A DNA stretch of 63,932 nt, counting the filler, from Chrysochromulina tobinii (Eukaryota), in assembly GCA_001275005.1 (NCBI GenBank). It is 8 parts of 8 records of this genome, joined end to end, with 100 filler letters (N's around TTAATTAATTAA, not from the genome) between each part and the next. Parts side by side here need not be neighbours in the genome. Positions count along the whole stretch, not along the records: positions 20,096 to 31,623 come from JWZX01000224.1; 7 more parts are not named here. One strand, written 5' to 3'. The position numbers were made by a program, and so were the translations under genes. Position 1 is the first letter of the stretch, and each line of letters begins with the position of its first letter. The notes under the pieces were generated by a model. It saw nothing but the letters and a program-made list of their open reading frames with translations. It did not search any database and was not told the DNA's origin. Below are positions 1 through 63,932 of this stretch, piece by piece.

Positions 1-152
1 GCAGATGTGGCATTGTGCGTCGCAGATGTGGCATTCTGCGCGCGCAGATGTGGCATTGTGCGTCGCAGATGCGTCGCATTTGCGCGCAAATGCGACGGTT
101 TCTCGGCGCACGAGCGACGGTTTTTCGGCGCTCGTGCGACGTCATCTGCGAC
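1..152. repeat. GCAGATGTGGCATT tandem units with a perfect 26-bp palindrome; possible transposon subterminal region
   Basis: Three to four ~21-bp units at 1-70; CGTCGCATTTGCG|CGCAAATGCGACG at 72-97. Confidence 0.6.
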
Positions 153-208
153 AAAGTCTTCTCTGACCCCAAAGTCTTCTCTGACCGACCCTTCCTACGG
201 TTTTCATC

Positions 209-1039
209 ATGGCAAATCCTCGAAGCCGACTCTTCAGCACGGCCGCGTCGCTCCTCCCAGTCCGCTGCCGAGCTGCGGAGCATTCGCGCTCGGACGTCAC
301 GCCGCTCATCATCGACCGCGCCGCCTCGCGGCTCCTGAGTGCACTCGCGCCTGCCGAGGAGGTGCCTCCTCATCAGGAATTGGTGGATCTTGTTGCGGTG
401 CGCACGCGTGCCATCGACGCGTGGCTGGAGCAGCCAACCTGGCCACCCACGCGCACGACGCAGAGGCAAATCGTCTTGTTGCGCGCCGGGCTCGATGCAA
501 GGGCATACCGTCTCGGCCTCGGACAACAGACCACCATCTTCGAGGTTGAAGCCGATGGTCATCTGTTGCGTGCCAAGCGCGATGCGATGGCCGGAGCCAG
601 GCTGCGAACCAGAATCGTCGACGTGGAGGCTGATTGCAGCGATGTATCGCAAACGGCCAAGGCCCTCAGAGCAGCGGGGCTCAACGCTTCCGTGCCGACG
701 AGATGGGTATACGAAGGGCCGCTGACGAGTCTGGCTGGGCTACCCGCTCCCAACTCGCTTTTTGAGTTGGCGGCTGAGTGCGCCTCGGCTCCGGGCTCGA
801 GAATCGCCGCTGCCCTGGCCGAGCCTGCTTGGGAGCAAGCAACTAAGGCCCTCGGAGGCAAGGACGTTGGCCAATTTGCATGCCTGGCGACGGTGGCAGA
901 GAGCTTGGAGCAGGCACGCATCGCAGGATGGCGCGAGAAGCGCACCATGCGCCGCGCGGACGTGGCAGAGATGTACCATCGGGACACACACGAGTCGTGC
1001 GCCCTCCTTTTCGCGGAGGCCGATCCGGACGGAAGCTGA
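209..1039 (+). CDS. SAM-dependent methyltransferase, leucine carboxyl methyltransferase (LCM)-like family
   Basis: Motifs VAVRTRAID, QIVLLRAGLDARAYRL, IFEVE, VEADC, PTRWVYEG are typical of the family. Confidence 0.8.
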   Translation: MANPRSRLFSTAASLLPVRCRAAEHSRSDVTPLIIDRAASRLLSALAPAEEVPPHQELVDLVAVRTRAIDAWLEQPTWPPTRTTQRQIVLLRAGLDARAYRLGLGQQTTIFEVEADGHLLRAKRDAMAGARLRTRIVDVEADCSDVSQTAKALRAAGLNASVPTRWVYEGPLTSLAGLPAPNSLFELAAECASAPGSRIAAALAEPAWEQATKALGGKDVGQFACLATVAESLEQARIAGWREKRTMRRADVAEMYHRDTHESCALLFAEADPDGS

Positions 1040-1581
1040 AGACTGAGTGCCCGGGAGCTGTGGTGTGACCGCCGCATTGGACCGCCGCATACTGTGAAGT
1101 GTGAGAACACACCCGACACGAGCCTCCCTGGAGCAGCGCGTGCGCGCCATTGGGTGCCCGCGGTTACCGCGGCGTGTGGCGGCTCACGAGGCTCTCGAAG
1201 GGTGCGATATCGGATATGTCGTGTCGTGATAAACCTAAAGCGCCAAGCTAGAAGAGACGCAATTTGTTGCCGGTACAAAAATTCTCCACGGGCATGTCCA
1301 CGGGACGCCGCTTGCAATGGACGCTGCCGGAGCTTAGCCGGAGCCACATGGCCGGAGCGCGACCGGAGACGAGCGAGCAGGTTCTCGCGGCGTCTTGCGG
1401 AGATGGCAAATGAACATGATGTTGAACATGAACAAGCAAGCTAGTCGAAACCTGAAGTACTTAATGAAGCGCAGCCGAAAACTACTTCCACCTCCTTCAA
1501 AAACTATTGCAAGGCGTGAACGTGAAGGAGCGGTTTCGGCAATGAAGGCAATTGTGAAAGTGGCTGCCGACCCATCCGGAG

Positions 1582-2841
1582 ATGAGGGCCGCGATGCTCG
1601 CGCGCACGTCCATTCGGACGCGACCCGTGGCGATGGCACCGCGCACGCTGGCGCAGCACTTTAGCTCCAAGGTCACGAGCGGTGCCACCGGCGTCTACCC
1701 GGACGCTCCTTCGCCGCTGCAAGAGTTTTCCGTGGTCTACACGGACCGTGCGCTCAATCATATGAGCGAGCCGTTCAAGAAGGTCATGCTGGACATGGGC
1801 TCGATCCTCAAGGAGGTGTACTACGCGGAGAGCGCGGTGATCATCCCGGGATCGGGCACCTACGGCATGGAGTCGGTGGCACGCCAGTTTGTCACTGGCA
1901 AGAAGGCACTCGTGATTCGAAACGGCTTCTTCTCGTTCCGGTGGACGCAGATCTTCGAGCAGTGCGGCATCCCGTCGGAGCACACGGTGCTCAAGGCGCG
2001 CAGCGTTGGGGAAGTTGCGGGCAAGGCGCAGTACGCGCCGGCGCCGATTGAGGATGTCGTTGCCACGATCCTTGCCGAGAAGCCCGCAGCGGTATTCGCG
2101 CCCCAGGTCGAAACGTCGACGGGGATCATCCTGCCCGACTGGTATGTGAAGAAGGTGGCGGACGCGGTGCACTCGGTGGGTGGGCTGATGGTCCTCGACT
2201 GTATCGCGTCGGGAACCGTGTGGGCGAACATGGAGGCGCTCGGCGTCGATGCGCTCATCACAGCGCCCCAAAAAGGGTGGACGGGGCCAGCATGCGCAGC
2301 GCTCGTGATGCTCTCGAAAAAGGGAACCGAGGTGACGCGGAACACGCAGTCGACCTCGTATGTGTGCAACCTGCGCAAGTGGCTCGAGCTCATGGACGCG
2401 TATGAGGCGGGTGGCTTCATGTATCACGCGACGATGCCTACAGACGCGCTCGTGATCGCGCGTGACCACATGCTCGCGACCAAGTCACATGGGTTCGCCC
2501 ACATGGAGAAGCAGGCGTGGGAGCTCGGCAAGCAGGTGCGCCAGTATATGTGCCAGGAGAAGGGGCTCGTCTCCGTCGCGGCGCCTGGCTTCGAGGCACC
2601 AGGCGTCGTCGTGGTACACCACGACGACGCTGCCGTTGCGGGCAAGTTTGTGGCGGCCGGCACCCAGATTGCCGCCGGCGTCCCCTTCATGATTGGGGAG
2701 CCCAAAGGCACCCAGACCTTCCGCATCGGCCTCTTTGGTATCGACAAGCTCAAGGACCCCGCCGTCACCGTCGGCAACCTGCGAAAGGCAATGGAGGTCG
2801 CCGTGCCCAACCAGCCCATGAAGGTCGCCGTCGCGGCTTAG
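1582..2841 (+). CDS. Class V PLP aminotransferase (alanine-glyoxylate/serine-pyruvate type) with probable mitochondrial presequence
   Basis: IPGSGTYGME, QVETSTG, VLDCIASG, PLP-lysine motif ITAPQKGW, FRIGLFG; Arg/Ala/Ser-rich N-terminus; intronless. Confidence 0.9.
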   Translation: MRAAMLARTSIRTRPVAMAPRTLAQHFSSKVTSGATGVYPDAPSPLQEFSVVYTDRALNHMSEPFKKVMLDMGSILKEVYYAESAVIIPGSGTYGMESVARQFVTGKKALVIRNGFFSFRWTQIFEQCGIPSEHTVLKARSVGEVAGKAQYAPAPIEDVVATILAEKPAAVFAPQVETSTGIILPDWYVKKVADAVHSVGGLMVLDCIASGTVWANMEALGVDALITAPQKGWTGPACAALVMLSKKGTEVTRNTQSTSYVCNLRKWLELMDAYEAGGFMYHATMPTDALVIARDHMLATKSHGFAHMEKQAWELGKQVRQYMCQEKGLVSVAAPGFEAPGVVVVHHDDAAVAGKFVAAGTQIAAGVPFMIGEPKGTQTFRIGLFGIDKLKDPAVTVGNLRKAMEVAVPNQPMKVAVAA

Positions 2842-3427
2842 ACCTGTAGTAGAGCGGGCCTCTGTGCCAGGGTGCCACCGCTCAGCTGGAGCGGTTGAGG
2901 ACGTGCACGGCATGAGCAGCATGGCACATGGCGTTGTGTAGAGAAGGAATGCAGGTTAAACGCAGGAAGGAGCCAGGCGGCACATCGATCGTATGTCGAA
3001 TGCGAGAGTTGGAGAGAGCGAGCGGCACGCCAAGGGATTTTTGTATACAGGGATTTTGTTACTTTGGCTACGTGCACTTGCAGGGAAAGCATTCATGATT
3101 CGAAAGCGCAGGACTACAAATAGTAACGTATGCGCCAATGTACTATGGTCTATGCGCGTAATTTCAAACCTTGTTGACCGCGGCCTCAGGAGCAAAGGTT
3201 GTGAACGGATGCTTAAGAGGACGTCATTCGATTGTAAGAGATTTTGATGACAAGATCGATGATTTATTTGTGGTGGAACTTGCCCGAGGAGAAGTTCTTT
3301 CCATTCTCAGCAAGTTTACTGAACCGGAAGACTCCACGAAGAAAGCAAGTCTCCCCTGGTCTCACAGCCCTTTGCACGAACGCTGGCGCAGAGCACGCCG
3401 AAAAGCGCCGTGGTTTCGTAAACATTT

Positions 3428-4296
3428 ATGGCTCTGAGCTCTGAGCTTGCGCATGCTGCAGCTTCGATGGCAATCGATGATGATTCGCCTCGCCTTCATC
3501 ATTCATCATTCATGGAACCCTCACTGCCCGAGGGAATCGGGGTCGGAAGGAATGCAATTAGAGAGCTGATGCTCCTCAGCTCTGATTGCAGCCTAAGCGA
3601 GACGTCCGTACGGCGCAGACCAAAGGACACAACGAAGAGGCGCTCTGATGCCATTTCGGTGCTCGCCACTGCGCTGGTCGGGAAAGATGCGCAGGCGGTA
3701 CTCCAGGCATCAGCATCCTGGCAAGATGGGGACGGCCCCCCGAGCACCGACTCGGATGACGACGAGGCACCATCGCGAGGCACGTCGTGGAGTGGAGACG
3801 GCGGCTCGAGGGATGCCTCATTCAACAAGAAATTGACAAGCTCGAGGAGAGTTTCTGGAGATGACGGAATGGATTGTTGAGGGGCGTCGAGCAGGGGGGG
3901 TAGCGGCGGGGGTGCAGTGGGTTGCGGCGGGGGTGCAGAAAGTGCAGGAGGTGCAGGAGGTGCAGGAGGTGCAGGAGGTGCTGGAGGTGCTCGCGGCGGT
4001 GCAGTGCATAGCACTTTACGGGATGGGGCCAAAGAAGGTTCTCGCCCGGCTGCGGCCCAGTCGAGTTGGGCAGCAACGACTTGCGGACGCCGGATGCTGA
4101 TGCCCGATCGCGGACGGGCTCACGATATCAACTTGATATCGATATCACGACACCCGCGTCAACATCGCACAATGAAACGTCAAACCCGATTGCTAATGCA
4201 GGTTTGGAGGTGCAGCATGCGGTGCAGGGATTGGATTCCTGGGGGCACGTCAAACCGAGATGGCAGATGCGCGATGTGGATGATGTTCTTGATTGA
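3428..4296 (+). pseudogene. Degenerate low-complexity hypothetical gene
   Basis: ORF 3428-3880 continues in frame after a TGA into a Gly/Ala repeat (GCAGGAGGT)n, and a protein-like ORF follows in another frame (4066-4296). Confidence 0.25.
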
Positions 4297-4440
4297 AGGA
4301 CACAGGTGTTTGAGTTTGTTGAACCGGATCCAATTTACTTGAGTTTTCACTTGACTTCACTTCAAAAAAACCGACGGTTTCGGAAGTTTGCACCGCCATC
4401 TCTCAACTTCCTCGTGGCGCTCAGGGCCACCCTGTTCACG

Positions 4441-6546
4441 ATGCTGTCCGTCATCGCTGGCGCGAAGCGAGCCAAGAAGGATGAGGCGGGGCAGGCACAG
4501 CGAATAACGAGGCATCATGCCATCTTGGAGGCAGCCGCTAAGGAGGTGGAAGCACGCCTGCTGAAGGCGATTCAGGACGGCTTCGCAGCCAGAGATGCTG
4601 AGGGAGCACATCAGGAAATGCGCCATGAGATCGGCATCCTTAAGCGAAGGAGCATGGATTTGTGCACAAGCGCCCTACAAGAGGAAGCCGTGCTCCAGCG
4701 CAAGCAGCTCCACGAGAAGGAGATGTTCTGGAAACTCAAGCTGGAAACCAACAGGGTGGCCGCAACAGCACAGCTCAGAAACGAGACGCGGAAGCTGGAG
4801 GCCAATCACGAAACATCGCTGCGCCAGCGATTACTCGAGCAACGCGAACAGCTCCTGTCTGGTAGTGATGGAGGACTGAGGGATGCGCTCCAGCGGCTGG
4901 ACGAGGCCGACGAGCAAATCCACGAGCTGAAGCGGTCGATTGCCGTGCTCAATCACGACCTGAAGGCGGCGTCGGTCGAGCAGCTCGAGGCTGCCGAGCA
5001 GGCATTTGAGGCGCGGCGGCACAACGAAGAGCTCCAGGTGGAGGCCCAGGAGGAAGCAAGGCGTGTCGCAAAGCTTCGCAACGAGCTCGAGGACAGCGCT
5101 GTTCATGTGGCGAGGTTGACGAAGCAGCTCGAGGATCTCGCGGGAGCCAAGGCAGAGGCGGACGCGCTGCGCACCGACATGTGGGCGCTACAGACGATGG
5201 CCGAGGCGATGCGGGGCAGAGCAGAGGCGGCGGAGAGCGCACGCGACGCCGCATACGCCGAGCGCGACGAATACCGCGCCGAGTACCGCGACGCCAAAGC
5301 TCAGCAAGAGGCGTTTCGGATGGAGCTCGAAGTCGCAATAGCTGACCTCGCGCAAGCCCGCGTGGTGGCCACCGAGGCAGAGGAGCGGATGGCCGATATG
5401 GAGCGGCTGAAGGAGGAAATGGAGCAGAAAGCTACGGATGCCTTTGGACAGAAGCTCGTCGCAGCCGAGGCGGTGGCGGTGGCGGCCAGAGAACAGGCAG
5501 TCAAGGCGGAGCAACATGCGACGACTGTCGAGCAGGCCCTGGCGGCCAGTAAGGCACTGGTACAGGAGTTGCAGGCCCTGAGAGATCAGGCGCGTGCGGA
5601 GGGGGGGGTGAGGGCCGAGGAACTCGCCGCTGTCCGAGCGCAATCGCAACTTTACGAGCGCGAGTGCGACAAGCTGCGAGCGGCGCTGCAAGCCGCGCAG
5701 GCGGAGACTGATCGTCGAGTGTCCCAGCTTCAAGAAGCAAGGAGCATGGAGCAGCCGGACATTGGAGCGGGTGGCGATCGAGATGTTGCGCGCATGGCCC
5801 ACCTCGGGCAGCAGCTCAAAGGCGCTGCCAAGCAGATCTCGGACTTGCAAGACACGTTGCAGCACGTCCAAGCTGCGTCCAAGGCCGATCGTGAGCGGCT
5901 CATTGCCATCTCACTCGAGTCACTCTCCAGCTTGCGAGCACACCTGGTGCGCTCTTTCACCGGAGGGCGTAGGCCCGCGGTGCTCGTCAACGGCGTCGAT
6001 CCGGTACCGATGATGGTGCGAGTTGGGCTGGCGAAGAAGGTAGAAAGTATGGCCATGCACTCGCGAAGGAGGACGCAGTTGATGGTGAACGCCTCCAGCG
6101 TGACGGCGGCCATGGACGCTGTGACGATCAAGGCATCCGTCTCCCTCCCTGACATCCCGAAGGGGGCGCGTGCTACGGGTGATGACAGCGGGCTATCAGT
6201 TAGCGACGCCGCGACCCATGGCCAGCTGCCCAAGGGCAAGAAAACTGAGGTCTACTCGGGGCGCCCCTGCTCGTACCTGGATGTTGATGAGGAAGGCGAA
6301 TTTGGAGACTTTGATGGTGGCCAGTATGTGTGGCCGGACGCTCCAGGTTCGGTTGGCTTACCACCGGGACCGGGACCGGGAACGGGACAGGGACCGGTGC
6401 CGGCTCCGCCCGAGCCATCACGGACGTTGCGAAACCGCGTGCCAGCGGGCAATGCCGCCGCGGAACGAGACGTGCGGAACGCCATCAACAAGGCCAAGGC
6501 CAACGGAGACCCATTGTACACGGTCTTCTACAGCCGCCTCTATTGA
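4441..6546 (+). CDS. Long coiled-coil hypothetical protein
   Basis: ~700-aa ORF rich in E/A/Q/L/R heptads; ATG at 4441. Confidence 0.75.
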   Translation: MLSVIAGAKRAKKDEAGQAQRITRHHAILEAAAKEVEARLLKAIQDGFAARDAEGAHQEMRHEIGILKRRSMDLCTSALQEEAVLQRKQLHEKEMFWKLKLETNRVAATAQLRNETRKLEANHETSLRQRLLEQREQLLSGSDGGLRDALQRLDEADEQIHELKRSIAVLNHDLKAASVEQLEAAEQAFEARRHNEELQVEAQEEARRVAKLRNELEDSAVHVARLTKQLEDLAGAKAEADALRTDMWALQTMAEAMRGRAEAAESARDAAYAERDEYRAEYRDAKAQQEAFRMELEVAIADLAQARVVATEAEERMADMERLKEEMEQKATDAFGQKLVAAEAVAVAAREQAVKAEQHATTVEQALAASKALVQELQALRDQARAEGGVRAEELAAVRAQSQLYERECDKLRAALQAAQAETDRRVSQLQEARSMEQPDIGAGGDRDVARMAHLGQQLKGAAKQISDLQDTLQHVQAASKADRERLIAISLESLSSLRAHLVRSFTGGRRPAVLVNGVDPVPMMVRVGLAKKVESMAMHSRRRTQLMVNASSVTAAMDAVTIKASVSLPDIPKGARATGDDSGLSVSDAATHGQLPKGKKTEVYSGRPCSYLDVDEEGEFGDFDGGQYVWPDAPGSVGLPPGPGPGTGQGPVPAPPEPSRTLRNRVPAGNAAAERDVRNAINKAKANGDPLYTVFYSRLY

Positions 6547-7051
6547 CAATCGCCGAATGCGCGCGCGATACAGCTAAGATACAGCCCGAAGATGGCGCAA
6601 AAGTTGTGTGGCGTCGCGTTGCGCGTTTGCGGCGGAGTTCTCTCTCCGGCCTTTGTGTCGCACCGACTCGCGGGTGGTAAAAAGGGTCGTCCCAGCAATA
6701 CGCACGGCGGTACGCGTTGAGATTTTAGTCACAGGTACGAGGTAGACTAGGTGCGTGTTGACCCGTAACGTAACGAGCGCACACCCGCCCGTGAACGTCC
6801 GGTTGTGGACGACGATGCCACCCCCGACGACAAACGCCAACGCGACGCAACTATGTCCTGTGTGATTGGATAGCCGTACCGGGACGGTAGAGGGTCGGGT
6901 AGTGACGTGTGTTGGCGCGATCCGACCGCGTGTGGATCCGGATGAAACGCTCCGCGCGCGCGTACCGCCCGGCCGTCCGGTCAACACATGCTAACTTCCT
7001 CTGGTCCAGTCTTCGTGCCTCGATCTTGGCGGTGACTGCTCCGGCTTTTGC

Positions 7052-8395
7052 CTATAATGCTAGCTCACTAAATGGGCTGCGGGACGTCTTTGCCAACGTC
7101 GGGCTAGCGTCATGGCCAGCGCTCGGGGGGGGCTGTGCACTCAAGAGCGTCTCGAGGTCGCCGAGGCCGCCGCTGCCGCCGATGACTTGCATAGAACGGA
7201 GGCTGTCGCTACCTCCGGATGTGGACGCCAGGAGGCCTGCCCAGTCTACGGGCGCCATGCTGGCAGGTGGCGCTCCAGCGGCGCACAGAGCGGGCCCTCC
7301 AGCGACGCTGACGCTCGAGGCAGTGGAGCCCGCGGGCGCCACGTAACCAAAGGCGGCCGGCACGACGTCCGGTGGCGGCGGCGGCTCCTCCTCGTCGTCC
7401 TCTTCGAGTACCTCTGGTGGAGGCTTCCATGCTAGTGGCGTCGGGGCTGGCTTAGCTGGACGCGCTAGTGCAGGCGCCGGCGACGATGAGGGTGCGGGCG
7501 CGGGTGCCGTCGATGTGAGCGGCGTCGGCGTCGGCGGCGTCGGCGGCGTCGGCTGCGGCGGCGGCGGCGTCGGCGGCAGCCGCGGCGGCGGTGCTGGCGG
7601 CGGCCGCGGCGGAGGCTGTAACACTGCTGCGGCGGCGTTGGGTTGCGGTGGCGGCTGCGACGGTGGCAGCGGCGCTCGTGTCCAGTCAGGGCTCTGCACC
7701 GCCGCCTCTGCTGGCGGCGCACGCGGCTTGCACTCAACGGTAGCCGAGGAGGCGGGAGAGAGTGATGCGAAGAGGTCATCGAAGGGCTGTGGCGACGGCA
7801 TGGCTTGAGGCCGCACCAGTTGAGGCGCTGAGCTCGCGTCCCCCGGAGCAGCCGTGGGCTGGCCGACAGCAGCCTTGCGCAGGTCAGGACCTAGGGCTTG
7901 AGCCGGGACGAGCGCCCTTACCGCCGCGACCCACAAGCCAAAGAGCTCCTCTTGCCCATCGTCGAAGCAGATATCGAGCGTGTCCCGCTCCTCCGACTGG
8001 CCGAATCGTAAGCTGAAGGATAGGTGCGGCTCATCCTCGTCCGGTAAATCCTCAGCTGCTGCGAAGTCATCTTGGAAGCGGGTTCTGGCATGTGCACGGA
8101 CACCTTGGAAGCGGCGGAAGACGGCGCTCTCGCGGCCTATGAGCAGGCTCACGGCCGTGTACAGTGCGCACGAGCGCGGCTGCTTGCCGATCAAGGAGTT
8201 GATCAAACCGTTTCCCTTCCATGACAGCGTGCGCTCATCAATTGAGAGCGTGAACGTCACCTTGTGCGGCTTGCCCGCGCGGCCGTACTTGGTGGCGATG
8301 CATCCGCGCTTGAGCATCGCGATGCCCTCGAGCGCCGTCGGCGAGCGATAGGTGTGGCGCGGCAACGAGATCCCCGTCTCCCCAAGGTACGACAT
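7052..8395 (-). CDS. PH-domain protein with Pro-rich linker
   Basis: MLKRGCIATKYGRAGKPHKVTFTLSIDERTLSWK...LSFSLRF...TLDICF...LWVAAVRAL resembles a PLC/PRAF-type PH domain. An upstream intron acceptor at 8419 makes the start uncertain. Confidence 0.75.
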   Translation of the reverse strand: MSYLGETGISLPRHTYRSPTALEGIAMLKRGCIATKYGRAGKPHKVTFTLSIDERTLSWKGNGLINSLIGKQPRSCALYTAVSLLIGRESAVFRRFQGVRAHARTRFQDDFAAAEDLPDEDEPHLSFSLRFGQSEERDTLDICFDDGQEELFGLWVAAVRALVPAQALGPDLRKAAVGQPTAAPGDASSAPQLVRPQAMPSPQPFDDLFASLSPASSATVECKPRAPPAEAAVQSPDWTRAPLPPSQPPPQPNAAAAVLQPPPRPPPAPPPRLPPTPPPPQPTPPTPPTPTPLTSTAPAPAPSSSPAPALARPAKPAPTPLAWKPPPEVLEEDDEEEPPPPPDVVPAAFGYVAPAGSTASSVSVAGGPALCAAGAPPASMAPVDWAGLLASTSGGSDSLRSMQVIGGSGGLGDLETLLSAQPPPSAGHDASPTLAKTSRSPFSELAL

Positions 8396-8821
8396 CGCTT
8401 CACTCAGCGCAAGTGCCCCTGATGAGGCAGGCAATCAATGGGGGCATCAGATGGGCTGTCTGAGGCCCATCAGATGACAATCAGATCTGAGGCCCACCAG
8501 ATGACAATCAGATCTGAGGCGCACACAAGATCGCCCTCCCTCCGAATCTGATTGAGCTCTGATGGAGCTCTAATTGTCTCTGCGTCATCAGGTGTACAAG
8601 TGTGTCATTACCCCAACCGGCCGACCGAGACGGCGCGTTTCGTCAAGCGCTCCCCACTGCACGAGTACCCATACGGTACGGACTGTATCTCAGTACTCTT
8701 CATCGCTGCTCTCATCACTGTGCTCTCCCACCCGGGGGCACTCATGCACTTCTGCTCGCTCGTCCGGTCCGGGCGGCGCGGCAGCAGGGGGGGCGGCGGC
8801 CAAACGAACGCGATTGGAGGT

Positions 8822-10789
8822 TCAAGCGTCGTCTTCCTCGTCTTCCTTGTCGTCCTTCGCCGCGACGCCCGCAGCCTTGCGCACCAGCACGGCGCGCAGC
8901 TCGGCTCCCTCCCATCCGGGCTTGAGGCTGGTACCGAGATTTGATGTGATCGTCATCTCGTTAGGCGGGCTGAATTTCAAGCTCACCATGAGCTGCCTTG
9001 CCTTGCTGCCCAGGAGATGCGCGAAGCCCAGATTGTTGCAAACGGTCTTGTTCAGGGCGACCCGGCGGCTGTTCGGTGCACTCGCACCTTTAAACAAGAT
9101 CTCGAGATCAGGAGTGGAGATGAGCGGTAACTGGGCGCGGCTGTCGCCCGCCGGAAGCACGAGCTCGAGGCGAACCAAGTCGCCCTCAGTTTGCCGACTA
9201 TTTTGGCCGCCCGCGCTCGCGTCGTCTGCCGCCTTCTTGCGCATCGCCTCTTCGGCGAGCTCGAGCTCCTCGGGGGTCCCCGGCCACGTCGCGCGCAGCT
9301 GGGCGATGCGCACCTCGATCTGCGCGTTCTGGCCGCGCGCGATCGCGTCGTCTGCCGCCTTCTTGCGCATCGCCTCGACGGCGAGCTCGAGCTCCTCGAG
9401 GGTCCCCGTCCACGTCGCGCGCAGCTGGGCGATGCGCACCTCGATCTGCGCGTTCTGGCCGCCGCGCTGGCCGCCGCGCTTAGAGCCCAGCAACGAGCGC
9501 ACGCTGCTCTGCCAGTCGGGGCGCACCCCGCTGATCAGGGACGCATTCTCCATGCAGAGCGTGACGAGCTTGTTCATCTCCTCCTTCTCCGCGTCGTCAG
9601 CGCACACGTCATACGGGCTCCATTCGCCGCCGCGCTGCGACGGTGTGACGTAGTTGTGCCCGGTGGTCTCCGAGATGCAGTCTGCACCCTCGCTCAAGAC
9701 TGGCCACAGGTGTGGGTCCTGGCGGGTGACGGCGGCCGGCGGCAGCAGGCGCAACGAGCGCGCTATGTTGGTGTTGTAGACCTCGCGAAGCACCCCAAGG
9801 TTGTGATGGCCAAAGGTCACGTCCGCGATGTAGGATGTACGTAGCTCGATCATCAGCGTCCTCGCAGCCCCTGACTGGCGGAACCGTGCGGGCACCCTGA
9901 CAATCAGCAGGCGGGCGTGGAGCACCTCATATGGGACTGGCACTCCGAGCTCTGAAAGTGCTGGCTCACCGAGCTGCTGCCACTCCACCTCCGGATGCAC
10001 GTCAAGCCATTCCATTAGAGCAGCGCGACTCTTGGCGCCACTCAAGGAGATGAGCACCTCATCGCCGACGAACAGGAGTTGTGAGAGCAGAAGGTCAGCG
10101 CAGGCTGCCAGGTGCGCCGTCGAGGGCGGTGTGATGGACGTCCCGATCTCCTGATCGGGCACGTCATACACAAACTGTAGGTTCATGATCCCTGGCGCAC
10201 AGCCACCGGTCGCGAGTGCCTGCACAGCGGCGCCCGCCACCGTCAGGGCAAGGCGGTTGCTGCCGTCGAGGAAGGCCGCGAGCGTTTCATGTAGCCCGTT
10301 GCCCGTCGTCGCGGCGCTCACTCTCGAAGCATCTTCGGGCATCTCCCAGAGGGGCGACTGCGGGTCGTTGGTCATCATCAGGTCAGTCTTGACGGGCCAG
10401 GTAATGAGAATGAGATGGCGGGAGTGGGGGCGATGTAGATAGCGCCCATTGTCGGTGTGGGCGTGGGTGAGGCCCGCACCCGACGTCACACGAGCACGCG
10501 CGAACTGACGCATCGCTTCGGCAAACTCTGGATCCGGGTCAATCGGGTGGTTGGATGCGTACGCACTTATTCCCGAAGCGAGCTCGGTCGCGGCATTCTC
10601 ACAATCGCTGATTGGCCGCGGTTGGTGATCTACGTGTTTGCCATCTGCAGTGCTCGTAGCACGCACAGGATCTTGGACAAGTTTTGCCATGAGACTAGTG
10701 GCGAGCCTATGAGCTTTCACCTGGATAGGTGTCGAAGCAAGCTCCATCAGATCGTGGGTTTGCTGCAACAGATCCGCAACAGCTTCCAA
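8822..10789 (-). CDS. Hypothetical protein with two ~39-aa internal repeats; 5' end unresolved
   Basis: 655-aa ORF; GQNAQIEVRIAQLRATWxGTxEELELAxEAMRKKAADDA occurs twice (about 9205-9460). Confidence 0.55.
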   Translation of the reverse strand: MEAVADLLQQTHDLMELASTPIQVKAHRLATSLMAKLVQDPVRATSTADGKHVDHQPRPISDCENAATELASGISAYASNHPIDPDPEFAEAMRQFARARVTSGAGLTHAHTDNGRYLHRPHSRHLILITWPVKTDLMMTNDPQSPLWEMPEDASRVSAATTGNGLHETLAAFLDGSNRLALTVAGAAVQALATGGCAPGIMNLQFVYDVPDQEIGTSITPPSTAHLAACADLLLSQLLFVGDEVLISLSGAKSRAALMEWLDVHPEVEWQQLGEPALSELGVPVPYEVLHARLLIVRVPARFRQSGAARTLMIELRTSYIADVTFGHHNLGVLREVYNTNIARSLRLLPPAAVTRQDPHLWPVLSEGADCISETTGHNYVTPSQRGGEWSPYDVCADDAEKEEMNKLVTLCMENASLISGVRPDWQSSVRSLLGSKRGGQRGGQNAQIEVRIAQLRATWTGTLEELELAVEAMRKKAADDAIARGQNAQIEVRIAQLRATWPGTPEELELAEEAMRKKAADDASAGGQNSRQTEGDLVRLELVLPAGDSRAQLPLISTPDLEILFKGASAPNSRRVALNKTVCNNLGFAHLLGSKARQLMVSLKFSPPNEMTITSNLGTSLKPGWEGAELRAVLVRKAAGVAAKDDKEDEEDDA

Positions 10790-10814
10790 GCAAACATGTT
10801 GGCGCGTGTCCCAC

Positions 10815-11047
10815 GGCCCGGCGGTGGAGGCGAGGGAGGCGGCAATGGCGGCGGAGAGGGTGGAGGCGCGTGTGGAGGAGAAGGCGGTGGCGGCGAGGGC
10901 GGCGGAGGTGATGGAGGCGGCGACGGCGGTGGGGGCGAGGGCGGTGGAGGCGAGGGAGGCGGTGGTGACGGCGGGGGCGGCGAGGGCGGTGGAGGCAAGG
11001 GAGGCGGAGGCGATGGATCGGGAGTTGAGGGGCTCGGCGGCGGCGGC
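10815..11047 (-). repeat. Ser-Pro(n) extensin-like coding repeat, truncated by contig end
   Basis: (PPPPS)n on the minus strand. Confidence 0.6.
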
Positions 11048-11147
11048 NNNNNNNNNNNNNNNNNNNNNNNNNNNNNNNNNNNNNNNNNNNNTTAATTAAT
11101 TAANNNNNNNNNNNNNNNNNNNNNNNNNNNNNNNNNNNNNNNNNNNN
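11048..11147. other. Artificial contig linker (N44-TTAATTAATTAA-N44)
   Basis: The same six-frame-stop linker occurs at 19996-20095, 31624-31723, 34199-34298, 41273-41372, 48444-48543 and 62124-62223. Confidence 0.97.
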
Positions 11148-12758
11148 GCCCGCCGCGCTTGCCGCGCCCGCCGCGCCCGCCGCGCCCGCCGCGCCCGCCG
11201 CGCTTGCCGCGCTCGCCGCCATGGCCGCCGCACGCGCGTCCGCCTGCTCTGTATTGAGGGCCTCGAGGTACTCGAGAGCGGCCATGATTGCGCGCCGAAA
11301 GGCTTGCATGGCGGAGAGCAGCTGTGCATCGTCGAGCACCGCGAGCCACACATCACTCGTGCGGCGGTCCGCCTCCATGACGGGCGCTGTCGTTGGCGCC
11401 TCTACGGCGGGCGCGCACTGCCGCCTGGCTCGGCCATCGCTATGGGTGCCTACGCCCGAGACGGCGCCTACGCCCGAGACGGCGCCTACGCTCGAGGCGC
11501 CATCCATTGTCACGTCGCCGTCCGCGCCCCGTCTCAGACCACCCGAGCCATCAACAGTCCGGCCCTCGTCCTCGTCGTCGACGCCCTCGTCCTCGCCCTC
11601 GTCCTCAGCATCCGAATGAAGACGGAAGAGTGCCTCCTCCAGTAGCACGCAGCACGCAGGCAGCACCGCAAGGCACGTGGACGTCACCTCCTCGCTGGGC
11701 TGGTCGTGCAAGCACAGCTGAAGCTCCACGCTGCACTGCTGCAGCAACAACGAGAGGAACGCCCCGTCGCTCGAGAAGGCGCCCTCGACAGCGCCCACGA
11801 CCCACGCCGGCCCGCAGAGCTCGGTCGCGACCGCCGCGAGACGCAGCAGGTCTGCACGAGCAGTCGGAGGAAGGCGTGAGCCGAGGGGACCTGCGAGGGC
11901 GGCACGCAGCTCGATGCCCAGAGCCGCGATCGCGGCCGACGCTCGAGCGCTGGCCTGCGCCGCCGCCTCGTCCACGGCCGTCGGCAGAGGGGCAGCCGTG
12001 CGACTCCGCTCCGACTGCACCGCCGCTGCCTCCACAAGCGCCCGAAGCGACGCCAGCCGTTCAAACGAAAGGGCGTCGCGCGTCGCGCCCACCGCCGGCG
12101 CGAGCACGCGCGCAGCCTCGAGCAGCTCTGCGACCGTGCTGAACGCGGCCGCGGCGCCGGCGCTGTGGCCGCCCGCGCCAGCGTAGTGGTTGGCCGTTTG
12201 CACAAGCAACTCGCACGCGAGCGACGGCGCGGACAGCGGAGCGGCGCCGAAGCCACCACCACCGCTGAGCGCGCCTCCGGATGCTGGTGCTCGTGCGGGT
12301 GCGGGTTGTGCGGCCGCGCGCGCCACGGCGTTGCTCAGCAGCCGGCCGTGCATCGGCCCTGTGAGGCCCTCTGGCTGGCGCAGCACCGCTCCGAGCACGG
12401 CGGCGCAGTCAACGAGGTCGCTCTCAGTCGTCGTGCCGTCTAAGAGCGGCGCAGCCGCGGCGGTCGCGCACGCGCCAAACTCAGGACGCACCACAAGGGC
12501 AGGCTCGGCGCAAAATGACGCCAATACCGAGAGGGCGAGGCCGCGGAAGGAGGCTCCTGCCGCAGGCGCTTCACCGCCAGCAGCACCCGTTGATGGCGGC
12601 GTGAGCAGCAGCCGGCGCACGAAGGTCATGCCCTCCTCAAAGACGAGGGCGAGATCAGCTGGCGTGCGCATAAGCTTAGCTGCGAGTAGCAGCCCGACGA
12701 AGCGTTGCTCGTCCGTGGACGCCCGGAGGAGCGTGACGCACTGCGCGAGGTCCTCCAT
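11148..12758 (-). CDS. NCDN: Neurochondrin-family protein, 3'-truncated by gap
   Basis: MEDLAQCVTLLRASTDEQRFVGLLLAAKL...FVRRLLLT...LALSVLASFC, later FLSLLLQQCSVELQLCL; matches recalled neurochondrin motifs. Confidence 0.75.
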
Positions 12759-12911
12759 GAAGGGAGACGTCGCCCCAGAGTGTGAACTTGTGAACTCCGC
12801 CAACGCATCCAAAATGTGAGCCTCCCCCGGATTTTCACTTGCAGAAAGCTCACGAGACACGGTGTTTTAAAAGGGCTTTTCAGAGGCGATGACGTGGCTT
12901 CACGCTGGTAA

Positions 12912-13688
12912 ATGCCCAGTCCATTCCTAGCGCTCATCTACTCCACGCTCGCCATTTGGGCGCGCGTGGTCTCGTATGCGCTCGAACATGCTGCGGCTCT
13001 GCTGCTGGGTCTAGCCTCCGACGCGGCACCCGCGTCGAGTCCATTGCCCACCGTGTTCGTAAACATCCAGGTGCTGAACAGGGAACAAAAGCTGGCCGAG
13101 GTCGAGGTGAAAACCAAGGCCGAGGTGCAGCAGAACTTGAATCATCTCGGACCGCTCGGCTCCTGGGCTGCTGACTTGGCCGGCAAGACAGCGGCGGGAC
13201 TGACAAAGATGGCGGTGAGCAACGAGGACCTCGGGATGAGCGTCGGAGTGTATGCATGCCAGTGTTCGACTGGATTGCTGCAGCAGATCGGCGTTCAGAG
13301 CGAAGCAGAGGTGGTCTACGCCGAAGCTTCGCTTGCGGTCGTCCAATGCTCGATGGTCAAGGTGGATCTGCCCACGCTAGTCAAGGCGGTCACCTCTCAG
13401 TCGGAAGTGGGCATCGGCATAGCGCGAGTGTGGGGCTTCTGCTGGGATGCGTGTAACGCCTTCGGGCTGGGCGCGTTCTTCGAGCGCGCGACGGAGGCCC
13501 GCATCGGCGAGTTCGCGGCCTTCAGCATGACCCAGCTCCTCTCCGCTGAGCTCGAGAAGGCGGTCCGTGAACAGATGGGCGGCCTCGAGGTGGCCGTCAC
13601 GACCGTTCAGTCGACGGAGCAGGCGGCGCACTTTTTCCGAGCGCGCCAGGCCCTACTCTTGCCTGTGGCCGTCACGAGGTCCGTGTGA
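12912..13688 (+). CDS. Hypothetical protein
   Basis: 258-aa ORF with globular composition, divergent from neurochondrin. Confidence 0.65.
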   Translation: MPSPFLALIYSTLAIWARVVSYALEHAAALLLGLASDAAPASSPLPTVFVNIQVLNREQKLAEVEVKTKAEVQQNLNHLGPLGSWAADLAGKTAAGLTKMAVSNEDLGMSVGVYACQCSTGLLQQIGVQSEAEVVYAEASLAVVQCSMVKVDLPTLVKAVTSQSEVGIGIARVWGFCWDACNAFGLGAFFERATEARIGEFAAFSMTQLLSAELEKAVREQMGGLEVAVTTVQSTEQAAHFFRARQALLLPVAVTRSV

Positions 13689-13926
13689 TGCATGCATGGC
13701 CATCGAGCGCGGGCGTTCAACTGGCATTTAGATGCGCGCATACTTTTGTCGCGTGTGAAGCTCAAGGTTACCGGGTACAGGCAAGACCAAGATAGAACAG
13801 AGCCGATTGTCTCACTTGTTAATTCAGCTGCATGTTATTCCTTCATATTCCCTATCCAGTTGTCTTCTCGGGCTCAGCAGTTTGACAGCCAATGTTTCAC
13901 AGCAGCAGCTACGGTTTCACGGTCAC

Positions 13927-14628
13927 ATGGACGGCGACGCCTCCCGCCCGTTCGGGGCCAAGATGCAGCTGCGGAGTCAGCTCATCGAGCTTACCGCCGC
14001 AGCTGCCGTAGGCAGCCAACCTCGATCGTCGCACGTCGCCTCCTTGGACCCGTCCCAAAAATTGCAGCTCATCGAGCGAGAATGCCGTCAGCAGGAGCTG
14101 GAGGTCAAGCTGCTGCGCACAAGGGAAGCTAGGCTGCAGGAGAAGCTCACACTCCTCGAAAAGGTTACAGCGGAGCAGGCGCTGCAGCTCGAGGAGCACC
14201 GCGAGGAGCTTTTCGAGCTTCGGCAGCTTCGGCGCAAGGTCGAGAGTGAGGAGTACCAGATCGAAAAGTCGAAGCCAAGCGACGACGAGTGGCGCCGGCT
14301 GCGCGAGGGCCAGCTCAAGTTCGAAGAGGAGCGCGCGCGCCACGAGGCCGAGCTTCGCGCACGCCGCGCGCAGGTCGACGAGGAGCAGGAGGCAGTGCGT
14401 GCGGTTGTGAGCGAGATCGACGACCGCACGCAGCAGTCGCATGCTCTCTTAGGAGCGGCGCGTGAGGAGATGGCGCGCGCCGAGCAGGCCGCCGCCGCCT
14501 TCGCATTGCAGACCATGGAACTCGAGTCGCGCCGCGTGCGTGAGCTCCATCTCACCGAGCTGCGGGCGGTGGCACGCGATCGGGGCCGGTGCCGCCGTGA
14601 GCCGCAGCGCGCGTCGCCGTCGTCGGTT

Positions 14629-14661
<33 letters not shown>

Positions 14662-16251
14662 CGCGCGACGCTGCTCGCGCCATCGCGGGCGTCATCGACG
14701 CCCTCGAAGCGTCGAGATGGGCGCCTCGGAGTCCGCAGCCTCGGCAACAGGGACGGCGGCGGAGATCCGGGGAGATCCGCGGAGCTCCGGGGAGCTCCGA
14801 GGAGCTACGGGGAGCAACGGGGAGATCCGGGGAGCTCCAAGCGGCGCTTCACCCATCTGCAGCAGGCCAGGGGCGGTCTCGTATTACTCGAGGAGGGGCT
14901 CTACCTAGGTGGAGGCGCGTCCGAATGGGTCGATGGCGGCGCGGGCGCCTCCTGCGCTCGTCGTGGCGGCGGCGATGACCATTCGAGCGCCGCAGCCGAT
15001 GCCAACGGCATCGGGGGCGTCAGAAGAGGAGGAGGAGAAGGTGGTGGTGGTGGTGGTGGTGGGGTCGCTGAGGGCGGCGGCAGCGCAGGGCTGCCCTCGT
15101 CGCAATTGTACGTGCTACTGTCGCAGCAGACGGTGGACGCACGAGCCACTGAAGCGCTGGTTCGCAGCCGACCGACTCCCTCCCTCGGGTGGTTACAACG
15201 CATGCTCTCTGAGATTTGTGTGGATAAGGTGGTGCACGACGCGGCGGCCGAGCGGCTCGGGCAGCCCGTGCTTTCGCTCGAGCACTTTCTGGTTCGCTGG
15301 GCGCCTTCCAAATTTGGGTTGAGCGCGAGCCTGCAGCTGTGGAGCCTGCAGCATGCCCTCAGCTGCCACCAAGAGTGTAACGTCGAGGCGGCGACGTTCA
15401 CGCTCTTGTTCGAGCTGCCGCGGACCAAGCGCCTCGAGCGTTGCCTCGCCTTCTATCTACACTGCCGCAACTACATCTCCGCCGACGTACAGAAGGCGAG
15501 CGCCAAGCCGCCAGCCGCCACGGCACACGTCAAGGCGCCACCTCCCAAGCTTGAGCGGACGAAGATCGAGCCCATGTGGCGAAGGGCCCCCGACCGAGCA
15601 TCTAGCGCCTCAGCCGTCGGGGGGCTCGCGCACAGCCTCGGCGGCCTCACCAACAGTGGCAGCTCTCCGCTGCTCACCTCACAGCTCCGCTACATTCCCC
15701 AGATCGCGAGCTCTGCGTACACTAGCGGCGCTGGCGCTGGCGCCGCAGTAGCAGCAGCGTCCGCGGCGGCGTACGCAGCAGCGGAGGCGGGCTCCACCCT
15801 CACCTCCACCCCATCACGCCAACCTGAGAGACGTCTCTCTGGGCGTGTCCTGCCCCTGCGCACAGCCTGGGCAGCCGCGCAGCACCTCTTTGCACCCGCG
15901 GCCGTTTATATTCGACTCGCCCTCCTTCGCGAGCTCCAAGCTGGCGCGCGCGCCGCGACGGCACCCCAGGGGCCATCGGGCGCACCGCCGCCACCGCTGC
16001 GCTCGTCGTCGGCGGCCGATTCCCTACAGGTGGACGTCGACTTCTTCTTATTGAGCTGCCTCGTCTTCTTTGACTTGTCGACGCAGCCGCAGCCGGCCTC
16101 AAAGGTGGCCACAAGGCTGGAGCATCCAATGGCGGGGGCGCTGCTCGCGACGCTGCGTCACTCGCTGGTGCTCGAACGCGATGTGCACGCGGCCGTGGCG
16201 CAGGCGCGCGCGGACGGCCTCGCGGCGGCCGACGAGGACGAGCACGCATGA
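13927..16251 (+). CDS. Hypothetical protein with N-terminal coiled coil; possible in-frame repeat intron near 14730-14865
   Basis: Long ORF; coiled-coil N-terminus and a helical domain (WLQRMLSEICVDKV...KFG). Confidence 0.7.
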
Positions 16252-16330
16252 CGGTCGCTCGGGCCGGAGTCTAGATACAAGGGTTGAATAGACAGACAGG
16301 ACCCGTTCCGAACAAAGAGTTCTGAGAGGA

Positions 16331-17419
16331 ATGTCCGCTGCAGGAATCGAGGTCTCTGTGAAATGCATCTGTGAAAGGAATCTGTTCGCCAAACAGGCCG
16401 TGTGGGCTGGAGCCGACCGGCGAGGCCGACGGCTCCTTCTTGCCATGGGCCTCACTGTGGAGGTGAACGTGATCACGGTGTCGGTGTGCATCACGGTCAT
16501 CGTGTTTACCGTGATGTGCGAGCTCTTCATATGCAAGCCGCTGTTCACCAGCCGGCTGTACAGCCACGAGCACCGCCAGGTTCTGCTCAGGCTGGTTCTG
16601 CTCTTTGCGGGCGTAGGCATGGTGCCTGTGCTCTACTCGGCGGGCTTCTTTGCCATCATCTTGCTCCCCTGGCTCGAGAGCTACGTGGACCCAGTCCTTC
16701 ACGTCGTCGAGGCGATCGCTCTGTTGTTCTTCTGGCACATTCTGGTCGCGCTCGCCGGCGGAGACACACGCGCGGCCATGTGCGTCGAAACGTCGACAGC
16801 GGGCGCGGCATGCGTCGTGATGCCCTTCGTCGGCGAGTGCGCATTCTGCCGCTTCCGCAACGGCGAGAGCGCGCTCCGCTTCTGGCACTGGTCGGTCGCC
16901 CAGTGGATCGTCTTCTCGCCCGTAGTGCGCGTGATGTCGGGGATCGACTCCTTAATCGTGCGCAGGGTGGGGAACGTGATCAACGTCGTCGGTCTGGCCT
17001 TCCTGCTTCGCGCCCTGCTCGACACGCACCGCGCCACGCGCCACGCGGCGCCGCGGCACGCCCGCCCCGACCTGCAGTTCATCGCGGTCAAGCTACTCGT
17101 GTTCGTGCTTCTCGTGCAGGGTCTCATCTACGGCATCAAGTGGCCACCGGACGTAGAACCTCCGGAGGGAGTGACGCGCGCGTTCGCGTTCCTGACGGTG
17201 CTCGAGATGGTCGGTTTCGCCCTCTTCTTCGCCTGGGCCTTCGGTCCCCACACCCTCTGGTGGGCGCTCGATAAGACGCAGCTTACGGCAGCGCTCACAG
17301 AGTACGTGGCGGACCCGGGCGGCTCGCGCATGCCGCCTCGTGGGGCCTCGCATCGCGCGGGCACGTACTCGCCCGTCGACGATGCGAGCCTTCGGCGCGT
17401 TGCGTCCGCTGGCGTCTAG
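16331..17419 (+). CDS. Organic solute transporter OST-alpha / TMEM184 family membrane protein
   Basis: About 7 hydrophobic segments; MVPVLYS, VEAIALLFFW, LQFIAVKLLVF..Q, LTVLEM..FA...WAF. Confidence 0.8.
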   Translation: MSAAGIEVSVKCICERNLFAKQAVWAGADRRGRRLLLAMGLTVEVNVITVSVCITVIVFTVMCELFICKPLFTSRLYSHEHRQVLLRLVLLFAGVGMVPVLYSAGFFAIILLPWLESYVDPVLHVVEAIALLFFWHILVALAGGDTRAAMCVETSTAGAACVVMPFVGECAFCRFRNGESALRFWHWSVAQWIVFSPVVRVMSGIDSLIVRRVGNVINVVGLAFLLRALLDTHRATRHAAPRHARPDLQFIAVKLLVFVLLVQGLIYGIKWPPDVEPPEGVTRAFAFLTVLEMVGFALFFAWAFGPHTLWWALDKTQLTAALTEYVADPGGSRMPPRGASHRAGTYSPVDDASLRRVASAGV

Positions 17420-17723
17420 AGCGCGTCGTACAAATGTAGCTCGGAATTATGTATGCGTTTGCTGTGAGCTAGACTTTGCGGTTCGCGTTCCCATTCGGCT
17501 TCGCGCTCGTCGGCGAGACCTGTGACCTCCATAATCCGATATATTCCAATAAAGAATTCTCGCGAAACGCGAATCGCAATCGGAGATCACTGACTTGTCC
17601 CGAAATACATGTATCTTGTATGTCTAAATGTCACCCTAGACCCTTCCCCCAAAATTAGTCCCTCGGTGTAGTGTGTTGCCTTGAAGAGGAGTACTCAGAG
17701 ATTCTACGCATGCATCGAACCGC

Positions 17724-19157
17724 ATGCGTACTGTATACCGTTGGAGTGCCTTTTTTGGACGCGAACTCGCGGGCGGGCCTTTTGCTCAAGAACGCCTGAT
17801 GGCGTCGAGACGCCGAGTGCTTGTGCCTACGCGGCTCACTTCGACCGACATGCGCGCTGAAATGCAACATGCAGAAGGTTGGCGCTCGGCGGAGCTGGTT
17901 GAGGCGAATCATGTCTGGGACAGCAATGAGCTTCGCGAGCTCATTCTTTCTCAGTGCTCCTTGCGCTGCCTCCACGCTCGCTGTGCTGTGGTCTGCAGCA
18001 GTTGGCGCCTCACAGTGGCTTCTCCGATGTACGATAAAATCGACCTCAGCATCTCACGACCTCAGGAGCATCCGAACACAGCCGCACAGCCGCATGCTGA
18101 GTGGTTTCAGCGCCGCATCTGTCCTGGGGGCAGCTTCGAGAGAATCACAAGCCTCAACTTGACGTTCCACACTAGGCTCGGTGATTCTCAACTTCAACAC
18201 ATCAGCTGCCTCCTCGCTCTGCAAGAGCTCGACCTATCCGACTGCAATCAAATCACCGACGCGACCCTGCATCGGCTGTCCCACCTTCCACACCTAGGCG
18301 CTCTCTCTCTGCTTGCAGATCATCGGACGCTCATTACTGATGATGGCCTGCTTGCACTTGCTGAGCTACCGCTCTGGTCTCTCAAACTGGACTGCTGTGC
18401 CACCTCGATCACGGATCAGGGATTCGCATCACTTGCTCCTCTTGGCCGCACCCTCACATCGTTGGTGCTCAGTGGACGTTCTGGATGGGACCGTTGCTGG
18501 TGTACTGCTGAGACTCTTCGTCTGATGGGGTCGAGTTTTCCTCTGCTCAACTGGCTCAATATCGGCGGCCTTGGGTTGAAGGAGTCGGATCAGCATGCAT
18601 TCGCCCACCTTGCAAAGCTGAAGCACCTGACCACGCTCTATGCCATCGATGCTGAGATCAACGATGAAGGACTCCGCGGCATCGGTCAGATCCATTCGCT
18701 CACGTCCTTGAATCTGGAAATGCATACTCTCATCACGGACGTGGGCCTCAACGGACTGAGGGGGCTTCTTGACCTCGAAGAAATCGATCTGTCAAGCCCA
18801 GAGAGCGGTGGTTATTTGTATCGGAACAGTGAGGTTGAGGCACGCTACCATTGGACAGCTGTCAGCCGCATCTCGGACGATGGCCTCGCTCCTCTCGTCC
18901 ACTTAGCGGAGAACGGTGCTCTTACTTCCGCGAATATCAGCGGCAATCCAGGGCCCTTCCCTGGTGCTCTGGATGCATTGCGTAAGGATCCTTTCTGTCT
19001 GAAATACACTGGCCGTGAGCGTGGTGACAGCTTTGATCGCCGGATCCGTCGCTTTTGGTGGAATGAGCATTTCCCTGATGGTCCCAATGCGCTGCGCCTC
19101 ACTGAGCTCGACGTGTACCTGGGGGATGACGGAATCGACGACGAGAGCGATGGATAA
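17724..19157 (+). CDS. F-box/leucine-rich repeat protein
   Basis: ELRELILSQCSLRCL..CAVVCSSWR F-box-like segment; cysteine-containing LRRs such as LQELDLSDCNQITD. True start may be downstream. Confidence 0.85.
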   Translation: MRTVYRWSAFFGRELAGGPFAQERLMASRRRVLVPTRLTSTDMRAEMQHAEGWRSAELVEANHVWDSNELRELILSQCSLRCLHARCAVVCSSWRLTVASPMYDKIDLSISRPQEHPNTAAQPHAEWFQRRICPGGSFERITSLNLTFHTRLGDSQLQHISCLLALQELDLSDCNQITDATLHRLSHLPHLGALSLLADHRTLITDDGLLALAELPLWSLKLDCCATSITDQGFASLAPLGRTLTSLVLSGRSGWDRCWCTAETLRLMGSSFPLLNWLNIGGLGLKESDQHAFAHLAKLKHLTTLYAIDAEINDEGLRGIGQIHSLTSLNLEMHTLITDVGLNGLRGLLDLEEIDLSSPESGGYLYRNSEVEARYHWTAVSRISDDGLAPLVHLAENGALTSANISGNPGPFPGALDALRKDPFCLKYTGRERGDSFDRRIRRFWWNEHFPDGPNALRLTELDVYLGDDGIDDESDG

Positions 19158-20095
19158 GAGGTCAACGAATAAGATGATGTGCACAGACGACGGATACTCA
19201 TGCATCCTCCCAATTTGAGTGTTCTCACACACGTGCCCGCAGACGCTCGGCGGTGTGGACCGCCAAAAGTGACGGCCAAGCGCGTACTGCTGGGGTGCTG
19301 TGGTCAACAAACTTTGCTCAAGGCGGGCGCGACACGATCCAAGTGGCAGAGCGTATCTCGATCATGAGGTAGGTCTGTGACGTCTGTGCATCATGCGCTT
19401 CGGTTCGTTTTTGAGAGCGAACGGTAAAGCGAACGGAAGTCGTGTCGTGACTGTCTGTTACATGTCGTGTAAGATGAACACGTGATCGTGAAACCAAATA
19501 ACGTCCACTGTGACACCACAAGTCACAACCTTCCCCTCACCGCCTCCACCTTGCTCCAATGCTAAGGGTCCTGCTCCTCTGGCACTATGTTGAAACGCTC
19601 GAAGTGAGTGATGAAAGTCCACTCATACCCCCACGGATGTGTTGATTAGGCGTTTGGAAACCGATATATACTCGAAAAAATAGGATTGGGCCACTCATAC
19701 CCCTGACGAGTTGCATGCGTGGTTCACACGGGCATGCACAACGAAAAAGCCTTTTCCGGCACGCTGGGCGCCTTGGGGTTGTGCTCATGACGATCGTCGT
19801 CGGTGCCAATTCCTATGTCGTGGGCAAGCCCACCAAGAGCGTAGCGTGCATCCAGCACCCCGTGCTCAAGACCTGGCATATATTTAAGCGACACGCGGGC
19901 GAATCGGATGCCCTGATGCAGGAGCGTGTCATCAGTGACTTCGATCAGATGACAAACGAAGCCGTGTCAACGCCAATTGCTCGACCTGCATCCCCNNNNN
20001 NNNNNNNNNNNNNNNNNNNNNNNNNNNNNNNNNNNNNNNTTAATTAATTAANNNNNNNNNNNNNNNNNNNNNNNNNNNNNNNNNNNNNNNNNNNN

Positions 20096-20334
20096 AAGTC
20101 AAGGCGTCGGCCGCAGCGGCGGACGAGGTGCTCGAAATGCACGAGGATGAGAATGATGGCGACGATGACGATGACGAGGACGAGGACGAGGACGATGACG
20201 ATGACGAGGACGACGAGGACGACGAGGACGACGAGGATGACGAGGACGACGAGGACGACGAGGTCGAGGCGGCAGACAAGAACGACGAGGAGGAGGAGGA
20301 CTCCGATGATGTTGAAGACTCTGACGGAAACTAA
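20096..20334 (+). CDS. Acidic (Asp/Glu) C-terminal fragment of a gene cut by the gap
   Basis: Poly D/E run ending at TAA 20334. Confidence 0.45.
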
Positions 20335-20729
20335 CCGACACGGGTCCTGACAAGTCTCGGACGTAGTCGTTGGTCCAACCCAACGACGGATCCGATTGAA
20401 TCTCCCCATCGTGCGAGGTGTCTCACAGTCCACGCGACAGCACCCTCTTCCCTGCACCGCCAATCCGCCTCTTATGTCCGCCACCGGGGTCCGGGCTAGC
20501 GCGCTTGCTAGCGGAGGCAGCTATGGCCGTACCACGATTGGCCGTCGTTGGGTGTTGGCTGTGATCCTGTGAATGAACGAACGCGTACGCGATGTGAGTG
20601 CGGCGCATGTTGGCATGAAGATCAAGATGAACTCAGTCGAGTCCCATTCACAGCGTACAAGTTTCGTGTTCGCCCTAACAACTACAATAGTATTCGCCCG
20701 CACTCGCACCCGCGGCGCGCATCGGGGCG

Positions 20730-22646
20730 ATGTCGGAGCCGGTCAAGTGGCGCGGCCGGAGTGTCGCCGTGCCTCCCGGCGAGACCTTCGAATTCCTCAT
20801 TACCGCGCCTGAGGGCGGCTGCGACCTGCGCTACACGTACTCTGTCCACGATGACCTCGCGATAACCTTTTCCATCAAGCGTGCGGATGAGTGGTCGGTC
20901 GTGCTCGCGTCCGTGGAGGGCCCGAGCAAGTCAGGCGAGGTGGCCCTGCCGGGTGGCAGCGTGTGCGCCGTCCGCTGGGAGAATGCAACCCTTTTCGCCT
21001 TCAGCGGGATGATCAACACGCGCGTCGTGACGTATGAGGTGATCATGGTCCCTCATGCGCACACGGCGCTCGCGCGGCGCCGCCGGGTCGTGCAGCTGGC
21101 CCAGACCGGCAGCGCGACATCCGAACTGCTCGCCGCGCTCGACGGGCTCGCCGTCGACTGCGAAGAAGAGCTAGGCCGCACTCCGCTCCACGGCGCCGCG
21201 GCCGGAGGCAACGTGCCGGCGCTCACCGCGCTGATCCAGCGCAAGGCGCCACTCGAGGTACGCGCCGCCGACGGGCGCACGCCGTTGCTCGAGGCGTGCG
21301 CACACGCGCAGCCCGCTGCCGTGTCGACGTTGCTCGCGATTGGCGCCGACGTGCGCGCAGTCGACGCCGCCGGCCGCAATGCGATGCACCTGACGTGCTC
21401 GGAAGGCGTGCATGCCGCGCCGCCGTCTTCGCCATCCTCGCGCTCCTCGTCAGCGCTGTCGCCCCAGGCGTCGACGCTGCGGCTGCTTCTCGACGTCGGC
21501 GGCGCGGTGGCCAAGGCACTCGTCGCCCAGTACAGCACCGGTTCCGGGGCCGAGTCGGGTGATCTCGGTCGAGAGACTCCGCTCGTTTGCGCGGCGAGGT
21601 CGGGCCTCGCCGACTGCTGCGTGTTGCTGCTGGACTCGGGCGCAGACGCGAAGGAATGTGGCGGGCTGCCTCTGCTGCTGGCGGCGCGGCACGGCCGTCT
21701 CGAAGCCGTTCGCACGCTGCTCCGACGTGGTGCGGACTCGGCCACCGTATTCGGGAACCAGGGGACCGCGCTGCATGCGGCTGCGGTGGCTGGCCATGCC
21801 GCCGTTATCGAGGAGCTGGCCACCGACGCGCTCTCCAAGGGGCCCGAGGCGGCGAGCGCGGCGTTCCTGTGCACGGACGGCGAATGGCACGCGCCGCTCC
21901 TGCTCGCCGCCACGCATGGGCGCGGTGATGCCGTCGAGGCGCTCGTGGGAGCAGGCGCCCCGATTGAGCATCCAACCGACCGGCAGGGCAACACGCCGCT
22001 GCTCCGGGCTTGCGCCGCGGGCGACCCGAAGGCGGTCGGGGTGCTGCTGCTCAAGGGTGCGAATCCGCGCCACAAGAATGTCGCGGGGCAGGATGCTCTG
22101 TTCGTTGCGGCCGTGGGCGGCCATTTGCCGATCTTGCCCCTGCTGCTGCCTGCCTGTGGGAAAACCTTGCCCGATGCGATGGTGCAAGCGGCCGCGCACG
22201 GCCAGGCGCGCACCGCGGTGGCGCTCATGGAGCTCTGTCCTTTCCCTCTTCCGGCTCCATCTGAGTCTCGCACGTCGGCGCTCGCATCGGCGCGCCTGCT
22301 CCAGGCCCTTTGGCAACGCTGTTGCGAGGAGCACGTTGGCATTGACCCCACGTCCATCGCCCTCGAGGCCGCGGGCGGGTTCGGAGAGAAGGCGGTCGCG
22401 GCCGCGGCTGCTTCGCAGAGCGGCGGAGCGGCGAGCGCCGCTGTCGCGGCCGCAGGGGCCACGACGGCGGCCGCGGTTGCGGTGGGGGTTGCTGCCGAGG
22501 TGGCCGGGTCTACTCCTGCAGCTGAACGGGAAGGGGGCGAGGCCGACGACATCGACGACTTGACCAATATCCAGGAGCTCATTCGGCGAGAGCTTCTGGC
22601 TTCCGACGGCGACGACGACGCGGACGACGAGGATGACGAAGAGTGA
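20730..22646 (+). CDS. GOLD-like domain plus ankyrin-repeat protein
   Basis: N-terminal beta domain (VAVPPGETFEF...LRYTYSV...ITFSI...SGEV...VRWEN); repeated GRTPLH/GNTPLL ankyrin motifs; acidic tail. Confidence 0.8.
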   Translation: MSEPVKWRGRSVAVPPGETFEFLITAPEGGCDLRYTYSVHDDLAITFSIKRADEWSVVLASVEGPSKSGEVALPGGSVCAVRWENATLFAFSGMINTRVVTYEVIMVPHAHTALARRRRVVQLAQTGSATSELLAALDGLAVDCEEELGRTPLHGAAAGGNVPALTALIQRKAPLEVRAADGRTPLLEACAHAQPAAVSTLLAIGADVRAVDAAGRNAMHLTCSEGVHAAPPSSPSSRSSSALSPQASTLRLLLDVGGAVAKALVAQYSTGSGAESGDLGRETPLVCAARSGLADCCVLLLDSGADAKECGGLPLLLAARHGRLEAVRTLLRRGADSATVFGNQGTALHAAAVAGHAAVIEELATDALSKGPEAASAAFLCTDGEWHAPLLLAATHGRGDAVEALVGAGAPIEHPTDRQGNTPLLRACAAGDPKAVGVLLLKGANPRHKNVAGQDALFVAAVGGHLPILPLLLPACGKTLPDAMVQAAAHGQARTAVALMELCPFPLPAPSESRTSALASARLLQALWQRCCEEHVGIDPTSIALEAAGGFGEKAVAAAAASQSGGAASAAVAAAGATTAAAVAVGVAAEVAGSTPAAEREGGEADDIDDLTNIQELIRRELLASDGDDDADDEDDEE

Positions 22647-22897
22647 AGGGGGGGAGGCAAGGGATTCGCGAGTGCAAGTTCACCGACATGAAGCGCATGC
22701 GTACTGTACGCAGCAGTTACGCGGGCTTGCAGGCGGGCCCCCGTGCGGGGTATTCACGGGGTCTTGCGTGCGGGGTATTCACGGGGCCCCCGTGCGGGGT
22801 TGAGACGCGTGCGGATGATGCTCGTGCAATTAACTCAACCACTATCTTACCGACCACCTCAACACTATCTCAACTAACTCAACTTGAGAACACCATC

Positions 22898-23245
22898 TTA
22901 CCGACCACCTCGCTGCTGCCGCGCGAGGCTGCGGGACAGTACGCTCGCATGTGCCATTAGGTTGGCGGTATTTTTGAGGGAGGCTAGCGTACCGCCGGAC
23001 GTGGCCACCGCCATGTCCTCGAGAGCGTAGCCTGCATCGAGATCAGCACCGCGAAGCTGCTCGCTTGCGTGCCTCAGTGCAACTTTGTCGGCGACGAGTG
23101 CCGGGACAGAGCGTTGGATGTGCTCGACGACGTAGTAGAGGCCGACGGACGGCTCATGGGCCAAATTATGTATCAAACCTGTTGTGGAGGTCGCCAATCG
23201 CTCCGATGCCTGCCGGAGCTCACGGTTGTCATCGTCGGCAGGCAT
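22898..23245 (-). CDS. BORCS8: BLOC-1-related complex subunit 8
   Basis: LAHEPSVGLYYVVEHIQRSVPAL...DAGYAL matches the family signature. Confidence 0.85.
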   Translation of the reverse strand: MPADDDNRELRQASERLATSTTGLIHNLAHEPSVGLYYVVEHIQRSVPALVADKVALRHASEQLRGADLDAGYALEDMAVATSGGTLASLKNTANLMAHASVLSRSLARQQRGGR

Positions 23246-23480
23246 CGACGGAAATTTTTGTGCTGTCGATCATGAAGTCGAAGACTTCATGTTAATACAC
23301 ACAACACGTAAGCAGCACAGCCGTGAAGGCAAAACAAGAAGACTTCACGCAAAAAAGAAAATCCTCGGAAGACCTTTGTGGCACAGGGGGGGGGCAGAAT
23401 CCTCGAGCTCTTGGATATCGGTTGTGAGCGAGTTTCGTCAACACGTGAACGACCCTTCCCGGGCCGTCCAATCCAACTTG

Positions 23481-23996
23481 ATGCCCGATGCTCGAGATCC
23501 TCTTCAGGGAGGTCTCGCACGCGATCTGGCAAAGTTTCTGGTGAAAGTGCAGAAGGAACGTCGCTTGAGGCTGGTGCGCCGTACTGAGGACCGCTTGCGC
23601 AAGGCGATGCCCATCTCCACTACGCCGCCGTCTTCCCCAATGGGTGCCGCCGCCGTCGTCCCCAACAGCGCTGATGACCCCACTGCGCTCGAATGCGCGT
23701 ATTGCAGCCAGGAGAGCAACAGCTCCAGCGCCGCCGATGCTGCCCGCCCCTGCGACCGCGCTGAGAACAACAGCTCCATCGCCGCCGATGCTGCCCGCCC
23801 CTGCGACCGCGCTGAGAACCCCTACGCGCTCGAGTGCATCCTCTGCCTTGATGCTTACGAAACAGGCCAGCGCGTGCGGACGCTTCCATGTGACCACGTA
23901 TTCCACCAGCACGTATTGTTGGGGATTCACCCAACGACTGTGGTATCGTGCGTGTGGAGGGAGAGTTGTTGGGGATTCACCCAAGAGCGGTTCTGA
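23481..23996 (+). pseudogene. Truncated RING-H2 finger gene fragment
   Basis: ECILCLDAYETGQRVRTLPCDHVFHQH lacks the last three zinc ligands; local 51-bp and 19-bp duplications. Confidence 0.5.
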
Positions 23997-25011
23997 GGTC
24001 AGGTCGGACCGCTGAGGACATGAAGCTTTTTTTTGCCCAGGAGGTGTCCAGAGGGTGTTTCGAGACTCCCTGGAGTTAGTACGGGGCCCTCGGAGGCGCG
24101 GGGGGGTTAGGGGAGGGTAAAAACATAAATCGTGAAACGAAGGCCTTAGGAAATAGGGGATCGTGAATCGAAGGCGTTTCGTCACTAGAAACCCTATCCA
24201 TGGCGCACCCTGGCTTCATCGTGGTGAAGGCTGCCGCCCAGGCGAACGGCGCAAACTGTAGCCCTTGGCTCTGCGAATGCTGATGCTTAAAACGGTCCAG
24301 TGTGCGCCATAGGGTCCGGCGATGAGGGTGGCGTACAATGTATGAGCAAAACGTGTTGTAGCGGTCATATAAGTCATTCAAGCACACGTTCAATCACGCG
24401 CTACTGGAATCGAAGATAAGTGGCACCAAGGCACCATGTCTTTCGCGCAGTGGTGGGTGCTAGACCTGACCTCAGAAACGCTCTCCAGGCCCCAGGCGCC
24501 CGGGGGGCGCAAGGGCAGTGCACGGTGCCCTCTTGATGAACGTGAGGGAGTAGCAATCTGGTAAATAAGCATGGGAAGTACAGATTAAGTACCGCGGGAT
24601 CGTCAGACACCAGAGTCCCGCTCCCGCGGTGAAAGCGCGTCCATACTCCATTCTCGTCGCAATGGATACCCGTCCATTCTCGTCGCAAATGGAGAATACG
24701 CCGTCGCATTGCGATAGAGGCCCTCGTGCTTGGGGGTTCGGAGAGTGTGCGCGTTTGTGTGTTTCACAGCAACAGCTTTGGAATTGAGGAATTCCATTCT
24801 CAGAACGCGGCGCCGTCGCGTGTCGGTGTGCGTACGCACACATGTGGAGCACAGACCTCGAGGGGTGCGCGCTCCAAACTCTCCGGAACCGTCGCGAAGT
24901 GGTGGTTCGCCATCCGCGAGGCACGCTCACTCACCCACCCTCCTGCCCTGTGATCGCTGAACGCTGTGCAGGAACAGCGGATGGGGGCACCAGCAGCAGC
25001 AGCAGCCGCAG

Positions 25012-25800
25012 ATGTTACCAGGCGCACAGCTTCCCGGCATGCAGCTTAACGGCGCGCAGCTGCCTAGCGCTCAACTTCCCGACTTTGGCTTTGGCGGCGA
25101 CTCTACCGGCGGCCTGCTGCCGGCAATGCCCGGTGCGCTCGGGCTGCCATCGGCGCAAGACTTTGGCGGCTTTGAGCAGGAGCAGCACGGCGGCGGCATG
25201 GGTGGCGGCCGGCTCGAGCCGGTGCTCGAGAGCACCGAGCGCTCCGCCTTCTCGACCGTTGGCAATCTCGATGGGGAAGGTGAGGGCACACTGGGCGCCG
25301 TCTCGGGCTTCGGCTCCGTCAAAAAGGGTTTCTTCGACGCGTCTTCCCTCGGCGACGATGACGTGGAAGCGACCAGGCGGGAGCTCGCCAAGTGCCAGGC
25401 TGAGCTTGCGGCCTCGCGCGCGGAGCTGGCGGAAGAGAGGAGGAAGCACACGTACAACGTGCGCCGCATGCTCGACGCCAACGAGGCACTCCAGGCGCAA
25501 CTGCGAGAGCTCAACGGCGTCGTCCAGCGGATCGTCATGAAGACGTTGAACTTGCAGCGCACCGGCGCCGTCCCGAGCAGCGCCGTACCGGGCGGCATCA
25601 ACCCGCCCAAGGGGGGTGGCAGCAGCGGCCCCTTCCCGGCGATGGCCAAGCCGGGCGCGAAGCCTAAGCCGTCCCTGACGGCCCCCGCGAATGCAGCAGA
25701 CACTCTGGCGGACCACCATGCTCCCACAGCTCCCACAGCTCCACCTGGACCTGGGTCCAAGCCCAAGCAAGAGCCACCCGGCGCTAAGCCCTTCAAATGA
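25012..25800 (+). CDS. Hypothetical protein with central coiled coil
   Basis: 262-aa ORF with strong GC3 bias; may have an upstream exon. Confidence 0.6.
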   Translation: MLPGAQLPGMQLNGAQLPSAQLPDFGFGGDSTGGLLPAMPGALGLPSAQDFGGFEQEQHGGGMGGGRLEPVLESTERSAFSTVGNLDGEGEGTLGAVSGFGSVKKGFFDASSLGDDDVEATRRELAKCQAELAASRAELAEERRKHTYNVRRMLDANEALQAQLRELNGVVQRIVMKTLNLQRTGAVPSSAVPGGINPPKGGGSSGPFPAMAKPGAKPKPSLTAPANAADTLADHHAPTAPTAPPGPGSKPKQEPPGAKPFK

Positions 25801-26697
25801 TCTCTTCTCCAAACCGACACTCTCCGATCGGGATCGCCGCCCGCCGATTTGGTTTTTTTTCAGCGGGGGCTTTGACGGCGATGACGTCTGTGTATTGTAG
25901 ACGTTGTACAGAGCTTGCACAGCTTCATCTGTGGCGTCGGCCCTTCCGGCTCTGAAAAGTGAAAAAACATTGTTTAACGAAACTTCCGAGTTCAGCGTTC
26001 GGAAACAGCACATGCCACATGCCCCCCGTCGATAGTGTGCGGACGCCCGGGCGGGGGCGGGGGCGACCTCCGGCGTTACCGCGCGCCGGAGCCGAACCGC
26101 TTCGTGTCAACCGGCGGCGTCGACGGCGGCGGAGCGCCGAGCGACCCGGCCCGCGGCCGGGCGCGGGCGACGATACATCGGAGACGGGACGTGGCTGGTT
26201 CGGAGTCGGACATGCGATGCCGATGGTGCATGCATGGAACCATTACTGTGCGGTCACGGCGGTCTTCTCTGTGCATCACACTTAAAGGGATGTTAAATAC
26301 TTAAATTAGCAAACAACGGCGGTTCGGGTTCGCGCTTCGCGGCGCGCTCTGACTTCTAGGCGCGTTCAAACGATCACGTTCTCGCATCTCGGACGACGTC
26401 ACGAGACGTCGTGACGTCGAGATCAAGCGGTGGAGCGGAGAACTCGCATACCAGGCTCAAGCGGGACTTGGACTGCGAATCTATCTTTATCAGACACGCC
26501 GTGCGCGGCGCGTACGCAGCTCGCATGGCGCGAGCATCCTAGTGCTAGCGTCGACCGGGTCCCCACGGGTCACATGTGCTCATCATGTGCGGTGACGGGG
26601 CGCGCGGCCGAACTAACGATCCCCTGCGCGCTCGTTGCCGCGCGCTCTCGGCTCGCCCTCGCTTACGCCGTACCGAGCCTGCGCCACGGCTGGTGTC

Positions 26698-26960
26698 CCA
26701 CAGCTACGACTTCACAGCTCCGACTTCACAGCTCCGACTTCACAGCTCCGACTGCACGTCCCCTTACATGCATCTTGCCTCATCTTCTCATCTTCAAGAG
26801 CCACATCGGCATCATCCAGATCATCCATCCCATTCACCTCGATAGTTCATGAGCCCCAAGCCTTGACCTCGCCCGCTATCCGGCTTCACACGCGCGCAGG
26901 CTTCACACCCGGCTTCACACCCGGCTTCACACCCGGCTTCACACCCGGCTTCACACGCGC
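26698..26960. repeat. CTTCACA-core minisatellites
   Basis: (ACTTCACAGCTCCG)x3 near 26709 and (GGCTTCACACCC)x5 near 26899. Confidence 0.8.
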
Positions 26961-27242
26961 AGCTCGCGGGCCGATCTTCATCCTCAGAAGCGGAAGAGCC
27001 GCCCGCCGTGCGCCGTGTGCCCTATCGTGTGCCCGATTGGCGCGTTCACACCCAAAGTCCCCTCAGCACTGCCCGGCGTCGTCCCGGGCGACGGTTGGCG
27101 CACCCCCTTCTTTCGGACCACGGTGCCGCCAACGGCCCTCAGCTCGCGGTGCATCGTCGGAGTTGCGATGCCTGACGGTAGGGTGGACGGTAGGGTGGAC
27201 GTGAGAGTTGAGCGCCCCGACCAGTCGTCCTGCATGCAAGGG

Positions 27243-30200
27243 CTACCAGGGAGATTCTGCGAGCTGCCGGGGAGATTCTGCGAGCTCCAGGGCGCCACGT
27301 CCGTGAAGCTCCTGCGCCGGCTCGGCGTCTGCGTCGGAGTGCTTGATGACGGGGACGTCCCGGCGCCCCCTCCTTCCCCCCCGGTGCCGCACAGGGCCGT
27401 CCTCGTCTGACGAATCCGGTTTGGGCAGTGACGAATCTGTCGGTCCCGTGGGCTTTTTCCGCCTTCCCCCGAGCAACCCCCCCAGCCGCCGTCGAGGCTC
27501 CGCTGCGGCCGTATGGTGGTTCGTATGGTGGCTCGCGTAACTGTTCGGTGAGGCAGCGGCACTCGCGGCGGCGCTCCCCATCGGGTTCCCAATCGGGTCG
27601 TTCTCCTTATCGCGCTCCCCACTCGCCCCGCGCCGGCCGGCGCCGCTGCCTTCACGCTTCGATGGCTTGCCTGTCTTCACAGGCGCCGGCGCGAGCTGCG
27701 CAGGCGCATTCGCGTTGGATACGCCGTTGGCGATCTGGACGGGCGCGGCCGAGGGCTTGGGTGCGAGCGTCTTGTTGAGCGGCGCCACCTCCACGCTCGC
27801 CTTCTGAGGGAGGAGCTCGTCGGGGAATTCGTCAATGACGAGGGGTCCATCCCAAGATCTCCCAATCGATCTCCCCATCGGGAGCGACCCCATCGGGCGA
27901 GGCCTCGCCGCCTCCGCCCGTGCGTCTCTCTTGGCTGCCTTCAGCTGCCCGACCGCATCATGCACCGCCGGGGCAAGCGGCGGGGGGCAGCGGCGGGGGG
28001 CGGCGCCGGGGGGCGAGAGAGCGCTCAGCTCCAGATTCGTGGTGACCGACGAGGTGCCATCTCCGCGAATCTCGATCTGGAGCCTCGGAGATGGCAGGAC
28101 CCGAATCTCAACCCGCGGCGTGGTCACGATCTGCATCGTCGGCGCTCGAGCGAGCGAGTCAGCACGCGCCTCGGAGGCCGCCGCCCGCGCCGCCGCCGCT
28201 GCGTCTCGCGCGCGCCGCGCGCTGAGCGAGCCATCTCTATCCCCATCCCCATCCACGGAGGTCGCGGCGGCGGCGGCGGCCGAGGCGGCGGCGGCGGCCG
28301 CGGCGTTGGGGAGGCTCGTGAAGATGGGTGCTGTGAAGGTGGGTGCTGTGAAGGTGGGTGCGGCAGCAGTTTCTGCTTCGACCACTGGCGCCTTCACCGG
28401 CGCCATCGAGGGCGCCGTCGCGGGCGCCGTCGCCGTCGCGGGCGCCGTCGCCGTCGCGGGCGCCGTCGCCGTCGCGGGCGCCGCTGGGGACTGTTTGAGC
28501 GGCGGCGGGGCGGACGGTTTGGCGCGCGGCTCAAAGGTCTTCATGAGGGCCTCGCGCGCCCGCGCCGAGTTGAGCGCCTCGTGCACCACCGCTGGGGAGG
28601 CTGCCCGTGCCGCGGCAGCCACCGCCACGGGCGGCGGCGGGAGCGGCGGCATGTCGACCGGTAACACGGCCTTGTTGCTCGGCGGCTGCGGCGCCAGTGA
28701 GGCCGTAGCAGGCAGCGACGGCGGCGCGAGCTGCAGGCTCTTTTGCAGATGGGCCCTGGCGCGCGCGCTGTCGGTCGGCTCATTGACGACCGCGGGTGAG
28801 CCTGCCTGGGAGACCGCCTGCACGGTGGATGGCGAGTGGTGAGTGACGAGGCAATCAGGACGCAATCAGGACGCGATCAGGACGCGATCAAGAGGCCATC
28901 AAGAGGCCATCAAGAGGCGATCAAGAGGCGATCAAGAGGCCATCAAGACGCAATCAGGATGCAATCAGGAGGCCATCAAGAGGCCATCAAGAGGCCAAGA
29001 ACGGCACTCGCCTGAACGGTCGAAGTCGCTCGCTCCGACCAGACACCGTCCCGTTCGGTCCAGCCCGACGCCTCCGAGCTCTGGACCGATGGCGGCGCGT
29101 ACCTGTGGGGAAAGGGGAGGACGCGCGCGCCGTGGTGAGCACTTGCATGCGCCCCCCCCAAAGCTCGAGCGCTCTGGACCGATGGCGGCGCATACCTCGA
29201 GGTGCGCTTGGTCGCAGCTGCCGCCACGGCCGCCGCGAGGGCCGCCATACCTACCCCTAGGGCGGTGGGACCATCCTTGACAGGCGCGGGAGTCACGCAC
29301 GCAGTGCCCTTCGCGGGCGCCGTGTCGGGCGCGCTGCTCTTCAGCGGGAGGGGTGGCACAGCCGGGTGGCGAGCTTGTGGAGGCGGCGCCCTCGTCGGCA
29401 ACGGCGGCGGCAAGGCGACGATAGGTGGCGGCACCGGAGGTGGTGGCACAGCTGCCACAGACACGGCGCTGGCTGCCACGGCAGCAGGCGCGCCTGCGCC
29501 CGCCGCCCTCGCCTCCGCCGCCCTTGCCTCCGCCGCCCTTGCCTCAGCCGCCCTTGCCTCCGCCGCCCTTGCCCGAACCTCAGCGGCTGCCGCACGCTGC
29601 TCGGCGGCGGCGCGGGCGGTCTCAGAGCCAGCACGTTCACGCCTCGCCACCTCCGCCTCCGCCATCGCCGTGTGCGCCCGCGCCTGCGCCGCCGCTGCGG
29701 CCTCGTGGCCACGCGCCTCGGCCGCCCGCGCCGCCGCCTCTGCCGCCTTCGCCGCCGCCTCTGCTACCATGGCCGCCGCCTCGGCCGCCCGCGCCGCCGC
29801 CTCGGCGAGCTTCGCCTGCTCCTCGAGAACCGAACGCGCTGTGGTGAGCACTTGCATGCAAGGCAGGTCATCAGTGGCAATCAACGTGCCTGCTCCTCGA
29901 GTGCGGAACGCGCTGTGGTGAGCACTTGCATATGCAAGGCAGGTCATCAGTGGCAATCAACGTGCCTGCTCCTCGCGCTCCACAGCACGGCTGACCGCGG
30001 CCTGTGCCTGCTGCTCGGCCGCTTGCGCCGCCTCTGCGCGCTCCGCCGCCGCGCGACTCGCCGCGAGCGCCTCGGCGAGCTCCTGCTTCGTCTTCGTCAG
30101 CTCGGCGGTCGCCGTGAGGTTCGTCAGCTCGGCGGTCGCCGTAAGGTTCGCCACGGCCGCCTTCTCCTTCTTCTCCTTCCGCCGCTGCTGCTGCTCGAGC

Positions 30201-31174
30201 TGCTGCGCGGCCGCACGCTCCGACTTGGTGGCAGACAGCTCCTGCGCAGTCGATTGAAGCTGCATCGATGCCTGCGACAGCTGGTCCGCTTGGCGGCGGA
30301 TAGTCGCGGTCAGCTCCATCTCCCTCTTCCTGAGCCGTTCCACTTCGCGCCGCTCCGCTTGCGCCTCCGATCGGTGCTCTTGAACGAGCCGATGGAGTGC
30401 CTCCGCCTGCGCGGCCGCCTCGGACGCCTCCCGCCTCGCCGCGTCCGCTTCTCGCCGCGCCGCTGCCGCCTGCTCGGCCGCCTGGCCCACCGGCGCATCA
30501 GCCTCGATGCGCGCGGCGGCCGCCTCACGCAGCTCGCGCAGTTGGGCTTGAAGCAACTCGGCCTCGCGCCGCGCCTCCTCGGCCTCGCGCCGCGCTGCGA
30601 GGACTTGGTCATCCGACGCCACCGCTGCGCCATGAGCGCGCGCCATCTCCGAGGTGATGGCCGCCGACGCCTTCGCCGCTGCCTCGGCCGTCGCGGCGCC
30701 AACGTCGCCGCCCTCACCCGCGCGCGCGGCCGCAAACTCATACGATGCCATCTTCAGAGAGTCGCGCAGCGCAGGCACCTCGCCAGCGAGCAGCGCGCGC
30801 ACGCCGAGCTGCACGATGTCCGCCTCGCGCTCGACGGTGCGCCGCAGCTGGCCCTCGAGCAGCGCAAGCTCCCCTCGGAACACAGACATTGCGACCATCA
30901 CCTCGGCGCGCTCGGCAATGCGGCGCGCGCTGTTGTGCCTCTCCTTGGGCTGCGACATCGTGATGTTCAGCTGCATCGGCGCCGCCGCGGGTGCGTTGGG
31001 CGTCGCCGCCCCGGGAGGCGGCGCGACGGCCAACGCGGCAACCGATCGGCGCGCCTCGTAAAGCTGCACATTCGAGAGCTGGAGCGCCTGGCGCGTCTCC
31101 GCGTGCGCGGCGCGCTCGGCGCGCAGAAGCCGATCCACACATCCCAGCTCGAACTGCGCCGCCTGCGAGTACAT
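27243..31174 (-). CDS. Large multi-exon Ala/Glu coiled-coil and Pro-rich protein
   Basis: Exons 31174-29966, 29815-29196, 29102-29012 and 28817-~27243 join in frame through introns 29965-29816 (GC-AG), 29195-29103 (GT-AG) and 29011-28818 (GC-AG). A further 3' exon near 27170-26984 is possible. Confidence 0.7.
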
Positions 31175-31869
31175 AATGGCCCACGAGCGGCTCTCGAATG
31201 ACCTTCGAAAAAGGGCGGGGTGTGAAGATGGGTATGAAGTGAGAATAAAATAAATGAGGAGCTACTTGTGCTTAAATAATTGATGAACTTCGTGCAAAAC
31301 GTCGGTGCAAGACGCGACTTGCGGTTCGTCAGTTCCGTTGCGAAGGGGCGCGGTACTGTACCGAGCTGTACAACGACGGCCAGTTGTTTTTTTAGTGCCC
31401 GCCGCCCGCCCGACTTCGCAAATCGCCAGCTTGGCCAGCTTGCCAAGTCGCCTACGGAGGAAAGCACCTCTTCCTCGAGCGTGTGCGCTATCACCTCTTT
31501 CAGCATCTCGGGCCGCCTGTCGAATGCAGTCAATGGATGCAGCTGAGGGTGGTGCTCATGGCGATGCTGCTTCGACGATCGCTGCCTTCGAAAAGGAAGA
31601 ACTCGCGCGCGAGCAGCTGCAGANNNNNNNNNNNNNNNNNNNNNNNNNNNNNNNNNNNNNNNNNNNNTTAATTAATTAANNNNNNNNNNNNNNNNNNNNN
31701 NNNNNNNNNNNNNNNNNNNNNNNCACGTACTGTACGAACGCTTTCGTCGAGCATTTATCTTGGATCGAAAAAATGGACAGGGAATGGACAAATTCACAGT
31801 CACTCCCTTTATCGCGCAGAGCACATGATTTTTCGACCGAGGAGAGCCGCCGCTGCCCCCGCCGGGATA

Positions 31870-33185
31870 AGTGTTGTTTTTTCCCGAAAGTGGTGTTGTT
31901 TTTTTCCATACGCATTTAAGTGCATATTCATGCATTCTGATGCATTTTCAACATTTTCATTTAGGGGGCCAAGGCCAAGGGCTGGTGTTCCATCGTGCGG
32001 CGCTGTGTCGGTTCTTTTCAACTCTATTTTAGAGTCAATTTCAGAAGTAACACGACTGTCACGTCTCACGTCACACGAACCACGTACTCGTCCCCTCTCT
32101 CGCGGCGCGTCGCGCGCGCTCGAAGAAGCCCGCGGAACTCACGCACTCCGGTCAGCGGAAACCGCGGACGCCACCTACGGCTCGTTGTCGACGTGCACTG
32201 GTTGATTTAGAAAGTTCTCGAACTCCTCGGAGGAGTTGTATTCTTGGTCACTGCCCTCGTACCCGTACATGTTCCCGTACATGTACCCGGGTACGAGCGA
32301 GCGTTCTTCTTTTGCTTGATCTTCGACGAAAGGGTCTTCTTCCTCATCACACAGCACACACATCCAGTTGCCCTCTTCTTCCTCATCTTCCTCAACATCG
32401 TCGCCATATTCTTCCTCAGGATCGTCCTCAACGTCGTCGCTCTCGTCTTCACTCTGGTACAGGTAATACTCCTCCGGATGATCGAAGGCGTAGAGGATCG
32501 CCCGCATAGCCCAGCAGTCGGTGCTCGCGCTGGTAGGCGTCGAGCTGCTTACACAACCTCTGTGGGTTACGCACACGCACCAGGCGGGGAGGCGACGATG
32601 GCAGGGCGCGCGGCGCGTGGAGACTAGATGGCGGGGCGCGTCGCGTGGAGACAATCGCGCCCACTTGAATGCGTAAGAATGCGAGTGCGTCAGAATGCAA
32701 CGTGTCGACAGAATGCACCTTATGTGGGGAGGCATTTGAATGCATTTGAATGCAACTCATGTAGAATGCAACGCACTGCGAATGCACAATAATACATATG
32801 AATGCACCGTACTCGGAATGCACTAAGATGCAGCTATTACAACTGCATCGAAATGCGTTACAATGCGTCACGCCACGTATGCATCACGTGGCGAATGCAT
32901 CAACATGAAGCGGACCTTCTGGATGCATGAAAATGCATAAAAATGTAACATGTCGAGAATGCAGCAGGTATAAAAATGCATCAGAATGCAACCGTCTCGC
33001 ATCGGAAGAATGCAGCAGCTCAAAGTGGTTGCAAAATGCGTTCGAATGCAACCGAATTGTAGAATGCAGCGCGTCTGAATGCATGCAAAAAACAATGAAA
33101 TGCATATGTATGCACACGCATGCATACGAATGCACATGAATGCGTATGTTAAAAAACAACACCACTTTCGTTAAAAAACAACACT
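31870..33185. mobile_element. Non-autonomous DNA transposon-like element with ~60-bp imperfect inverted repeats and GAATGCA subterminal array
   Basis: 31870 AGTGTTGTTTTTTCCCGAAAGTGGTGTTGTTTTTTTCCATACGCATT is the near reverse complement of 33139-33185; dense ATGCA motifs at 32667-33145. Confidence 0.7.
32175..32507 (-). CDS. Small acidic ORF inside the inverted-repeat element
   Basis: MRAILYAFDHPEEYY followed by D/E-rich sequence with a CxxC. Confidence 0.3.
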   Translation of the reverse strand: MRAILYAFDHPEEYYLYQSEDESDDVEDDPEEEYGDDVEEDEEEEGNWMCVLCDEEEDPFVEDQAKEERSLVPGYMYGNMYGYEGSDQEYNSSEEFENFLNQPVHVDNEP

Positions 33186-33221
33186 CCACCCGCGAGTGGA
33201 GAGGGTGGCGGCATTCGGACT

Positions 33222-34169
33222 ATGGGCGGCACAGGGGGCGACAAGGGGGGCGGCATGACGGGGGGCGGCAGGATGGGGGGTGGTTTGCGTGGACCGCATC
33301 CAGTGCATGTTGCACATTCTCTGAGTCGAATTCTCAACCCCACCCCCCGCGGTCAACATAATCCTGCTCTCGCAGAAGGACTCAGAGGACTGGATGTGGA
33401 GCTAGAAGGTTTGCGCGAGTACCTCGACGCGGCGACTGGGATGGCCGCGAGATGGGTGGCTCCCTCCACCAACCCCAAAAGGCTTCGTGGGGCCTATGCC
33501 GCGGACACCGTGGTAGCGTCCGCCGTGGTGGCGTCGTCCGACGCCGTCGCTTCCGAGATCGGCATGGCAATGGTTCCGTCGTCGGTGAGCAGCGCGGCGC
33601 ATGCGGACATGCAGGAGGAGGAACGAAGTGCGGCCGAGGCGGCGAAGGGGCAGGCGCGCGTGCTCGCCGAGCGCGAAGAGGCGTGGAGCGCGAAGCTGTG
33701 CGAGGCGCAGCACGAGGCACGCGCCGTGTCCGAGCGCCATGAGACCGAGCTCGACAAGCAGGCCGCTGCGCTGCGCGCGCTCGAGCAGCAGCTCGCGGCG
33801 GCAGAAGAGAGGGCGGTGGCGGACAAGGCGGCGCTCGCCTTGAGCCGCGAGCAGGCAGTCGTCGAGCGGGAGCCGCGCGAGCAGCTCGAGGCGACGCTGC
33901 GCGCCAAGTCGCAGGCGCTCGAGGAGGCGACCGACACGATTGCCGAGCTCCGACACCAGCTCGCGGCGGCGACCGAGACGAATGCCGAGCTACGACACCA
34001 GCCAGAGGCGGCGACCGACACGAATGCCGAGCTCCGACACCAGCTCGCGGCGGATGGCGAGGCTGTCGATGCGCAAAGGATCGCTCTGCATGAGGTCGCG
34101 TCGGCTCGAGTTTGCCCTTTGCGTAGATGTCGAAAAATTTTAGGCAAATGTCTATGTCTTAAATCATAA
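33222..34169 (+). CDS. Hypothetical coiled-coil protein, ends uncertain
   Basis: Ala/Glu-rich ORF with three (ATxTNAELRHQ) repeats. Confidence 0.45.
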   Translation: MGGTGGDKGGGMTGGGRMGGGLRGPHPVHVAHSLSRILNPTPRGQHNPALAEGLRGLDVELEGLREYLDAATGMAARWVAPSTNPKRLRGAYAADTVVASAVVASSDAVASEIGMAMVPSSVSSAAHADMQEEERSAAEAAKGQARVLAEREEAWSAKLCEAQHEARAVSERHETELDKQAAALRALEQQLAAAEERAVADKAALALSREQAVVEREPREQLEATLRAKSQALEEATDTIAELRHQLAAATETNAELRHQPEAATDTNAELRHQLAADGEAVDAQRIALHEVASARVCPLRRCRKILGKCLCLKS

Positions 34170-34298
34170 TATCTTAGGCATATGTCGCGACACAACATNN
34201 NNNNNNNNNNNNNNNNNNNNNNNNNNNNNNNNNNNNNNNNNNTTAATTAATTAANNNNNNNNNNNNNNNNNNNNNNNNNNNNNNNNNNNNNNNNNNNN

Positions 34299-36052
34299 AG
34301 GAGGAGGAGGAGGAGGAGGAGGAGGAGGAGGAGGAAGAGGCTCTGGGCGCATGGGTGGAAGCCCAAGAGGGGAGTGGCATCGTCTACTGCAGCCGGCGCG
34401 CCGAAACCGAACGCGTGGCGGCGCTGCTGTGCGAGCGCGGCATCGACGCGGAAGCCTTCCACGCCGGCCTGGCGCTCGAGCGTCGGCAGCGAGTGAGCGC
34501 CGATTGGATGGTCGACAGCACACGCGTCATCGTGAGCACTCTCGCCTTCGGCATGGGCGTCGACAAGGCGGCCGTGCGCTTCGTTGCACACTGGGACCCT
34601 CCTAAGACCATGGAGGGGCTGCTGCAGGAGGCGGGGCGCGCCGGGCGCGACGGCCGGCCCGCTGTCTCGCGTGTCTTCTACTCGCGCTCGCGCTTACCGC
34701 CTGTGGGCTCTGAGCTCGCGCCGAACGCAAGTGTGGTGCGCTACGCAGAGGCGCAGCTGACAGCGGAGGCGGCGCCTACGTGCCGACGTGCGATGCTGCT
34801 CCGCCACTTTGGGGAGGTACCGCTCGCGATGGCGGGCCGCGGCTGTGAAGTGGATGGCTGTGAAGTGGATGGCGCGTGGCGCTGCTGTGACCTGTGCGAG
34901 TGCCGCGCGCGACTGCTCGCCTCTGGTCTGCTCCCCACCGCTCCCACCACCACAGTCACCGCCACCGCTCCCACCACCACTGCCGCCCTTGTCGCCTCGG
35001 GTGCAGGGGGCTCGACTGGGGGCGACCCCAGCCCCGCCCGCTGGGCGCGGCTCGGTGCAGTTAGGCGCACAGGCGCCCTGAGCTCGCGCGGCGCCCGCAT
35101 GACGGCGGCGGCGAAGGCGAGTGGCCCTGCCTCGCATGCCGTGCTGAGCGTCGTGCTGAGCGCACCTGCCGCGTCGCCATCGCCACCGCTGCCGTCGCCC
35201 GCAAATACCTGCTCCTCGGCGGCTGCGGCAGCGTCACAGCTGCCGCAGGTGCTGGCGCGGGGCCCACTGCACCGCGCCACCGTGCCCGCGTGGGCGAAAC
35301 GGGCGTGCGGCGGAGGACTCAGCGGCGGAAACCGCTGCATCGGCACGGACGCGAGCAGTGCTCACGGCGGCCGCGGCGGCCGCGGCAGTCGCGGCAGTCC
35401 CGGCATCGCTGATGGCACTTCCGATGGTCCAGCCACCGTCACGGCAGCGCACGCGTCCGGGCTGCCCGCAGCGGCAACGGCGCCGCCGCGTTCACATGCC
35501 TCTCAGGCCTCCTCCTCGTCCTCCTCCTCCTCCTCGATGTCCAGCTCGCACTCTGCGTCGCACACGACGACCTCGCGTTCGTCCGCGTCCGCCTTCCGCG
35601 CGCCACGGCGCGTGGATCCTCAGCCATGCCTGCAGGAACGCAACCGGATCGGCCTGGCGGCGAACGATGCCTACCTCCGATCCGTCATCTCATTCACGCC
35701 GCGTCCGGGCGCGCGCACTAACCTGGGCCTGCTGTCGAAGCGGACCGCGGGCGCGGCTATCTTGGTCGAGAAGGGCGCGGCGGGCAGGGGCGGCGGCGGC
35801 GGCGGCCTTCTGATTGACGCGCTGGGGCGCGTGCGGACGGGTGCTGCGAACGACAGTGACGACGAGGAGGCGGCCGATCCTGAGCACGACGTGGAGATGG
35901 CCACAGGCTCGTGCCACGAGGGCGCCTGCGGCGGCGACGACGACGACGGCTCCGGCATTCGGCCCTTCCGCCGCCGCCCGCTCGAGGACGTGCCGCATCG
36001 CGACGCGGCAAACAACCGCGCGGCAAAGGTTCCGCGTGTTGGCGCGCTGTGA
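34299..36052 (+). CDS. RecQ-family DNA helicase, C-terminal part (5'-truncated)
   Basis: SGIVYCSRR, FHAGL, IVSTLAFGMGVDKAAVRFVAH, QEAGRAGRDG, and RQC zinc motif CRR..LLRHFGE...CCDLC. Confidence 0.93.
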
Positions 36053-36147
36053 ATGTGAGTGTCAAAATGTGAAGTTCATTCGTTTGCAGGATAGCAACGC
36101 CCGTGCTAATTAATAAGATTAATGGCGACCTTCGGGGCGGCCGTCTG

Positions 36148-38091
36148 ATGCCTGCTCACTTTCAGGACGGCAATTGGATCCTGCATGAAAAGCCCGCCGC
36201 ATGGAACGACACGAGCGCTCCTGGCAACCGCGTCCGAATCAACTGCACTGCAACTCTGCGAGGCTGCAGCAGTCCAAAGTTGGAGACTCACCCATCCGCG
36301 ACAATCACGGGACAGAACTACGCCAAAAATTGCGTCTTTGTCGCCGCGGATGGCGGCGGCTTTTTTGGTGCTGGTCGACGATATTGTGTGCATCGGGAGC
36401 TCTTGGTGCCGCTCCCGAGGATGACGCTCGGTTCGCTCTTTAGGAGTGGAGGAAGAGAAGGTGGCGGCGCATTGAGGCCGTCGCATGCCGGCAAGGTTCT
36501 GCGCTCATGGGTCGACGGCACTTTTATTCCGAGCTATGTGCAGCCGGAATCGTGGGGGAGGGAGGAACAACTGCTGCTTGGCCAGCCAGGGCCGTCGAGC
36601 CGACGTGCACCGGTGCTGCCTTCGCTCTTCCTGCCTGGGTTCCCCAAGTCGGCCACGACGTGGCTGTACACGTGCCTGGGCAATGCATTCACGCCAGTGC
36701 GCATGGGCTGTGGCGCAGACTCCTCGGGATGGAACGCGAGTGCCTGCCCACGCCGCTTCCTGCTCTCCCCTGTCGGAGCTTCGCGTTGGAAAGGCGGCGT
36801 ACTCCTCATCGAATCGCTCAAGGAAACCTTCTTCTTCGGAGGCAATAAGATGCGACGCTACCGGGAAGACCTGGGCACGCTGCACGGGCCCGATCCGGTG
36901 CACGGCGCGCCGCCGGGTGAGCCGTCGCTCTGGCCGTGGGAGAGCCGCCAGCAACGCGCGCGCTACTGGGGCATTCCAGCAGTGGACGTGGCGGTCGGAC
37001 GACGCAAGAAGCGAAGCGGCACGCACGATCTAGTGGTGGATCGGCACAATGGCGTGCTGATGGAGAGGTTGGAGGCGCTGTGTTCGGGCAGCGAGCCGCC
37101 GTGCTCGAGCGCCGGATATGTCGCCGGCGCGCATGCTCGGACACGTGGGCCACGCGAGAGCGAGCTCGTCGCGAGCCAGGCGCTCAGCGCGCGTCTGGGC
37201 TTGCATCGGCCGCTGAGCGAGTGCATCCACGCAGCGTGCCATCGAACCGTACGCGGCGTCTCGTCGACGTTTCATTCGCAGTGCGAGTGGGAGGACAAGT
37301 TGGTAGGCCAACGGCTCAAGCGAAACGACTCGTACTGCCTCATGTCCCTACTGCCGTGGGCCTCGCACGCACATGAGTTCGAGGCGGTCGTGGCGGATTT
37401 TACTCCCAATTACCTGTGCGACCCGGACGCGCTGCTGCGGCTGCACAGGATGTCGTCACGCCCCGAGGCGCTGAGGTTCCTCGTGCTCATGCGAGAGCCC
37501 ACCACGCGCGCCTTCTCCGAATGGTCGATGTTTGCCATGCAGTGGGGCTGGGACGGGATTGGGCAGTTTGGCCCCTCGTTCGCGATGCGTGTGAAGCAGC
37601 TGCACGACTGCAACGCGACGCTCTTTCGCAACATCAGCCTGCTCCGGGCGCTGCCCACGTCGGAGCTTGCCGACTATCTGCGCCAGTGCTGGAACTATGG
37701 CGGCTCGATGATGTACGCGACCAACTCGCTGTACGCGGTCTGCGTGCTGCACGCGCTGCGCCTCTTCCCGCGCGAGCAGTTCCTCTTCTTGAGGTACGAG
37801 GACCTGATGGCCATGGACGTCTCGTCACTGCTCAAGCTCATCGGTCGCTTTTCGGGCCTCTACGCCGGCGACGACCTCGTCGCCGCGTCGCGCGCCGACG
37901 GCCATTGCAACCCGCGCGGCAAGAAGCGCGCGAAGAGCACGTACGCGACGCTCTCGCCCTCGGAGAAGGTATTGTACAATCGCTCCAAGGCGCACCTCGC
38001 TACGGAGCGGCGCACGTACCGCGACTTTTTTGCGCCGTACAATGAGCTGCTCGCCGAGCTGGTGGGAGACACCTTTAGGTGGGAGGGCTAG
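36148..38091 (+). CDS. Sulfotransferase (heparan-sulfate/N-sulfotransferase-like fold)
   Basis: 5'-PSB motif FLPGFPKSATTWLY, KETFFF, DFTPNY, 3'-PB motif LMREPTTRAFSEW, FPREQFLFLRYEDL, FFAPYNELL. Confidence 0.85.
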   Translation: MPAHFQDGNWILHEKPAAWNDTSAPGNRVRINCTATLRGCSSPKLETHPSATITGQNYAKNCVFVAADGGGFFGAGRRYCVHRELLVPLPRMTLGSLFRSGGREGGGALRPSHAGKVLRSWVDGTFIPSYVQPESWGREEQLLLGQPGPSSRRAPVLPSLFLPGFPKSATTWLYTCLGNAFTPVRMGCGADSSGWNASACPRRFLLSPVGASRWKGGVLLIESLKETFFFGGNKMRRYREDLGTLHGPDPVHGAPPGEPSLWPWESRQQRARYWGIPAVDVAVGRRKKRSGTHDLVVDRHNGVLMERLEALCSGSEPPCSSAGYVAGAHARTRGPRESELVASQALSARLGLHRPLSECIHAACHRTVRGVSSTFHSQCEWEDKLVGQRLKRNDSYCLMSLLPWASHAHEFEAVVADFTPNYLCDPDALLRLHRMSSRPEALRFLVLMREPTTRAFSEWSMFAMQWGWDGIGQFGPSFAMRVKQLHDCNATLFRNISLLRALPTSELADYLRQCWNYGGSMMYATNSLYAVCVLHALRLFPREQFLFLRYEDLMAMDVSSLLKLIGRFSGLYAGDDLVAASRADGHCNPRGKKRAKSTYATLSPSEKVLYNRSKAHLATERRTYRDFFAPYNELLAELVGDTFRWEG

Positions 38092-38133
38092 GAGCCTACT
38101 ACTGAGGTGGACTCGCCGCAGCATTGGCTAGCA

Positions 38134-39450
38134 TTAGGCCGAGCGGAGCCGAGTTACCACTTGCGAGCAGTTACTCGGAGTGATTAGCGTTTTTCGTTGC
38201 CCAGTTCCGACCCCCTCTTTAAAAAAGTTAATTAAAAAGTGAACGAACGTAATACGAACACCCGTTCGCGCTCTGACACCCCTCACGCAGGTCTCGCTCA
38301 CACGTACTGCCGCGGCTGCAGACTCGGCTCCCCCTGCGCCATCCATCTCAGCTCGTTGTCGGCGTCGCCCTCCATGGCCCTCTCGCATCTTCAAGAAGCG
38401 CGCCGCCGTCCGTGCGAGCACGGCGTGCACCGCAGCCGGTTCCATGGGGCCCGCGGCCGGGACGACGGCCGAGAGCGGGCGCATCACCCACGGCGGTGCC
38501 CACAGGGCGGCGTCGACAAAGTTGCCGTGGAAGCACCCGTCGATGTGGTACGTCGTGCCGCAGACGACCCCCGCCCGATCGTATTCATCGCTTGTGAACG
38601 AGAGCACTGGGCACTCGAGGCTGCCGCCACGGCACGCGTCCCGGGAGAGCTCCGACGAGCCCATCCCCAGAGCGGGGTCGTGCAGGAGCACGCCCGCAGG
38701 CCGAGCGGTGCTCGGCGCCATCGCGGCGGCCAGCAGCGCGGCCGGTCCCCCGTACGAATGCCCTCCCAGGCACACTCTGGTCGCATCCAGAGGGGGTAGG
38801 CGGGTGCCGAGGGCGCCTGGCTTGGCGGCAGCGAGGAGATCTCGCACGCGGCATCGGAGCTGCTCGATGCTGCTCAGACGGTTGGGAGCAAAGGGCATCT
38901 CTGAGCCATCGGCCGCACGGGTGAATGAGGCCGTCCCGTCTCGATGCTCCAAAGCTGCAACGACAACACCCTGCGAGGCGATCTCGCGCATGAGATACGA
39001 GCCCATGTCCATGTTGCCACCAAAGCCATGGGAATACACGAGCAGCGGCAACGCGGTTCCTTGAGAAATGGGCGGCGCGTCCTTGAGGCATCCGGACCAA
39101 GCATCAGCAAGGTGAGCGAGTAGGAAGGAAAGGCCAAGTTGCTTGAAGCCGACCAATCCGGCCATGCTGTCCGATGATTGTCTGCCATCGGTACAATACG
39201 GCGCTTCCTCGAGGCCCACCACGGGCTCGCACGGGTAAAAGACTTTTGCGCGACAACAGCCAGGTACCTCGACGATCTGAACGCCGATGCTTTCGTACGG
39301 GCCCGTGAGGGCGGGCATCCGCGGTTGCCCTATCACTGCAAGCGCTGCACCAGTACGGAAAGCCGCAGCAACGGGAACCGCGACTCGGACGGCGAGAGGC
39401 AGCGAACATAGAGAGCGCATCACATCGGCGCGCGTCATGTCCCAGGTCAT
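38134..39450 (-). CDS. Platelet-activating-factor acetylhydrolase-like alpha/beta hydrolase
   Basis: PLLVYSHGFGG, IASQGVVVAALEHRDGTA, nucleophile GHSYG, HGNFVD. Confidence 0.85.
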   Translation of the reverse strand: MTWDMTRADVMRSLCSLPLAVRVAVPVAAAFRTGAALAVIGQPRMPALTGPYESIGVQIVEVPGCCRAKVFYPCEPVVGLEEAPYCTDGRQSSDSMAGLVGFKQLGLSFLLAHLADAWSGCLKDAPPISQGTALPLLVYSHGFGGNMDMGSYLMREIASQGVVVAALEHRDGTASFTRAADGSEMPFAPNRLSSIEQLRCRVRDLLAAAKPGALGTRLPPLDATRVCLGGHSYGGPAALLAAAMAPSTARPAGVLLHDPALGMGSSELSRDACRGGSLECPVLSFTSDEYDRAGVVCGTTYHIDGCFHGNFVDAALWAPPWVMRPLSAVVPAAGPMEPAAVHAVLARTAARFLKMREGHGGRRRQRAEMDGAGGAESAAAAVRVSETCVRGVRARTGVRITFVHFLINFFKEGVGTGQRKTLITPSNCSQVVTRLRSA

Positions 39451-40286
39451 GTCGCGGCTCGCGAAGAGTTGCGACGAGTGGCCGGGGGGCGCAACCCGAG
39501 TGTGCGCGATGTGCGCAAGGAACCCTTCGGTTTGCGGAATTACAAATGTACTAGACGAGCCCCGCGGCGCAAAGCGCCGCGGCGGTGAACTTAAGTCTCT
39601 ACACGCATCATGATAGGTTCCTAGAACAGACACAGTCACATTATCATGACACAGTCACAGGATTTTTGTTCCTGTTCGCTTACATGTAGAACATGTCCAC
39701 AGGAATCAGGATAGACAGATCCTCATGTGAATAGCACGGACGCTCAGTAGACATTACGGCTTAACGCCACGAAGGTTTCATTGGACACGGCGATTTGCCT
39801 CTTGTGCATGAAAACAGTGTAAGGTAAGCCCGCCCCTGCACTACATGTAACGGGGAAGCAGATCCGCCCAGAGGAGCTGAGCTGCATCAAAAGCATGTGA
39901 ATGCCGAATGGCGAAGAGCCCAGCTCAGCCTGCGGCTACCTTCCTGCGGCGCCTTGGACACTCGGGTCCGTCTATGTAAATGCCCGTGTCGGCCGTGTGT
40001 CGAGGTCGCAGCGTCCCCTCTACCCCTGCGCCCTGGTTTGCCTCCCGAAAGAAGCAGCAGCGCTTCGCTGGCCCCCTTCGAGCCAATCGCCACACAACGG
40101 CAAGGCATCTGACTCGTCCATCGTGCCTCGCTGCCAAGTCGTGTCCAGCTCCCACCCAGCACGCCCTGCCGGTTAGCCACGTCTAGCCACGTCGCCATTC
40201 CGCACATGCAAAAACCGAAAAAGGTTTTACACGCATACACAACACAATATTTAGGCCAGCCAGTGCCAGGTAAGTAGGCCTCAGGA

Positions 40287-40716
40287 GTTGAGTTTGTTCG
40301 CGTTGGACCCAGCAAATACGGCTCGTAGCTGTCGTGCCTGCTGCCATTCAGATGACCGGGTGGTTCCACACCAACCGCATTGGACTTTCACCCGCAGCGA
40401 TGGCCGGCATGCAGCTCGGCGTCCAGATGCTCGCAAGCTTCAATGGAGCCGTACGCATGCCGACCACAACGCAGGGTCAGACACTATGCAGCAGAATGCA
40501 GCTCCAAGCCGGTTGAGTTTGTTCGCGTTGGACCCAGCGAATACGGCTCGTGGCTGTCGTGCCTGCTGCCATTCAGATGACCAGGTGGTGCCACACCAAC
40601 CGCATTGGACTTTCACCTGCAGCGATGGCTGGCATGCAGCTCGGCGTCCAGATGCCCGCAGGGATCGATGGAGCCGTACGCATGCCGACCACAACGCAGG
40701 GTCAGACACTGTGCAG
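40287..40716. repeat. Tandem duplication with ~225-bp period
   Basis: GTTGAGTTTGTTCGCGTTGGACCCAGC... starts at 40287 and again at 40512; the copies are highly similar. Confidence 0.85.
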
Positions 40717-41372
40717 CTGTTGCAGCGCCAAGCCGGCCACCTGAACCACAGCAAAGCCGCTAGCCGATGCGTGATCAGGAAGAACAAGGCCATCCAGAAC
40801 AAGCCGTTGAATACTTTGCGAGCCTGGTCTGTGCTCTTACCGCTGCCTCGGCGTCTGCACGACAGTGCTGGGGTTGGGCGCGCAGCACTTTCCGTCGCCC
40901 CTTGCTCGCCAGCGAGTCGGCAGCGCGCCGAGCATGTTGCTCCGCTGTGCAGTCCCTGCTTGCCTCGCACGGCATTGCCTCTCAGCAGCCACCATCGGAG
41001 CACCGCCGAGCACGGAGCATCCGTACTGAAGAAGGCCGTCGAAGAGCACGCTGCCGCTCCACTTGACCAGCCACTTGTCCTGCGCCGCGTGCCACTCATC
41101 ATCGTCCAGATGATCGGCTGACGCTGGAGGGTCGTTCGCCGCCACGGCCGCCAGCACGCGCGCCTCATCCAAGCGCCGCTTGGGCATCGCGCGCTCGAGC
41201 CAACGCGGTCTTTGGCGGCCACTCGCCCTCGATGACGTGCGTTGATAGCCATGCCGCTCGACGAGGAGTTTTNNNNNNNNNNNNNNNNNNNNNNNNNNNN
41301 NNNNNNNNNNNNNNNNTTAATTAATTAANNNNNNNNNNNNNNNNNNNNNNNNNNNNNNNNNNNNNNNNNNNN

Positions 41373-42436
41373 TCGACGATGTCGAGCATGGTCTCGAGCG
41401 CAGCCTTCTCGATCGTGCCCTTGACCTTCTTCTCGGACGTCATGTGCTTGAGCACCTTGAGCAGCTTCATCTTCTCGAAGAACTCGTCGCGTGTGATCAT
41501 GCCGTCCTCGCGCACGTCGAGGTACGCGAGCACCGAGCGCACATTGTTCTGGCGGAGGTCGCCCGAGCCACGGTTGATGAGCGCGTTGCAGCACTCTCTC
41601 TGCGCCTCGCGCACCTGCGCGACGGTGCACCCGCGCGAGCCGATCTTCATGCTGTTGTCCTTCTCGGCCTGCGCCTCCTTCTTCTTGTTGGGCACGAGCG
41701 CCGCGAACTGGATGATATCCTGGCACAGCAGCACCTGCGACAGCTCGAGGAAGCCAATCTCGTCGTCATTGTTCAGGTCCGCAAAGTCGCACAGGCACCA
41801 GAGTGTGCGGTCGTTGATGAACCACGGGCAGTGCGCCTCCTCCATGAAGAAGCGCTTGAGCTCCTCCGCCGTGAGCGACCCCTTGTGGTCGTCATCGATC
41901 CTGCGGAACCCGTCGGTCAGGCCGCGCTTCGAGAGCATCTCGACACGCTGCTTCATGTACTCGAACGCGAGCTTGAGTTCATCCATCGAGACTCCGTACT
42001 CCTTCTCGAGCATGACCGAGGCGCGCTCCTTGGCCTCGACCGCCGCGAGGCGCTCGAGGAAGTCCGCCGTCGGCCGCCCCGTCTCCGCAAGCATCTGCAG
42101 ATCCTGCGCCAGCTGGCGCCACTGCACCATCGCCGAGGGCTCGCCGTTTTGCAGCGGCACGCGCGTGAGGTACGGCTCGCAGACCTCGTTGAACTCGGCC
42201 TGAGTCATCGCAAGCTCGACCCACTGGTTGCCGAACGCGTTGCACAGCGCGCGGCGCATCGTCGCGAGGTCGAAGAAGCCCTTCTTCATGCGGTCGAAGC
42301 CGCCCATCAGGTTGCGCACGTCCAGGCGGCGTTTGTTGATGAAGAAGCACATGCGGTCCCAGATGGGCTCGCCCTCGCCCAGGCCCTCCGTGTCGAAGAC
42401 ACCCATGTCGCCGGGAAGCGTCGTGTCGATGCCCAT
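41373..42436 (-). CDS. Multi-EF-hand calcium-binding protein, 3'-truncated
   Basis: Loops FDRMKKGFFD, IDDDHKGSLTAEEL, ADLNNDDEIGFLEL, LDVREDGMITRDEF. Confidence 0.88.
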
Positions 42437-42777
42437 GGCTGCCGGGTGCGCGATGAGAGTGCCTTGACGCTTTTGGGGCTTGAGAGAAAACAAGTTGAGC
42501 CAATTTCATCGAAGTTGTTACACACGGCGCACCGATCTGGATTGCATGCATCCTGCAGTTTCAGGTCCGCTCATGTGAAAGGCAAATCACCTTCACGTAT
42601 TGCGTTCAATGTCATCATTTTGCATTTACAGACGCTGCCCCCAACTCTCTACAGTAATGTGATTGCTCTCGGCGTGGCGGGGACCACGGGAAGAGGGTAA
42701 TCACCAGAGCGACCCTCCAGCGACGAGCCGGCGACGGTCGCGCGGCCGTGGCTCCTAGTCCGAGCCCTCTCCTCCTC

Positions 42778-44257
42778 CTAATCCTCCTCCTCGTCCTCCT
42801 CCTCGTCGTCCGCGCCACGGCCCGAGCCGCGGAGTCGCTTCGAGCGACGCCGCGACGATCGCACGAATTCGTCCGAATCCCTTGGGACCCAGTTGAGGCT
42901 GCCGTCCGCGTCCAGCTTGACCTGGTAAGGCGCCACAAGGCCCGGCGGCATCGTCTCATCGCGGTACATGAGCGTCAGGACCGTACCCGTCGACCAGTCG
43001 CCCGGCCCTGTCTTGCACTCAACGGATGCGCCGATGCCAAAGCGCAACGCCTCACGCTTCTGCTGGAGGACCTCGGGCGTCTGCAGGCAGCCGTTGAAGC
43101 CCGCCGCGAGCTCGTTAGCATCGAGGTCTTTGCCGATGAAGACGAGCTTCGACTCTCGTCGCTCACCCTCGGCCCACGGATCCTCAAAGGTGCCCTGATG
43201 AGGGAGGCAATCATATGAGGGGAGGCAATCAGAGGTACTCAGAGGTACTCAGAGGTACTCAGAGGTACTCGCACACGAGGATCCCCACAGGCCCTCGCCC
43301 GCGTACCTCCATGATCATATGCACCGCGTGGAAGACAAACCGCTGCTCAGCATGCGCGATCGCGAGCACGCCCTTCATTCGGAAAATGTCTTCGCCACGC
43401 TGCTCAAGGAGCTGACCGATCCATGCTTGCACGAGCTCAAGGTCGAGCTCGCCGAGCTGGACCTTGCGCAGGTGGCGCGCGGCGCTTTGGTCGAGGCTCA
43501 CGCTCTTGATGCGCGCGTCGTGCACGGTCGGCGCCTTGCGAGGGTCCAAAAAGTTTGGGTCTGCCTCGAGGGTACGTTTGAGATCGAAGCCGTGCAGCTG
43601 GAGAACGGAGTCTACGGAGACGTTGGAATGTGAACAGCGCAGGATGGGCGCGAAGCCGTTGATGCCTCGCAGGCGCGCCTCGATGCGCTCAAGGTCGCGC
43701 TCCGTGACGAGATCCGTCTTGTTGAGCAGCAGCCGGTCGGCAAACACGACCTGCTGCTTCGCCTCACTGATCGCGCCCTCCGGCTTCTTCTCGTTCAGGC
43801 GCTTCTCAATGTGCTTCGCATCGACGAGCGTGACGACGCCGTCGATGCGCGCAAATTTCCGAATGATGGGATCCACGAGGAAGGTTTGCACGACGGGCGA
43901 CGGGTCCGCCATCCCCGTCGTCTCGATGATGATCCCGTCCAGGACGAGCTTTCCCGAGTCAATCCGACTGGCGAGCTTGTGCAGCACCTTGACCAGATCC
44001 GTGCGCACGGTGCAGCACATGCAGCCGTTGAGTACCTCGAAGATCTCCTCGCCGGTTTGGAATTTGGTGTTTTTCGCCAAGAGCTTGTCGTCGATCGCCA
44101 CCGCGCCAAACTCGTTTTCAATGATGGCAATCTTCTTCCCGTGCGTTGCGGTGAGAATGTGATTGAGGAGCGTGGTTTTGCCGCTTCCGAGGAAGCCGGT
44201 GAGCACCGTCACAGGTACTCGGTCGCACGCCACCTCCTCCTCGTCGCACGATGCCAT
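42778..44257 (-). CDS. CobW/COG0523 metal-binding GTPase with extra C-terminal domain; one intron at 43306-43195
   Basis: GFLGSGKTT, IIENEFG, GCMCC, IETTGMADP, LLNKTD, CobW_C motif FRMKG...FHAVH; in-frame splice to ESKLVFIGKDL. Confidence 0.92.
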
Positions 44258-45385
44258 GGGCGTCGCGCGCGAGACAGTCCAAGTCCAGTTGTGAAGAAAA
44301 AGCACGTCGCCGTTCCCGAAGTTGCGAAGAAGTTGCCCGAAGCGCATGGAAGCGCCCAAGAGAGCGCTTTCCATACAGGGGTACATGTTTACATGAGACA
44401 GCGCCAGTTGGTGTCCTCCGTGTACCTTTCCCCCCGTGTATGGTGGGCAAGGAGCGAAACCTGATCTCCAAAAACACTTGAGGTTTTTGGACGAAACTCG
44501 AGCCAGGTGCCCCCGCCCGAGCAGGGCTCGACCCATTGAGTTCTACGATGGTACTCTAGCTCAAAACTTTCAGAATAGACCCGTGGACATCCCATGCTCA
44601 AGTTAACAAACCAGCCCCAAACCCTAACTTCGCATAAAGAAGCGAGCGCGGGAACCGCTACTTGACTGGAACCAGAAGTTGCGTTTCACTGTCTGCGTTG
44701 GCTCCGCGTCTCTATACCGTGTTGTCCATTCCCTGTAATACGTTCCCTTCCCCCTCGCGCCCCGGCGCCCGGGGGGGCCTTGCCACGCAGTGCAGGTCAT
44801 TTCGTGTTTCTGTTTGAAGATTAAGCGCGGAAGAACGCGCTCGATCGTTTTCCTCTGAACGATAACCGGAAACCGCACCGGCGTGTACGTCCCGCGTCCG
44901 ACTTTCCCCAGGTTAACAATCCCCAGGGAGGTTATCTGAACATTATCCTATGATGAGCCTGCGAGCGGCCACGACCTCAAAGAGACACTCGACGTGACAC
45001 GACTCATGACCGGACCCTCTACACACTCGCACGCTCGAGCTCGACCATATTATGAATTATCACGGGTCTTCCGGTTGACGACATGCCTCACGTCAGTCGG
45101 CTAGTAATATGCGACCGTGCATGCAATGAAATACATACCGCGCTACCAGTCAAATCTTCAACAGAGAACAGACACCACTGCACGCGCAAAAGGGACGGTG
45201 CTATGGACGGTCCTGAGTCCAGTGGCATCGTCCAGCGGATACCACGGTCCGCGCGCCGTTCGCCCACATGTCGCCCCTTGAGTCTTGGCCGTGCGACCGG
45301 TAAGCCCAACGGGCTCGGACGAGCACGCACGCCATGGGCCCGAACAGAGCTGCGTCCCTCAGATCGTCGCCCCATACATCGCACC

Positions 45386-46642
45386 TCAGATCGTCCAGTG
45401 CACGGCGGCGCGCTGAGGTAGCTCCTCTAGCTCTACGGGTTCGGGGGAGGGGACGGGGGAGGGGACGGGGGAGGGCACGGGGACATGTGCCTGTGGGGAC
45501 TCGTGACGACCGAAGACTTTCGAATTGAAGCGCTCCCACTGGCGCTGCCGGTCGCTCAAGGGCAGCATGCGGCTCTCGGTGCGTGCGCGCTCCTTAGCCC
45601 GCATCTGTGCGCTGACGGTCCTGCGCGCGTCCTGTGGAATAGGGAGCCCGGGGCAGCCACCCGCCGCCGGGTCCTCGGACTCAAACGGGGCTGTCCAGTA
45701 GCCCATGATGTCCTCGAGGGGCAGCCCGCCCTTGGTGTACGTGCAGTTGTACTCTTGCCACGGTGGGTAAGGGACTTTGACGTACGTGCAAGGCGCAGAT
45801 GCACCAGGGCCGAGCACAGCCTCATAAAAGCCTCGCACCCAGCAGGGGTCGGTCGTGTTCACCGTCTTGGAGCAGTTGGCGAAAGCCTCGGGTGCAGCTT
45901 TCCTCACAGCGCCAAAGAAGGAGCCCGTGTGGCACGTGCCGTTGACGATCTTGTCCACGGAGTGCACGCGCCATGTGCAGTTGGGCGAGGGCTCAGGGTG
46001 CTCGTCGCAATCGCCGTACTCGAGTACGGAGTACCATAGGCCAGGGCTGTCCTTGGTGAGGAGCTTGTCGCCCGATCGCTTGGTCCAGCAGTCGTAATCT
46101 TTGAAGCACGGCTGCTGATTCTTCTCCTCAGACTCCGGCCCCCATTTGTTATACAGCGTTTCCAAGCCGACGGTGGCGTTGCAAGGGGCGGACGAAGGGG
46201 GATAAGGCGCAGCTGACGGTGCGTAGCCAATAGTGAGCTGCTCGGTCGCCTGCTCATGGGGCGCCGAGCAGTAGCAGCAGTAGCCGCCGGGGGTGCACGG
46301 GCGCCCCATGGGATCGGTTCCGTTCACGCTGCCAATATTGCACATCGCATATCCCGAGTACCTAGAGTCGACGTCGAGCGTCACCTTGTTCAAGACGTCG
46401 GTCGGATCGGTCGATTCAAGGTTTTTGCACTCGAAGGGCTTCTTGCTCGCCGGAATCGTCGGGTCCGCGCACGCCAGTGGCACACTGAGCACCTCAAACA
46501 TGTCGAAGAAAATGTCGCCAACAACGTCCGCTGCGTCTGTATTGCGCGGCACCGGCCCGAATCTGAGTGGGTTGACATGGTACATCGTCACTCGTGAATC
46601 TAGCGACGCCAGGCTGGGGTATCCCAGCATCATGTACAGCAT
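45386..46642 (-). CDS. Cys-rich hypothetical protein, possibly secreted
   Basis: ~418-aa ORF with many Cys/Trp residues and N-glycosylation sequons. Confidence 0.7.
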   Translation of the reverse strand: MLYMMLGYPSLASLDSRVTMYHVNPLRFGPVPRNTDAADVVGDIFFDMFEVLSVPLACADPTIPASKKPFECKNLESTDPTDVLNKVTLDVDSRYSGYAMCNIGSVNGTDPMGRPCTPGGYCCYCSAPHEQATEQLTIGYAPSAAPYPPSSAPCNATVGLETLYNKWGPESEEKNQQPCFKDYDCWTKRSGDKLLTKDSPGLWYSVLEYGDCDEHPEPSPNCTWRVHSVDKIVNGTCHTGSFFGAVRKAAPEAFANCSKTVNTTDPCWVRGFYEAVLGPGASAPCTYVKVPYPPWQEYNCTYTKGGLPLEDIMGYWTAPFESEDPAAGGCPGLPIPQDARRTVSAQMRAKERARTESRMLPLSDRQRQWERFNSKVFGRHESPQAHVPVPSPVPSPVPSPEPVELEELPQRAAVHWTI

Positions 46643-47003
46643 GTGACAGGCTGACGGTCCTCTGGTGGGTGGCGGCGAACGGGTGCTCCGTGGTCCGTCG
46701 TGTGGTCGGTTCTCGGCGTTCCCGAGCCCGTCGGCGAAAACTCCCCACACGCCAAAGCCGGTCCGAAGTCCCATGCCGGAAGTGCTCGCCCTGGCTTGTT
46801 ACTTCCGTCTGGACTGGTGCTGCACCCTCTGTGTGACCTGATCTTGGCTTATTAGATGGAAGAATCAGTCAAACTGACAAACTCATCGACGATGAGTTTT
46901 AATTGCTGACCATTTTGTGACCATTGTTGCTGACGTCAAGGAGTCCAGAGTTTCCTCTCAGTCCGAGCTCGTTTCAAGGAGACCCAGGTTCTATACGATA
47001 GTA

Positions 47004-47842
47004 CTATACCGCAGGAGTCGAACTTCGGCGGAGCTGCGGGCTTACATCGCGCGCCACTTGCTCATTGTTCGTCTCGGCGCTGCCGCATCTACTACTACTG
47101 CCTGCGGCGGCGGCGGCGGCAGCCGCGGCTGCGGCGGCTGCGGCGGCTGTAAGACTGCTCGCGCGCCGCTCCACGCCCGCGGTGAGCTCCGGAGGGGCTT
47201 CCTCTTCCTCCTCGTCCGAGTCGTCGTCCGGGCCCAGGCCGCCTGCGCCGCCCCCGTCGTTGTTCTCATCGTACATCGAGAGCAGACTCTGCGTCATGTC
47301 GCGGTTGGTCTGCATCCGCTGCGTCTGCAGCCGCGCCCACCCGCCGTCCTCCTCCTCGTCATAGTACTCGTCCTCGTCCTCCTCCTCGTCCTCCTCCTCA
47401 TCGGGCGCGGAGGCGGCGGCACGCCGCCGGTCGCTCGCCTTCGTTCCTTCTTCTTGCCCTTGCGCTTCTTCTTCTTTACAGTGCCGCCCGCCGCGCCAGC
47501 CGCCGCTCCAGCCGCCGCGCCAGCCGCTGCGCCAGCCGCTGCGCCAGCCACCGCCCCACCCTTGGCCTTTGACGCCTTGGAAGCGCCGGTCGCCTTGGCG
47601 CCTTTGGCCTTCGGCTTCTTGGGCTTCTTGGGCTGCGCTGCGGCGGCGGCCATCGCGGCGGAGGCCGCTGCGAGCAGCTCAGCTGCTGACGTCTCTCCTC
47701 GATGCGTGCGACGCGACTTAAGTCTGCTATTAGGCGAGTCGACGGGCGGTTTCGGCCCACCCCAAGAATTGTGCGGCGCTTTGTTCAGCACATCATTCTT
47801 CTCCAAGAGCGCGAGCGGATTGCTACCTTCCTGAGGCGGCAT
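47004..47842 (-). CDS. Low-complexity Lys-rich/acidic hypothetical protein with an apparent frameshift near 47445
   Basis: Frame of 47842 gives the Lys/Ala part; frame of 47004-47315 gives the DEEE..WARLQTQRM part. Confidence 0.45.
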
Positions 47843-48351
47843 GTCTCACCTCGTGTTGCAGCCTCGCCTCCCGGCCAAAGGACTCGCGCTCGGCCGGCTG
47901 GCAAAAAGACAGCCTTTGGAAGCGCGGCTCGCTCGATTTACAGTTACGAACTCCACTTTCCCACAGGAACGGCTTCACTCGTACAATAGTATCGCCGGTC
48001 CGCTCAAGTCACGTCAAGAAGGCAACTAGCAAGACCGCGACAAGGCGCTGCGGTCCCCCGCCGCGCCGCACCCGCCGTCGAGTTACATTCCTCTCCGGCC
48101 AATACTTAATTAAATACTTGTACAGTCGAGTTGGCAAGCGACGCCAGCCCCATTTGGAAACATGAGTCGTGTTCTCTCGCGACCTGGGCAGCACGCCCCC
48201 GATATTGTCGCAAAGCAGCACGCCCCCGATATTGTCGCAACGCGCTCACTCCAACCGGTACGCGTAACGTATCTCATGTCGCAACTTTTGGCTCAACTCG
48301 TTTTCCTGCCCCAAAAGCGCATCGGCCTCCCTCATCGCGCACCCGGCAGCC

Positions 48352-48443
48352 ATGGGCATCGACACGACGCTTCCCGGCGACATGGGTGTCTTCGACACGG
48401 AGGGCCTGGGCGAGGGCGAGCCCATCTGGGACCGCATGGCCCA
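48352..48443 (+). CDS. N-terminus of a second copy of the EF-hand gene, cut by gap
   Basis: MGIDTTLPGDMGVFDTEGLGEGEPIWDRM, nucleotide-identical to the reverse complement of 42350-42436. Confidence 0.85.
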
Positions 48444-48838
48444 NNNNNNNNNNNNNNNNNNNNNNNNNNNNNNNNNNNNNNNNNNNNTTAATTAATTAAN
48501 NNNNNNNNNNNNNNNNNNNNNNNNNNNNNNNNNNNNNNNNNNNACTCAGTACTTGTGTAGACCGAGGGGAGCGGAGCCGTCCGTCGAGACGGTGGTGGAG
48601 TGAGCGTGGGGGGACCGCGAAGAAACTGAAAACTGAACACGACGCACCTGCCAGCGGTTCACGAAGTGTACGCTCGACTAGTCTATCCAAAATCTCGGCG
48701 CCATGCTGTTCCCCACACGTCTGTGAAATAGAGTCGCCGGGGTCGACCCGCGTAAGAGTCCCTCGGTTTTTTGCTGACCCAACGTGCTCATGTTTCCCGT
48801 GATCGGCTTCGTTCACGGGATTCTTATCTCGCCTCGCG

Positions 48839-51800
48839 ATGCCGACAGTCCTTCTTGCTGCCCTCGCCGCCGCGCTCGCGGACGCGCCGCCGCGCATCTT
48901 CGACCACATTTCGGTCACGGCGAGCGCCTCGTGGGCCAACGATCCCATCATCGAAGCGGCATCACTTCTCTACGGCGAGCTCGGCGGCCGAGGCGTGGCG
49001 TGGTTCCTCAAGGGCGTCGCAGGCCAACCCGGTTGTGAGGACGTGCGCTGCGCCGCCAGGGCGATCAGTTCGCTGAGCTTGCCGCCGCTTCAGGTCCGTG
49101 CGCTCGGCGCCGCTCTGGCCGCGCGGGTGGAGGCGCCCAAGGTGGAGGCCTGGGCGCAGCTCGCGGCCGCCGTGCCGGGCTCCTCACCCGACCGTGGAGC
49201 GCTCGCGCACGCGGCCGTGTGGCTCTGCACGTGCGACGGGCGCATCCACGTGGAGGTGGAGGATGCGCTGGCGGCGCTGGCAGTGCTCGTTGACTCACCC
49301 GAGGAGTGCCGCGAGGCGAGCGCCAGCGCCGTGCCCGCGGCGCTCGACCACGCGTTCGACAACGACAACGCGGGCGGACGCAGGAGCGCGGACGCCATTT
49401 CCACAGCTCCGTTACTGATCGCGTACGTCGACCCGCACGCCGGGGCTGCGATGGGCGCGGCAATGGCGGCGCTACTCGCCGTGCCACCCGCCACCGCGCG
49501 CATCGTGCTGCGCTACCGTCCCTCGGCCGCCGTTAGCCCGGTGCCTCTTCAGGGCTTTGGGACGGTCGTGCGGCTGAAGGCGTCCGAGTACAAGGTGGTG
49601 GACGACCGCGGCGTGGAGGCGGCGGCCGATGCGGCCGACGAGAGCGACGACGATGCCGTCGAGGGCGAACCGGCCGGAGGAGACGAGGCGCCTTCGTTTC
49701 TGCTGCGCAAGCGAGCGGGTGAGCCGCTCGTCGCGTGCATGCTGATTGCCTCCCTCATTGCGAGCGGGTGAGCCGCTCGTAGTTGCGACGGCGGTCACGC
49801 GAGTGCATGCTGATTGCCTCCCTCATTGCACGCAGGTGAGCCGCTCGTTGGCGACGGCGGCGACGGCTCGAGCCTCTCCGCCGCACGGCTTGGCGCTCTG
49901 AGCATGCAGGCGGCGGTGGCGGTGCTGCGCGCGCGCCGGCCGTTACCGACGCTCCGGGACGTGAGCGGGTTGCTCCCAAGCCTCGCACGAGCGCTCTCGC
50001 GCATTAATTTGAGCTCACCTGCCCACGAACCCCTCGTACGCTCGCTCGTGACGAACCCCTCGTGACGAACCCCTCGTGACGAACCCCTCGTGACGAACCC
50101 CTCGTGACGAACCCCTCGTGACGAACCCCTCGTGACACACTCCGAGCAATGCTGCTACCAGCATGCTAACTGCCGCTGATGGCCTGCCTGATTACCTCCC
50201 TCATCAGGTACGCTCGCTCATCGCGATCCGGCCGCTTTTGCAATCAGCATGCAACTCACTGCTGCTCAACGGCTTACCAATCGACCTCACCCGTGCGGAC
50301 TTGGCCCCTCTGATTACCTCTGATTACCTCTGATTACCTCTGATCACCTCTGATTACCTCTGATTACCTCATGCGTGTGGCCTTGGCGCCTCGAGCGCGC
50401 CTCCCATCCCACCACCCGCGATTGCATGCTGAGCGCACCTCCCATCCCTCCCTCATTGCATGCAGGTGCGGACTTGGTGCAGCACACGATGAAGCTCGTG
50501 CTCACCGAGGCGAACACAGCGGCCCAGCTCGTGCAGCTCGGCTTGCGCCCAACTGTCGTGAGCGCGCTGCTCACGACGGCGCCCCCGCCCCCGGTGCGCA
50601 TCGACGCCCGCAGCCTCGAGAGCGCCACGCTCTGGCTGAGTGACCTGAGCGCGCCTAATTTGGATGGGGGCTTCAAAACATGGCCCTCGGATCTAAGCTC
50701 GGCGCTTAAAAAGGGCCTTCGGGGCGCGCGCCAGTTCACAAGGCATAACCTGTTCACAGCCATCTTCGCCTTCGACCCGGCGACGATGCACGGCGCGCGC
50801 ACGGCCGGCTACGTGGCGACCATCCTGAAGCGGAGCGCGCCTCTTCGGATTGGGGTGCTTGCTCGCTCGGCGGACGGTAACGGAGATTCCAATCTGGCCA
50901 CGCGCGCTCTCGCGGGCACTTGCATGCTGATGGCCCCTGATTGCCCCCCTCCCACCCTCCCTAACTAGGTAGCGGAGATTCCAATCTGGCCACGCGCGCT
51001 CTCGTGCACTTGCATGCGGTGGGGGGCAAGGCGGCACTGATCGCTTTCCTGCGCACCCTCGGCGCACGGGCGGGGGCGGCAGTTGGAGCGCCGCGGCGGG
51101 CACCCGAGCTGGCGGCAGCACCGGTGGACGCAGCCGAGGAGGGGGACGCGGCGGGGGCGGACGAAAGTGATGCGCTGGCTGCAGCAAACACGGACGGCGA
51201 CGCGCAGGCGGAGGCGGGGAGCGCTCAGGACGACGCGACGACGGTGGCCGAGGGCGATGCGCGTCGTACTGAGCGTGCCTCCGCTGTTCTTGAGCCGACG
51301 GTCCCACGGCAGGTGCTCGTGATTGCATGCTGATTGCCTCCCTCATTACCAGCTCTTGAGCCGACGGTCCCACGGCAGGTGCTCGTGATTGCATGCTGAT
51401 TGCCTCCTTCATTACCAGCTCTTGAGCCGACGGTCCCACGGCAGGTGCTCGTGGACGCTGTGGCGGCGGCGCTCGAGGTCATCGCGGGGGGCGCCAAGGG
51501 GGGAGGAGGAGGCAAGAAGGGCAAGAAGCGCAAGGCCAAGTCGGCGGCGGCAGAGGAGGAGGCGACGGCGTCGGCAGGCTCGGAGGCGGCGAATGCCACG
51601 GACGGTAGCCGCCCGGCACGGCGCGCGGAGGAGGTCCTCCTGCAGCTCGGCATGATCGGCGAAGGCATAGGGCTCGAGGCCGCCGAGCGTGTGGAAGCCA
51701 TGGACTTGGCCGCCAACCTGCTCGGGCTACCTGCCTCCCTACCCGTCGCCCTTCTCAACGGACTGGTGCTGATCCCCGAGGCGCCCATTACGGCGCTCTC

Positions 51801-54800
51801 AGGCGAGGCGCTCTGGGGGGAGATGATTGCACTTGCAATCACGAGAGAAGCTCAGGTGATTGCATCCCTCATCAGGCGGCGATCGTGCAGTACGATTGGC
51901 CGTCTGATTGCGTCTGATTGCGTCTGATTGCGTCTGATTGCGCTCACGAGAGAAGCTCAGTTTGTCCGTGCGCTCATCGAGGAGGGCGCCCTGATGATTG
52001 CCTGTGATGGCCTCTGAGGACCTCTAATCGCCACTGTCATCAGGTTGTCCGTGCGCTCATCGAGGAAGGTGCCCTGAGCGATGGCGCCAACCTTACCGGC
52101 ACCGAGGCGACGGCGAGATCGGGCGAGATGCATAGTGCGAGATCGGGCGAGCTCCATAGTGCGCTGCTCGAGGTGCTCATGTCAAGGGGGAAGGTGGCGC
52201 CCTTTTATTCTGCACAGCTCGCAGTAGCTGCCAAGGAGGAGACTGTGCGCGATGCCATCCGTGCGGCGGGGGCGGCGGCGGGTGGAGAGGCGGATGGGCA
52301 GGCAGCGCCGTATTGGGCGGATGGGCAGGCAGCGGCGAGCGGCAAGGCGTCTGCGGCAGCAGAGGCGACCCAGTTGGCGGGAGTGGTACGCATGCACGGG
52401 GAGCGATTGGATTGGCGAGCGCTTGCATGCTGATGGCTTCTTAATGGCTTCTGATTGCCCTCCTCCTACCCTCCCTAATTAGGTACGGGTCCTCGAGGAG
52501 CGCGTATGGAATCCCGAGTCGCCTTCGAATGTGCATGCCGACTCGCGCCGACTGCATGCACGCCGGCTGGTGCTCAACCCTAATTTGGAACGCTGTGCTC
52601 GAGAGGGGAGCTGCCTCGAGATTGCGGGGATAGGGGATGGCGCCGCGCTGCACTTGGTTGCGATCGTCGATCCTCTCACGGTGCAAGCGCACAAGATAGC
52701 TGCCCTGCGGATCGCATGCTGATTACCTCCCTCATTACCTCGGCAGGTGCACGCGCACAAGATAGCTGCCCTGCTGATCGCTCTGCGGGAGGAGATGCAT
52801 GCACGCGTGACGCTCCTCCTCGCACCGAAATCTCCGCCGAGCTCCGACGATCTCGCCGAAGGCGCCGTGATGGGCAGCCTTTGGTCCCCCGAGCCATCCG
52901 CTGCCTCGATGCCCCTCGATGCCTTCCACAGGTGATTGCTCTGGATTGCTCTGGATTGCTCTGGATGGCTCTTGATTGCGCATGATTGCGCATGATTGCT
53001 CTTGATGGACCCTTGATGGCTTTTGATGGGATGGGCACGTCTCTCTCTATCTCTCTCTCCGCGTTCCACAGCTTCGCCGTGCAGCTCGATCCGCTCAAGA
53101 CGGCGCCTCCCGCGGCCACCTTTGAGATGTTTCGGCCGAGGGCGCCGCAGACGCTCACGCTCACGCCCGAGGCGCCACCAGGTGATTGCATCTGATTGCG
53201 TCTGATTGCGTCCCTCATCAGACGCTCACGCTCCGCCCGAGGCGCCACCAGGTTGGGTGATGACGATCTCCGCCGCGAGCTCCGACCTCGACAATCTGCG
53301 GCTGCACACGCTACAGTCCAGCCAGTCCGTGCATGCAGCCTACTCGCTCAGCGCCTTGCTTGTCACCGGAAAGTGTGTGGATCGCTCGGGGGGTGGTGTC
53401 GGCGGTGCCAAGGGCGGCGGCGGCGGCGGCGGCGGCGGCGGCAAGAAGGCAGCTCATGGCAAGAAGGGTAAGCAGCAGCGGCGGTGGCGAGGGAGCACTG
53501 ATGACCTCTCTAATTACCTCTGATGGCCTCTCTAATTACCTCTGATGGCCTCTCTAATTACCTCTAATGGCCTCTCTAATTACCTCTGATGGCCTCTCTA
53601 ATTACCTCTGATGGCCTCTGCACGACTCTGAGGGTGGCCAACACTGATTGCCCCTTTCATCAGGCAAGCGGCGGCGCGAGATGACCGAAGCGGATGCGGA
53701 TGGGCACGCCGCCTCCGCCGGAGGGAATGCATGCACAGCGGCGGCCCTCGAGCTGCATCGGGCGCTCGGTACGGCGCTCACTACGGCGCGAGCTCCGACG
53801 GCCGAGATGGGCGCGAGCCGCGATCTCGTCAATCTCGTCAATCTCGTCCACGCGCCCGCTTCGGATACCCTCGTCATCGGCTCCGAGTATGCGCTGCACC
53901 CCGACTGCACCCCGATCGACCTCTGGCATGTCTCGGCGCATGCACGTGCTCACCACGGCGCCCTGCCCCCCCCCTCCCCACAGGTACTTTCAATTGCAGG
54001 CGCCGGGGCCTGGGCTGTGGTCAATCTCGCTCGCCTCCGGCGCCGAGCTCCTGAGCGCCCGCCACGGCGCCGCTACAGGCGCCCGCTACGGCGCCGCCGT
54101 CCCGGGCAGCCGTTACGCCGCGCCTCCGGCCCGCGCCCTCCCCGTGCCGCTCCTCTCGTATACCGGTGCGACGCTCGACATTCTCGTCGGCGCAGACCCA
54201 AATCATGGCTTGAGCACACGCACCACCGCCGCCCCGGCTCTCGCCGCCGCCCCCGCCTCCGCCGCCGCCGGTACGGCGCTCGACGAAACAGTCCACATCT
54301 TCTCCCTCGCATCGGGGCTGCTCTATGAGCGCTTCCTACGCATCATGATGAAGACGGCCGTTGAGCGCGCGAGCCGCCCACTGAAGTTTTGGATCCTTGG
54401 CAACTTCCTCTCGCCCGCCTTCCGTCACGCTGTGAACAGCGGCGCGCTCGCAACGGCCGTTGGCGCTCAGGTGATTGCATCCCTCATCAGGTGGCGATCG
54501 TGCTCTACGATTGGCCGCCTGAGTGCGTCTGAGTGCGCCCGAGTGCGTCTGATTGTGGATGATTGCGTCCCTCATCAGGTGGCGATCGTGCAGTACGATT
54601 GGCCGTCTCACCTGCGAGAGCAGACGGAGAAGCAGCGGCTCATCTGGGGGTACAAGATCCTGTTTCTCGACGTGCTCTTCCCACAGGTGAAAGGCGATGA
54701 TTGCGATGGAGTCCGACGAATCTCCGATGAATCTCCGATGGATCTCCGACGAATCTCCGATGGGCTGTCTCGTCCTCACCTTGCCTTCATCGCAGTCGCT

Positions 54801-56125
54801 CCGCAAGATCATCTTCGTCGAGGAGCTGATTGCCTCTTGATTACCTCTGATGAGCCCTAATTGCCTCCGTCGCAGTCGCTCCGCAAGATCATCTACGTCG
54901 ACGCGGATCAAATCGTCCAGGGCGACCTCGCAGAACTTTGGGATAGGTGATTGCCACGGAAGGACACTAATGGGCACCCTGATTGCCACCCTGATTGCCG
55001 CCCTGATTGCCATCCTGATTGCCATCCTGATCGTCCAACGGGACCTCGCCCCTGATTGCCACCCTGATGACCTCCGATGCTCCCCAATGTGGCACTTCAC
55101 ACCCAACCGAACTTCACACCCAACCGAACTTCACACCCAACCGAACTTCACACCTTTGCGGCAGGCCTCTCCTCGGCGCTCCGGTGGCCATGACGCCCTT
55201 TTGCCGCGCCGACCCAAATATGGCAACCAAGGGCTTCCGCTTTTGGGAGACCGGCTTCTGGGCAGGCGCGCTCGGCGGCAAACCATACCACATCTCCGCG
55301 CTCTTCGTCGCGGATCTGGCCGCCTTCCGATCGATTCGGGCAGCAGGGGGGGCGAGCGCGCCGTCGTGGGCAAGCGAGCAGGGCGTGGGTGACATTTACC
55401 GGTCGACGTATCAGTCGCTCACAGCTGACCCGAGCTCGCTTGCCAACCTCGACCAGGACTTACCCAACTACCTGCAGGGCATGGTGATTGCGTCTGATTG
55501 CGTCTGATTGCGTCCCTCATCAGGACGTACCCAACTACCTGCAGGGCATGGTGATTGCGTCTGACTGCGTCTGATTGCGTCCCTCATCAGGTGCCCATCC
55601 ACTCCTTGCCCGAGGAGTGGCTCTGGTGTGAGTCCTGGTGCGGCAACGCCTCGCAGTCCGCTGCGAAGACGATCGACCTGTGTAACAACCCGATGACCAA
55701 GGAGCCCAAGCTTGAGCAGGCGAGGCACTCTTCATTACCCTTGATTACCCTTGATTGCTCTTAATTAACCCGATGACCAAGGAGCCCAAGCTCGAGCAGG
55801 CGAGGCACTCTTGATTACCCTTGATTACCATTGATTGCTCTTAATTAACCCGATGACCAAGGAGCCCAAGCTTGAGCAGGCGAGGCACTCTTGATTGCTG
55901 TGGATTGCTGTGGATTGCTGTGGATTGCTCTTGATTGTACTTGATTGCGCTTGATTGCTCGGGCAGGCGAGGCGCATCGGAGGGGAGCGCTGGGCCAAGA
56001 TCGACGCCGAGCTCGAAGCCGCCCTCGGGGGGGGAGCCTCCGCCGCGGTAGGTTCTGAAGGTGGCGCTCACGGCGGCGCGAATATGTCACCATCGGCAGC
56101 ACTCATGGAGAAGACGGAGCTCTGA
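48839..56125 (+). CDS. UGGT: UDP-glucose:glycoprotein glucosyltransferase, 18 exons, ~1625 aa
   Basis: Signal peptide; [103 protein letters not shown]-terminal KTEL. Introns 49719-49835, 50036-50207, 50293-50465, 50877-50968, 51313-51444, 51856-52043, 52386-52482, 52681-52746, 52932-53071, 53182-53251, 53468-53663, 53887-53983, 54471-54578, 54687-54875, 54947-55164, 55484-55590 and 55720-55966 (GC-AG) give one continuous frame. Confidence 0.95.
55484..55590 (+). mobile_element. Two copies of the 40-nt intron module GTGATTGCGT(CTGATTGCGT)2CCCTCATCAG around a duplicated exon end
   Basis: Copies at 55484-55523 and 55551-55590, near-identical copy at 53182-53221, and a 20-nt form at 51856-51875 and 54471-54490. 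Mobility is inferred. Confidence 0.55.
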
Positions 56126-56332
56126 CGCACCGCTGGAAACGTGAAAGTGACCACTTACGTTTTACGAGTTCGGAACTTACCCCGTGGGTTATAATCCTCG
56201 GGCCGATCATCTTCTCATAATGACGACAAATGCGTCGTTCCCCAGCCGATGCAGGCTACATTGTTTTGAGCACGGATGTGCGAGCTTGGCTTTTTTGTGA
56301 GAAAAAAAAAGGGTTCACACGAACGAGTCTCC

Positions 56333-57610
56333 ATGGCTTCCCAGAGCCCACAAGACCCATGCATGGACGAAGATACCATGGCAAGGCAGTTCCCGCGCCT
56401 GCAAGGCGCCGGCATGAGCGGCCCACTAGGAGCAGGCGGCTACGCTAGCGGCGAACACATCGGCTCATCGAATGCCCGGGCGCGTGCCGCCGCGAGCATG
56501 AACACGGTCTGCACAGCCACGGAAGTGGAAGCAGTTCTCGACATCGACGCAGTTGAAGTGGAAGCAGTTGATGACATGGACGACTCCATCGAGGTTGAAG
56601 TTGTACTCGTTGACGAGTCCCGGATGGACACAGGCTCCTCGTCGACGCCACGAGTTTCGACAGATGACGTGCAGCACCTCAGGGCGATCAAGGCAAGGGC
56701 TGCCGCGGCAGCGGAGGGGCTGGAGCTGGTGCCGTCGTCGAAGAACCAGACGGGCTTCAAGGGCGTGACCTTGACTCGTGGCAGGTACTATGTGGACGTC
56801 TGTGAGAACGGCATGACGCGCCACCTCGGGGGCTTTGCAACGCGAGAGGAGGCAGCCTTGTGCTATGCAAGGCACATTGGGGCGGAGCGAGCGGCGGCAG
56901 AGGCGGCGAAAGAGAGAGGCGAGGGGCTGAATACGACAAAGCCGCTCACAGCAGATGAGGCCAGGGCTGCCGCGGCAGCGGAGGGGCTGGAGCTGGTGCC
57001 GTCGTCGAAGAACCAGACGGGCTTCAAGGGCGTGACCTTGACTCAGGGCAGGTACAACGTGGACGTCTATGAGAACGGCAAGCAATCACGCAACTTTGGC
57101 GGCTTTGCAACGCCAGAGGAGGCAGCCTTGTGCTATGCAAGGCACCTTGGGGCGGAGCGAGCGGCGGCAGAGGCGGCGAAAGAGAGAGGCGAGGGGCTGA
57201 ATACGACAAAGCCGCTCACAGCAGATGAGGCCAGGGCCGCCGCGGCAGCGGAGGGGCTGGAGCTGGTGCCGTCGTCGAAGAACCAGACGGGCTTCAAGGG
57301 CGTGAACTTGATTGGTGGCAAGTATTACCTGCAAGTCTATAAGAACGGCAAGCAATCACGCAACTTTGGGGGCTTCGCAACGCCAGAGGAGGCAGCCTTG
57401 TGCTATGCAAGGCACCTTGCGACGGAGCGAGCGGCGGCAGAGGCGACGGGTGAGGGGCCACAGCCGCTCACGGTGGATGAGGCGAAAGAGATTGATGGGA
57501 GGCACACCTCAGGACGCGGCTCTCTACAACCCGTTGAACATCCCGCGCCGCCTGGTCCGAGTTGTGAACGTGAACATCCCGCGCCGCCTGGTCCGAGCAG
57601 TTCCGAATAG
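56333..57610 (+). CDS. Protein with three tandem AP2/ERF-like DNA-binding domains
   Basis: TGFKGV...GRY.V....G....LGGFAT.EEAALCYAR three times, ~270-bp near-identical repeats. Confidence 0.8.
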   Translation: MASQSPQDPCMDEDTMARQFPRLQGAGMSGPLGAGGYASGEHIGSSNARARAAASMNTVCTATEVEAVLDIDAVEVEAVDDMDDSIEVEVVLVDESRMDTGSSSTPRVSTDDVQHLRAIKARAAAAAEGLELVPSSKNQTGFKGVTLTRGRYYVDVCENGMTRHLGGFATREEAALCYARHIGAERAAAEAAKERGEGLNTTKPLTADEARAAAAAEGLELVPSSKNQTGFKGVTLTQGRYNVDVYENGKQSRNFGGFATPEEAALCYARHLGAERAAAEAAKERGEGLNTTKPLTADEARAAAAAEGLELVPSSKNQTGFKGVNLIGGKYYLQVYKNGKQSRNFGGFATPEEAALCYARHLATERAAAEATGEGPQPLTVDEAKEIDGRHTSGRGSLQPVEHPAPPGPSCEREHPAPPGPSSSE

Positions 57611-57748
57611 CGCCCGTTTGACGAATAGCGCCCGTTGGACGAATTGCGCCCGTTGGACGAATAGCGCCCGTTAGACGAATTGCGCCCGTTGGACGAATAG
57701 CGCCCGTTTGACGAATTGCGCCCGTTGGACGAATAGCGCCCGTTGGAC
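57605..57748. repeat. 18-bp tandem repeat GAATWGCGCCCGTTDGAC x8
   Basis: Read directly; the first unit contains the stop codon of the AP2 gene. Confidence 0.9.
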
Positions 57749-58709
57749 GCACTCCGCAGCTGCAGCCCACTGTTCACGGCTAACCCTAGCCCACTGTTCA
57801 CGGCCAACCCTAGCCCACTGTTCACGGCCATGCACGACGAGCAGCGCAAGCAGCAAGGATCGTCTTCATTCTTGGCGCCGTCGCCTGCGCTGCCACCATC
57901 CACCGTCATTTGGCGCACATCGAACAAGCGGCCGGTTGCAGAGGCCTTTGGAGATCTCGGCCTTTTGGAGATCTCGGCCTCTGGAGATCGGGGCTGGCCA
58001 CAAACGATGGGTCTCTCTCTGCAAGGCAATGAGCGCAAGCAGCAACATCCAACGCGGCAGCAGCTGCTCTCAGTCCGGCAGGAGGAGCAGGTGCTCATGC
58101 AGCTACAGCCCATGGCACCTGATGAGCAGTGCCCTCTACATATGCTGTGGGAATAGTAGCCCAATAGTAATAAATAGTAATGCCCCAAATGCGGCGGCAA
58201 GCGAGGACAACCCCCGACACCGGCTCAGCAACCGCGATCGGAGCCCGTTGCGGCGCCTCCCTTGCCCTTGTTTTTCAACTACACCGCTATTCCGTTTTCC
58301 GATTCTTTTGCACTGGTCTGTGTCGGGACGGCAGGGGCTAGCGACGAGCGTGCTGGTCTGAACGGAACGAGGCGGGGGGTCGAACCCGAGGGGGGGACAC
58401 ACAGTGACACAGAAGAGTTTCGAATTGGTATTGGAGACGTCTGGAATGGCCGCATTACTGAATGGCCGATGCAACTTCCCCCGGTTGCCGCCGTGCAAGC
58501 GTGCACCGTCCGGAGCGATAAATATACTTTATAGCGTGACCTACGCACAAAGGCGTATACGTTACATGAGGAAAAGAAATAGGATACGGTATCAGAGTGT
58601 AATAAAGATACATCAACTCATCAAGCAGTTGTGCATCAATTTGGTATTTGCAGAGATACGGCGCGCAGATTCTGTCCGGTCGGCGGCGGATTACTCGAGG
58701 ACATGCCAC

Positions 58710-58942
58710 TTGACCCAAGGGGGAGTGGTCTACTATATTTTTCATGTTTATAAGGCCCCACCCCTACACCTGTTTGGGAATTGAATGGTTGACCCAAGGG
58801 GGAGTGGTCTACTATTTTTCATGTTTATAAGGCCCCACCCCTACACCTGTTTGGGAATTTGAATGGTTGACCCAAGGGGGAGTGGTCTACTATTTTTCAT
58901 GTTTATGAGAAGGCCCTAACCCCACACCTGTTTGGGAATTGA
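58710..58942. repeat. ~78-bp tandem repeat x3
   Basis: TTGACCCAAGGGGGAGTGGTCTACTAT...CACCTGTTTGGGAATT at 58710, 58789 and 58867. Confidence 0.9.
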
Positions 58943-59618
58943 AATTTGAATGGCTCGAGGAACGCGCGTTTTATAAACGCGATGCCGACCGAGAAATATA
59001 TGTCTTATGTGTAATGTCGTATACGCAAAACGGTGAATCAAAATCGCCGCCCCGACGCCTACATAAGCCGAATCCGCCTCAATCGTGCCGCGCCGAAATT
59101 TCCCCGGTACTAGCCGAGAGGCAGCTCTACGGGCCTATACACATGCGGTCACGTGACAGCCCGACCGTCGACGTCGACACGTCGGCATAGTATCGCGCCG
59201 GCATAACGCCGCGTCTACCTCACTGCATCGCATGCAACACAAAGACTCACAATCTCGCGCAGCACACTCACAACGCACCGATGTCTCGTGGCACGACCCC
59301 GCGCCGTGCGCTCTCATCCCCCCCCACAGGATCTCCCCTGGATCTCCCCTGGATCTCCCCTGACCTCCCCTGGATTTCCCATCTCTCCCGAGGTCTCCGG
59401 AGTATCTCTATGCTGCGAACCGCACGAGATCGCGCACGAGTTCGCGCACGAGATCACATCCTCGATTTGGTCTGACTCTCGCACCGTCCGCGCGGCAGAG
59501 CAAATTCCGTTACGAATTCGTCAAATTCCGTTACGAATTCGTCGTCGGCCGATCCGTAAGCAGGTAAGCAGGTGCGCCTGCGCCGAGATCAACCCCGACG
59601 CTACCCGACCCGACCAGC

Positions 59619-60740
59619 TCAGATCAGAGACGAGTCCGGTGGCGGTGGCGGTGGTGGCGAAAAGGGGGCTCCGAACTGGCTGAACCCGCCAGGCGGCGGT
59701 GGCGGAGGGGAGGCGAACGACTCGCCGAAGCCCGCCCCGAACGACGGGGCCGACGCGAAACCAAACGTCGGGTCGGGCGGCGGGGGAGGCGGGGGCTCGC
59801 TGAAGTTGAACATATCGTTGGGCGCCGCCGCGGCGCCTCCCGCGCCCGGCGGCATCGCCCGAATCATGTTGGCGTAGGCCTGCTTGAACTTTTGTGAGCC
59901 CTGCTTCTCGAGCTCGACTTTGTACGTCTTGTTCGCGGCGTCGAACGATTTGATCCAACCGATCGACTCGGACCCATCGCTCCTCTTGACGTAGACGGCA
60001 TCGCCCACGTTGAAGCCCGGGGCGATGCCCGAGGTCGAAGGCCTCTTGCCCTTGACCGCTTTCGACTCCCGAAGTGCCTCCTGCGACACAACCTTGTACA
60101 GGCACGTGCCAGCGTCGTCTTCGTCCTCGAGCTCGACACGGTAGAGGCCCGTCTGCCTGTCGTACTCGACGACGCATCCGATCGACTCGTCCCCGCTGCT
60201 GCGCATGCAGTACACCATTTGGCCGACGGCGAAGCGCTGCAGCCGCAGTGGCTCTTCCAGATTCCGGTTTGGCAAGGGTTCGGAGGGTGACTCATTTTGG
60301 TTCGATGTGGAACGGAGCTCGTATCCGGCCATCGCGAGTCCCGAGGAAGCCAGGTTGCCGGCCGTGGAAACCCCTGACGCCGCCGCCGCCGCCGCCGCCG
60401 AAGCAGCAGCAGCCGCGGCCTTTGCTACCGCAGTAGGGTCCTTTGCGGCGTTGGCCGCAGCAGCGGCGGCGGCAGAGGCTGTGGCAGCGGCAACGGACGA
60501 GGCCGAGGAGGCCAGGCCGCCGGCCATCGCCAATCCCGAGGAGGCAAAAGCTGAGGCTCTCTCGGCCGCACTTTGGTAAGTGGGGAGCTGCTCATCTGGG
60601 TTATCTTCATTCTCAAACGCAGGGTTCGAACTGTCGGACCTGTCGACGAGGGTGCCAATGACGGTGTCACTCTTCGACTTGCGCCGCATGGATTTTGCCC
60701 GGAAGCTGCCCGAGCGAGCCAGGCTGATGAGGGACGACAT
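59619..60740 (-). CDS. Hypothetical protein with two Tudor/SH3-like beta-barrel repeats and Pro-rich tail
   Basis: FAVGQMVYCMRSSGDESIGCV and FNVGDAVYVKRSDGSESIGWI. Confidence 0.65.
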   Translation of the reverse strand: MSSLISLARSGSFRAKSMRRKSKSDTVIGTLVDRSDSSNPAFENEDNPDEQLPTYQSAAERASAFASSGLAMAGGLASSASSVAAATASAAAAAAANAAKDPTAVAKAAAAAASAAAAAAASGVSTAGNLASSGLAMAGYELRSTSNQNESPSEPLPNRNLEEPLRLQRFAVGQMVYCMRSSGDESIGCVVEYDRQTGLYRVELEDEDDAGTCLYKVVSQEALRESKAVKGKRPSTSGIAPGFNVGDAVYVKRSDGSESIGWIKSFDAANKTYKVELEKQGSQKFKQAYANMIRAMPPGAGGAAAAPNDMFNFSEPPPPPPPDPTFGFASAPSFGAGFGESFASPPPPPPGGFSQFGAPFSPPPPPPPDSSLI

Positions 60741-61032
60741 GCTCCGAGCTGACGCGGCGGTGTCGGCGGCGACGGCGCTGATCCCCTTTCGCGGCGGCAC
60801 CCCCGGCTCGTCACACTTGATGACGAGACACAGCCGACGGACGTTCACAAGAAAGGTGTTAAACGATGCACGACCTTTTCAACTGTGAATTGGTGCCTAC
60901 TCGGACTTTCGGTACAGTCGTTTCACACCTGTGAGCAACCTCATCATCCCCCAAGACTTCGTCCAACGAAACCGGTCCGCGGCTTCGCCTCTTACATTGT
61001 AGAGGCGCGCTTCCCTTTGGACGACGTGCAGA

Positions 61033-61767
61033 ATGAAGCTGCGCCTCCTCTGCCTACATTCTTTTCGGCTCTCCGGCGATTCGCTGCGCAAGCAGATGGC
61101 CGTATTCTCCAACTTTGCGTCCAGCATCGACGACATTTGCGAGCTGCACTACATGGACGGGAGCTTGCGCTGCGACGCCGAGGCAGAGGGCAAGCTCCCT
61201 CCGATGCTCAAAAAGGCTTTCGGCCCGCCGTACTACGAATGGTGGAATGCTCGACAGCACCACGACTCGGATGCTCTCGTGTACGACGGCATGCAAGCGA
61301 CGCTCGACAAGGTAGCGGCTCACGTGGCCGCTGAGGGACCGTTCGACGGCGTCCTCGGCTTCTCGCAGGGAGGATCCCTCGCCCATCTGCTGTGCGTGCT
61401 CGCGCAGCGCGGAGCCATCTCCATGCCGCCGTCACTGTTCTGCGTGGTCATCTCTGGACGAGCATCCCGCCACCACGAGCATTTGGAGCTCATGGAGGCG
61501 GCACGCAAGGCACCGTTGAAGCTTCCCTTGTGCGTCATTTACGGCGGGAAAGACACCGAGGTGCCGCCGCAAGAGACGCGGGCGCTCATGGAGACGATCG
61601 ATGAGGCGTCCCTGTGTACGATCTTCTTGCCCGAGGGCGGCCATCGAGTACCAAATCTCAACGAAGCGCAGGCGCAAGCGGTCCGCGCATTCCTCGAGGC
61701 GCGGCGCGATCAGATGGAGAGCGCCAATCTTGAGATGTGTATGGGCGGACCCGGAGGCCCAACATAG
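61033..61767 (+). CDS. FSH1/OVCA2-family serine hydrolase
   Basis: LRLLCLHSFR, GPFDGVLGFSQG, GGKD, GGHRVP. Confidence 0.92.
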   Translation: MKLRLLCLHSFRLSGDSLRKQMAVFSNFASSIDDICELHYMDGSLRCDAEAEGKLPPMLKKAFGPPYYEWWNARQHHDSDALVYDGMQATLDKVAAHVAAEGPFDGVLGFSQGGSLAHLLCVLAQRGAISMPPSLFCVVISGRASRHHEHLELMEAARKAPLKLPLCVIYGGKDTEVPPQETRALMETIDEASLCTIFLPEGGHRVPNLNEAQAQAVRAFLEARRDQMESANLEMCMGGPGGPT

Positions 61768-62000
61768 TGAGTGTGTGAAAAACGAGACGTTCACACTGAA
61801 TTCTGTTCGTTCCTCGGCGTTCTTCGCTCCGAACCCGGCCCAAAGGATTTGCTAAGAACAATCTTCGAGTGATTCGCACAAGTTGGCAGAAAAAGATGGG
61901 TGTGGGCTTCAACGAGGACAACTTTGCGCCTGAAGCTTGAAGGCATGACAGGCTTGAGAGGGGCTGCGAGAGTTACCGGCACAGTTTTAGTTGAGGTTAT

Positions 62001-62116
62001 TGCTCAACACGGATCTAATAGTCACACCACATGCTCAACACGGACTTAGCAAGTCCGTGTTGAGCTAAGTCCGTGTTGGGCATATTCACAGCTCACTAAG
62101 TCCGTGTTGAGCATAT
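62001..62116. repeat. Direct and inverted GCTCAACACGGA motifs with a perfect 15-bp hairpin
   Basis: GCTCAACACGGACTT-AGC-AAGTCCGTGTTGAGC at 62033-62065; five motif copies next to the contig end. Confidence 0.75.
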
Positions 62117-63073
62117 GGTTTTTNNNNNNNNNNNNNNNNNNNNNNNNNNNNNNNNNNNNNNNNNNNNTTAATTAATTAANNNNNNNNNNNNNNNNNNNNN
62201 NNNNNNNNNNNNNNNNNNNNNNNGCTGCCTGTTCGCAGCTCAAGCCCTCGCTCCACGCTAGCATCTCTCGCAGCCTGTAGGCCTCATCTGACAGAGGGAG
62301 CACCTCTCGTAGTCTGTTGGCCTCCTCCGAGGGAGGGTCGAGCTGCAATGCAGGGTTCCTGCTGGGCATGGCAGGGGCAGTTGTTGTGGGCCCCATAAGT
62401 CGCAGGGGAGGAGCAGCAGGGCCGCAGAGGAGCGCCGCTGCCGCTCGCTTTCGGCTGCGTCCAGGACCCAACGGGTCGAGCCCACTGCACATGTCCTGGA
62501 TCTTGCTCTGGGCAGAGGTGGCGGCGTCGGATGCGGTTGTTGAGATGGGGCTGGGTTGCGCTCGGGATCTGCGACCTCTTCCAGCACAGAGATTGCGCGT
62601 TGCATTGCTCGCTCTGCATGGTGAGTTACGCTGGTCTCCGCGTCAGCTCTGTCTGCTGCGCGCGGACACAGGGTATCGTGAGCGGAGCGAGATGTGGTGA
62701 CGCGCGGGGGGGCCGGGGCAACGGAGAGCGCGCGTATGTGACTGTGTGCACGCCCGCCCCAGGCGCGTGCGCGCGCCATCGCCAGAGAGTGCTGCGCGCA
62801 ACAACAGCAGTGGGACGCACCCGACATGGATGCGAACGGATTCTCCAGCTCGAACAGCTCCCTTTGAAACACACCGATACGACGCGCGCTTCGCCCATAG
62901 GAATTCCATCACACAAACCCAGATACAACCCTGCCCAGGACGTCCCCCACACCCCACTCCCAGCGCCCCTCCCCGCGCTACTGTACCGGTACGGGCCTTC
63001 GGCGCGCGCGCGGGTCCTCAGCGCGGCACACAGGGTTGTGTAAGTGTCGCGCGAAAACGCCTCGTGTAAACTC

Positions 63074-63932
63074 ATGAGCAGCAGTTCGACGCACGAATGC
63101 GAGTGTGGCCGGACGTTTGCTACTGGCCCCAAAAAGCGTCAGCACCAAGAGCATGGTCTTGGCTGTCAATCACACAAGGAGGCTCGCAACATCAAGTACC
63201 AGGGGCCAGCGAGTACGCCCCCCCCTCAGGCACCTGGCTTGATGGATCCGCTCCTCCACCTGGCGAAGGCCCGCGTGAGGCACGGCACACCACGTGCCGT
63301 CATAGAGGGCATGAAGCAGTGCCTGCAGGACCAAATGCGAGCGGCGCATACACGGCTGACGGCCGAATTGCAAAATCGGATAGGCCAGCAGCAGGCTGCC
63401 AATCTGGAAGAGTTGGTGCAGTCAGTATTTGAAGCAGGCGCAGATCTGGGTGCTCGGGACTCTGAGCTCGCGCTGCTCCGTGCATCCCCAGCCTATGTGA
63501 AGCCGGTGAGCAGGCATTTGGGCAAGTGCCCCCACTCTGGCGAAGAATTTGTCGCTTATGATACACCACTAGACAAGAACCTAGAAGCCATGTTTGCTAC
63601 AGCAGGCCTTTGGGATGAAATAAAATCAGGTGCTGCAACGATGATGCAGTCTGCAGCTAGCAGGCCAGATGAGCTCTCAGGAGCGGCAGGACCAGAGTTC
63701 TCTAAGGACAGGCGGGTGGACGACGTATATGACGGGACGGAGTTTCGTAAGTTCATGTGCAGGGTGAACATACAAGACAAGCACGTGCCGCTTATCTTCA
63801 TGTTTTACTACGACGGCTTGGAGGTGGTCAATGGGCTTGGTGCCGCTCATGGAAACCACGAGCTGGGCTGCTTCTATTGGGCGCTCCTCAACCTCACACC
63901 GCACTCGCGTTTGAGTCGCACTAATATCAGGC
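63074..63932 (+). mobile_element. EnSpm/CACTA-like DNA transposase ORF, open to the window end
   Basis: Hand translation without stops: MSSSSTHECECGRTF...HQEH (C2H2-like), DDVYDGTEF, FYYDGLEVVNGLG..HELGCFYWALLNLTPHSRLSRTNIR. Confidence 0.7.

Follow-up and report, generated by a model that had tools for sequence, protein, structure and literature searches.

Short introns in the alga Chrysochromulina tobinii appear to combine duplicated exon sequence with splice-signal pieces shared with other, often nearby, introns

The origin of most new introns is unknown, and intron gain by break repair is so far represented by a handful of examples in which the repeats are short and the inserts cannot be traced. 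In Oikopleura, same-gene sister introns are reportedly homologous to existing ones. The neointrons of Daphnia pulex have been attributed to the repair of staggered double-strand breaks, with repeats of 4–12 bp (Li et al. 2014, PMC4202315). Published introners carry family-specific duplications of 3–9 bp (PMC9860276; bioRxiv 10.1101/2020.10.14.339549); those of the marine Chrysochromulina sp. TARA MAG family 5 show 4-bp duplications and no inverted repeats (PMC9860276). Breaks with 3' overhangs give small tandem duplications in mammalian cells (PMC8355091).

Many short introns in the alga studied here, Chrysochromulina tobinii, appear from their sequence to consist of two parts: (i) a duplicated 11–44-base piece of the gene, and (ii) a splice-signal piece shared with other, often close, introns. 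Like the Daphnia neointrons, they show a direct repeat of the adjacent exon at the other end, polymorphic presence, and secondary internal repeats; they differ in that the repeats are longer (11–44 nt, as opposed to 4–12 bp) and that the insert, for which the source is mostly unknown in Daphnia, is traceable to a splice-signal-bearing piece of an intron (PMC4202315). With the introners of Chrysochromulina sp. [quoted passage not shown] As in the Rogers model of tandem genomic duplication, the duplicated exon supplies splice sites and the message is unchanged, but here foreign intron sequence lies between the copies, usually supplying one splice site and the branch region (PMC3443670). Intron transposition by reverse splicing (PMC3443670) and the sister stwintrons of fungi (PMC8469720) likewise involve new introns that are homologous to existing ones; those are seamless, whole and duplication-free, whereas ours are mostly half-introns with long duplications, some of them antisense. 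Finally, the duplications of PMC8355091 provide a tested route from staggered break to tandem duplication, albeit in mammalian cells and without intron creation.

With highly similar introns at non-homologous positions, and presence/absence at one orthologous site, the family counts as introners in the broad definition. Neither the 3–9 bp target-site duplication (among repeats scoring ≥12) nor the inverted repeats (in six whole units) and fixed ends of DNA-transposon (MITE-type) introners were found, and the long duplications, half-introns and antisense copies depart from reverse splicing of the fungal ILE type. What is seen is that the insert is followed, at its far end, by a direct repeat of the exon next to it, as predicted by staggered-break repair. 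The closest known route is gain by break repair, with the addition of a filler that is another intron. Local sources of the inserts can be traced; the copying of part of an existing intron into a break has long been proposed, and the source has rarely been seen. Our literature search, conducted for the most part outside subscription papers, returned no description of this intron family or of local half-intron copying, and a term search of the available text of PMC12130899 gave no mention of haptophytes or microhomology. In the available supplement of PMC9860276, two freshwater Chrysochromulina genomes are among the genomes screened, and are absent from the family tables among the rows listed.

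The window (i.e., the whole stretch of DNA analysed, 63,932 nt) contains seven linkers (44 N + TTAATTAATTAA + 44 N) joining contigs between positions 11048 and 62223, so gene neighbourhoods that span linkers are unreliable. Three introns lie in the piece at 20096–31623, within a host gene on the minus strand (26984..31174) that has four exons (31174-29966, 29815-29196, 29102-29012 and 28817-26984). The gene encodes a low-complexity, coiled-coil-like protein of no known family: a Pfam search gave no match, and the only homologues found, P0001 and P0002, show N-terminal similarity and are too distant for placing introns. Removal of the three introns leaves a frame that is open over 1164 aa in the window, and over 1250 aa in an independent assembly (L072). 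L072 and the window agree base for base across all three introns, and DNA run X1 contains error-free pieces covering 28919–29842; an assembly artefact as the source of the introns is thereby ruled out. The runs containing window DNA are mixed-culture and freshwater runs and, together with the closest named relative of the UGGT protein (below), point to a likely freshwater haptophyte. Five single-base indels relative to L072 and X1, located in homopolymer-like runs at 27365–28013, are likely sequencing errors and account for an early stop at ~27245 in the window copy; a fourth intron near 27250, an idea that arose from this stop, was accordingly rejected. Lying 3' of the gene is a 12-nt tandem repeat (26899–26956) with three fewer units in X13 and X17, two RNA runs that derive from a slightly diverged strain.

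All three introns had been placed in this gene by a first-pass annotation, and each of them was borne out at its coordinates, as were their main internal features. Introns 2 and 3 are spliceosomal (U2-type) introns, removed at GT/GC..AG ends. Intron 2 (29103..29195, minus strand; 93 nt, GT-AG) takes its donor from duplicated exon and its 3' signals from a shared module. As annotated, the 25 nt with which it opens (29171..29195) duplicate the beginning of exon 3 (original 29102-29078); this copy supplies the GT donor, is identical at 24 of 25 positions, and extends to 27 nt if the preceding AG is counted; retention of the intron leaves the host-gene frame open. Intron 2 also contains a shared 19-nt core, GCATGCAAGTGCTCACCAC (29132..29150, minus strand), that includes a branch-site-like CTCAC, the putative branch site. 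Intron 3 (28818..29011, minus strand; 194 nt, GC-AG) has a junction repeat of 13 nt in which a single position is mismatched (its ends match at 8/9 plus 3/3). The arrays noticed here on first pass form an 11-nt, TGATGGCCTC/TGATTGCGTC-type array of 13.6 copies (28848..28997, minus strand; TRF), and motifs of this class are also clustered in introns of the UGGT gene described below.

RNA joints were found for the 194-nt intron 3 in two runs (X13 and X16) and for the 93-nt intron 2 in one (X13), with none over the 150-nt intron 1 among the contigs listed from six RNA runs of low cover, which is evidence neither way. The 194-nt joint can slide by 6 nt, and its sole canonical placement is GC..AG. 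A single 337-nt polyA contig from X13 skips both introns; in-frame retention of the 93-nt segment as coding sequence, which the frame permits, was rejected because the contig skips that segment. The X17 contig breaks at the position of intron 2, and an X14 contig is unspliced across 29135–29289, possibly reflecting retention, pre-mRNA or DNA in the library.

Intron 1 (29816..29965, minus strand; 150 nt, GC-AG) is a tandem pair of a 74-nt whole-intron unit, in line with the doubled module originally reported: a more diverged first unit of 76 nt (29890..29965; alignment score 69 against the second) is followed by a second of 74 nt (29816..29889). The 12-mer that had been counted three times is indeed present at both ends and in the middle (TRF period 76). 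Retention of intron 1 would produce an in-frame stop at codon 405, three codons in, and excision of just the 76-nt or just the 74-nt unit would put the sequence out of frame; removal of the whole is needed for the host-gene reading frame, and intron 1 is presumed to be spliced. The middle junction (29890/29889, minus strand) reads CAG|GC, both acceptor and donor, and two-step removal with a zero-length exon is therefore possible.

The second unit of intron 1 belongs to a subfamily with GC donors that occurs at GAGGAGCAG^GC sites. It is 72/74 and 73/74 identical to introns in loci L046 and L062, the flanks of which are unrelated to the window flanks (local scores 11–13), and locus L111 holds a related copy. 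All of these copies (window, L046, L062 and L111) lie at sites ending in GAGCAG or GAGGAGCAG before GC. The recurring unit itself includes the GC start and the GAGGAGCAG tail; part of the triple 12-mer therefore moves with the unit, and matches the target. Because all subfamily targets also continue with GC, the exon and element origins of the intron 1 GC are inseparable. Of the two GC donors said to have been taken from exon CAG|GC, that of intron 3 plausibly was; that of intron 1, in a subfamily with GC throughout, was not simply so derived. A different 74-nt unit is found at CATTCCACAG sites in loci L008 and L102, and is identical in the two at 74/74 positions. One 74-nt unit contains both a TGATTGCC-type and a GTGCTCACCAC-type motif; what was first described as a separate second motif family is not one, and the two are parts of a single mosaic pool.

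A search with the exact 19-nt core returned at least 135 stretches, at no fewer than 126 loci, in metagenome contigs; the recurring motif is a real repeated family. Its recurrences in the window start at 29150, 29859 and 53937 (the last in the UGGT gene), as initially noted, and the one recorded at ~29910 is actually a variant at ~29933. Summed contig depth at the motif is 33,000, versus ~90, a figure that indicates many copies and is not a copy number; across 231 kb away from the seeds, core clusters number roughly 56 per Mb and TGATTG-type clusters roughly 117 per Mb. After 14 loci repeating another locus were dropped, 145 units remained among the matches listed, 135 with full flanks. The pattern is general in this lineage: a direct repeat scoring ≥12 brackets 91 of these 135 units (again among the matches listed), compared with 2/594 mismatched pairs and 42/500 random same-locus sites, and the remaining 44 lack a repeat scoring 12.

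Two forms of intron can be called from the repeats and GT/GC..AG alone; repeats scoring <12 were left unclassified, and the duplication lengths given here cover scores ≥12 only. In form A (53/91), the insert brings the 3' splice signals and the donor comes from a copy of the next exon. These introns start with an 11–44-nt next-exon copy (median 28, n=53) and end with the shared branch-like core, a pyrimidine tract and a CCCCACAG-type acceptor. In form B (15/91 by script), the insert brings the 5' signals and the acceptor comes from a copy of the end of the previous exon; of the 15 inserts, 10 open precisely with the 5' end that the introns share, GTACGTTGATTG or a near variant of it. Neither form fits the other 23 repeat-flanked units. 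Form A duplications are perfect in 20 of 53 cases (mismatch rate 4%), and 51 of the 53 introns measure 67–94 nt. The left end of the form A insert varies, lying 0–33 nt from the core, and duplication length is anticorrelated with insert length (rho −0.69, n=51), a relationship to which the 110-nt search window itself contributes. No terminal inverted repeat was found in six whole units checked, and inspection of insert ends by eye revealed neither a poly(A) nor a tandem tail.

Enrichment of GC donors among duplication-bearing introns, which the first-pass annotation had raised, was not seen. GC donors are present in 3/53 form A and 4/15 form B introns (together 7/68 duplication-bearing introns with the motif, an informal count) and in 1/17 UGGT introns, so the two GC donors among three introns in the host gene are not the rule. 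The view that modules follow transcript orientation holds for the most part: of 164 pairs of adjacent modules within 600 nt of each other, 152 share a strand. Antisense copies do occur. Among six opposite-pair loci inspected, where neighbouring introns and open frames served to assign the gene strand, L114, L095 and L062 contain antisense copies that lie within or beside a gene and have a duplication of their own, and the same is probably true of L067 and L094. In L114 (positions 1–90), in a gene that we take to be DnaJ-like, the antisense module sits between two CAG|GTGAG repeat copies, such that the duplication would supply the two splice sites. Loci L005, L010, L095, L107 and L112 contain module insertions or arrays with units divisible by three (39–57 nt) and without clear splice sites, possibly kept as coding sequence.

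The UGGT gene (48839..56105, plus strand), for which intron boundaries were set by hand from protein homology, provides an independent set and supports the presence of the same architecture in an unrelated gene. Its open frame of 1621 aa aligns end to end with P0003 and P0004, includes a GT24 domain, and has a Prymnesium parvum protein as its best named relative, ranking after three unnamed proteins. Copies of flanking exon were found in 12 of its 17 modelled introns (16 GT, 1 GC donor), as opposed to 4/272 in the control; the GC donor is in an intron with such a copy (1/12, versus 0/5 of those without). Intron 12 (53887..53983, plus strand) carries the core motif (53937-53956) without the long duplication. 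Stacked modules are seen in UGGT introns at 54687-54875, 55484-55590 and 55720-55966, where alternative acceptors are possible; intron 14 has a duplicated acceptor plus exon start, and introns 16 and 17 contain tandem arrays, with 67- and 80-nt units containing exon copies.

In three cases (L116, L066 and UGGT intron 6), the putatively copied piece matches an intron 0.5–2.6 kb away, the distance being 2.5–2.6 kb in the latter two. L116 represents the only empty site found: it carries 81 nt that are absent from L012 and L053, with flanks about 97% identical. The insertion divides into a 34-nt duplication free of mismatches and a 47-nt stretch; the latter matches, in L012, the 3' half of an intron lying ~480 nt downstream. 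Among 164 other modules, this L012 intron alone is identical to it over the 44 nt scored (next 0.95). In L116 itself, no second exact core match lies within 600 nt among the matches listed, a weak hint as to whether its strain retains the neighbouring source intron. The empty/filled site is not any of the window's three introns, and we infer its direction of change; precise loss between the 34-nt repeats could also yield the empty site of L012/L053. In L066, the insert of the intron at 12538 opens with 6 nt of the exon-derived duplicate from the intron at 10004, joined through a shared 5-nt match, and the junction occurs only at 12538 and 10004. The 5' part of UGGT intron 6 (51856..52043, plus strand) copies intron 13 (54471..54578, plus strand), its likely source, including a captured piece of exon 14. 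The local match to the start of intron 13 spans 91 nt with 7 mismatches, and is followed by a 17-nt copy of the end of intron 6's own upstream exon. The captured piece occurs only at 51878, 54493 and 54581 across all data searched, and intron 6 also shows a 6-nt match to the upstream exon of the source intron.

A local tendency is visible more widely. Same-strand modules 150–3000 nt apart are more alike than other-locus modules in 17 of 24 loci (Wilcoxon p=0.0016; L057, a homologue of L077, was also dropped from this test), while distant or opposite-strand pairs within a locus are at background (0.393, n=29, vs 0.379). There is no local excess of module similarity in the other 7 of 24 loci, and the closest near pairs (similarity ≥0.8, 6/91) come from L058 and L066 alone. 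Near-identical units in unrelated loci (L008/L102; window/L046/L062) indicate that copying is not only local. The match at exit junctions is weak, with a shared exon prefix of 2.9 vs 2.4 nt from non-independent pairs, and L008/L102 share 1 nt. L030 and L069 differ by the doubling of an existing intron.

Starting from the observed duplications, shared modules, one empty/filled strain pair and the splicing of two introns, we propose recent intron gain, in which a broken or stalled DNA end copies 40–78 bases of an existing, often nearby, intron; we put the probability of this reading at roughly 0.58. At a staggered break or a stalled fork, the 3' end would prime on another intron via a few matching bases. 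Copying of the branch-site and acceptor half would give form A, and copying of the donor and branch-site half form B. The copied end would then anneal back slightly upstream in its own gene, duplicating 11–44 exon bases; the missing splice site would be provided by the duplicated exon, and splicing would thus restore the message exactly. Where the target already resembled a form-B intron tail, a whole 74-nt intron could be copied, as may have happened in intron 1. Flanking repeats would permit tandem doubling (window intron 1; L030 vs L069) and probably precise loss, and slippage would enlarge 10–11-nt arrays such as that of intron 3. Candidate pathways are end joining of the polymerase-theta type and template switching during replication; templated insertion, a step that we assume in this scheme, is a feature of polymerase-theta end joining. 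The sense bias and the 67-nt minimum length are likely due to selection: lengths of 67–94 nt, with long duplications accompanying short inserts, fit selection for a minimum spliceable length.

Much the same scars are predicted by RNA-templated insertion, in which the reverse transcriptase of a retroelement would start from a nick and copy pre-mRNA or excised intron RNA, often of the same gene, leaving a truncated cDNA and a long, variable target duplication. Form A, with its acceptor-fixed 3' end, variable 5' end and variable duplication lengths, accords with this, variable 5' ends and variable duplications being the known pattern of non-LTR insertions. The local bias fits a transcript held at its own gene, and ten form-B inserts begin exactly at the shared intron 5' end. 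Selection too, however, would force fixed splice-site ends, and the long variable duplication with 5' truncation seen in form A, a trait of target-primed reverse transcription, is not mechanism-specific. The poly(A) or tandem tail is not seen at insert ends by eye, and the antisense copies and the 6-nt upstream-exon match of UGGT intron 6 oppose the excised lariat as sole template, though not pre-mRNA. We regard an RNA template as less likely than DNA-templated repair, but still plausible.

Considerably less probable is that the introns are old, with exon copies and motifs added later by slippage and intron-to-intron gene conversion, and with the 19-nt core being a long branch-site consensus. 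Later internal duplications in UGGT introns 14, 16 and 17, the 5/17 UGGT introns without a flank copy, and the doubling that separates L030 from L069 are compatible with such a history; set against it are the empty site in L012/L053, the identical 74-nt introns in unrelated genes, and the form A introns, in which the whole 5' part including the donor is an exon copy (20/53 perfect, 4% mismatch). We give the least credence of all to a classical introner, i.e., a cut-and-paste DNA transposon of the non-autonomous kind that brings one splice site with it and acquires the other from its target-site duplication. The logic of splice-site recruitment is that of described introners, and whole 74-nt units do recur in unrelated genes, but the described duplications are family-specific and 3–9 bp long, while those seen here are continuous over 11–44 nt. 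Variable left ends already largely contradict this explanation, and the inserts carry locus-specific source sequence, with a local copying bias. It is these varying ends and duplication lengths, with no inverted repeats seen in the six units checked, that make a cut-and-paste introner unlikely.

Returning to templated DNA repair, we tentatively suggest that introns may spread without a transposon, with host repair copying half-introns, preferably those of neighbours, along genes like contagion, and with the long duplication supplying both the other splice site and the minimum length. Spread of this kind, if true, would explain the 17 look-alike introns of UGGT while neighbouring genes appear intronless. 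Source, target, duplication and empty allele are readable together in this family, across numerous copies from wild as well as cultured strains; DNA-templated repair versus RNA-templated insertion is therefore directly testable. Since between a third and a half of every intron is a locus-specific exon copy, we suggest that such families may escape introner screens that demand similarity over the full length, and that the junction repeats are a stumbling block for gene predictors and short-read assemblers.

Elsewhere in the window, positions 56691–59543 contain 270-nt tandem coding repeats, presumably AP2-like, followed by 18-, 24- and 78-nt arrays, with no Pfam match. On the plus strand at ~24903–24972 lies a probable short intron, with a CTCACTCACC motif resembling that at 28843 in intron 3; the summed DNA contig depth of this bin is very high, and the sequence is therefore another repeated module.

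Follow-up and report, generated by a model that had tools for sequence, protein, structure and literature searches.

Flanking-exon copies and fillers shared with other introns in a haptophyte UGGT gene

The origin of new introns without a visible transposon is a long-standing open question. Haptophyte introners, gain at staggered breaks, gain by tandem duplication and the boundary duplications called "mirages" are all in print, as far as the accessible parts of the reports go (PMC9860276, PMC12130899, PMC3443670, PMC4202315, bioRxiv 10.1101/2020.10.14.339549, PMC3087553, PMC4580454). Staggered-break gain in Daphnia pulex is described as leaving a direct repeat of the exon end around the insert, internal repeats in young introns, and presence/absence alleles, and the UGGT introns analyzed here share these features; however, the Daphnia repeats are given as 4–12 bp and most inserts as sourceless, whereas the UGGT repeats extend to ~49 nt and the fillers match other introns (PMC4202315, PMC3443670). 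The TIR-less introners of Chrysochromulina sp. (PMC9860276) and the classes described in Symbiodinium and Polarella (bioRxiv 10.1101/2020.10.14.339549) resemble the UGGT introns in carrying one splice site while taking the other from the duplication, in having a repeated filler and, for the former, in occurring in a haptophyte. According to the available text of the same two sources, they differ in their fixed duplications of 4 or 8 nt and in families that are alike near both ends. A search of titles and abstract openings, with most subscription literature outside it, found no description of the combined build in haptophytes, and the accessible part of PMC12480563 contains nothing on intron build.

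The UGGT gene lies at 48839..56125 on the plus strand of the window (the whole stretch of DNA analyzed, 63,932 nt), and the scope of this study is that single gene in one 64-kb window. The gene consists of 18 exons and encodes 1,625 aa ending in KTEL, with the frame unbroken over its whole length once 17 introns are removed. A GT24 catalytic domain and an ER-retention end are both present, in agreement with UGGT (GT24) membership, and solved UGGT chains were matched by one exon. The nearest named relative is the UGGT of Prymnesium parvum (48% identity over 1,222 columns), and the host of the gene is a haptophyte. The window yielded no tRNA, and nothing within 48500–56500 matched Rfam. The neighboring cobW gene has named haptophyte proteins among its matches.

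The gene was found in six RNA runs. In the four RNA runs compared, all 14 listed joints coincide with predicted introns (1–4, 6–10, and 13–17), each being seen in one to four of the four runs in contigs of low depth. Introns 5, 11, and 12 are bridged by no RNA contig and are based on frame and homology. RNA thus confirms 14 of the 17 junctions of the initial annotation, and the unbroken 1,625-aa frame agrees with its statement that splicing restores the protein. The 17 UGGT introns are real spliceosomal introns, of which intron 17 is GC-AG. Some RNA contigs continue unspliced into introns 14 and 17; these may be unspliced RNA or DNA, and they were left out of the evidence.

The strain contigs L001 and L002 together cover introns 10–15 with the same exon copies, while a third contig (L003), which matches the window without a single difference over 6,200 bases, was excluded as independent evidence. 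The copies might in principle be assembly artefacts, given that short-read contigs break at repeats of at least 31 nt. The probability of this is close to nil: divergent strain contigs and many ORFs of relatives show the same structures with their own substitutions, at least 15 ORFs from relatives continue into intron 4, the copies have diverged from their exons, and RNA removes exactly these lengths.

For 13 of the 17 introns, the intron's own 120-nt empty site gives a better alignment than any of 500 stretches drawn at random from the same CDS (p = 0.002). The own-site copy of intron 11 is marginal in the same 500-stretch test (0.044), and those of introns 7, 9, and 12 are not significant against 500 random CDS stretches. 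A looser, end-anchored measure gave at least 10 nt in 12/17 own pairs versus 15/272 cross pairs. The earlier claim that most introns carry a copy of the flanking exon is therefore upheld, as is the claim that the duplication varies in length: the new piece is framed by a duplication of its site of about 6–49 nt, differing from site to site.

Three builds were recognized, all features lying on the plus strand. In the first (introns 1–4 and 8), the intron opens with sequence copied from the exon that follows, and this copy supplies the donor. Intron 1 (49719..49835) has a 13-nt downstream-exon copy that supplies the GT, followed by filler A and then by a second junction copy with filler A. Introns 2 (50036..50207) and 3 (50293..50465) each have a 12-nt downstream copy, joined in the former to a 14-nt array from the upstream exon end and the filler end CCTCATCAG, and in the latter to a 10-nt branch-point-like array and filler A. 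Intron 4 (50877..50968) combines a downstream copy of ~49 nt, again supplying the GT, with a filler having the end CCCTAACTAG, and intron 8 (52681..52746), the shortest at 66 nt, is a 35-nt downstream copy plus filler A. In the second build, the intron closes with a copy of the previous exon as the source of the acceptor. Intron 10 (53182..53251) contains a whole 40-nt mini-intron B and then an upstream-exon copy of ~30–33 nt supplying the used AG, and intron 5 (51313..51444) contains a 34-nt junction piece three times and filler A twice (66-nt unit).

The third build consists of repeated fillers around exon pieces (introns 1, 5, 6, 13, 14, 16, and 17). Intron 6 (51856..52043) begins with 87 nt of intron 13, followed by a copy of its own empty site (~57 nt) and then filler. 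Intron 13 (54471..54578) is composed of a 20-nt unit B, a downstream copy of ~30 nt, an array and a unit-B end, and intron 14 (54687..54875) of a former acceptor inside, a 26-nt exon copy and added filler, with the outer AG being used. In intron 16 (55484..55590), two copies of mini-intron B flank an upstream copy of 27–30 nt (67-nt unit), and intron 17 (55720..55966) holds 2.6 copies of an 80-nt unit including the upstream exon end, with a ~40–46-nt piece in triplicate. The copies quoted in the initial annotation for introns 1–5, 8, 10 (~33 nt), and 17 were located at these lengths. Among the other introns, intron 7 (52386..52482) has a terminal repeat of only 5–6 nt and a filler resembling intron 4; intron 9 (52932..53071) has 10-nt arrays resembling intron 17 and an acceptor repeat of 8–11 nt that is not significant; intron 11 (53468..53663) has a 22-nt array and weak exon likeness; intron 12 (53887..53983) has filler C without an exon copy; and intron 15 (54947..55164) has arrays of 12 and 17 nt and a decayed 20-nt upstream copy. 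The Emiliania genome paper reportedly describes 10–11-bp repeats in introns.

The duplicated exon usually gives one splice site, as a leading GT or a trailing AG, and the branch point and the other splice site come from the filler, so that the protein is restored by splicing. GT starts 12 of the 17 downstream exons, compared with 3.8% of CDS dinucleotides. The initial annotation had attributed the splice sites to the duplicated exon or to a short module, and this division holds, usually with one site from each. Both sites are derived from the repeat in introns 5 and 17 only, and each of these also contains filler. Tandem genomic duplication at AG|GT is similar in that the duplicated exon gives splice sites and the protein is unchanged, but, in the accessible description, the duplicate is the source of both sites and no foreign sequence joins it, whereas the UGGT introns usually take one site and add a branch-point filler (PMC3443670). 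No UGGT intron has both sites from AG|GT without added sequence.

The fillers are branch-point-rich pieces common to other introns. The motif CTRAY occurs 56 times in sense and 10 times in antisense in the introns (2,426 nt), and 7 times in the CDS (4,878 nt). At least four unrelated fillers are used; aligned end to end with their best partner within the gene, the introns show global identities of 0.39–0.64 and fall into several filler groups. All inserts are in sense orientation and terminate in YAG, the AG end of the filler being fixed and its 5′ end variable. At the junction, the end of the exon copy coincides with the start of the filler over TGCATGC at intron 4 and over shorter stretches at introns 5 and 8. 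DNA depth in the filler bins is far above single copy, a figure that is not a copy number, and loose ends run into unrelated sequence; the fillers therefore appear to be present at many loci. Filler patterns gave 0, 0, and 1 matches in viral contigs, L010 having a single filler at its end, and 10 single matches in prokaryote genomes that were taken as chance. L009, considered as a related locus, proved to be an unrelated match.

TIRs are absent, as claimed initially: the longest inverted match averages 5.06 between an intron's own ends and 5.17 between cross-paired ends. Their absence is not a new trait, since TIR-less introners using a duplication splice site have already been described, including in Chrysochromulina sp. 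(PMC9860276, accessible part). The fillers could be short non-autonomous DNA transposons of this kind, with short duplications that were later extended or blurred. Such an origin would agree with the apparent recurrence of the fillers at many loci and with the 4-bp duplications given for TIR-less haptophyte introners in the accessible text of PMC9860276, but is quite unlikely here. The youngest inserts already have duplications of 29 and ~49 nt with near-perfect copies, the introns are just 39–64% alike end to end, at least four fillers are unrelated, distant loci have the same build with a telomere-like filler, and one insert (intron 6) carried an exon fragment along. Neither an RT domain nor a cognate autonomous element was found among 29 window ORFs, which are a small sample.

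Filled and empty alleles were compared at intron 4. The alleles of relatives are known as translations from intron-unaware gene calls, in which an ORF either crosses a site or reads into the intron; the rows are distinct sequences and not necessarily independent samples. Exon 4 joined to intron 4, used as the query, matched six clusters that together have 61 members, of which 51 were listed. The script labeled 29 of the listed members as empty, 3 as filled, and 19 as unclear, and reading of the tails assigned 12 of the latter as filled and 7 as uninformative. Among the listed informative ORFs, intron 4 is absent from at least 29 and present in at least 15. Twenty-seven of the listed empty ORFs belong to a sister lineage (92–94% in exon 4) and 2 are closer (95%); 27 of the 29 continue into intron 5, which indicates that they are genomic. 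The distant orthologue L007 also has no intron at this site. Because the site is empty in both the sister lineage and L007, intron 4 would most simply be a gain in the window's lineage. Three of the filled alleles are clean, with the exon copy running to the letters shared with the filler start and filler thereafter. An exon direct repeat around a new insert together with a clean empty allele, as in staggered-break gain, was observed at intron 4 and at the 54165 site described below.

The two close empty alleles have N, as in the 5′ copy of the intron, where the sister lineage and the window exon have S, and they cluster with a filled allele (support 85/94). Judging from one residue and a weak tree, this would fit precise loss via recombination between the repeats. 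Of the 22 branches of the allele tree, one is well supported; two changes are required, and their direction depends on the outgroups and the one residue. An empty allele can represent either the state before gain or the outcome of loss.

The second presence/absence site is empty in the window (54165..54166, plus strand) and in L002. L001 has a 73-nt intron there, consisting of a 29-nt exon copy with one mismatch and filler C, and the sister lineage also has an intron at the site. Of 11 relative ORFs, 9 read through an intron there, 1 is empty and 1 uninformative. The site has probably undergone intron loss in the window's lineage rather than being ancestrally empty. A stretch of 32 nt in the extra intron of L001 is identical to intron 12, ~200 nt away, and overlaps the end of the exon copy by its first 8 nt. 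A local donor is not proven by this identity because the filler appears widespread.

For the same reason, sequence comparison indicates a same-gene donor for intron 6 only, the fillers apparently sitting at many other loci. The first 87 nt of intron 6, which contain a fragment of the conserved exon 14, match the opening of intron 13 at a distance of 2.6 kb downstream and are preceded by a 6-nt match common to both upstream exons. Intron 6 is closer to the intron 13 of L001 than to that of the window, and over 23 residues there is no difference between the intron-13 read-through of P0001 and the intron-6 read-through of the window. The 87-nt insert ends in the middle of an array and not at the 3′ end of the donor. 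Intron transposition and template switching by reverse transcriptase likewise produce a new intron homologous to another one, but are described, in the part of PMC3443670 available, as moving a whole intron without a long duplication, whereas the UGGT introns are partial copies with one.

Intron positions were compared with distant orthologues, for which boundaries were predicted by setting them for an open frame, without RNA (L007 and L008). The 13-intron model of L007 has an open frame ending in KDEL and is 45% identical to the window. Among window introns 4–17, intron 16 alone shares its position with L007 (1/14). L007 and L008, 91% identical over 182 residues, have 2 positions in common, with 2 and 3 private. 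P0004 passes sites 10–14 without an insert and itself appears to end in its own intron. Given these predicted boundaries, copies of the own site are present in 5 of 13 L007 introns and 2 of 4 complete L008 introns, in the same build with other, often telomere-like fillers. Array lengths vary among strains. On these models, the positions are mostly lineage-specific, intron 16 excepted. The initial annotation had regarded positions shared with distant orthologues as evidence against recent gain; 13 of 14 are absent from L007, although that of intron 16 is not. Its proposal of de novo gain with a duplication-derived splice site is supported in part, by intron 4 (empty in the sister lineage and L007) and by the lineage-specific positions.

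The copies do not represent scars of creation throughout, as had been proposed: introns 1, 5, 6, 13, 14, 16, and 17 are compound, and one of them occupies a position common to a 45%-identical orthologue. The position of intron 16 is old or independently reused and its copy is still near-perfect, and intron 5 lacks the upstream copy in two sister alleles, implying a 43-nt intron 5. For these reasons, several of the long copies arose as boundary duplications ("mirages") at a later stage and do not mark creation. The idea that long duplications reflect a lower limit of ~66 nt on intron length was dropped in view of the 43-nt alleles. The mirages of amphioxus are tandem units over an exon-intron boundary, unstable in number and without effect on splicing, which fits introns 5, 16, and 17; in the available description they differ in needing a pre-existing intron and in importing nothing (PMC3087553). 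Boundary-spanning tandem units with splicing at the outer sites were found in introns 16 and 17 with RNA and in intron 5 without RNA. If extended to the whole gene, this would mean that all introns are old, that tandem duplications over their boundaries gave the copies, and that empty alleles are losses. The 66-, 67-, and 80-nt units at introns 5, 16, and 17 make this true in part, and it would agree with the shared position of intron 16, the strain variation in array length and the likely losses at two sites. It is unlikely as a general account, since the exon copy sits at the very start of introns 4 and 8 and of the L001 extra intron, with nothing older on its 5′ side, L007 lacks 13 of the 14 positions that can be compared, P0004 crosses sites 10–14 insert-free, and tandem duplication is unable to bring intron 13 into intron 6.

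Our main reading, to which we give a probability of about one half, is that introns have been both made and remodeled by microhomology-primed template switching, in which a piece of an intron already present is copied into a staggered exon break. The break would be staggered and within an exon; the extending end would leave the exon at a few bases common with an intron, copy 20–90 nt of that intron and rejoin at the start of the duplication. Selection would let only splice-competent products survive. Introns already in place may later have their exon-intron boundaries duplicated by the same process, and an intron would be removed precisely if its two repeats recombined. The polymerase, as a guess, could be a putative Pol theta-type repair enzyme. 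Break repair or template switching had also been suggested initially and fits the junctions from which it is inferred, although a reverse transcriptase route may fit them as well. The three introns that have no significant copy weigh against this reading.

Non-LTR target-primed insertion is characterized by a variable duplication, a fixed 3′ end, microhomology at the 5′ junction, and a 3′ tail of poly(A) or of element-specific sequence. In this route, the reverse transcriptase of a LINE, for example, could prime at a nick and, starting at the 3′ end, copy pre-mRNA or an intron that has been spliced out, with variable second-strand nicking giving the variable duplication, and the same anatomy would be expected as from template switching. 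The first three of these features are found at introns 4, 8, and 10 and the L001 extra intron, intron 6 being the exception. The variable duplication, the fixed AG and variable 5′ ends of the sense-oriented fillers, and the intron 10 insert, a whole mini-intron ending at its own, unused AG, are consistent with this route, and a same-gene donor would suit a pre-mRNA template. It nevertheless appears doubtful: there is no poly(A) tail, the inserts ending in YAG; the intron 6 insert does not stop at the donor 3′ end; sense orientation is explained by selection alone; and the small sample of window ORFs contains no RT domain. Intron 10 leans toward an RNA template, and intron 6 does not. With filled and empty alleles, junction microhomologies, one traceable donor, and transcript support, repair-templated and RNA-templated gain should be separable.

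Beyond template switching at this gene, we tentatively consider for haptophytes a transposon-free cycle of introns giving rise to introns. Any intron, including one of the same gene, would serve as a template, possibly through RNA, and the long variable duplication would be a built-in undo for precise loss. Such a cycle, if true, would account for rapid intron turnover in haptophytes with lineage-specific fillers and would be invisible to current introner screens. The screen of PMC9860276, in its accessible description, required similarity at both ends and removed low-complexity families, and would therefore likely miss introns of the UGGT type. The design of introner surveys may therefore cause them to overlook a class of gains, and the long duplications suggest that such gains are reversible.

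Measured against the definition of introners (Gozashti 2022), the UGGT introns lack similarity to both splice boundaries within the gene (0.39–0.64), one end being site-specific; their duplications are about 6–49 nt and not short and fixed at 3–9 bp; and TIRs, optional in that definition, are absent. On present sequence comparisons, the UGGT case appears to resemble Daphnia-type break-repair gain plus a filler copied from introns, and to fall outside the introner definition within this gene. Most gained Daphnia introns are sourceless in the accessible part of PMC4202315; the UGGT introns are distinctive in joining a long, variable duplication to a filler traceable to other introns.

The UGGT gene (window positions 48839–56125) is far denser in filler-bearing introns, i.e., those with a branch-point-rich piece common to other introns, than the neighboring genes in the window. 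Such a density would fit a scenario in which existing introns give rise to further introns in cis. RNA data indicated that intron 10 (53182–53251) and intron 14 (54687–54875) of UGGT are spliced at the outer AG and that an intact inner acceptor is passed over, which is located 30 nt upstream in the case of intron 10. The use of the outer AG in these two introns is informative on acceptor choice in this alga.

Outside UGGT, the window contains four true filler clusters, and none of them is antisense. A region on the minus strand at 29814–29975 is likely a GC–AG intron by its sequence, with two copies of a 76-nt unit, three copies of a short exon-junction piece, and filler C, the type present in UGGT intron 12. 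Two further clusters (approximately 8420–8580 and 28848–28997, both on the minus strand) lie in the sense of the adjoining minus-strand ORFs. An intron of a cobW-family gene (43195–43306, minus strand) holds a decayed copy of its own empty site (the spliced junction without the intron), and the unit with this copy varies in repeat number in the read-through ORFs of relatives. Filler C and an array similar to that of UGGT intron 2 also form the end (4400–4554) of L010, a contig from a viral collection; this end may be host sequence.

In-frame tandem duplications within exons (52113–52163 and 52289–52334, and also in the relatives' sequences P0002 and P0176) differ among relatives, which shows that the duplication of short stretches is a frequent type of mutation in this region. 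An ORF made of 270-nt repeats (56691–57445), without a Pfam match, lies directly downstream of UGGT.

The distant UGGT orthologue loci L007 and L008 contain introns that are filled by telomere-like CCCTAA arrays, which include a branch-point consensus, or by other simple repeats, and several of these introns have a copy of the exon that follows at their start. A telomerase-type filling of such introns is conceivable.

Follow-up and report, generated by a model that had tools for sequence, protein, structure and literature searches.

The window, i.e. the whole stretch of 63,932 nt of Chrysochromulina tobinii DNA that was analyzed, encompasses a gene for UDP-glucose:glycoprotein glucosyltransferase (UGGT), for which a model with 17 introns generates a single open frame of 1625 aa and with which the intron numbering of the initial annotation agrees. 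The Pfam domain PF18404 was detected above cut-off in four C-terminal exons and PF18402 above cut-off in exon 4, and the best named match is that of Prymnesium parvum (63%). Ten of the 17 introns are spliced in RNA contigs, with nine introns (including 4, 6, 7, 8 and 10) being removed at GT..AG within positions 49600-53750, and no splicing was seen in these contigs for introns 5, 11-15 and 17. The initial placement of reads was dominated by matches to a short intronic sequence (named “module”) belonging to other loci, and three freshwater runs with no sequence words in common were left aside. The features referred to below are the following:

48839..56125, plus strand: UGGT gene, 18 exons, 1625 aa, C-terminus KTEL
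49719..50465, plus strand: introns 1-3 (49719-49835, 50036-50207 and 50293-50465), spliced in RNA
50877..50968, plus strand: intron 4, GT..AG splicing in one RNA run
50919..50927, plus strand: 9 nt common to the exon copy and the module, a string that runs on into the intron 7 module at 52422
50969..51017, plus strand: start of exon 5, from which the duplicated stretch in intron 4 derives
51313..51444, plus strand: intron 5, made of two 66-nt rounds in tandem, each an exon copy spanning CAG/GT plus module
51850..51855, plus strand: 6-nt exon-side overlap GCTCAG, identical to the last exon bases ahead of intron 13 (54465-54470)
51856..52043, plus strand: intron 6, spliced in four of four RNA runs
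52172..52173, plus strand: empty site GAG/GTG, where a sister species has an exon copy and module
52386..52482, plus strand: intron 7, spliced in three of four RNA runs
52681..52746, plus strand: intron 8, spliced in four of four RNA runs, exon copy up to 52715, then module
53182..53251, plus strand: intron 10, spliced in four of four RNA runs
54471..54578, plus strand: intron 13, putatively the donor from which intron 6 obtained its 5’ half
54687..54875, plus strand: intron 14, an existing intron whose 3’ splice site is straddled by a duplication and module, the exon beginning with TC
55484..55590, plus strand: intron 16, module, upstream exon copy and module, skipped by one RNA contig

Introns 1-3 each start with 12-13 nt copied from the following exon. 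Intron 4 opens with a copy of the beginning of the downstream exon (50877-50927), the rest being an AG-ending module (50928-50968), and the open reading frames (ORFs) of 14 of the 15 listed relatives read into this intron, with one diverging just inside it. In intron 6, the 5’ half matches part of intron 13, the middle repeats the exon 6/7 junction without a break and the 3’ half is a second module. The tail of the intron 8 module resembles intron 5, and intron 10 is made up of a 40-nt GT..AG module, matching that of intron 16 over 31 nt, and a copy of the upstream exon end, the two being joined over CAG. Intron 16 occupies an older intron position and represents a tandem duplication there: relatives carry module sequence at this position from which the exon copy is absent, a distant relative has an insert there, and positions 16 and 17 are common to distant relatives. 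An inverted 16-nt piece of the module is also present in coding exon 3 (3 of 300 shuffles).

The initial annotation had described short overlaps between exon copies and modules at individual junctions. This was borne out for intron 4, where the exon copy ends with CTTGCATGC and 9 nt are common to the exon copy and the module, because an exact 16-nt match to intron 7 starts at 50919 (52422 in intron 7); this match is present in none of the 119 other loci among those listed. The 3 nt (GTG) assigned to intron 5 are indeed common to exon copy and module, and the terminal module CAG of introns 10 and 16 is, as had been stated, identical to the exon CAG located just before the copied stretch, this shared CAG not being at the splice site in use. 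The GTG of intron 16 does overlap, but weakly, since two of its three bases represent the obligatory GT donor, and the GC given for intron 8 exists but was stated too short: past one mismatch, the exon copy extends through GATCGC (52710-52715), which is also the start of the module. When the same exon was cut at other places as a control, overlaps of at least 3 nt occurred by chance in 13% (left) and 17% (right) of cases, so that GTG, GC and CAG are not significant singly, while those of at least 8 nt round to 0-1%.

Across the class, the comparison with chance expectation that had been suggested revealed longer overlaps at both junctions. It involved 127 module-carrying sequences from loci chosen by one motif (at least 138 loci), with 16 of 135 loci being removed as redundant or non-algal. 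The mean left overlap was 1.83 nt versus 1.06 nt by chance (47 scorable of 102 junctions; p as low as 20,000 draws can give), following removal of 15 of 117 events (copy shorter than 12 nt, too little exon, or, for three, mis-called by eye). The mean right overlap was 2.66 nt versus 1.27 nt (47 scorable of 58), following removal, from 80 events, of 13 terminal-CAG junctions, 7 self-complementary repeats and 2 duplicates. The mean excess amounts to only 0.6-1.4 nt, with about half of the left junctions being unscorable; 55 of 102 left junctions do not begin in common module sequence, as is expected from fillers or rare variants. Exons preceding type-A copies tend to end in G and AG, a bias which is explained by splice-site selection and was therefore not counted as microhomology.

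The exon duplications measure 9-55 nt (117 events) and the inserts 18-281 nt; shorter duplications fell below the search floor and a short-duplication subset may exist. In a mirror class the 5’ splice end is fixed and the 3’ end variable, with duplications of 13-68 nt (80 events, before cleaning). Moving away from the AG, module conservation dwindles over about 35 nt, with at most 0.25 bit beyond 36 nt, and the family has neither an element body nor a fixed 5’ end. No Rfam match was obtained at E up to 1 within positions 49600-56100, and no terminal inverted repeats of modules were found among the best 25 (longest) inverted repeats in the 45-60 kb interval; the module tail is the 7-nt reverse complement of the repeat unit, with no fixed 5’ end to pair with. 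A first viral scan returned no matches, and two matches to a viral collection were dismissed as chance matches in low-GC sequence. Drift of intron copies toward a better donor site is weak (4 G>A changes at position +3 in 98 events).

Considering that similar module sequence is found in introns at at least 138 loci, along with the observed splicing and the filled and empty sites, the family represents introners in the broad sense. Being a high-copy intron family in which one splice site derives from the duplication, it resembles introners described in the cited part of PMC9860276, some of which occur in Chrysochromulina. A classical introner, whether a miniature transposon moving by cut and paste or an intron that was excised and then inserted again by reverse splicing, is nevertheless scarcely credible: a MITE-like element would generate a fixed duplication of 3-9 nt instead of 9-55 nt, and would have defined ends and near-constant length rather than inserts of 18-281 nt, while reverse splicing, which inserts a whole intron cleanly according to the portion of PMC4540971 referred to here, is at odds with partial copies, long duplications and matches to the donor’s exon. 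This reading is largely refuted, and the earlier statement that a DDE transposase is not responsible agrees with the above-chance microhomology, variable duplications, fillers and locally templated pieces. A SINE-like non-autonomous retroelement, inserted by target-primed reverse transcription with a fixed 3’ end and a truncated 5’ end bearing microhomology, is very improbable, even though one fixed and one variable end, variable duplication and junction microhomology are LINE-1 hallmarks in the relevant section of PMC10760644, since there is no tail and no conserved body as from a master transcript, and no Rfam match within positions 49600-56100, the mirror class has the opposite polarity, the copies bear locus-private exon pieces and derive from nearby introns, and the duplications are often longer than the <20 bp cited there for LINE-1. 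According to the same section, truncated LINE-1 insertions carry 5’-junction microhomology, and microhomology alone therefore does not single out repair.

Comparison with a sister species identified filled and empty sites in both directions. Intron 6 is absent from all ten sister-species ORFs covering its site. At 52172..52173, the empty allele of the window is matched by DNA and RNA contigs, and nine of ten covering sister ORFs contain an insert, as seen at the protein level only; the sole exception (P0158) may be an assembly collapse. Parsimony and protein-level read-through point to gain rather than loss at such sites. One relative has an uninterrupted ORF across 14 aligned positions on a 29-kb contig. 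Five pairs of overlapping loci (L003/L005, L051/L114, L019/L026, L012/L049 and L094/L109) display no presence/absence of introns, and two of these differ in repeat number. It might be argued that the introns are old and that exon copies and shared variants were generated afterwards by tandem duplication and gene conversion among them, given that introns 14 and 16 have clearly been rewritten in place, that intron 16 of relatives lacks the exon copy, that distant relatives, too, have positions 16 and 17 and that tandem re-duplication is common. The reciprocal filled and empty alleles, the uninterrupted ORF of the relative, the 178 of 249 downstream exons which begin with GT and the shared tracts which begin at recipient junctions render this improbable.

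The origin of the copied sequences could be followed in a minority of cases. Private module variants are common to 7 of 349 same-locus, same-strand pairs as compared to 20 of 30,414 between-locus pairs (listed loci, rarity-weighted), and at least 4 nt of the downstream exon are also common in 7 of 9 sharing pairs versus 40 of 218 (p 3e-4). This exon-side test, based on nine pairs from seven loci, gives p at most 0.0016 in eight settings, and the extension of the match into the donor’s exon implies that the template was unspliced. In L120, L028 and L033 the shared tract starts at the recipient junction, with an overlap of 3, 4 and 1 nt, respectively, and in L039 a whole intron, together with its donor’s own exon copy, is found again 2,868 nt upstream within the same gene. 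Within UGGT, intron 6, which has private matches of 26 and 28 nt, contains sequence peculiar to intron 13 and exon 14, and introns 4 and 7 have in common a rare tail, in both followed by GTA, the pattern of which occurs in one of 119 other listed loci; from these sequence matches, intron 7 is likely the donor of the intron 4 module. Overall module-end similarity is no higher within than between loci (15.5 versus 15.6), only the rarity-weighted test separating near from far; only a small tail of pairs shares locally, and most of the other donors may be distant.

The same copying could start from unspliced RNA, with a reverse transcriptase or an RNA-using repair polymerase switching template on the gene’s own or a neighbour’s pre-mRNA and the product then entering the locus. 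The donors that could be resolved are mostly in the same gene and on the same strand, and an unspliced template suits pre-mRNA equally with DNA. Template switching also uses microhomology. It is named as a model in the cited part of PMC3443670. An RNA template is nonetheless rather unlikely: a private variant is common to opposite-strand genes 8-13 kb away (6-13 kb for such sharing as a whole), sharing beyond 1.5 kb involves 8 of 714 same-strand versus 4 of 436 opposite-strand pairs, the module piece in exon 3 is inverted, and donors are situated on both sides, upstream and downstream, of recipients. Same-strand and opposite-strand sharing do not differ discernibly, however (p 0.5), and the nascent RNA of a neighbouring gene would be close by as well.

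We consider it probable that new introns are made by microhomology-primed, repair-type DNA synthesis which copies nearby introns. That DNA repair drives the insertions, as had been proposed, fits the above-chance microhomology, the 9-55 nt duplications, the fillers and the local templates, yet microhomology by itself is insufficient, and it is the local donors and the matches crossing the donor splice site that tip the balance toward repair. Synthesis would start at a nearby intron, whose splice junction offers a few matching bases for priming; part or all of this intron would be copied, and the target would be rejoined by means of a second short overlap, thereby duplicating 9-55 bases of exon. 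The initiating event may be a break or a template switch, corresponding to two offset nicks or to a nascent strand leaving and returning upstream; the direction from donor to recipient, the DNA template and a polymerase-theta-like chemistry are likewise presumed. Purifying selection would retain only products which read GT/GC..AG. The same process may also rewrite existing introns (14 and 16), and each new intron may act as the next donor, in which case no autonomous element would be required for the family to spread locally. As in TMEJ, MMEJ and template switching, overlap is above chance and, in a minority of events, inserts are templated nearby. In the cited part of PMC5730883, TMEJ at staggered breaks generates tandem duplications with microhomology and templated inserts, and cNHEJ makes tandem duplications too. 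Tentatively, and with somewhat less assurance, these events may amount to a transposon-free, genome-wide burst of intron gain, in which whole or partial copies enter nearby exons and a local chain reaction of donors yields an introner-like family.

The origin of new intron sequence is an open question, and the Daphnia study left most sources untraced according to the part of PMC4202315 considered here, while a recent survey, in the corresponding part of PMC12130899, holds that no mechanism other than introner transposons can account for bursts of gain. Since donor, recipient, both junctions and empty alleles are readable in a single organism for which both DNA and RNA data exist, repair-driven copying becomes directly testable, and the present observations suggest that, among introner families that have no inverted repeats, some may be something other than transposons. 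None of the papers listed has a title or abstract opening that matches this module family or local microhomology-primed intron copying, and the supplements of introner surveys may list the family.

Among known systems, each as portrayed in the cited parts of the sources, the intron gains of Daphnia pulex by staggered double-strand-break repair (PMC4202315) are similar in their flanking direct repeats of adjacent exon, repeated internal duplication and lack of a transposon; their repeats measure 4-12 bp and most insert sources are stated as unknown, whereas here the repeats are 9-55 nt, the inserts are traceable to introns and microhomology is present at both ends. The intron 5 type, with both splice sites from the duplication, is akin to tandem AG/GT duplication, and the presence of intron sequence at a new position to intron transposition or transfer (PMC3443670); unlike in those models, the duplication and the end of another intron are here copied in one junction-to-junction event at non-homologous sites. 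Variable duplication and one truncated end with microhomology are reminiscent of LINE-1/SINE target-primed reverse transcription (PMC10760644), from which the family differs by having no tail, no master element, both polarities and private local donors. Polymerase theta end joining and paired-nick duplications (PMC5730883, PMC7407515) are comparable in their offset ends, short microhomology, and templated and untemplated inserts, with templates mostly near the break there and 0.2-13 kb away here. Introners (PMC9860276, PMC12130899, bioRxiv 10.1101/2020.10.14.339549) likewise consist of many related introns genome-wide, with the duplicated target supplying one splice site or both, yet they have fixed 3-9 nt duplications, defined ends and often inverted repeats, whereas the introns described here combine variable duplications and ends with partial or chimeric copies and local donors.

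The window comprises eight contigs with N-linkers between them, and 12 of its 16 module segments (the module being a sequence shared among introns and joined through a few overlapping bases to a duplicated exon stretch, or exon copy) fall in the gene for UDP-glucose:glycoprotein glucosyltransferase (UGGT; 48544-62123 versus the other contigs). Under a 17-intron model this gene reads in a single frame of 1625 aa with a KTEL end, and its exons match domains PF18404 and PF18402. Among named relatives the best match comes from Prymnesium parvum (63%), which makes a haptophyte the probable host. RNA contigs jump nine introns at GT..AG within 49600-53750 and also intron 16, in total 10 of the 17, and one DNA contig, which may share the window's source, matches 51916-53211 without difference. 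The next ORF holds three repeats of 267-270 nt and an 18-nt tandem array (56552-57448 and 57586-57783). The gene and the introns whose overlaps were re-examined are:

48839-56125, + strand, UGGT gene
50877-50968, + strand, intron 4
51313-51444, + strand, intron 5
52681-52746, + strand, intron 8
53182-53251, + strand, intron 10
55484-55590, + strand, intron 16

The initial annotation had reported junction microhomology in these five introns, and each overlap was found again. That of intron 4 measures 9 nt by comparison with intron 7, and the GC overlap of intron 8 is present, with a size of about 6 nt where 2 had been stated. The GTG overlap of intron 16 is also present but counts for little, since the donor GT is part of GTG. 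In introns 10 and 16 the CAG overlap has an internal position and is thus not imposed by splicing.

A short overlap taken singly carries no information, and the module class was assessed as a whole. A motif scan gave at least 138 stretches, 16 redundant or non-algal loci were taken out, and the test set, drawn from the matches listed, comprised 127 sequences (730 kb), the window contigs among them. Among the matches listed, these sequences hold at least 432 module ends, at 231 of which downstream sequence is copied upstream, versus 90 of 1,275 swapped controls; 117 events are clean, with copies of 9-55 nt and inserts of 18-281 nt. Overlaps were scored with module words taken from other loci, against a null in which the same exon was cut elsewhere. 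At left junctions, among the matches listed, overlap was 1.83 nt versus 1.06 nt for the null (47 scorable of 102), with at least 3 nt in 14 of 47 versus 13%, and a larger dictionary gave 2.18 versus 1.54 nt (60 of 102). For mirror events, in which the upstream exon end is copied (58 kept from 80 among the matches listed), the values were 2.66 versus 1.27 nt (47 scorable of 58), with at least 3 nt in 22 of 47 versus 17%. Every p value for left and mirror overlap is the lowest that 20,000 draws allow. The microhomology is therefore longer than chance would give, the point on which the initial annotation had made its reading depend, and the excess is modest.

Modules cluster strongly by gene. Their conservation is strong across the last 20 nt and fades by about 35 nt, into repeats of 10-12 nt. 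The module lacks two defined ends and has no match in Rfam, and a SINE-like insertion is very improbable. The module acts like one end, 3′ or 5′, of some other intron. Intron 12 (53887-53983) represents a second family of high-copy intron ends, of very high summed DNA depth and with relatives in three other loci (L055, L062, L063) and window contig 3. At one further locus (L133) the module lies on a 1.6-kb contig that was binned with a bacterial genome and is probably a contaminant from the alga.

Locus-private variants are common, among the matches listed, to 7 of 349 same-strand and 0 of 113 opposite-strand pairs within a locus, and to 20 of 30,414 pairs between loci; a segment-based count over the matches listed gave 17 of 1,577 versus 100 of 88,877, four being opposite-strand and 6-13 kb apart. 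In raw similarity no difference of this kind was found, so local sharing concerns a minority of recent events. Seven of nine pairs with a common private variant also match at least 4 nt of the downstream exon start, versus 40 of the remaining 218 pairs (p 3e-4, stable across 8 settings; matches listed). An excised intron would not carry these exon bases, and the template was thus unspliced. The direction of copying is indicated by a donor intron in an AAA-ATPase gene (locus L039): its first part repeats the exon downstream of it, and the entire intron is found again in that gene 2,868 nt further upstream, ahead of an unrelated exon and with overlaps at both ends.

Within the UGGT gene, the first 26 nt of intron 6 are identical to the exon end before intron 13 together with that intron's first bases, the next 28 nt are exon 14 sequence that occurs in 0 of 119 other loci (matches listed), and introns 4 and 7 have a rare tail in common, with GTA after both. 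An internal AG is gone from the intron 13 exon copy and kept in the exon and the intron 6 copy (54471-54578 versus 51856-51905), as if a cryptic acceptor had been removed once the copy was made. Exon 6, directly upstream of intron 6, has a short module-like inverted repeat (51823-51842). The same copying from an RNA template is unlikely: opposite-strand sharing leans to DNA, and so does a 16-nt reverse-complement module copy in the RNA-confirmed coding exon 3 (50239-50254), possibly an in-frame inverted templated patch (a 15-nt antisense match arose in 3 of 300 codon-order shuffles). We lean towards a DNA template.

For the sister-species comparison, ORFs were called on genomic contigs (84-86% identical). 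All 10 sister ORFs read through the intron 6 site and continue into intron 7, and in 9 of 10 the site 52172|52173, empty in the window, is filled by a 14-residue exon copy and module translation. This sister-species evidence for intron gain is at the protein level, with polarity from parsimony. On a 29-kb contig of a 52% relative, a single uninterrupted ORF runs across 14 aligned intron positions. In the sister-species ORF cluster, a further duplication of exon copy plus module sits where intron 7 begins. Against gain alone, distant relatives also have inserts at positions 16 and 17, intron 16 in close relatives lacks the exon copy, and intron 14 shows rewriting at a 3′ splice site that was already present. 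That existing introns were only remodelled is nevertheless quite improbable, since the common tract begins at the recipient junction in three loci (overlaps of 3 nt in L120, 4 nt in L028 and 1 nt in L033), which argues against later conversion. One process both creates introns and remodels them. Intron 2 contains, at 50036-50140, seven 14-nt tandem units of upstream exon end plus GT, a product of local slippage or repeated templating; intron 15 has, between module repeats, a short piece resembling the upstream exon about 100 nt away (55024-55049); and in intron 17 (55720-55966), modelled as GC-AG with splicing not observed, exon copy and module recur in three rounds of 80 nt.

We regard microhomology-primed copying of neighbouring introns by repair-type synthesis as moderately probable. 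A 3′ end set free at an offset break or by stalled synthesis would anneal, via 3-9 nt, at a nearby intron's splice junction, copy 20-100 nt, and rejoin the target 9-55 nt away via a 0-9 nt overlap or filler, the offset thereby duplicating an exon stretch; products reading GT/GC..AG would survive. Downstream exons start with GT in 178 of 249 cases among the matches listed. The proposal that DNA repair drives these insertions is thus extended and upheld in part, by the overlap excess, the duplications and the local donors, while microhomology itself is not repair-specific. The contrast drawn with DDE transposases is incomplete, because truncated LINE-1 ends are, as described in PMC10760644, likewise marked by microhomology.

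Reverse splicing failed its tests, the copies containing exon bases, and so did a transposon introner. The local donors also weigh against reading the family as a mobile element. A classical introner, which would duplicate a fixed 3-9 nt as reported for transposon introners, is barely credible given duplications of 9-55 nt; the 2022 survey (PMC9860276) describes a Chrysochromulina introner family with 4-bp duplications. In the 2025 introner survey (PMC12130899), the words microhomology, haptophyte and Chrysochromulina are absent from the main text. In mouse cells, offset nicks are reported to give duplications of the type proposed here, which under polymerase theta show microhomology and templated inserts (PMC5730883). 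The events described here resemble the staggered-break intron gains of Daphnia (PMC4202315) combined with intron transposition (PMC3443670), and differ from the former in that the Daphnia repeats, with sources given as mostly unknown, are 4-12 bp, compared with 9-55 nt here.

Follow-up and report, generated by a model that had tools for sequence, protein, structure and literature searches.

The stretch of DNA analysed here (hereafter the window; 63,932 nucleotides, GC content about 63%) consists of eight Chrysochromulina tobinii contigs with N linkers between them. Its GC content and its occurrence in freshwater or mixed-culture material fit a Chrysochromulina-like haptophyte. One of these contigs, at 48544-62123, carries a gene for UDP-glucose:glycoprotein glucosyltransferase (UGGT; 48839-56125), which lies on the plus strand, as do all of its features described below. 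A model with 18 exons and 17 introns translates into a single open frame of 1625 amino acids with one terminal stop and a C-terminal KTEL, so that the intron numbers 6 and 13 used in an earlier sequence-only reading of this DNA are correct. Several of the exon joints fit RNA contigs. The homologues of the protein harbour PF18404, a label that comes from their precomputed domains, and the closest named match is that of Prymnesium parvum (63% over one exon). Rfam gave no matches on the UGGT contig, and motif scans of viral contigs gave none either. The only match in the motif scan of prokaryote genomes was an ordinary bacterial contig and was regarded as a chance hit, while the metagenome scan returned at least one confirmed locus among the 595 candidates listed.

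Many introns of the UGGT gene have the same build, in which an insert is enclosed by two duplicates. The target duplications range from 8 to 51 nt, and the intron motif occurs 43 times in sense and twice in antisense orientation within the gene. Intron 17 (55720-55966), modelled as GC-AG, contains three 80-nt tandem units, and its 3′ part resembles intron 9 (69 nt at 88%). The first part of intron 16 (55484-55590) has 40 of 41 nt in common with intron 10; at the same position, the relatives P0121-P0134 read into a different intron body. Proteins of relatives also read into introns in exon 7 (around 52200) and exon 13 (around 54165), at sites that are intron-free in the window, and these extra introns are further lineage-specific gains or losses in the gene. 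In addition, a 155-nt inverted copy (92%) of gene-like sequence was found at a contig end elsewhere in the window (42350-42503 and 48288-48438, about 6 kb apart).

Intron 6 (51856-52043) is a GT-AG intron of 188 nt in which four segments follow each other. The first, module A (51856-51943), provides the 5′ splice site and holds a 30-nt tag (51876-51905) that matches the start of exon 14. It is followed by X′ (51944-51960), a duplicate of the last 17 nt of exon 6 (X; 51839-51855, ending in GCTCAG), with 17 of 17 nt identical both in the window and in L001, an independent allele. The next segment, Y′ (51961-51998), is a 38-nt duplicate of the start of exon 7 (35 of 38 nt identical), whose first letters are TT in the window and GT in L001. 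Finally, module B (51999-52043) is a motif-rich insert with the 3′ splice site. Taken together, X′ and Y′ preserve the old junction of exons 6 and 7 as it was without an intron.

The intron is spliced: in an RNA contig of X18, a diverged strain, 51851 is joined to 52040, which corresponds to a skip of 188 nt. In an RNA contig of X13 the match ends at 51851 with 65 letters remaining, as splicing predicts, the joint itself being unlisted. Nor is the insert an assembly artefact. Contigs of both DNA runs (X4 and X8) showed no differences from the window over 51424-51929 and 53939-55123 at single-copy depth, although these runs may derive from the source culture and are then not independent of the window. 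Only four variant places in 6.6 kb were found in X4 and X8 among those listed. The insert is also carried by L001, which is identical to the window at 402 of 411 positions in exon 6. Exact sharing of 31 nt or more between loci is expected to break contigs in such assemblies. The contigs across both tags were unbroken, no loose ends or joints stopping at the tag edges were present among those listed, and at 54605 and 54608 the total depth equalled that of the local contig alone, with no other contig there. These data speak less fully against diverged copies than against exact ones.

The sequence-only reading had proposed that intron 6 was templated from the region of intron 13 in the same gene. 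Its observations were confirmed: the first 20 nt of intron 6 (51856-51875) are identical to the start of intron 13 (54471-54490), these being the two exact copies in the window; the next 30 nt match the start of exon 14 (54579-54608) at 29 of 30 positions; and GCTCAG precedes both introns. The 20-mer alone is weak evidence, as it is a family motif: with four mismatches or fewer it recurs at nine further places in the window, and its bin depth sums to about 11,600, compared to about 32-35 for single-copy contigs. The 30-nt tag, on the other hand, lies far outside the background and is beyond chance. When the other 16 introns were compared with non-adjacent exons, the best match with one mismatch was 10-17 nt long, and in 100 triplet shuffles of intron 6 the longest match to a non-adjacent exon was 16 nt. 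The 30-mer is not a dispersed repeat as far as the 63.9-kb window and the contigs listed go, since no copy beyond the gene was seen, and the window holds no further copy of the tagged unit.

Intron 13 (54471-54578) is 108 nt long, in frame and free of stops, and its retention would add 36 residues to the protein. It contains a duplicate of the exon 14 start (54491-54520; 27 of 30 nt). The exon 14 start itself encodes ten residues that align to the QY.WP motif of the homologues and is the ultimate source of the tag. The match between introns 6 and 13 is continuous, with 91 nt at 90% in the window (to 54465-54555) and 103 nt at 86% in L001. The copy thus does not consist of two separate pieces of 20 and 30 nt but spans most of intron 13, beginning at the first base of the donor and stopping 4-12 nt before its last. 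Both the TC dinucleotide and the GGAT repeat unit of the internal copy of intron 13 recur in L001 intron 6, which identifies intron 13 as the template and rules out exon 14 as the direct one. The exon 14 30-mer is thus present in intron 6 because intron 13 already contained its duplicate. Of the earlier proposal, the donor in cis was upheld, whereas the template was the duplicate inside intron 13 and not exon 14. Summed over the readings considered below in which it is the donor, intron 13 is very probably the source of the tag in cis.

The tag is predicted to form a hairpin of about 17 bp with its flanks (−23 kcal/mol, z about −4, for a fold window chosen post hoc). The predicted stability is −20 to −23 kcal/mol in the intron copies compared to −14 in the exon. 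The hairpin of intron 6 is internal and does not consist of terminal inverted repeats. Its loop contains a dinucleotide that differs between alleles, the AG/TC site.

Allele states were read from gene calls whose proteins run through intron starts; the proteins come from metagenome assemblies, so that the counts do not represent independent samples. Among 47 proteins that read through the intron 6 site, 22 were intron-less, 24 had module A and one had Y′ and B only. The proteins lacking intron 6 read into other introns and must therefore derive from genomic DNA. Intron 13, in contrast, was tagged in all 55 proteins that read past the end of exon 13 (the chimera-like P0146 not counted), and sister-type proteins with a tagged intron 13 exist. 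An intron-less protein and a tagged protein both lie on a 3752-nt contig, inferred to be the same one. In a tree of exon 6 (42 of 48 rows; six rows of less than 90 aa, including P0177 and P0182, were omitted) the module-A and intron-less groups are split at one branch with a support of 93/96, which corresponds to one change, though the tree has a midpoint root only and the bootstrap is unsettled. P0177 has sister-type residues in exon 6 and yet contains module A; it is a recombinant, a chimera or a parallel gain. P0182, the protein with Y′ and B only, was considered as an ancestral intermediate but not adopted as one, being a single protein on a 550-nt contig with a derived residue common to the module-A alleles. 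It is equally likely to have arisen by a deletion between the two 17-nt repeats or by collapse in the assembly.

Since the tag is coding sequence in exon 14, and given the states of the sister lineage, these comparisons lend good support to the order exon 14, intron 13, intron 6, and the direction from intron 13 to intron 6 proposed earlier holds. The data also support intron 6 as a recent, lineage-specific gain: 22 of 47 proteins are without it and an intact copy of the junction lies inside it, the root of the tree being weak. Compared to the first reading, the direction is now better supported, whereas microhomology and generality are weaker.

How was the copy made? The reading that we favour, to which we give an even chance, is that the first 88 bases of intron 6 were copied from intron 13 by a template switch at the DNA level during repair of a staggered break. 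The start of exon 14 would first have been duplicated into intron 13, prior to the split of the two lineages. A staggered break near the junction of exons 6 and 7 would then have exposed an end GCTCAG(GT) that annealed at the donor junction of intron 13, 2.6 kb downstream, from where some 96-104 of the 108 nt would have been copied. The return would have taken place upstream of the point of departure, through a 9-mer common to exon 6 and the donor tail or through a shorter match, TCA/TTGC, giving rise to X′. A separate duplication-plus-insert event (Y′ and B), before or after this step, would have provided the acceptor, and ectopic gene conversion and repeat slippage would later have swapped variants between the copies. 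As GT...AG removes the insert cleanly, intron 6 could have been kept under purifying selection. The order of these steps is our reconstruction around four observations, namely the copy, the 17-nt duplication, the sister-lineage states and the splicing.

The junctions bear on this reading in different ways. At the entry, 8 nt are common to the sites of introns 6 and 13. However, five of these eight letters (CAG|GT) are forced by the splice consensus, and of the two intron pairs out of 136 that share six exon-end letters, one (introns 9 and 14) does so without copying, so that the case for priming by microhomology is weaker than put forward earlier. At the exit, the candidate return point is the 9-mer GATGATTGC in exon 6 (51822-51830), identical to the donor tail at 54558-54566. 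It is the single exonic occurrence in 4878 nt of exons and lies 25 nt before the splice site of intron 6. What lies between the 9-mer and X′ has no match in exon 6, and a return at this point therefore needs later remodelling. A template switch in cis is suggested by the short shared words at both ends. For intron 6, clean reverse splicing, by which same-gene copies are usually explained, is excluded because the copy does not include the acceptor end of its donor and is accompanied by a target duplication. Insertion of a whole intron was not seen, as the last 4-12 nt of intron 13 with its AG are missing from intron 6, and the insertion was not seamless, being flanked by the 17-nt duplicate of the exon 6 end.

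Because the copy covers nearly all of intron 13, an RNA template is a serious rival, although we consider it clearly less probable than the switch on DNA and on the whole unlikely. Here the excised intron 13 or the nascent pre-mRNA would have been reverse-copied into a nick at the end of exon 6 by a reverse transcriptase or an RNA-using repair polymerase, in a target-primed manner or by template switching, leaving the 17-nt duplication behind. A copy that starts at the first base of intron 13 and stops 4-12 nt before its acceptor is what an RNA template predicts as well, and the Pro at the junction in P0160 and P0171 (Ala in the window) is nearer the end of the donor. The strong sense bias of the intron motif within the gene points in the same direction. 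Target-primed reverse transcription moreover typically leaves target duplications of variable length. A model in which templates are switched during reverse transcription has already been proposed (PMC3443670). The start of the copy and its strand are, however, explained by selection for splicing, and a candidate second copy in the gene, of intron 4 from intron 7 (see below), starts inside its donor at a 9-nt shared word.

It is improbable that a generic motif insert founded intron 6 and only later acquired the tag, through ectopic conversion by intron 13 between the motifs that flank both. These motifs occur in high copy number, and exchange between the two introns is likely anyway, since AG and TC are both found at both of them. 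At intron 6 the window has AG, whereas L001 and seven double-tag alleles have TC (Leu); at intron 13 the window has TC and P0225 and P0247 have AG (Gln). Two intron 6 alleles read Thr at this site, an intermediate state. These combinations require that the introns underwent ectopic conversion, that insertion was repeated or that identical changes happened twice, and conversion would be the simplest account. A micro-inversion was ruled out, the reverse complement of AG being CT. Against a late arrival of the tag, all 19 module-A alleles that are long enough to show it are tagged, and the other five end at the tag start.

Even less probable is that the tagged intron 13 is a mobile introner-like element and that intron 6 is one of many copies which happens to lie in the same gene by chance. 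The strong predicted hairpin of the tag in the intron copies is reminiscent of fungal introner-like elements (PMC3609843), and introners have been reported from a Chrysochromulina (10.1101/2022.06.06.494994). However, no other tagged copy is present in the 63.9 kb, and single-copy contigs run unbroken across both tags, with few variant places among those listed. An assembly chimera of two look-alike introns is very improbable and largely refuted: such chimeras may occur, as would be indicated by P0146, in which exon 6 is directly followed by intron 13 and then by exon 14, and by P0150, with an intron 6-like start at intron 13, but both DNA runs and L001, with its private changes, contain the insert, and 24 of 47 proteins carry module A.

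Whether the copy of module A founded intron 6 or extended an existing intron is a nearly even choice, and module A may have preceded module B or followed it. That A and X′ can work alone as an intron is shown by intron 10. In L001, A-type units were added to an intron 8 that already existed, at its 5′ end, and addition to pre-existing introns therefore occurs. Introns 7 and 8 of L001 also contain additional duplicate-plus-insert units (1201-1270 and 1546-1657) with no counterpart in the window, and its intron 5 has a single 66-nt unit in place of two. Comparison of these alleles indicates that the duplicate-plus-insert process is active between close alleles. The direct joint in P0146, where intron 13 and exon 14 come straight after exon 6, is either an assembly chimera or a real deletion via recombination between the two copies.

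Only one of the 17 introns of the gene carries a tag from a non-adjacent exon, and it was chosen because its donor was in view; therefore, no cis bias can be inferred from it. With the figure of one intron per gene given for C. tobin in PMC4580454 as a rough proxy, random placement would put the donor in the same gene in about 16 of 17,000 cases. Intron 4 (50877-50968) may be a second, untagged copy from within the same gene. Its 3′ half matches intron 7 (52386-52482; L001 1293-1348) at 52 of 56 positions when L001 is used. The switch lies at a 9-nt shared word, and intron 7 is present in sister proteins. Intron 4 is absent in one (P0164) of two proteins that span the site, where collapse of a long duplicate is possible. 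Six reciprocal best intron pairs cover 12 of the 17 introns, a pattern that family structure alone could give, and a comparison of intron similarity within the gene and with other contigs is not a fair test, with 16 partners against only four.

We tentatively raise the possibility, which we think unlikely, that intron gain in this haptophyte lineage mostly draws on neighbouring introns within the same gene, by microhomology-based copy-paste and with ongoing exchange between the copies. Intron 6 would then be the case revealed by its exon tag, and intron 4 with the other reciprocal pairs would be untagged cases. If true, intron birth would be driven by a local mechanism that needs no transposase and is at work in present-day populations. 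Most newly gained introns are described in PMC4202315 and PMC3443670 as being of unknown source, and intron 6 is a rare case that reveals its donor, its recipient site and the direction of copying. Since the lineage has several intron and insert polymorphisms in the UGGT gene, the share of cis donors and the question of DNA versus RNA would be directly measurable from a long-read genome and a few strains.

Templated insertions in break repair have flanking direct repeats and microhomology at the junctions and involve polymerase theta or a similar enzyme. Like these, the insert of intron 6 is flanked by direct repeats. Its candidate microhomology comprises the partly forced 8 nt at the entry and, at the exit, the 9-mer, which is offset by remodelled sequence. 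In Daphnia pulex, the repair of staggered double-strand breaks has been described as a route to new introns (PMC3443670, PMC4202315). As in Daphnia, direct repeats flank the insert and further repeats accumulate inside young introns; the source of most Daphnia inserts is given as unknown in these papers, whereas that of intron 6 is an intron of the same gene. Introns can also be gained when a genomic segment with an AG|GT site is duplicated in tandem (PMC3443670). X′Y′ (51944-51998) likewise duplicates an uninterrupted CAG|GT junction, but, unlike in tandem-duplication introns as outlined there, both working splice sites of intron 6 come from the added modules A and B.

The introners of a Chrysochromulina sp. 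have 4-bp duplications and many copies in unrelated genes (10.1101/2022.06.06.494994). The intron 6 unit resembles these elements, as far as the available part of that source describes them, in having its own 5′ splice site, a target duplication and motifs shared across introns, and its tag has an introner-like, stable predicted hairpin. It differs in the 17-nt length of its duplication and, within the window and the contigs listed, in its presence as two copies in a single gene.

Same-gene intron copies have been reported from Oikopleura dioica, with four nearly identical pairs (PMC3879977), and from fungi, with 82 duplications (PMC3609843), and were ascribed to reverse splicing or segmental duplication. 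As in these cases, intron 6 resembles an intron of the same gene while the flanking exons are unduplicated, the exon sequence shared at introns 6 and 13 being limited to the six exon-end letters. In contrast to those copies, the copy in intron 6 is partial and is accompanied by a 17-nt target duplication, a tag that names the donor, polarity from a sister lineage and later exchange. We found no report of the intron 6 case or of cis copying in haptophytes in a search that extended to open sources, subscription papers and introner supplements, which may include this motif family, lying outside it. Same-gene copies, repeat-flanked gains and tandem-duplication gains are thus already described individually. 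What is new with respect to the literature searched is their combination in a single intron: a tagged and polarised donor from the same gene, a long target duplication and later exchange between the copies.

Follow-up and report, generated by a model that had tools for sequence, protein, structure and literature searches.

What are the 10-nt repeats that recur within a gene of the haptophyte alga Chrysochromulina tobinii, and in what unit do they spread? We analyzed a stretch of 63,932 nt (the window), for which an earlier note had described modules of periodic, branch-point-like motifs and had proposed that telomerase-like or slippage synthesis amplifies a spliceable element of 20–40 nt. The repeats are the tail ends of genuine spliced introns, and the actual unit is larger than the module, comprising a duplicate of the adjacent exon and a 3′-splice-site module.

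The host gene encodes UDP-glucose:glycoprotein glucosyltransferase (UGGT; 48839..56125, + strand; 18 exons, 1625 aa). Its frame is open once 17 introns are taken out, both ends align to UGGT homologues, and the product has PF18404 homologues, with Prymnesium parvum as the top named match (63%). RNA contigs from four runs contain the joints of 11 introns of 66–247 nt, ten GT-AG and one GC-AG, the splice ends of spliceosomal introns, and DNA contigs are continuous through 51916–53211 and 53939–55123. A joint from 51938 to 53182 and two joints that go back along the sequence have short sides or lie inside an array, and were assigned to contigs of other loci. As anticipated, the repeats are intronic: between 51454 and 56126, 57 of 59 core motifs fall in introns (1723 intron nt vs 2950 exon nt). 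The predicted sense-strand bias was likewise found, since in 15/15 loci with a Pfam match downstream of a module that match is on the module's strand (86 loci, with 450 of their 459 six-frame segments scanned).

All five GT...AG modules are present where they had been placed, at 51856 and 54471 (n = 0) and at 53182, 55484 and 55551 (n = 2), where the last has a single CTGACTGCGT unit. The arrays described at 50310, 52934, 53500 and 55893 were likewise confirmed. The arrangement between a GT and an AG holds for this gene and is not a feature of the family, because only 13 of 131 module ends have the GT-started form. None of the five modules is spliced alone in RNA contigs, where the lengths removed at their sites are 188, 70, 108 and 107 nt; a minimal selfish intron of 20–40 nt is thus unsupported, while the idea that the sequence maintains the spliceability of insertions gains support. 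If only the 20-nt n = 0 modules were spliced out, the protein would end prematurely, at aa 790 or 1377. Module-only splicing at 53182 and 55484/55551 (n = 2) would keep the frame, so that a minor isoform of this kind may occur there and is compatible with the contigs.

The basic intron anatomy is a target duplicate plus a copied module; the duplicate supplies the GT (class I) or both splice sites (class II), and the module the pyrimidine tract, the AG and candidate branch motifs. Nine of 11 introns have YTRAY or CTCAC at 8–45 nt upstream of their AG, an uncontrolled count with respect to chance. All introns of this gene are on the + strand. The 66-nt intron at 52681..52746 (RNA joint in 3/4 runs) is made up entirely of 35 nt copied from the beginning of the following exon, the source of its GT, and a module, the source of its AG; its donor region is an empty site, at which the related-strain locus L052 carries a 2 × 57-nt insertion whose end is not AG. 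The donor region of the 97-nt intron at 52386..52482 (3/4 runs) is a second empty site, filled in L052 by a 79-nt duplicate-plus-module insertion. At 53182..53251 (70 nt; 4/4 runs), a 40-nt n = 2 module precedes a 30-nt copy (53222–53251) of the upstream exon end, which gives the used AG. The 107-nt intron at 55484..55590 (3/4 runs and X15) comprises two modules separated by 27 nt copied from the end of the upstream exon (a 67-nt tandem duplication), with the GT taken from the first module and the AG from the second. At 54471..54578 (108 nt; 3/4 runs), an n = 0 module is followed by 27 nt that repeat the beginning of the following exon, then by an array and a terminal module whose AG is used. 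The 188-nt composite intron at 51856..52043 (3/4 runs) is ordered as an n = 0 module, a copy of the UGGT exon from 54579 on, whose source is 2.7 kb away, a 10-nt array, exon copies (17 nt of the upstream exon end, then 33 nt of the downstream exon start) and a second module.

The remaining introns vary more. The 189-nt intron at 54687..54875 (joint in 1/4 runs) contains, internally, 26 nt copied from the beginning of the following exon. In the 247-nt GC-AG intron at 55720..55966 (2/4 runs), the end of the upstream exon recurs as several 33-nt copies alongside the GATTGCTGTG array. The 218-nt intron at 54947..55164 (2/4 runs) has 14-nt and 18-nt arrays and a weak exon copy (score 11, inside the control range), and the 140-nt intron at 52932..53071 (4/4 runs), with its GATTGCTCTG array, has no long exon duplicate. 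A second module family (TGCTCACCAC type), which lacks the 10-nt array, is represented by the 97-nt intron at 53887..53983 (1/4 runs). The putative 196-nt intron at 53468..53663, which contains the 22-nt array at 53500–53620, was placed by frame restoration and picked among several frame-restoring options for its GTAAG donor. Five putative 5′ introns (49719–49835, 50036–50207, 50293–50465, 50877–50968 and 51313–51444), were selected by their duplicates, with the open 1625-aa frame as the check; the beginning of the following exon is copied at the 5′ end of each, and the CTGATTACCT array at 50310 lies inside them. Overall, a 17–35-nt exon copy is present in 7 of the 12 introns of 51454–56126. 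Of 132 control pairings, 131 have scores of at most 12, the lone exception being the cargo itself. Elsewhere in the window, another gene carries a tandem duplicate-plus-module insertion (29813..29975, − strand), of which 89 nt (29813–29901) are 98.9% identical to the L076 insertion in unrelated flanks.

The same anatomy recurs across loci. A duplicate follows the module AG at 95 of 177 ends of family A, compared with 46 of 1085 control CAG|GT sites (62/125 module ends in a first-pass count), and at 21 of 39 ends of the array-less family. Clean direct repeats enclose the array in 181 of 506 cases against a background of 6.1%, an enrichment that array-internal repeats passing the filter may inflate, and 86 of 180 direct-repeat structures are unclassified, visibly with array-internal noise. 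Duplicates have length quartiles of 17, 22 and 30 nt (range 15–50 at a scan cut-off of 15) and a mean identity of 0.98, and are perfect in 109 of 180; exact GT..AG removal is possible in 76 cases on the array strand vs 21 on the opposite strand. The inserts measure 20–179 nt, frequently with a constant 3′ end. For the duplicate-enrichment, direct-repeat, cargo, microhomology, spacing, orientation and strand counts, 21 of 122 loci were left out as redundant; two of these, L044 and L053, are non-redundant, and both are included in the counts of 178 arrays and 73 units (see below) and of 13/131 module ends.

The copied part comes from other introns, whether close by or belonging to a different gene, and donor exon sequence may be carried along; the inserts contain exon pieces of other genes, so introns are copied from introns. 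Conserved UGGT codons (VAIVQYDWP) are present in the intron at 51856 and in L103, and the intron at 54471..54578 is the likely donor of both cargoes. Similarly, 68 nt of intron and exon (VSLELEK) from L095, a gene which we take to be pyruvate-carboxylase-like, match with 100% identity inside an intron of the unrelated L013; the L095-type donor gene has a Pfam biotin-lipoyl match. Furthermore, 49 nt are common to L048 and L120, L046 contains a 93-nt local copy and an L054 intron an antisense local insertion. The UGGT cargo pattern had no hit in genome_contigs. Copies run past the donor's AG into the exon and many, including an L052 insertion, stop inside the array, which, together with the antisense L054 copy, excludes excised introns as the sole template.

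We cautiously favor the explanation that the introns are products of microhomology-primed template switching in the course of DNA repair or replication, and that slippage alters the size of their arrays. A free 3′ end would copy the tail of an existing intron and rejoin its own gene upstream, duplicating a short target stretch; a few bases of homology to abundant units or AG|GT junctions would begin and finish the copy. Selection would retain only spliceable sense copies in exons, each survivor would become a new template, and complete new introns could be made in this way. Microhomology of at least 4 nt is found at the entry junction of 13/78 events, where shuffles give 0.9 (maximum 6), and at the exit junction of 8/51, where they give 0.63 (maximum 4), while 39 of 78 entries and 20 of 51 exits have none by the measure used; junction homology is 9 nt in L013/L095 and 14 nt in L076/window. 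Several observations weigh against template switching, among them the events that lack microhomology, the possible inflation of the direct-repeat enrichment and the failure to find a whole-intron presence/absence allele (see below). In addition, neighboring arrays share their orientation by 123 to 1, more than expected of random DNA donors and equally fitting for an RNA template, and variable long duplications with 5′-variable inserts are also a signature of target-primed reverse transcription.

The main rival, which we regard as unlikely yet deserving serious weight, is that enzymes of the LINE or Penelope type, an endonuclease with a reverse transcriptase, copy intron tails of unspliced pre-mRNA into nicked DNA. 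The variable 15–50-nt duplications, the 5′ truncation and insert lengths, the frequent constant 3′ end and the sense bias of modules and arrays would all suit such retroposition. In Chlamydomonas, PLE insertions are described as short, 5′-truncated and intronic, and non-LTR duplications as variable (10.1101/2022.05.23.493040). Against it, the 3′ ends are not fixed, with stops inside the array and read-through into the donor exon, no poly(A) or element-specific tail was seen in the inserts, the L054 local copy is antisense, and the reverse transcriptase family is absent from the 15 Pfam-positive flanks (a weak test).

It is improbable that the introns are classical non-autonomous Introners, MITE-like or mobilized by a Replitron/HUH element, with the module as their body. 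They resemble Introners in forming repeated intron families with a duplicated target, and in having splice sites split between target and insert or both drawn from an AGGT-type duplicate; in Polarella and Symbiodinium, ILE Introner classes recruit a splice site from the target-site duplication (bioRxiv 10.1101/2020.10.14.339549; for Introners see also Gozashti et al. 10.1101/2022.06.06.494994, PMC12130899). However, the Introner classes in these sources have a class-fixed duplicate of 3–8 nt and copies alike throughout, and the Chrysochromulina Introner has a 4-nt duplicate and itself carries the 5′ site, whereas here duplicates vary from 12 to 50 nt, the insert mostly carries the 3′ site, the ends are unfixed, and inserts are chimeric with donor-exon cargo from several donors. 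Nor do the inserts have a fixed length, a conserved 5′ terminus, a terminal inverted repeat, a stable fold or near-identical end-to-end copies. Replitron-1 of Chlamydomonas shares variable target duplications, oriented insertion after RG and carried donor flank, but its elements span 0.9–3.6 kb, encode a Rep transposase, end in terminal repeats fixed at 6 bp and are not described there as introns; a Replitron protein is reported there from a Chrysochromulina genome (PMC10288648). As for Introners in the broad sense of mobile sequences that make introns, cross-gene copies and two empty sites were observed, but these sites lie within existing introns.

Other known routes of intron gain share single features with these introns. 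Known filler-DNA gain also turns filler between direct repeats into a spliceable intron, but that filler is unrelated or mitochondrial, whereas here it is mostly another intron's tail and many loci show such an event. Introns are also known to be gained through tandem genomic duplication and through intron transposition, with Oikopleura cited in the source (PMC3296678). As in tandem genomic duplication, an AG|GT-containing duplicate supplies the two splice sites of class II events, although that process involves no foreign insert; as in intron transposition, intron sequence relocates within the same gene. Reverse splicing, in contrast, would place a complete intron exactly, leaving no duplicate and bringing no exon cargo along. 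Read and colleagues, writing in Nature in 2013, reportedly found 10–11-bp repeats in Emiliania huxleyi that are intron-enriched, biased in strand and position, and suggested to act in intron processing, though without an insertion anatomy or an origin. For haptophytes, the accessible literature did not yield the duplicate-plus-module anatomy, and the consulted portions of the Chrysochromulina tobin genome paper (PMC4580454) and the Phaeocystales paper (PMC12480563) do not describe it; supplementary datasets on Introners may list such families.

Comparison between strains bears on whether nothing enters new positions and old introns merely swell, through slippage and tandem duplication in place, with arrays occasionally converting one another. 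Duplicate-plus-module insertions segregate between strains and slippage shifts unit number, as had been proposed: arrays differ by 10, 30 and 59 nt (the last in the intron at 52932..53071, longer in L052), and the putative intron at 51313–51444 has two 66-nt units in the window vs one in L052. At both sites that are empty in the window and filled in L052, the insertion lies at the donor of an intron that already exists. Comparisons of the window with L052 and L088, of 14 locus pairs and of four further alignments yielded no allele in which presence or absence concerns a whole intron. Swelling is nevertheless distinctly improbable as the full account, given that the introns at 52681–52746 and 53182–53251 are entirely near-perfect exon copy and module and that coding cargo is found in unrelated genes.

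The arrays are strongly periodic. Successive TGAT(T/G)R motifs are spaced mainly by 10 nt (991), then by 11 (212) and 12 nt (97) in 102 sequences totaling 724 kb, and the window contains six occurrences of the 19-nt module end, for which a first-order Markov model predicts about 1e-6. Wide sharing is limited to approximately the last 19 nt of the module, and near-identical long pairs are few. A hairpin or TIR idea, prompted by a module end that is reverse-complementary to a unit-like 10-mer, was rejected, as folds were no better than shuffles (z-scores −1.86 to +0.99 in eight sequences); no terminal inverted repeats were seen in the listed inserts. The module pattern had no match in viral_contigs. 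The strong 10-nt period, the common TGAT core and the microhomology of some targets to the unit would suit reiterative synthesis from a small RNA template, but this is very improbable and largely refuted as the unit of spread: the 178 perfect arrays are built from 73 distinct units, which makes one telomerase-like template unlikely, no named module is spliced alone (5/5 cases), inserts contain donor-gene cargo, the array-less family behaves alike with an equal duplication rate, and Rfam gave no match across positions 48600–56400 at E up to 1.

The origin of new spliceosomal introns is an old question, and the prevailing answer is mostly transposons (Introners). About 72% of Introner families could not be assigned a mechanism in one study (PMC12130899). 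We tentatively suggest, as an idea that may well prove wrong, that introns reproduce here without a transposon: intron tails would be preferred templates for patching breaks, the 10-nt units would offer microhomology landing sites and redundant branch motifs, the return at AG|GT would regenerate splice sites, and each repair would leave a new template intron. The copying is directly testable, because the sequence itself identifies donor and recipient, events still segregate between strains, and a mixed culture with RNA data exists. Exon duplicates within introns will mislead gene prediction in such genomes. If true, break repair templated on existing introns would account for continued intron gain without a transposon, and intron-to-intron copying would also supply an origin for the 10–11-nt intronic repeats reportedly present in Emiliania.

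The five GT...AG motif stretches, or modules, singled out in the earlier note (51856 and 54471 with n=0; 53182, 55484 and 55551 with n=2) were found at their reported positions, as were four related arrays (50310-50370, 52934, 53500-53620 and 55893). The 19-nt module end occurs six times in the window versus about 1e-6 expected. All five modules lie within a UDP-glucose:glycoprotein glucosyltransferase (UGGT) gene on the plus strand (48839..56125). One of its exons has 1919 homologues bearing PF18404, the best named being from Prymnesium parvum (63%), and removal of 17 introns leaves an open frame of 1625 aa, both ends of which align to UGGTs; we accordingly treat the host as a haptophyte. At 11048-11147 and at six further positions the window (GC ~62%) has N runs, each enclosing a 12-nt AT-only spacer, that join separate contigs, and features should not be read across them. 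Elsewhere in it, a coding stretch at the start of an EF-hand-like ORF (42363-42440, minus strand) recurs where that contig ends (48340-48443, plus strand), possibly as a duplication or an assembly artefact. A minus-strand gene at 43180-43300, which we take to be CobW-like from its translated motifs, has an intron with a module on its own strand, and a repeat of about 240-250 nt, present in three tandem copies at 56680-57450 (plus strand), presumably encodes AP2-type domains.

A metagenome scan returned at least 123 module-bearing stretches, of which a set of 122 loci (721 kb) was analysed; a pattern scan of viral contigs gave 0 matches. The earlier note would have been refuted by a lack of intron enrichment or of sense-strand bias. 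Core motifs are intronic in 57 of 59 cases in the 3' two-thirds of UGGT, and a Pfam domain downstream of the module lies on its strand in 15/15 loci with such a match (from 86 loci, with 450 of their 459 segments searched; two matches below the Pfam curated cut-off), so neither objection applies. The downstream matches often begin within a few residues of the module AG. Of 131 module ends, 13 have the GT-started form. Just two core motifs are exonic; one is a unit-like 8-bp inverted repeat at 51824-51843, directly before the 51856 donor. About 16 nt of antisense module-like sequence, in frame within a UGGT exon (50230-50260), reflect either chance or an exonised antisense insertion. The array period is mainly 10 nt; Read et al. 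(2013) reportedly described 10-11-bp intronic repeats in Emiliania. Other intronic arrays have periods of 14 nt (50050-50135 and 54980-55030), 11 nt (54720-54765) and 18 nt (55100-55150), with units outside the CTGAT family, and slippage therefore appears to act on any intronic seed.

RNA contigs from four runs, which lose rare isoforms, contain 11 joints between 51700 and 56100; the introns they define are 66-247 nt long, with GT-AG or GC-AG ends. Modules 51856, 53182, 54471 and 55484 each supply a GT that serves as donor, while their own AG is skipped and splicing uses that of a module further on (54578, 55590) or one at a duplicated exon end (53251); the proposal that the 20-40-nt module is itself the intron was thus not borne out. 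If modules were spliced out alone, the frame would be preserved at 53182 and 55484/55551 and lost at the two 20-nt modules. A candidate branch-type motif precedes the AG by 8-45 nt in 9 of the 11 introns.

Seven of the 12 introns of 51454-56126 carry a 17-35-nt near-exact copy of an adjacent exon end; control pairings scored ≤12 in 131 of 132 cases. The five 5' UGGT introns, which were picked by their duplicates with the open frame as sole check, all begin with sequence copied from the next exon. In the window and 101 loci together, the module end is followed by sequence with a duplicate upstream in 95/177 ends of the 10-nt-array family and 21/39 of a second family lacking the array, versus 46/1085 control sites. 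In an unanchored scan, 181 of 506 clean direct repeats enclosed an array (background 6.1%). The 180 non-redundant array-enclosing repeats, whose copies are 98% identical, comprise 51 of class I (duplicate starting at GT/GC, insert ending in AG), 43 of class II (duplicate containing both splice sites) and a further 86 left unclassified, the latter being nested insertions mixed with noise. Introns 52681-52746 and 53182-53251 probably each arose in one event, since they consist of duplicate and module and nothing else. At four loci (L027, L093, L122 and L006) whole duplicate-plus-module units stand head to tail 2-6 times, as expected from unequal exchange between two duplicates; at another locus (L054, 3780-7160), about a dozen introns of one gene carry modules, with both families represented and tandem units among them.

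Judged from sequence, the inserts are templated by other introns. The 54471 intron duplicates conserved UGGT codons from the exon at 54579; these recur together with their module 2.7 kb upstream, in the 51856 intron, and again in a different gene (L103). In L013, an intron contains 68 nt copied perfectly from the L095 intron; the copy begins at a word of 9 nt common to both and crosses the AG into 21 nt of exon, coding in L095. L103, L013 and their donors sit in different assemblies. L076 and window 29813-29901 have 89 nt in common, set in unrelated flanks and sharing a 14-nt duplicate; L048 and L120 have 49 nt in common, and L046 contains a 93-nt local copy. Most of the 22 shared-insert rows beyond those named represent array-to-array similarity. 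L054 carries a local antisense insertion within an intron, with its exon donor at about 4890-4925, where the module is now absent. Microhomology of at least 4 nt was found at entry in 13 of 78 periodic events (0.9 in shuffles) and at exit in 8 of 51 (0.63 in shuffles); about half of the events have none. Folding of the introns revealed no stable structure; the strongest hairpin among them (z -1.86) falls at 54487-54520, the exon piece copied to 51856 and L103, and hairpins may favour template switching.

Strain differences reveal that the duplicate-plus-module insertion process is active. The strain locus L052, 94% identical to the window overall, has two insertions that the window lacks: one of 79 nt (38-nt duplicate plus 41-nt module ending in AG) and one of 114 nt (two units of 29-nt duplicate plus 28-nt module, not ending in AG). 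Conversely, the two 66-nt units at 51313-51444 are one in L052. Compared with the window, array lengths differ by 10 and 59 nt in L052 and, in a second strain locus, L088, by 30 nt, and whole-unit differences also occur between other strain pairs. Alignment of the window with L052 and L088, and of further locus pairs, found no allele from which an entire intron is missing. L041 (16759-19298) and L067 (8510-11061), only 84% alike, have an insertion in common, so some events predate that divergence.

We lean towards a mechanism in which a free DNA end would pair over a few bases with the tail of an intron, copy it and rejoin its own gene upstream, thereby duplicating the target. In exons, selection would retain products that are sense and spliceable; slippage would afterwards resize and homogenise each array. 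Excised lariats cannot be the sole template, given the donor-exon read-through, the array-internal ends and the antisense copy, and these features also speak against a fixed element. Target-primed reverse transcription of pre-mRNA (for non-LTR signatures, 10.1101/2022.05.23.493040) would yield the same product and is consistent with the 123:1 orientation bias of the arrays; we consider it the distinctly less probable route. Telomerase-like templating of the 10-nt units, suggested in the earlier note, is unlikely given 73 unit types among 178 arrays, the same duplicates in the array-less family and no Rfam match across 48600-56400. The original observation is confirmed and its interpretation partly supported.

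The papers searched gave no description of this anatomy in haptophytes. Introners recruiting a splice site from their duplicate work alike (10.1101/2020.10.14.339549; 10.1101/2022.06.06.494994; PMC12130899), whereas the inserts here have no fixed short duplicate, end-to-end identity or inverted repeats. Replitron-1 (PMC10288648) likewise makes duplicates of variable length and carries donor flank, but its elements measure kilobases and have fixed ends. The process combines three mechanisms outlined in PMC3296678: break repair with filler, tandem duplication and intron transposition. It is intron gain by duplication-flanked insertion, here in a new form with introns as templates.
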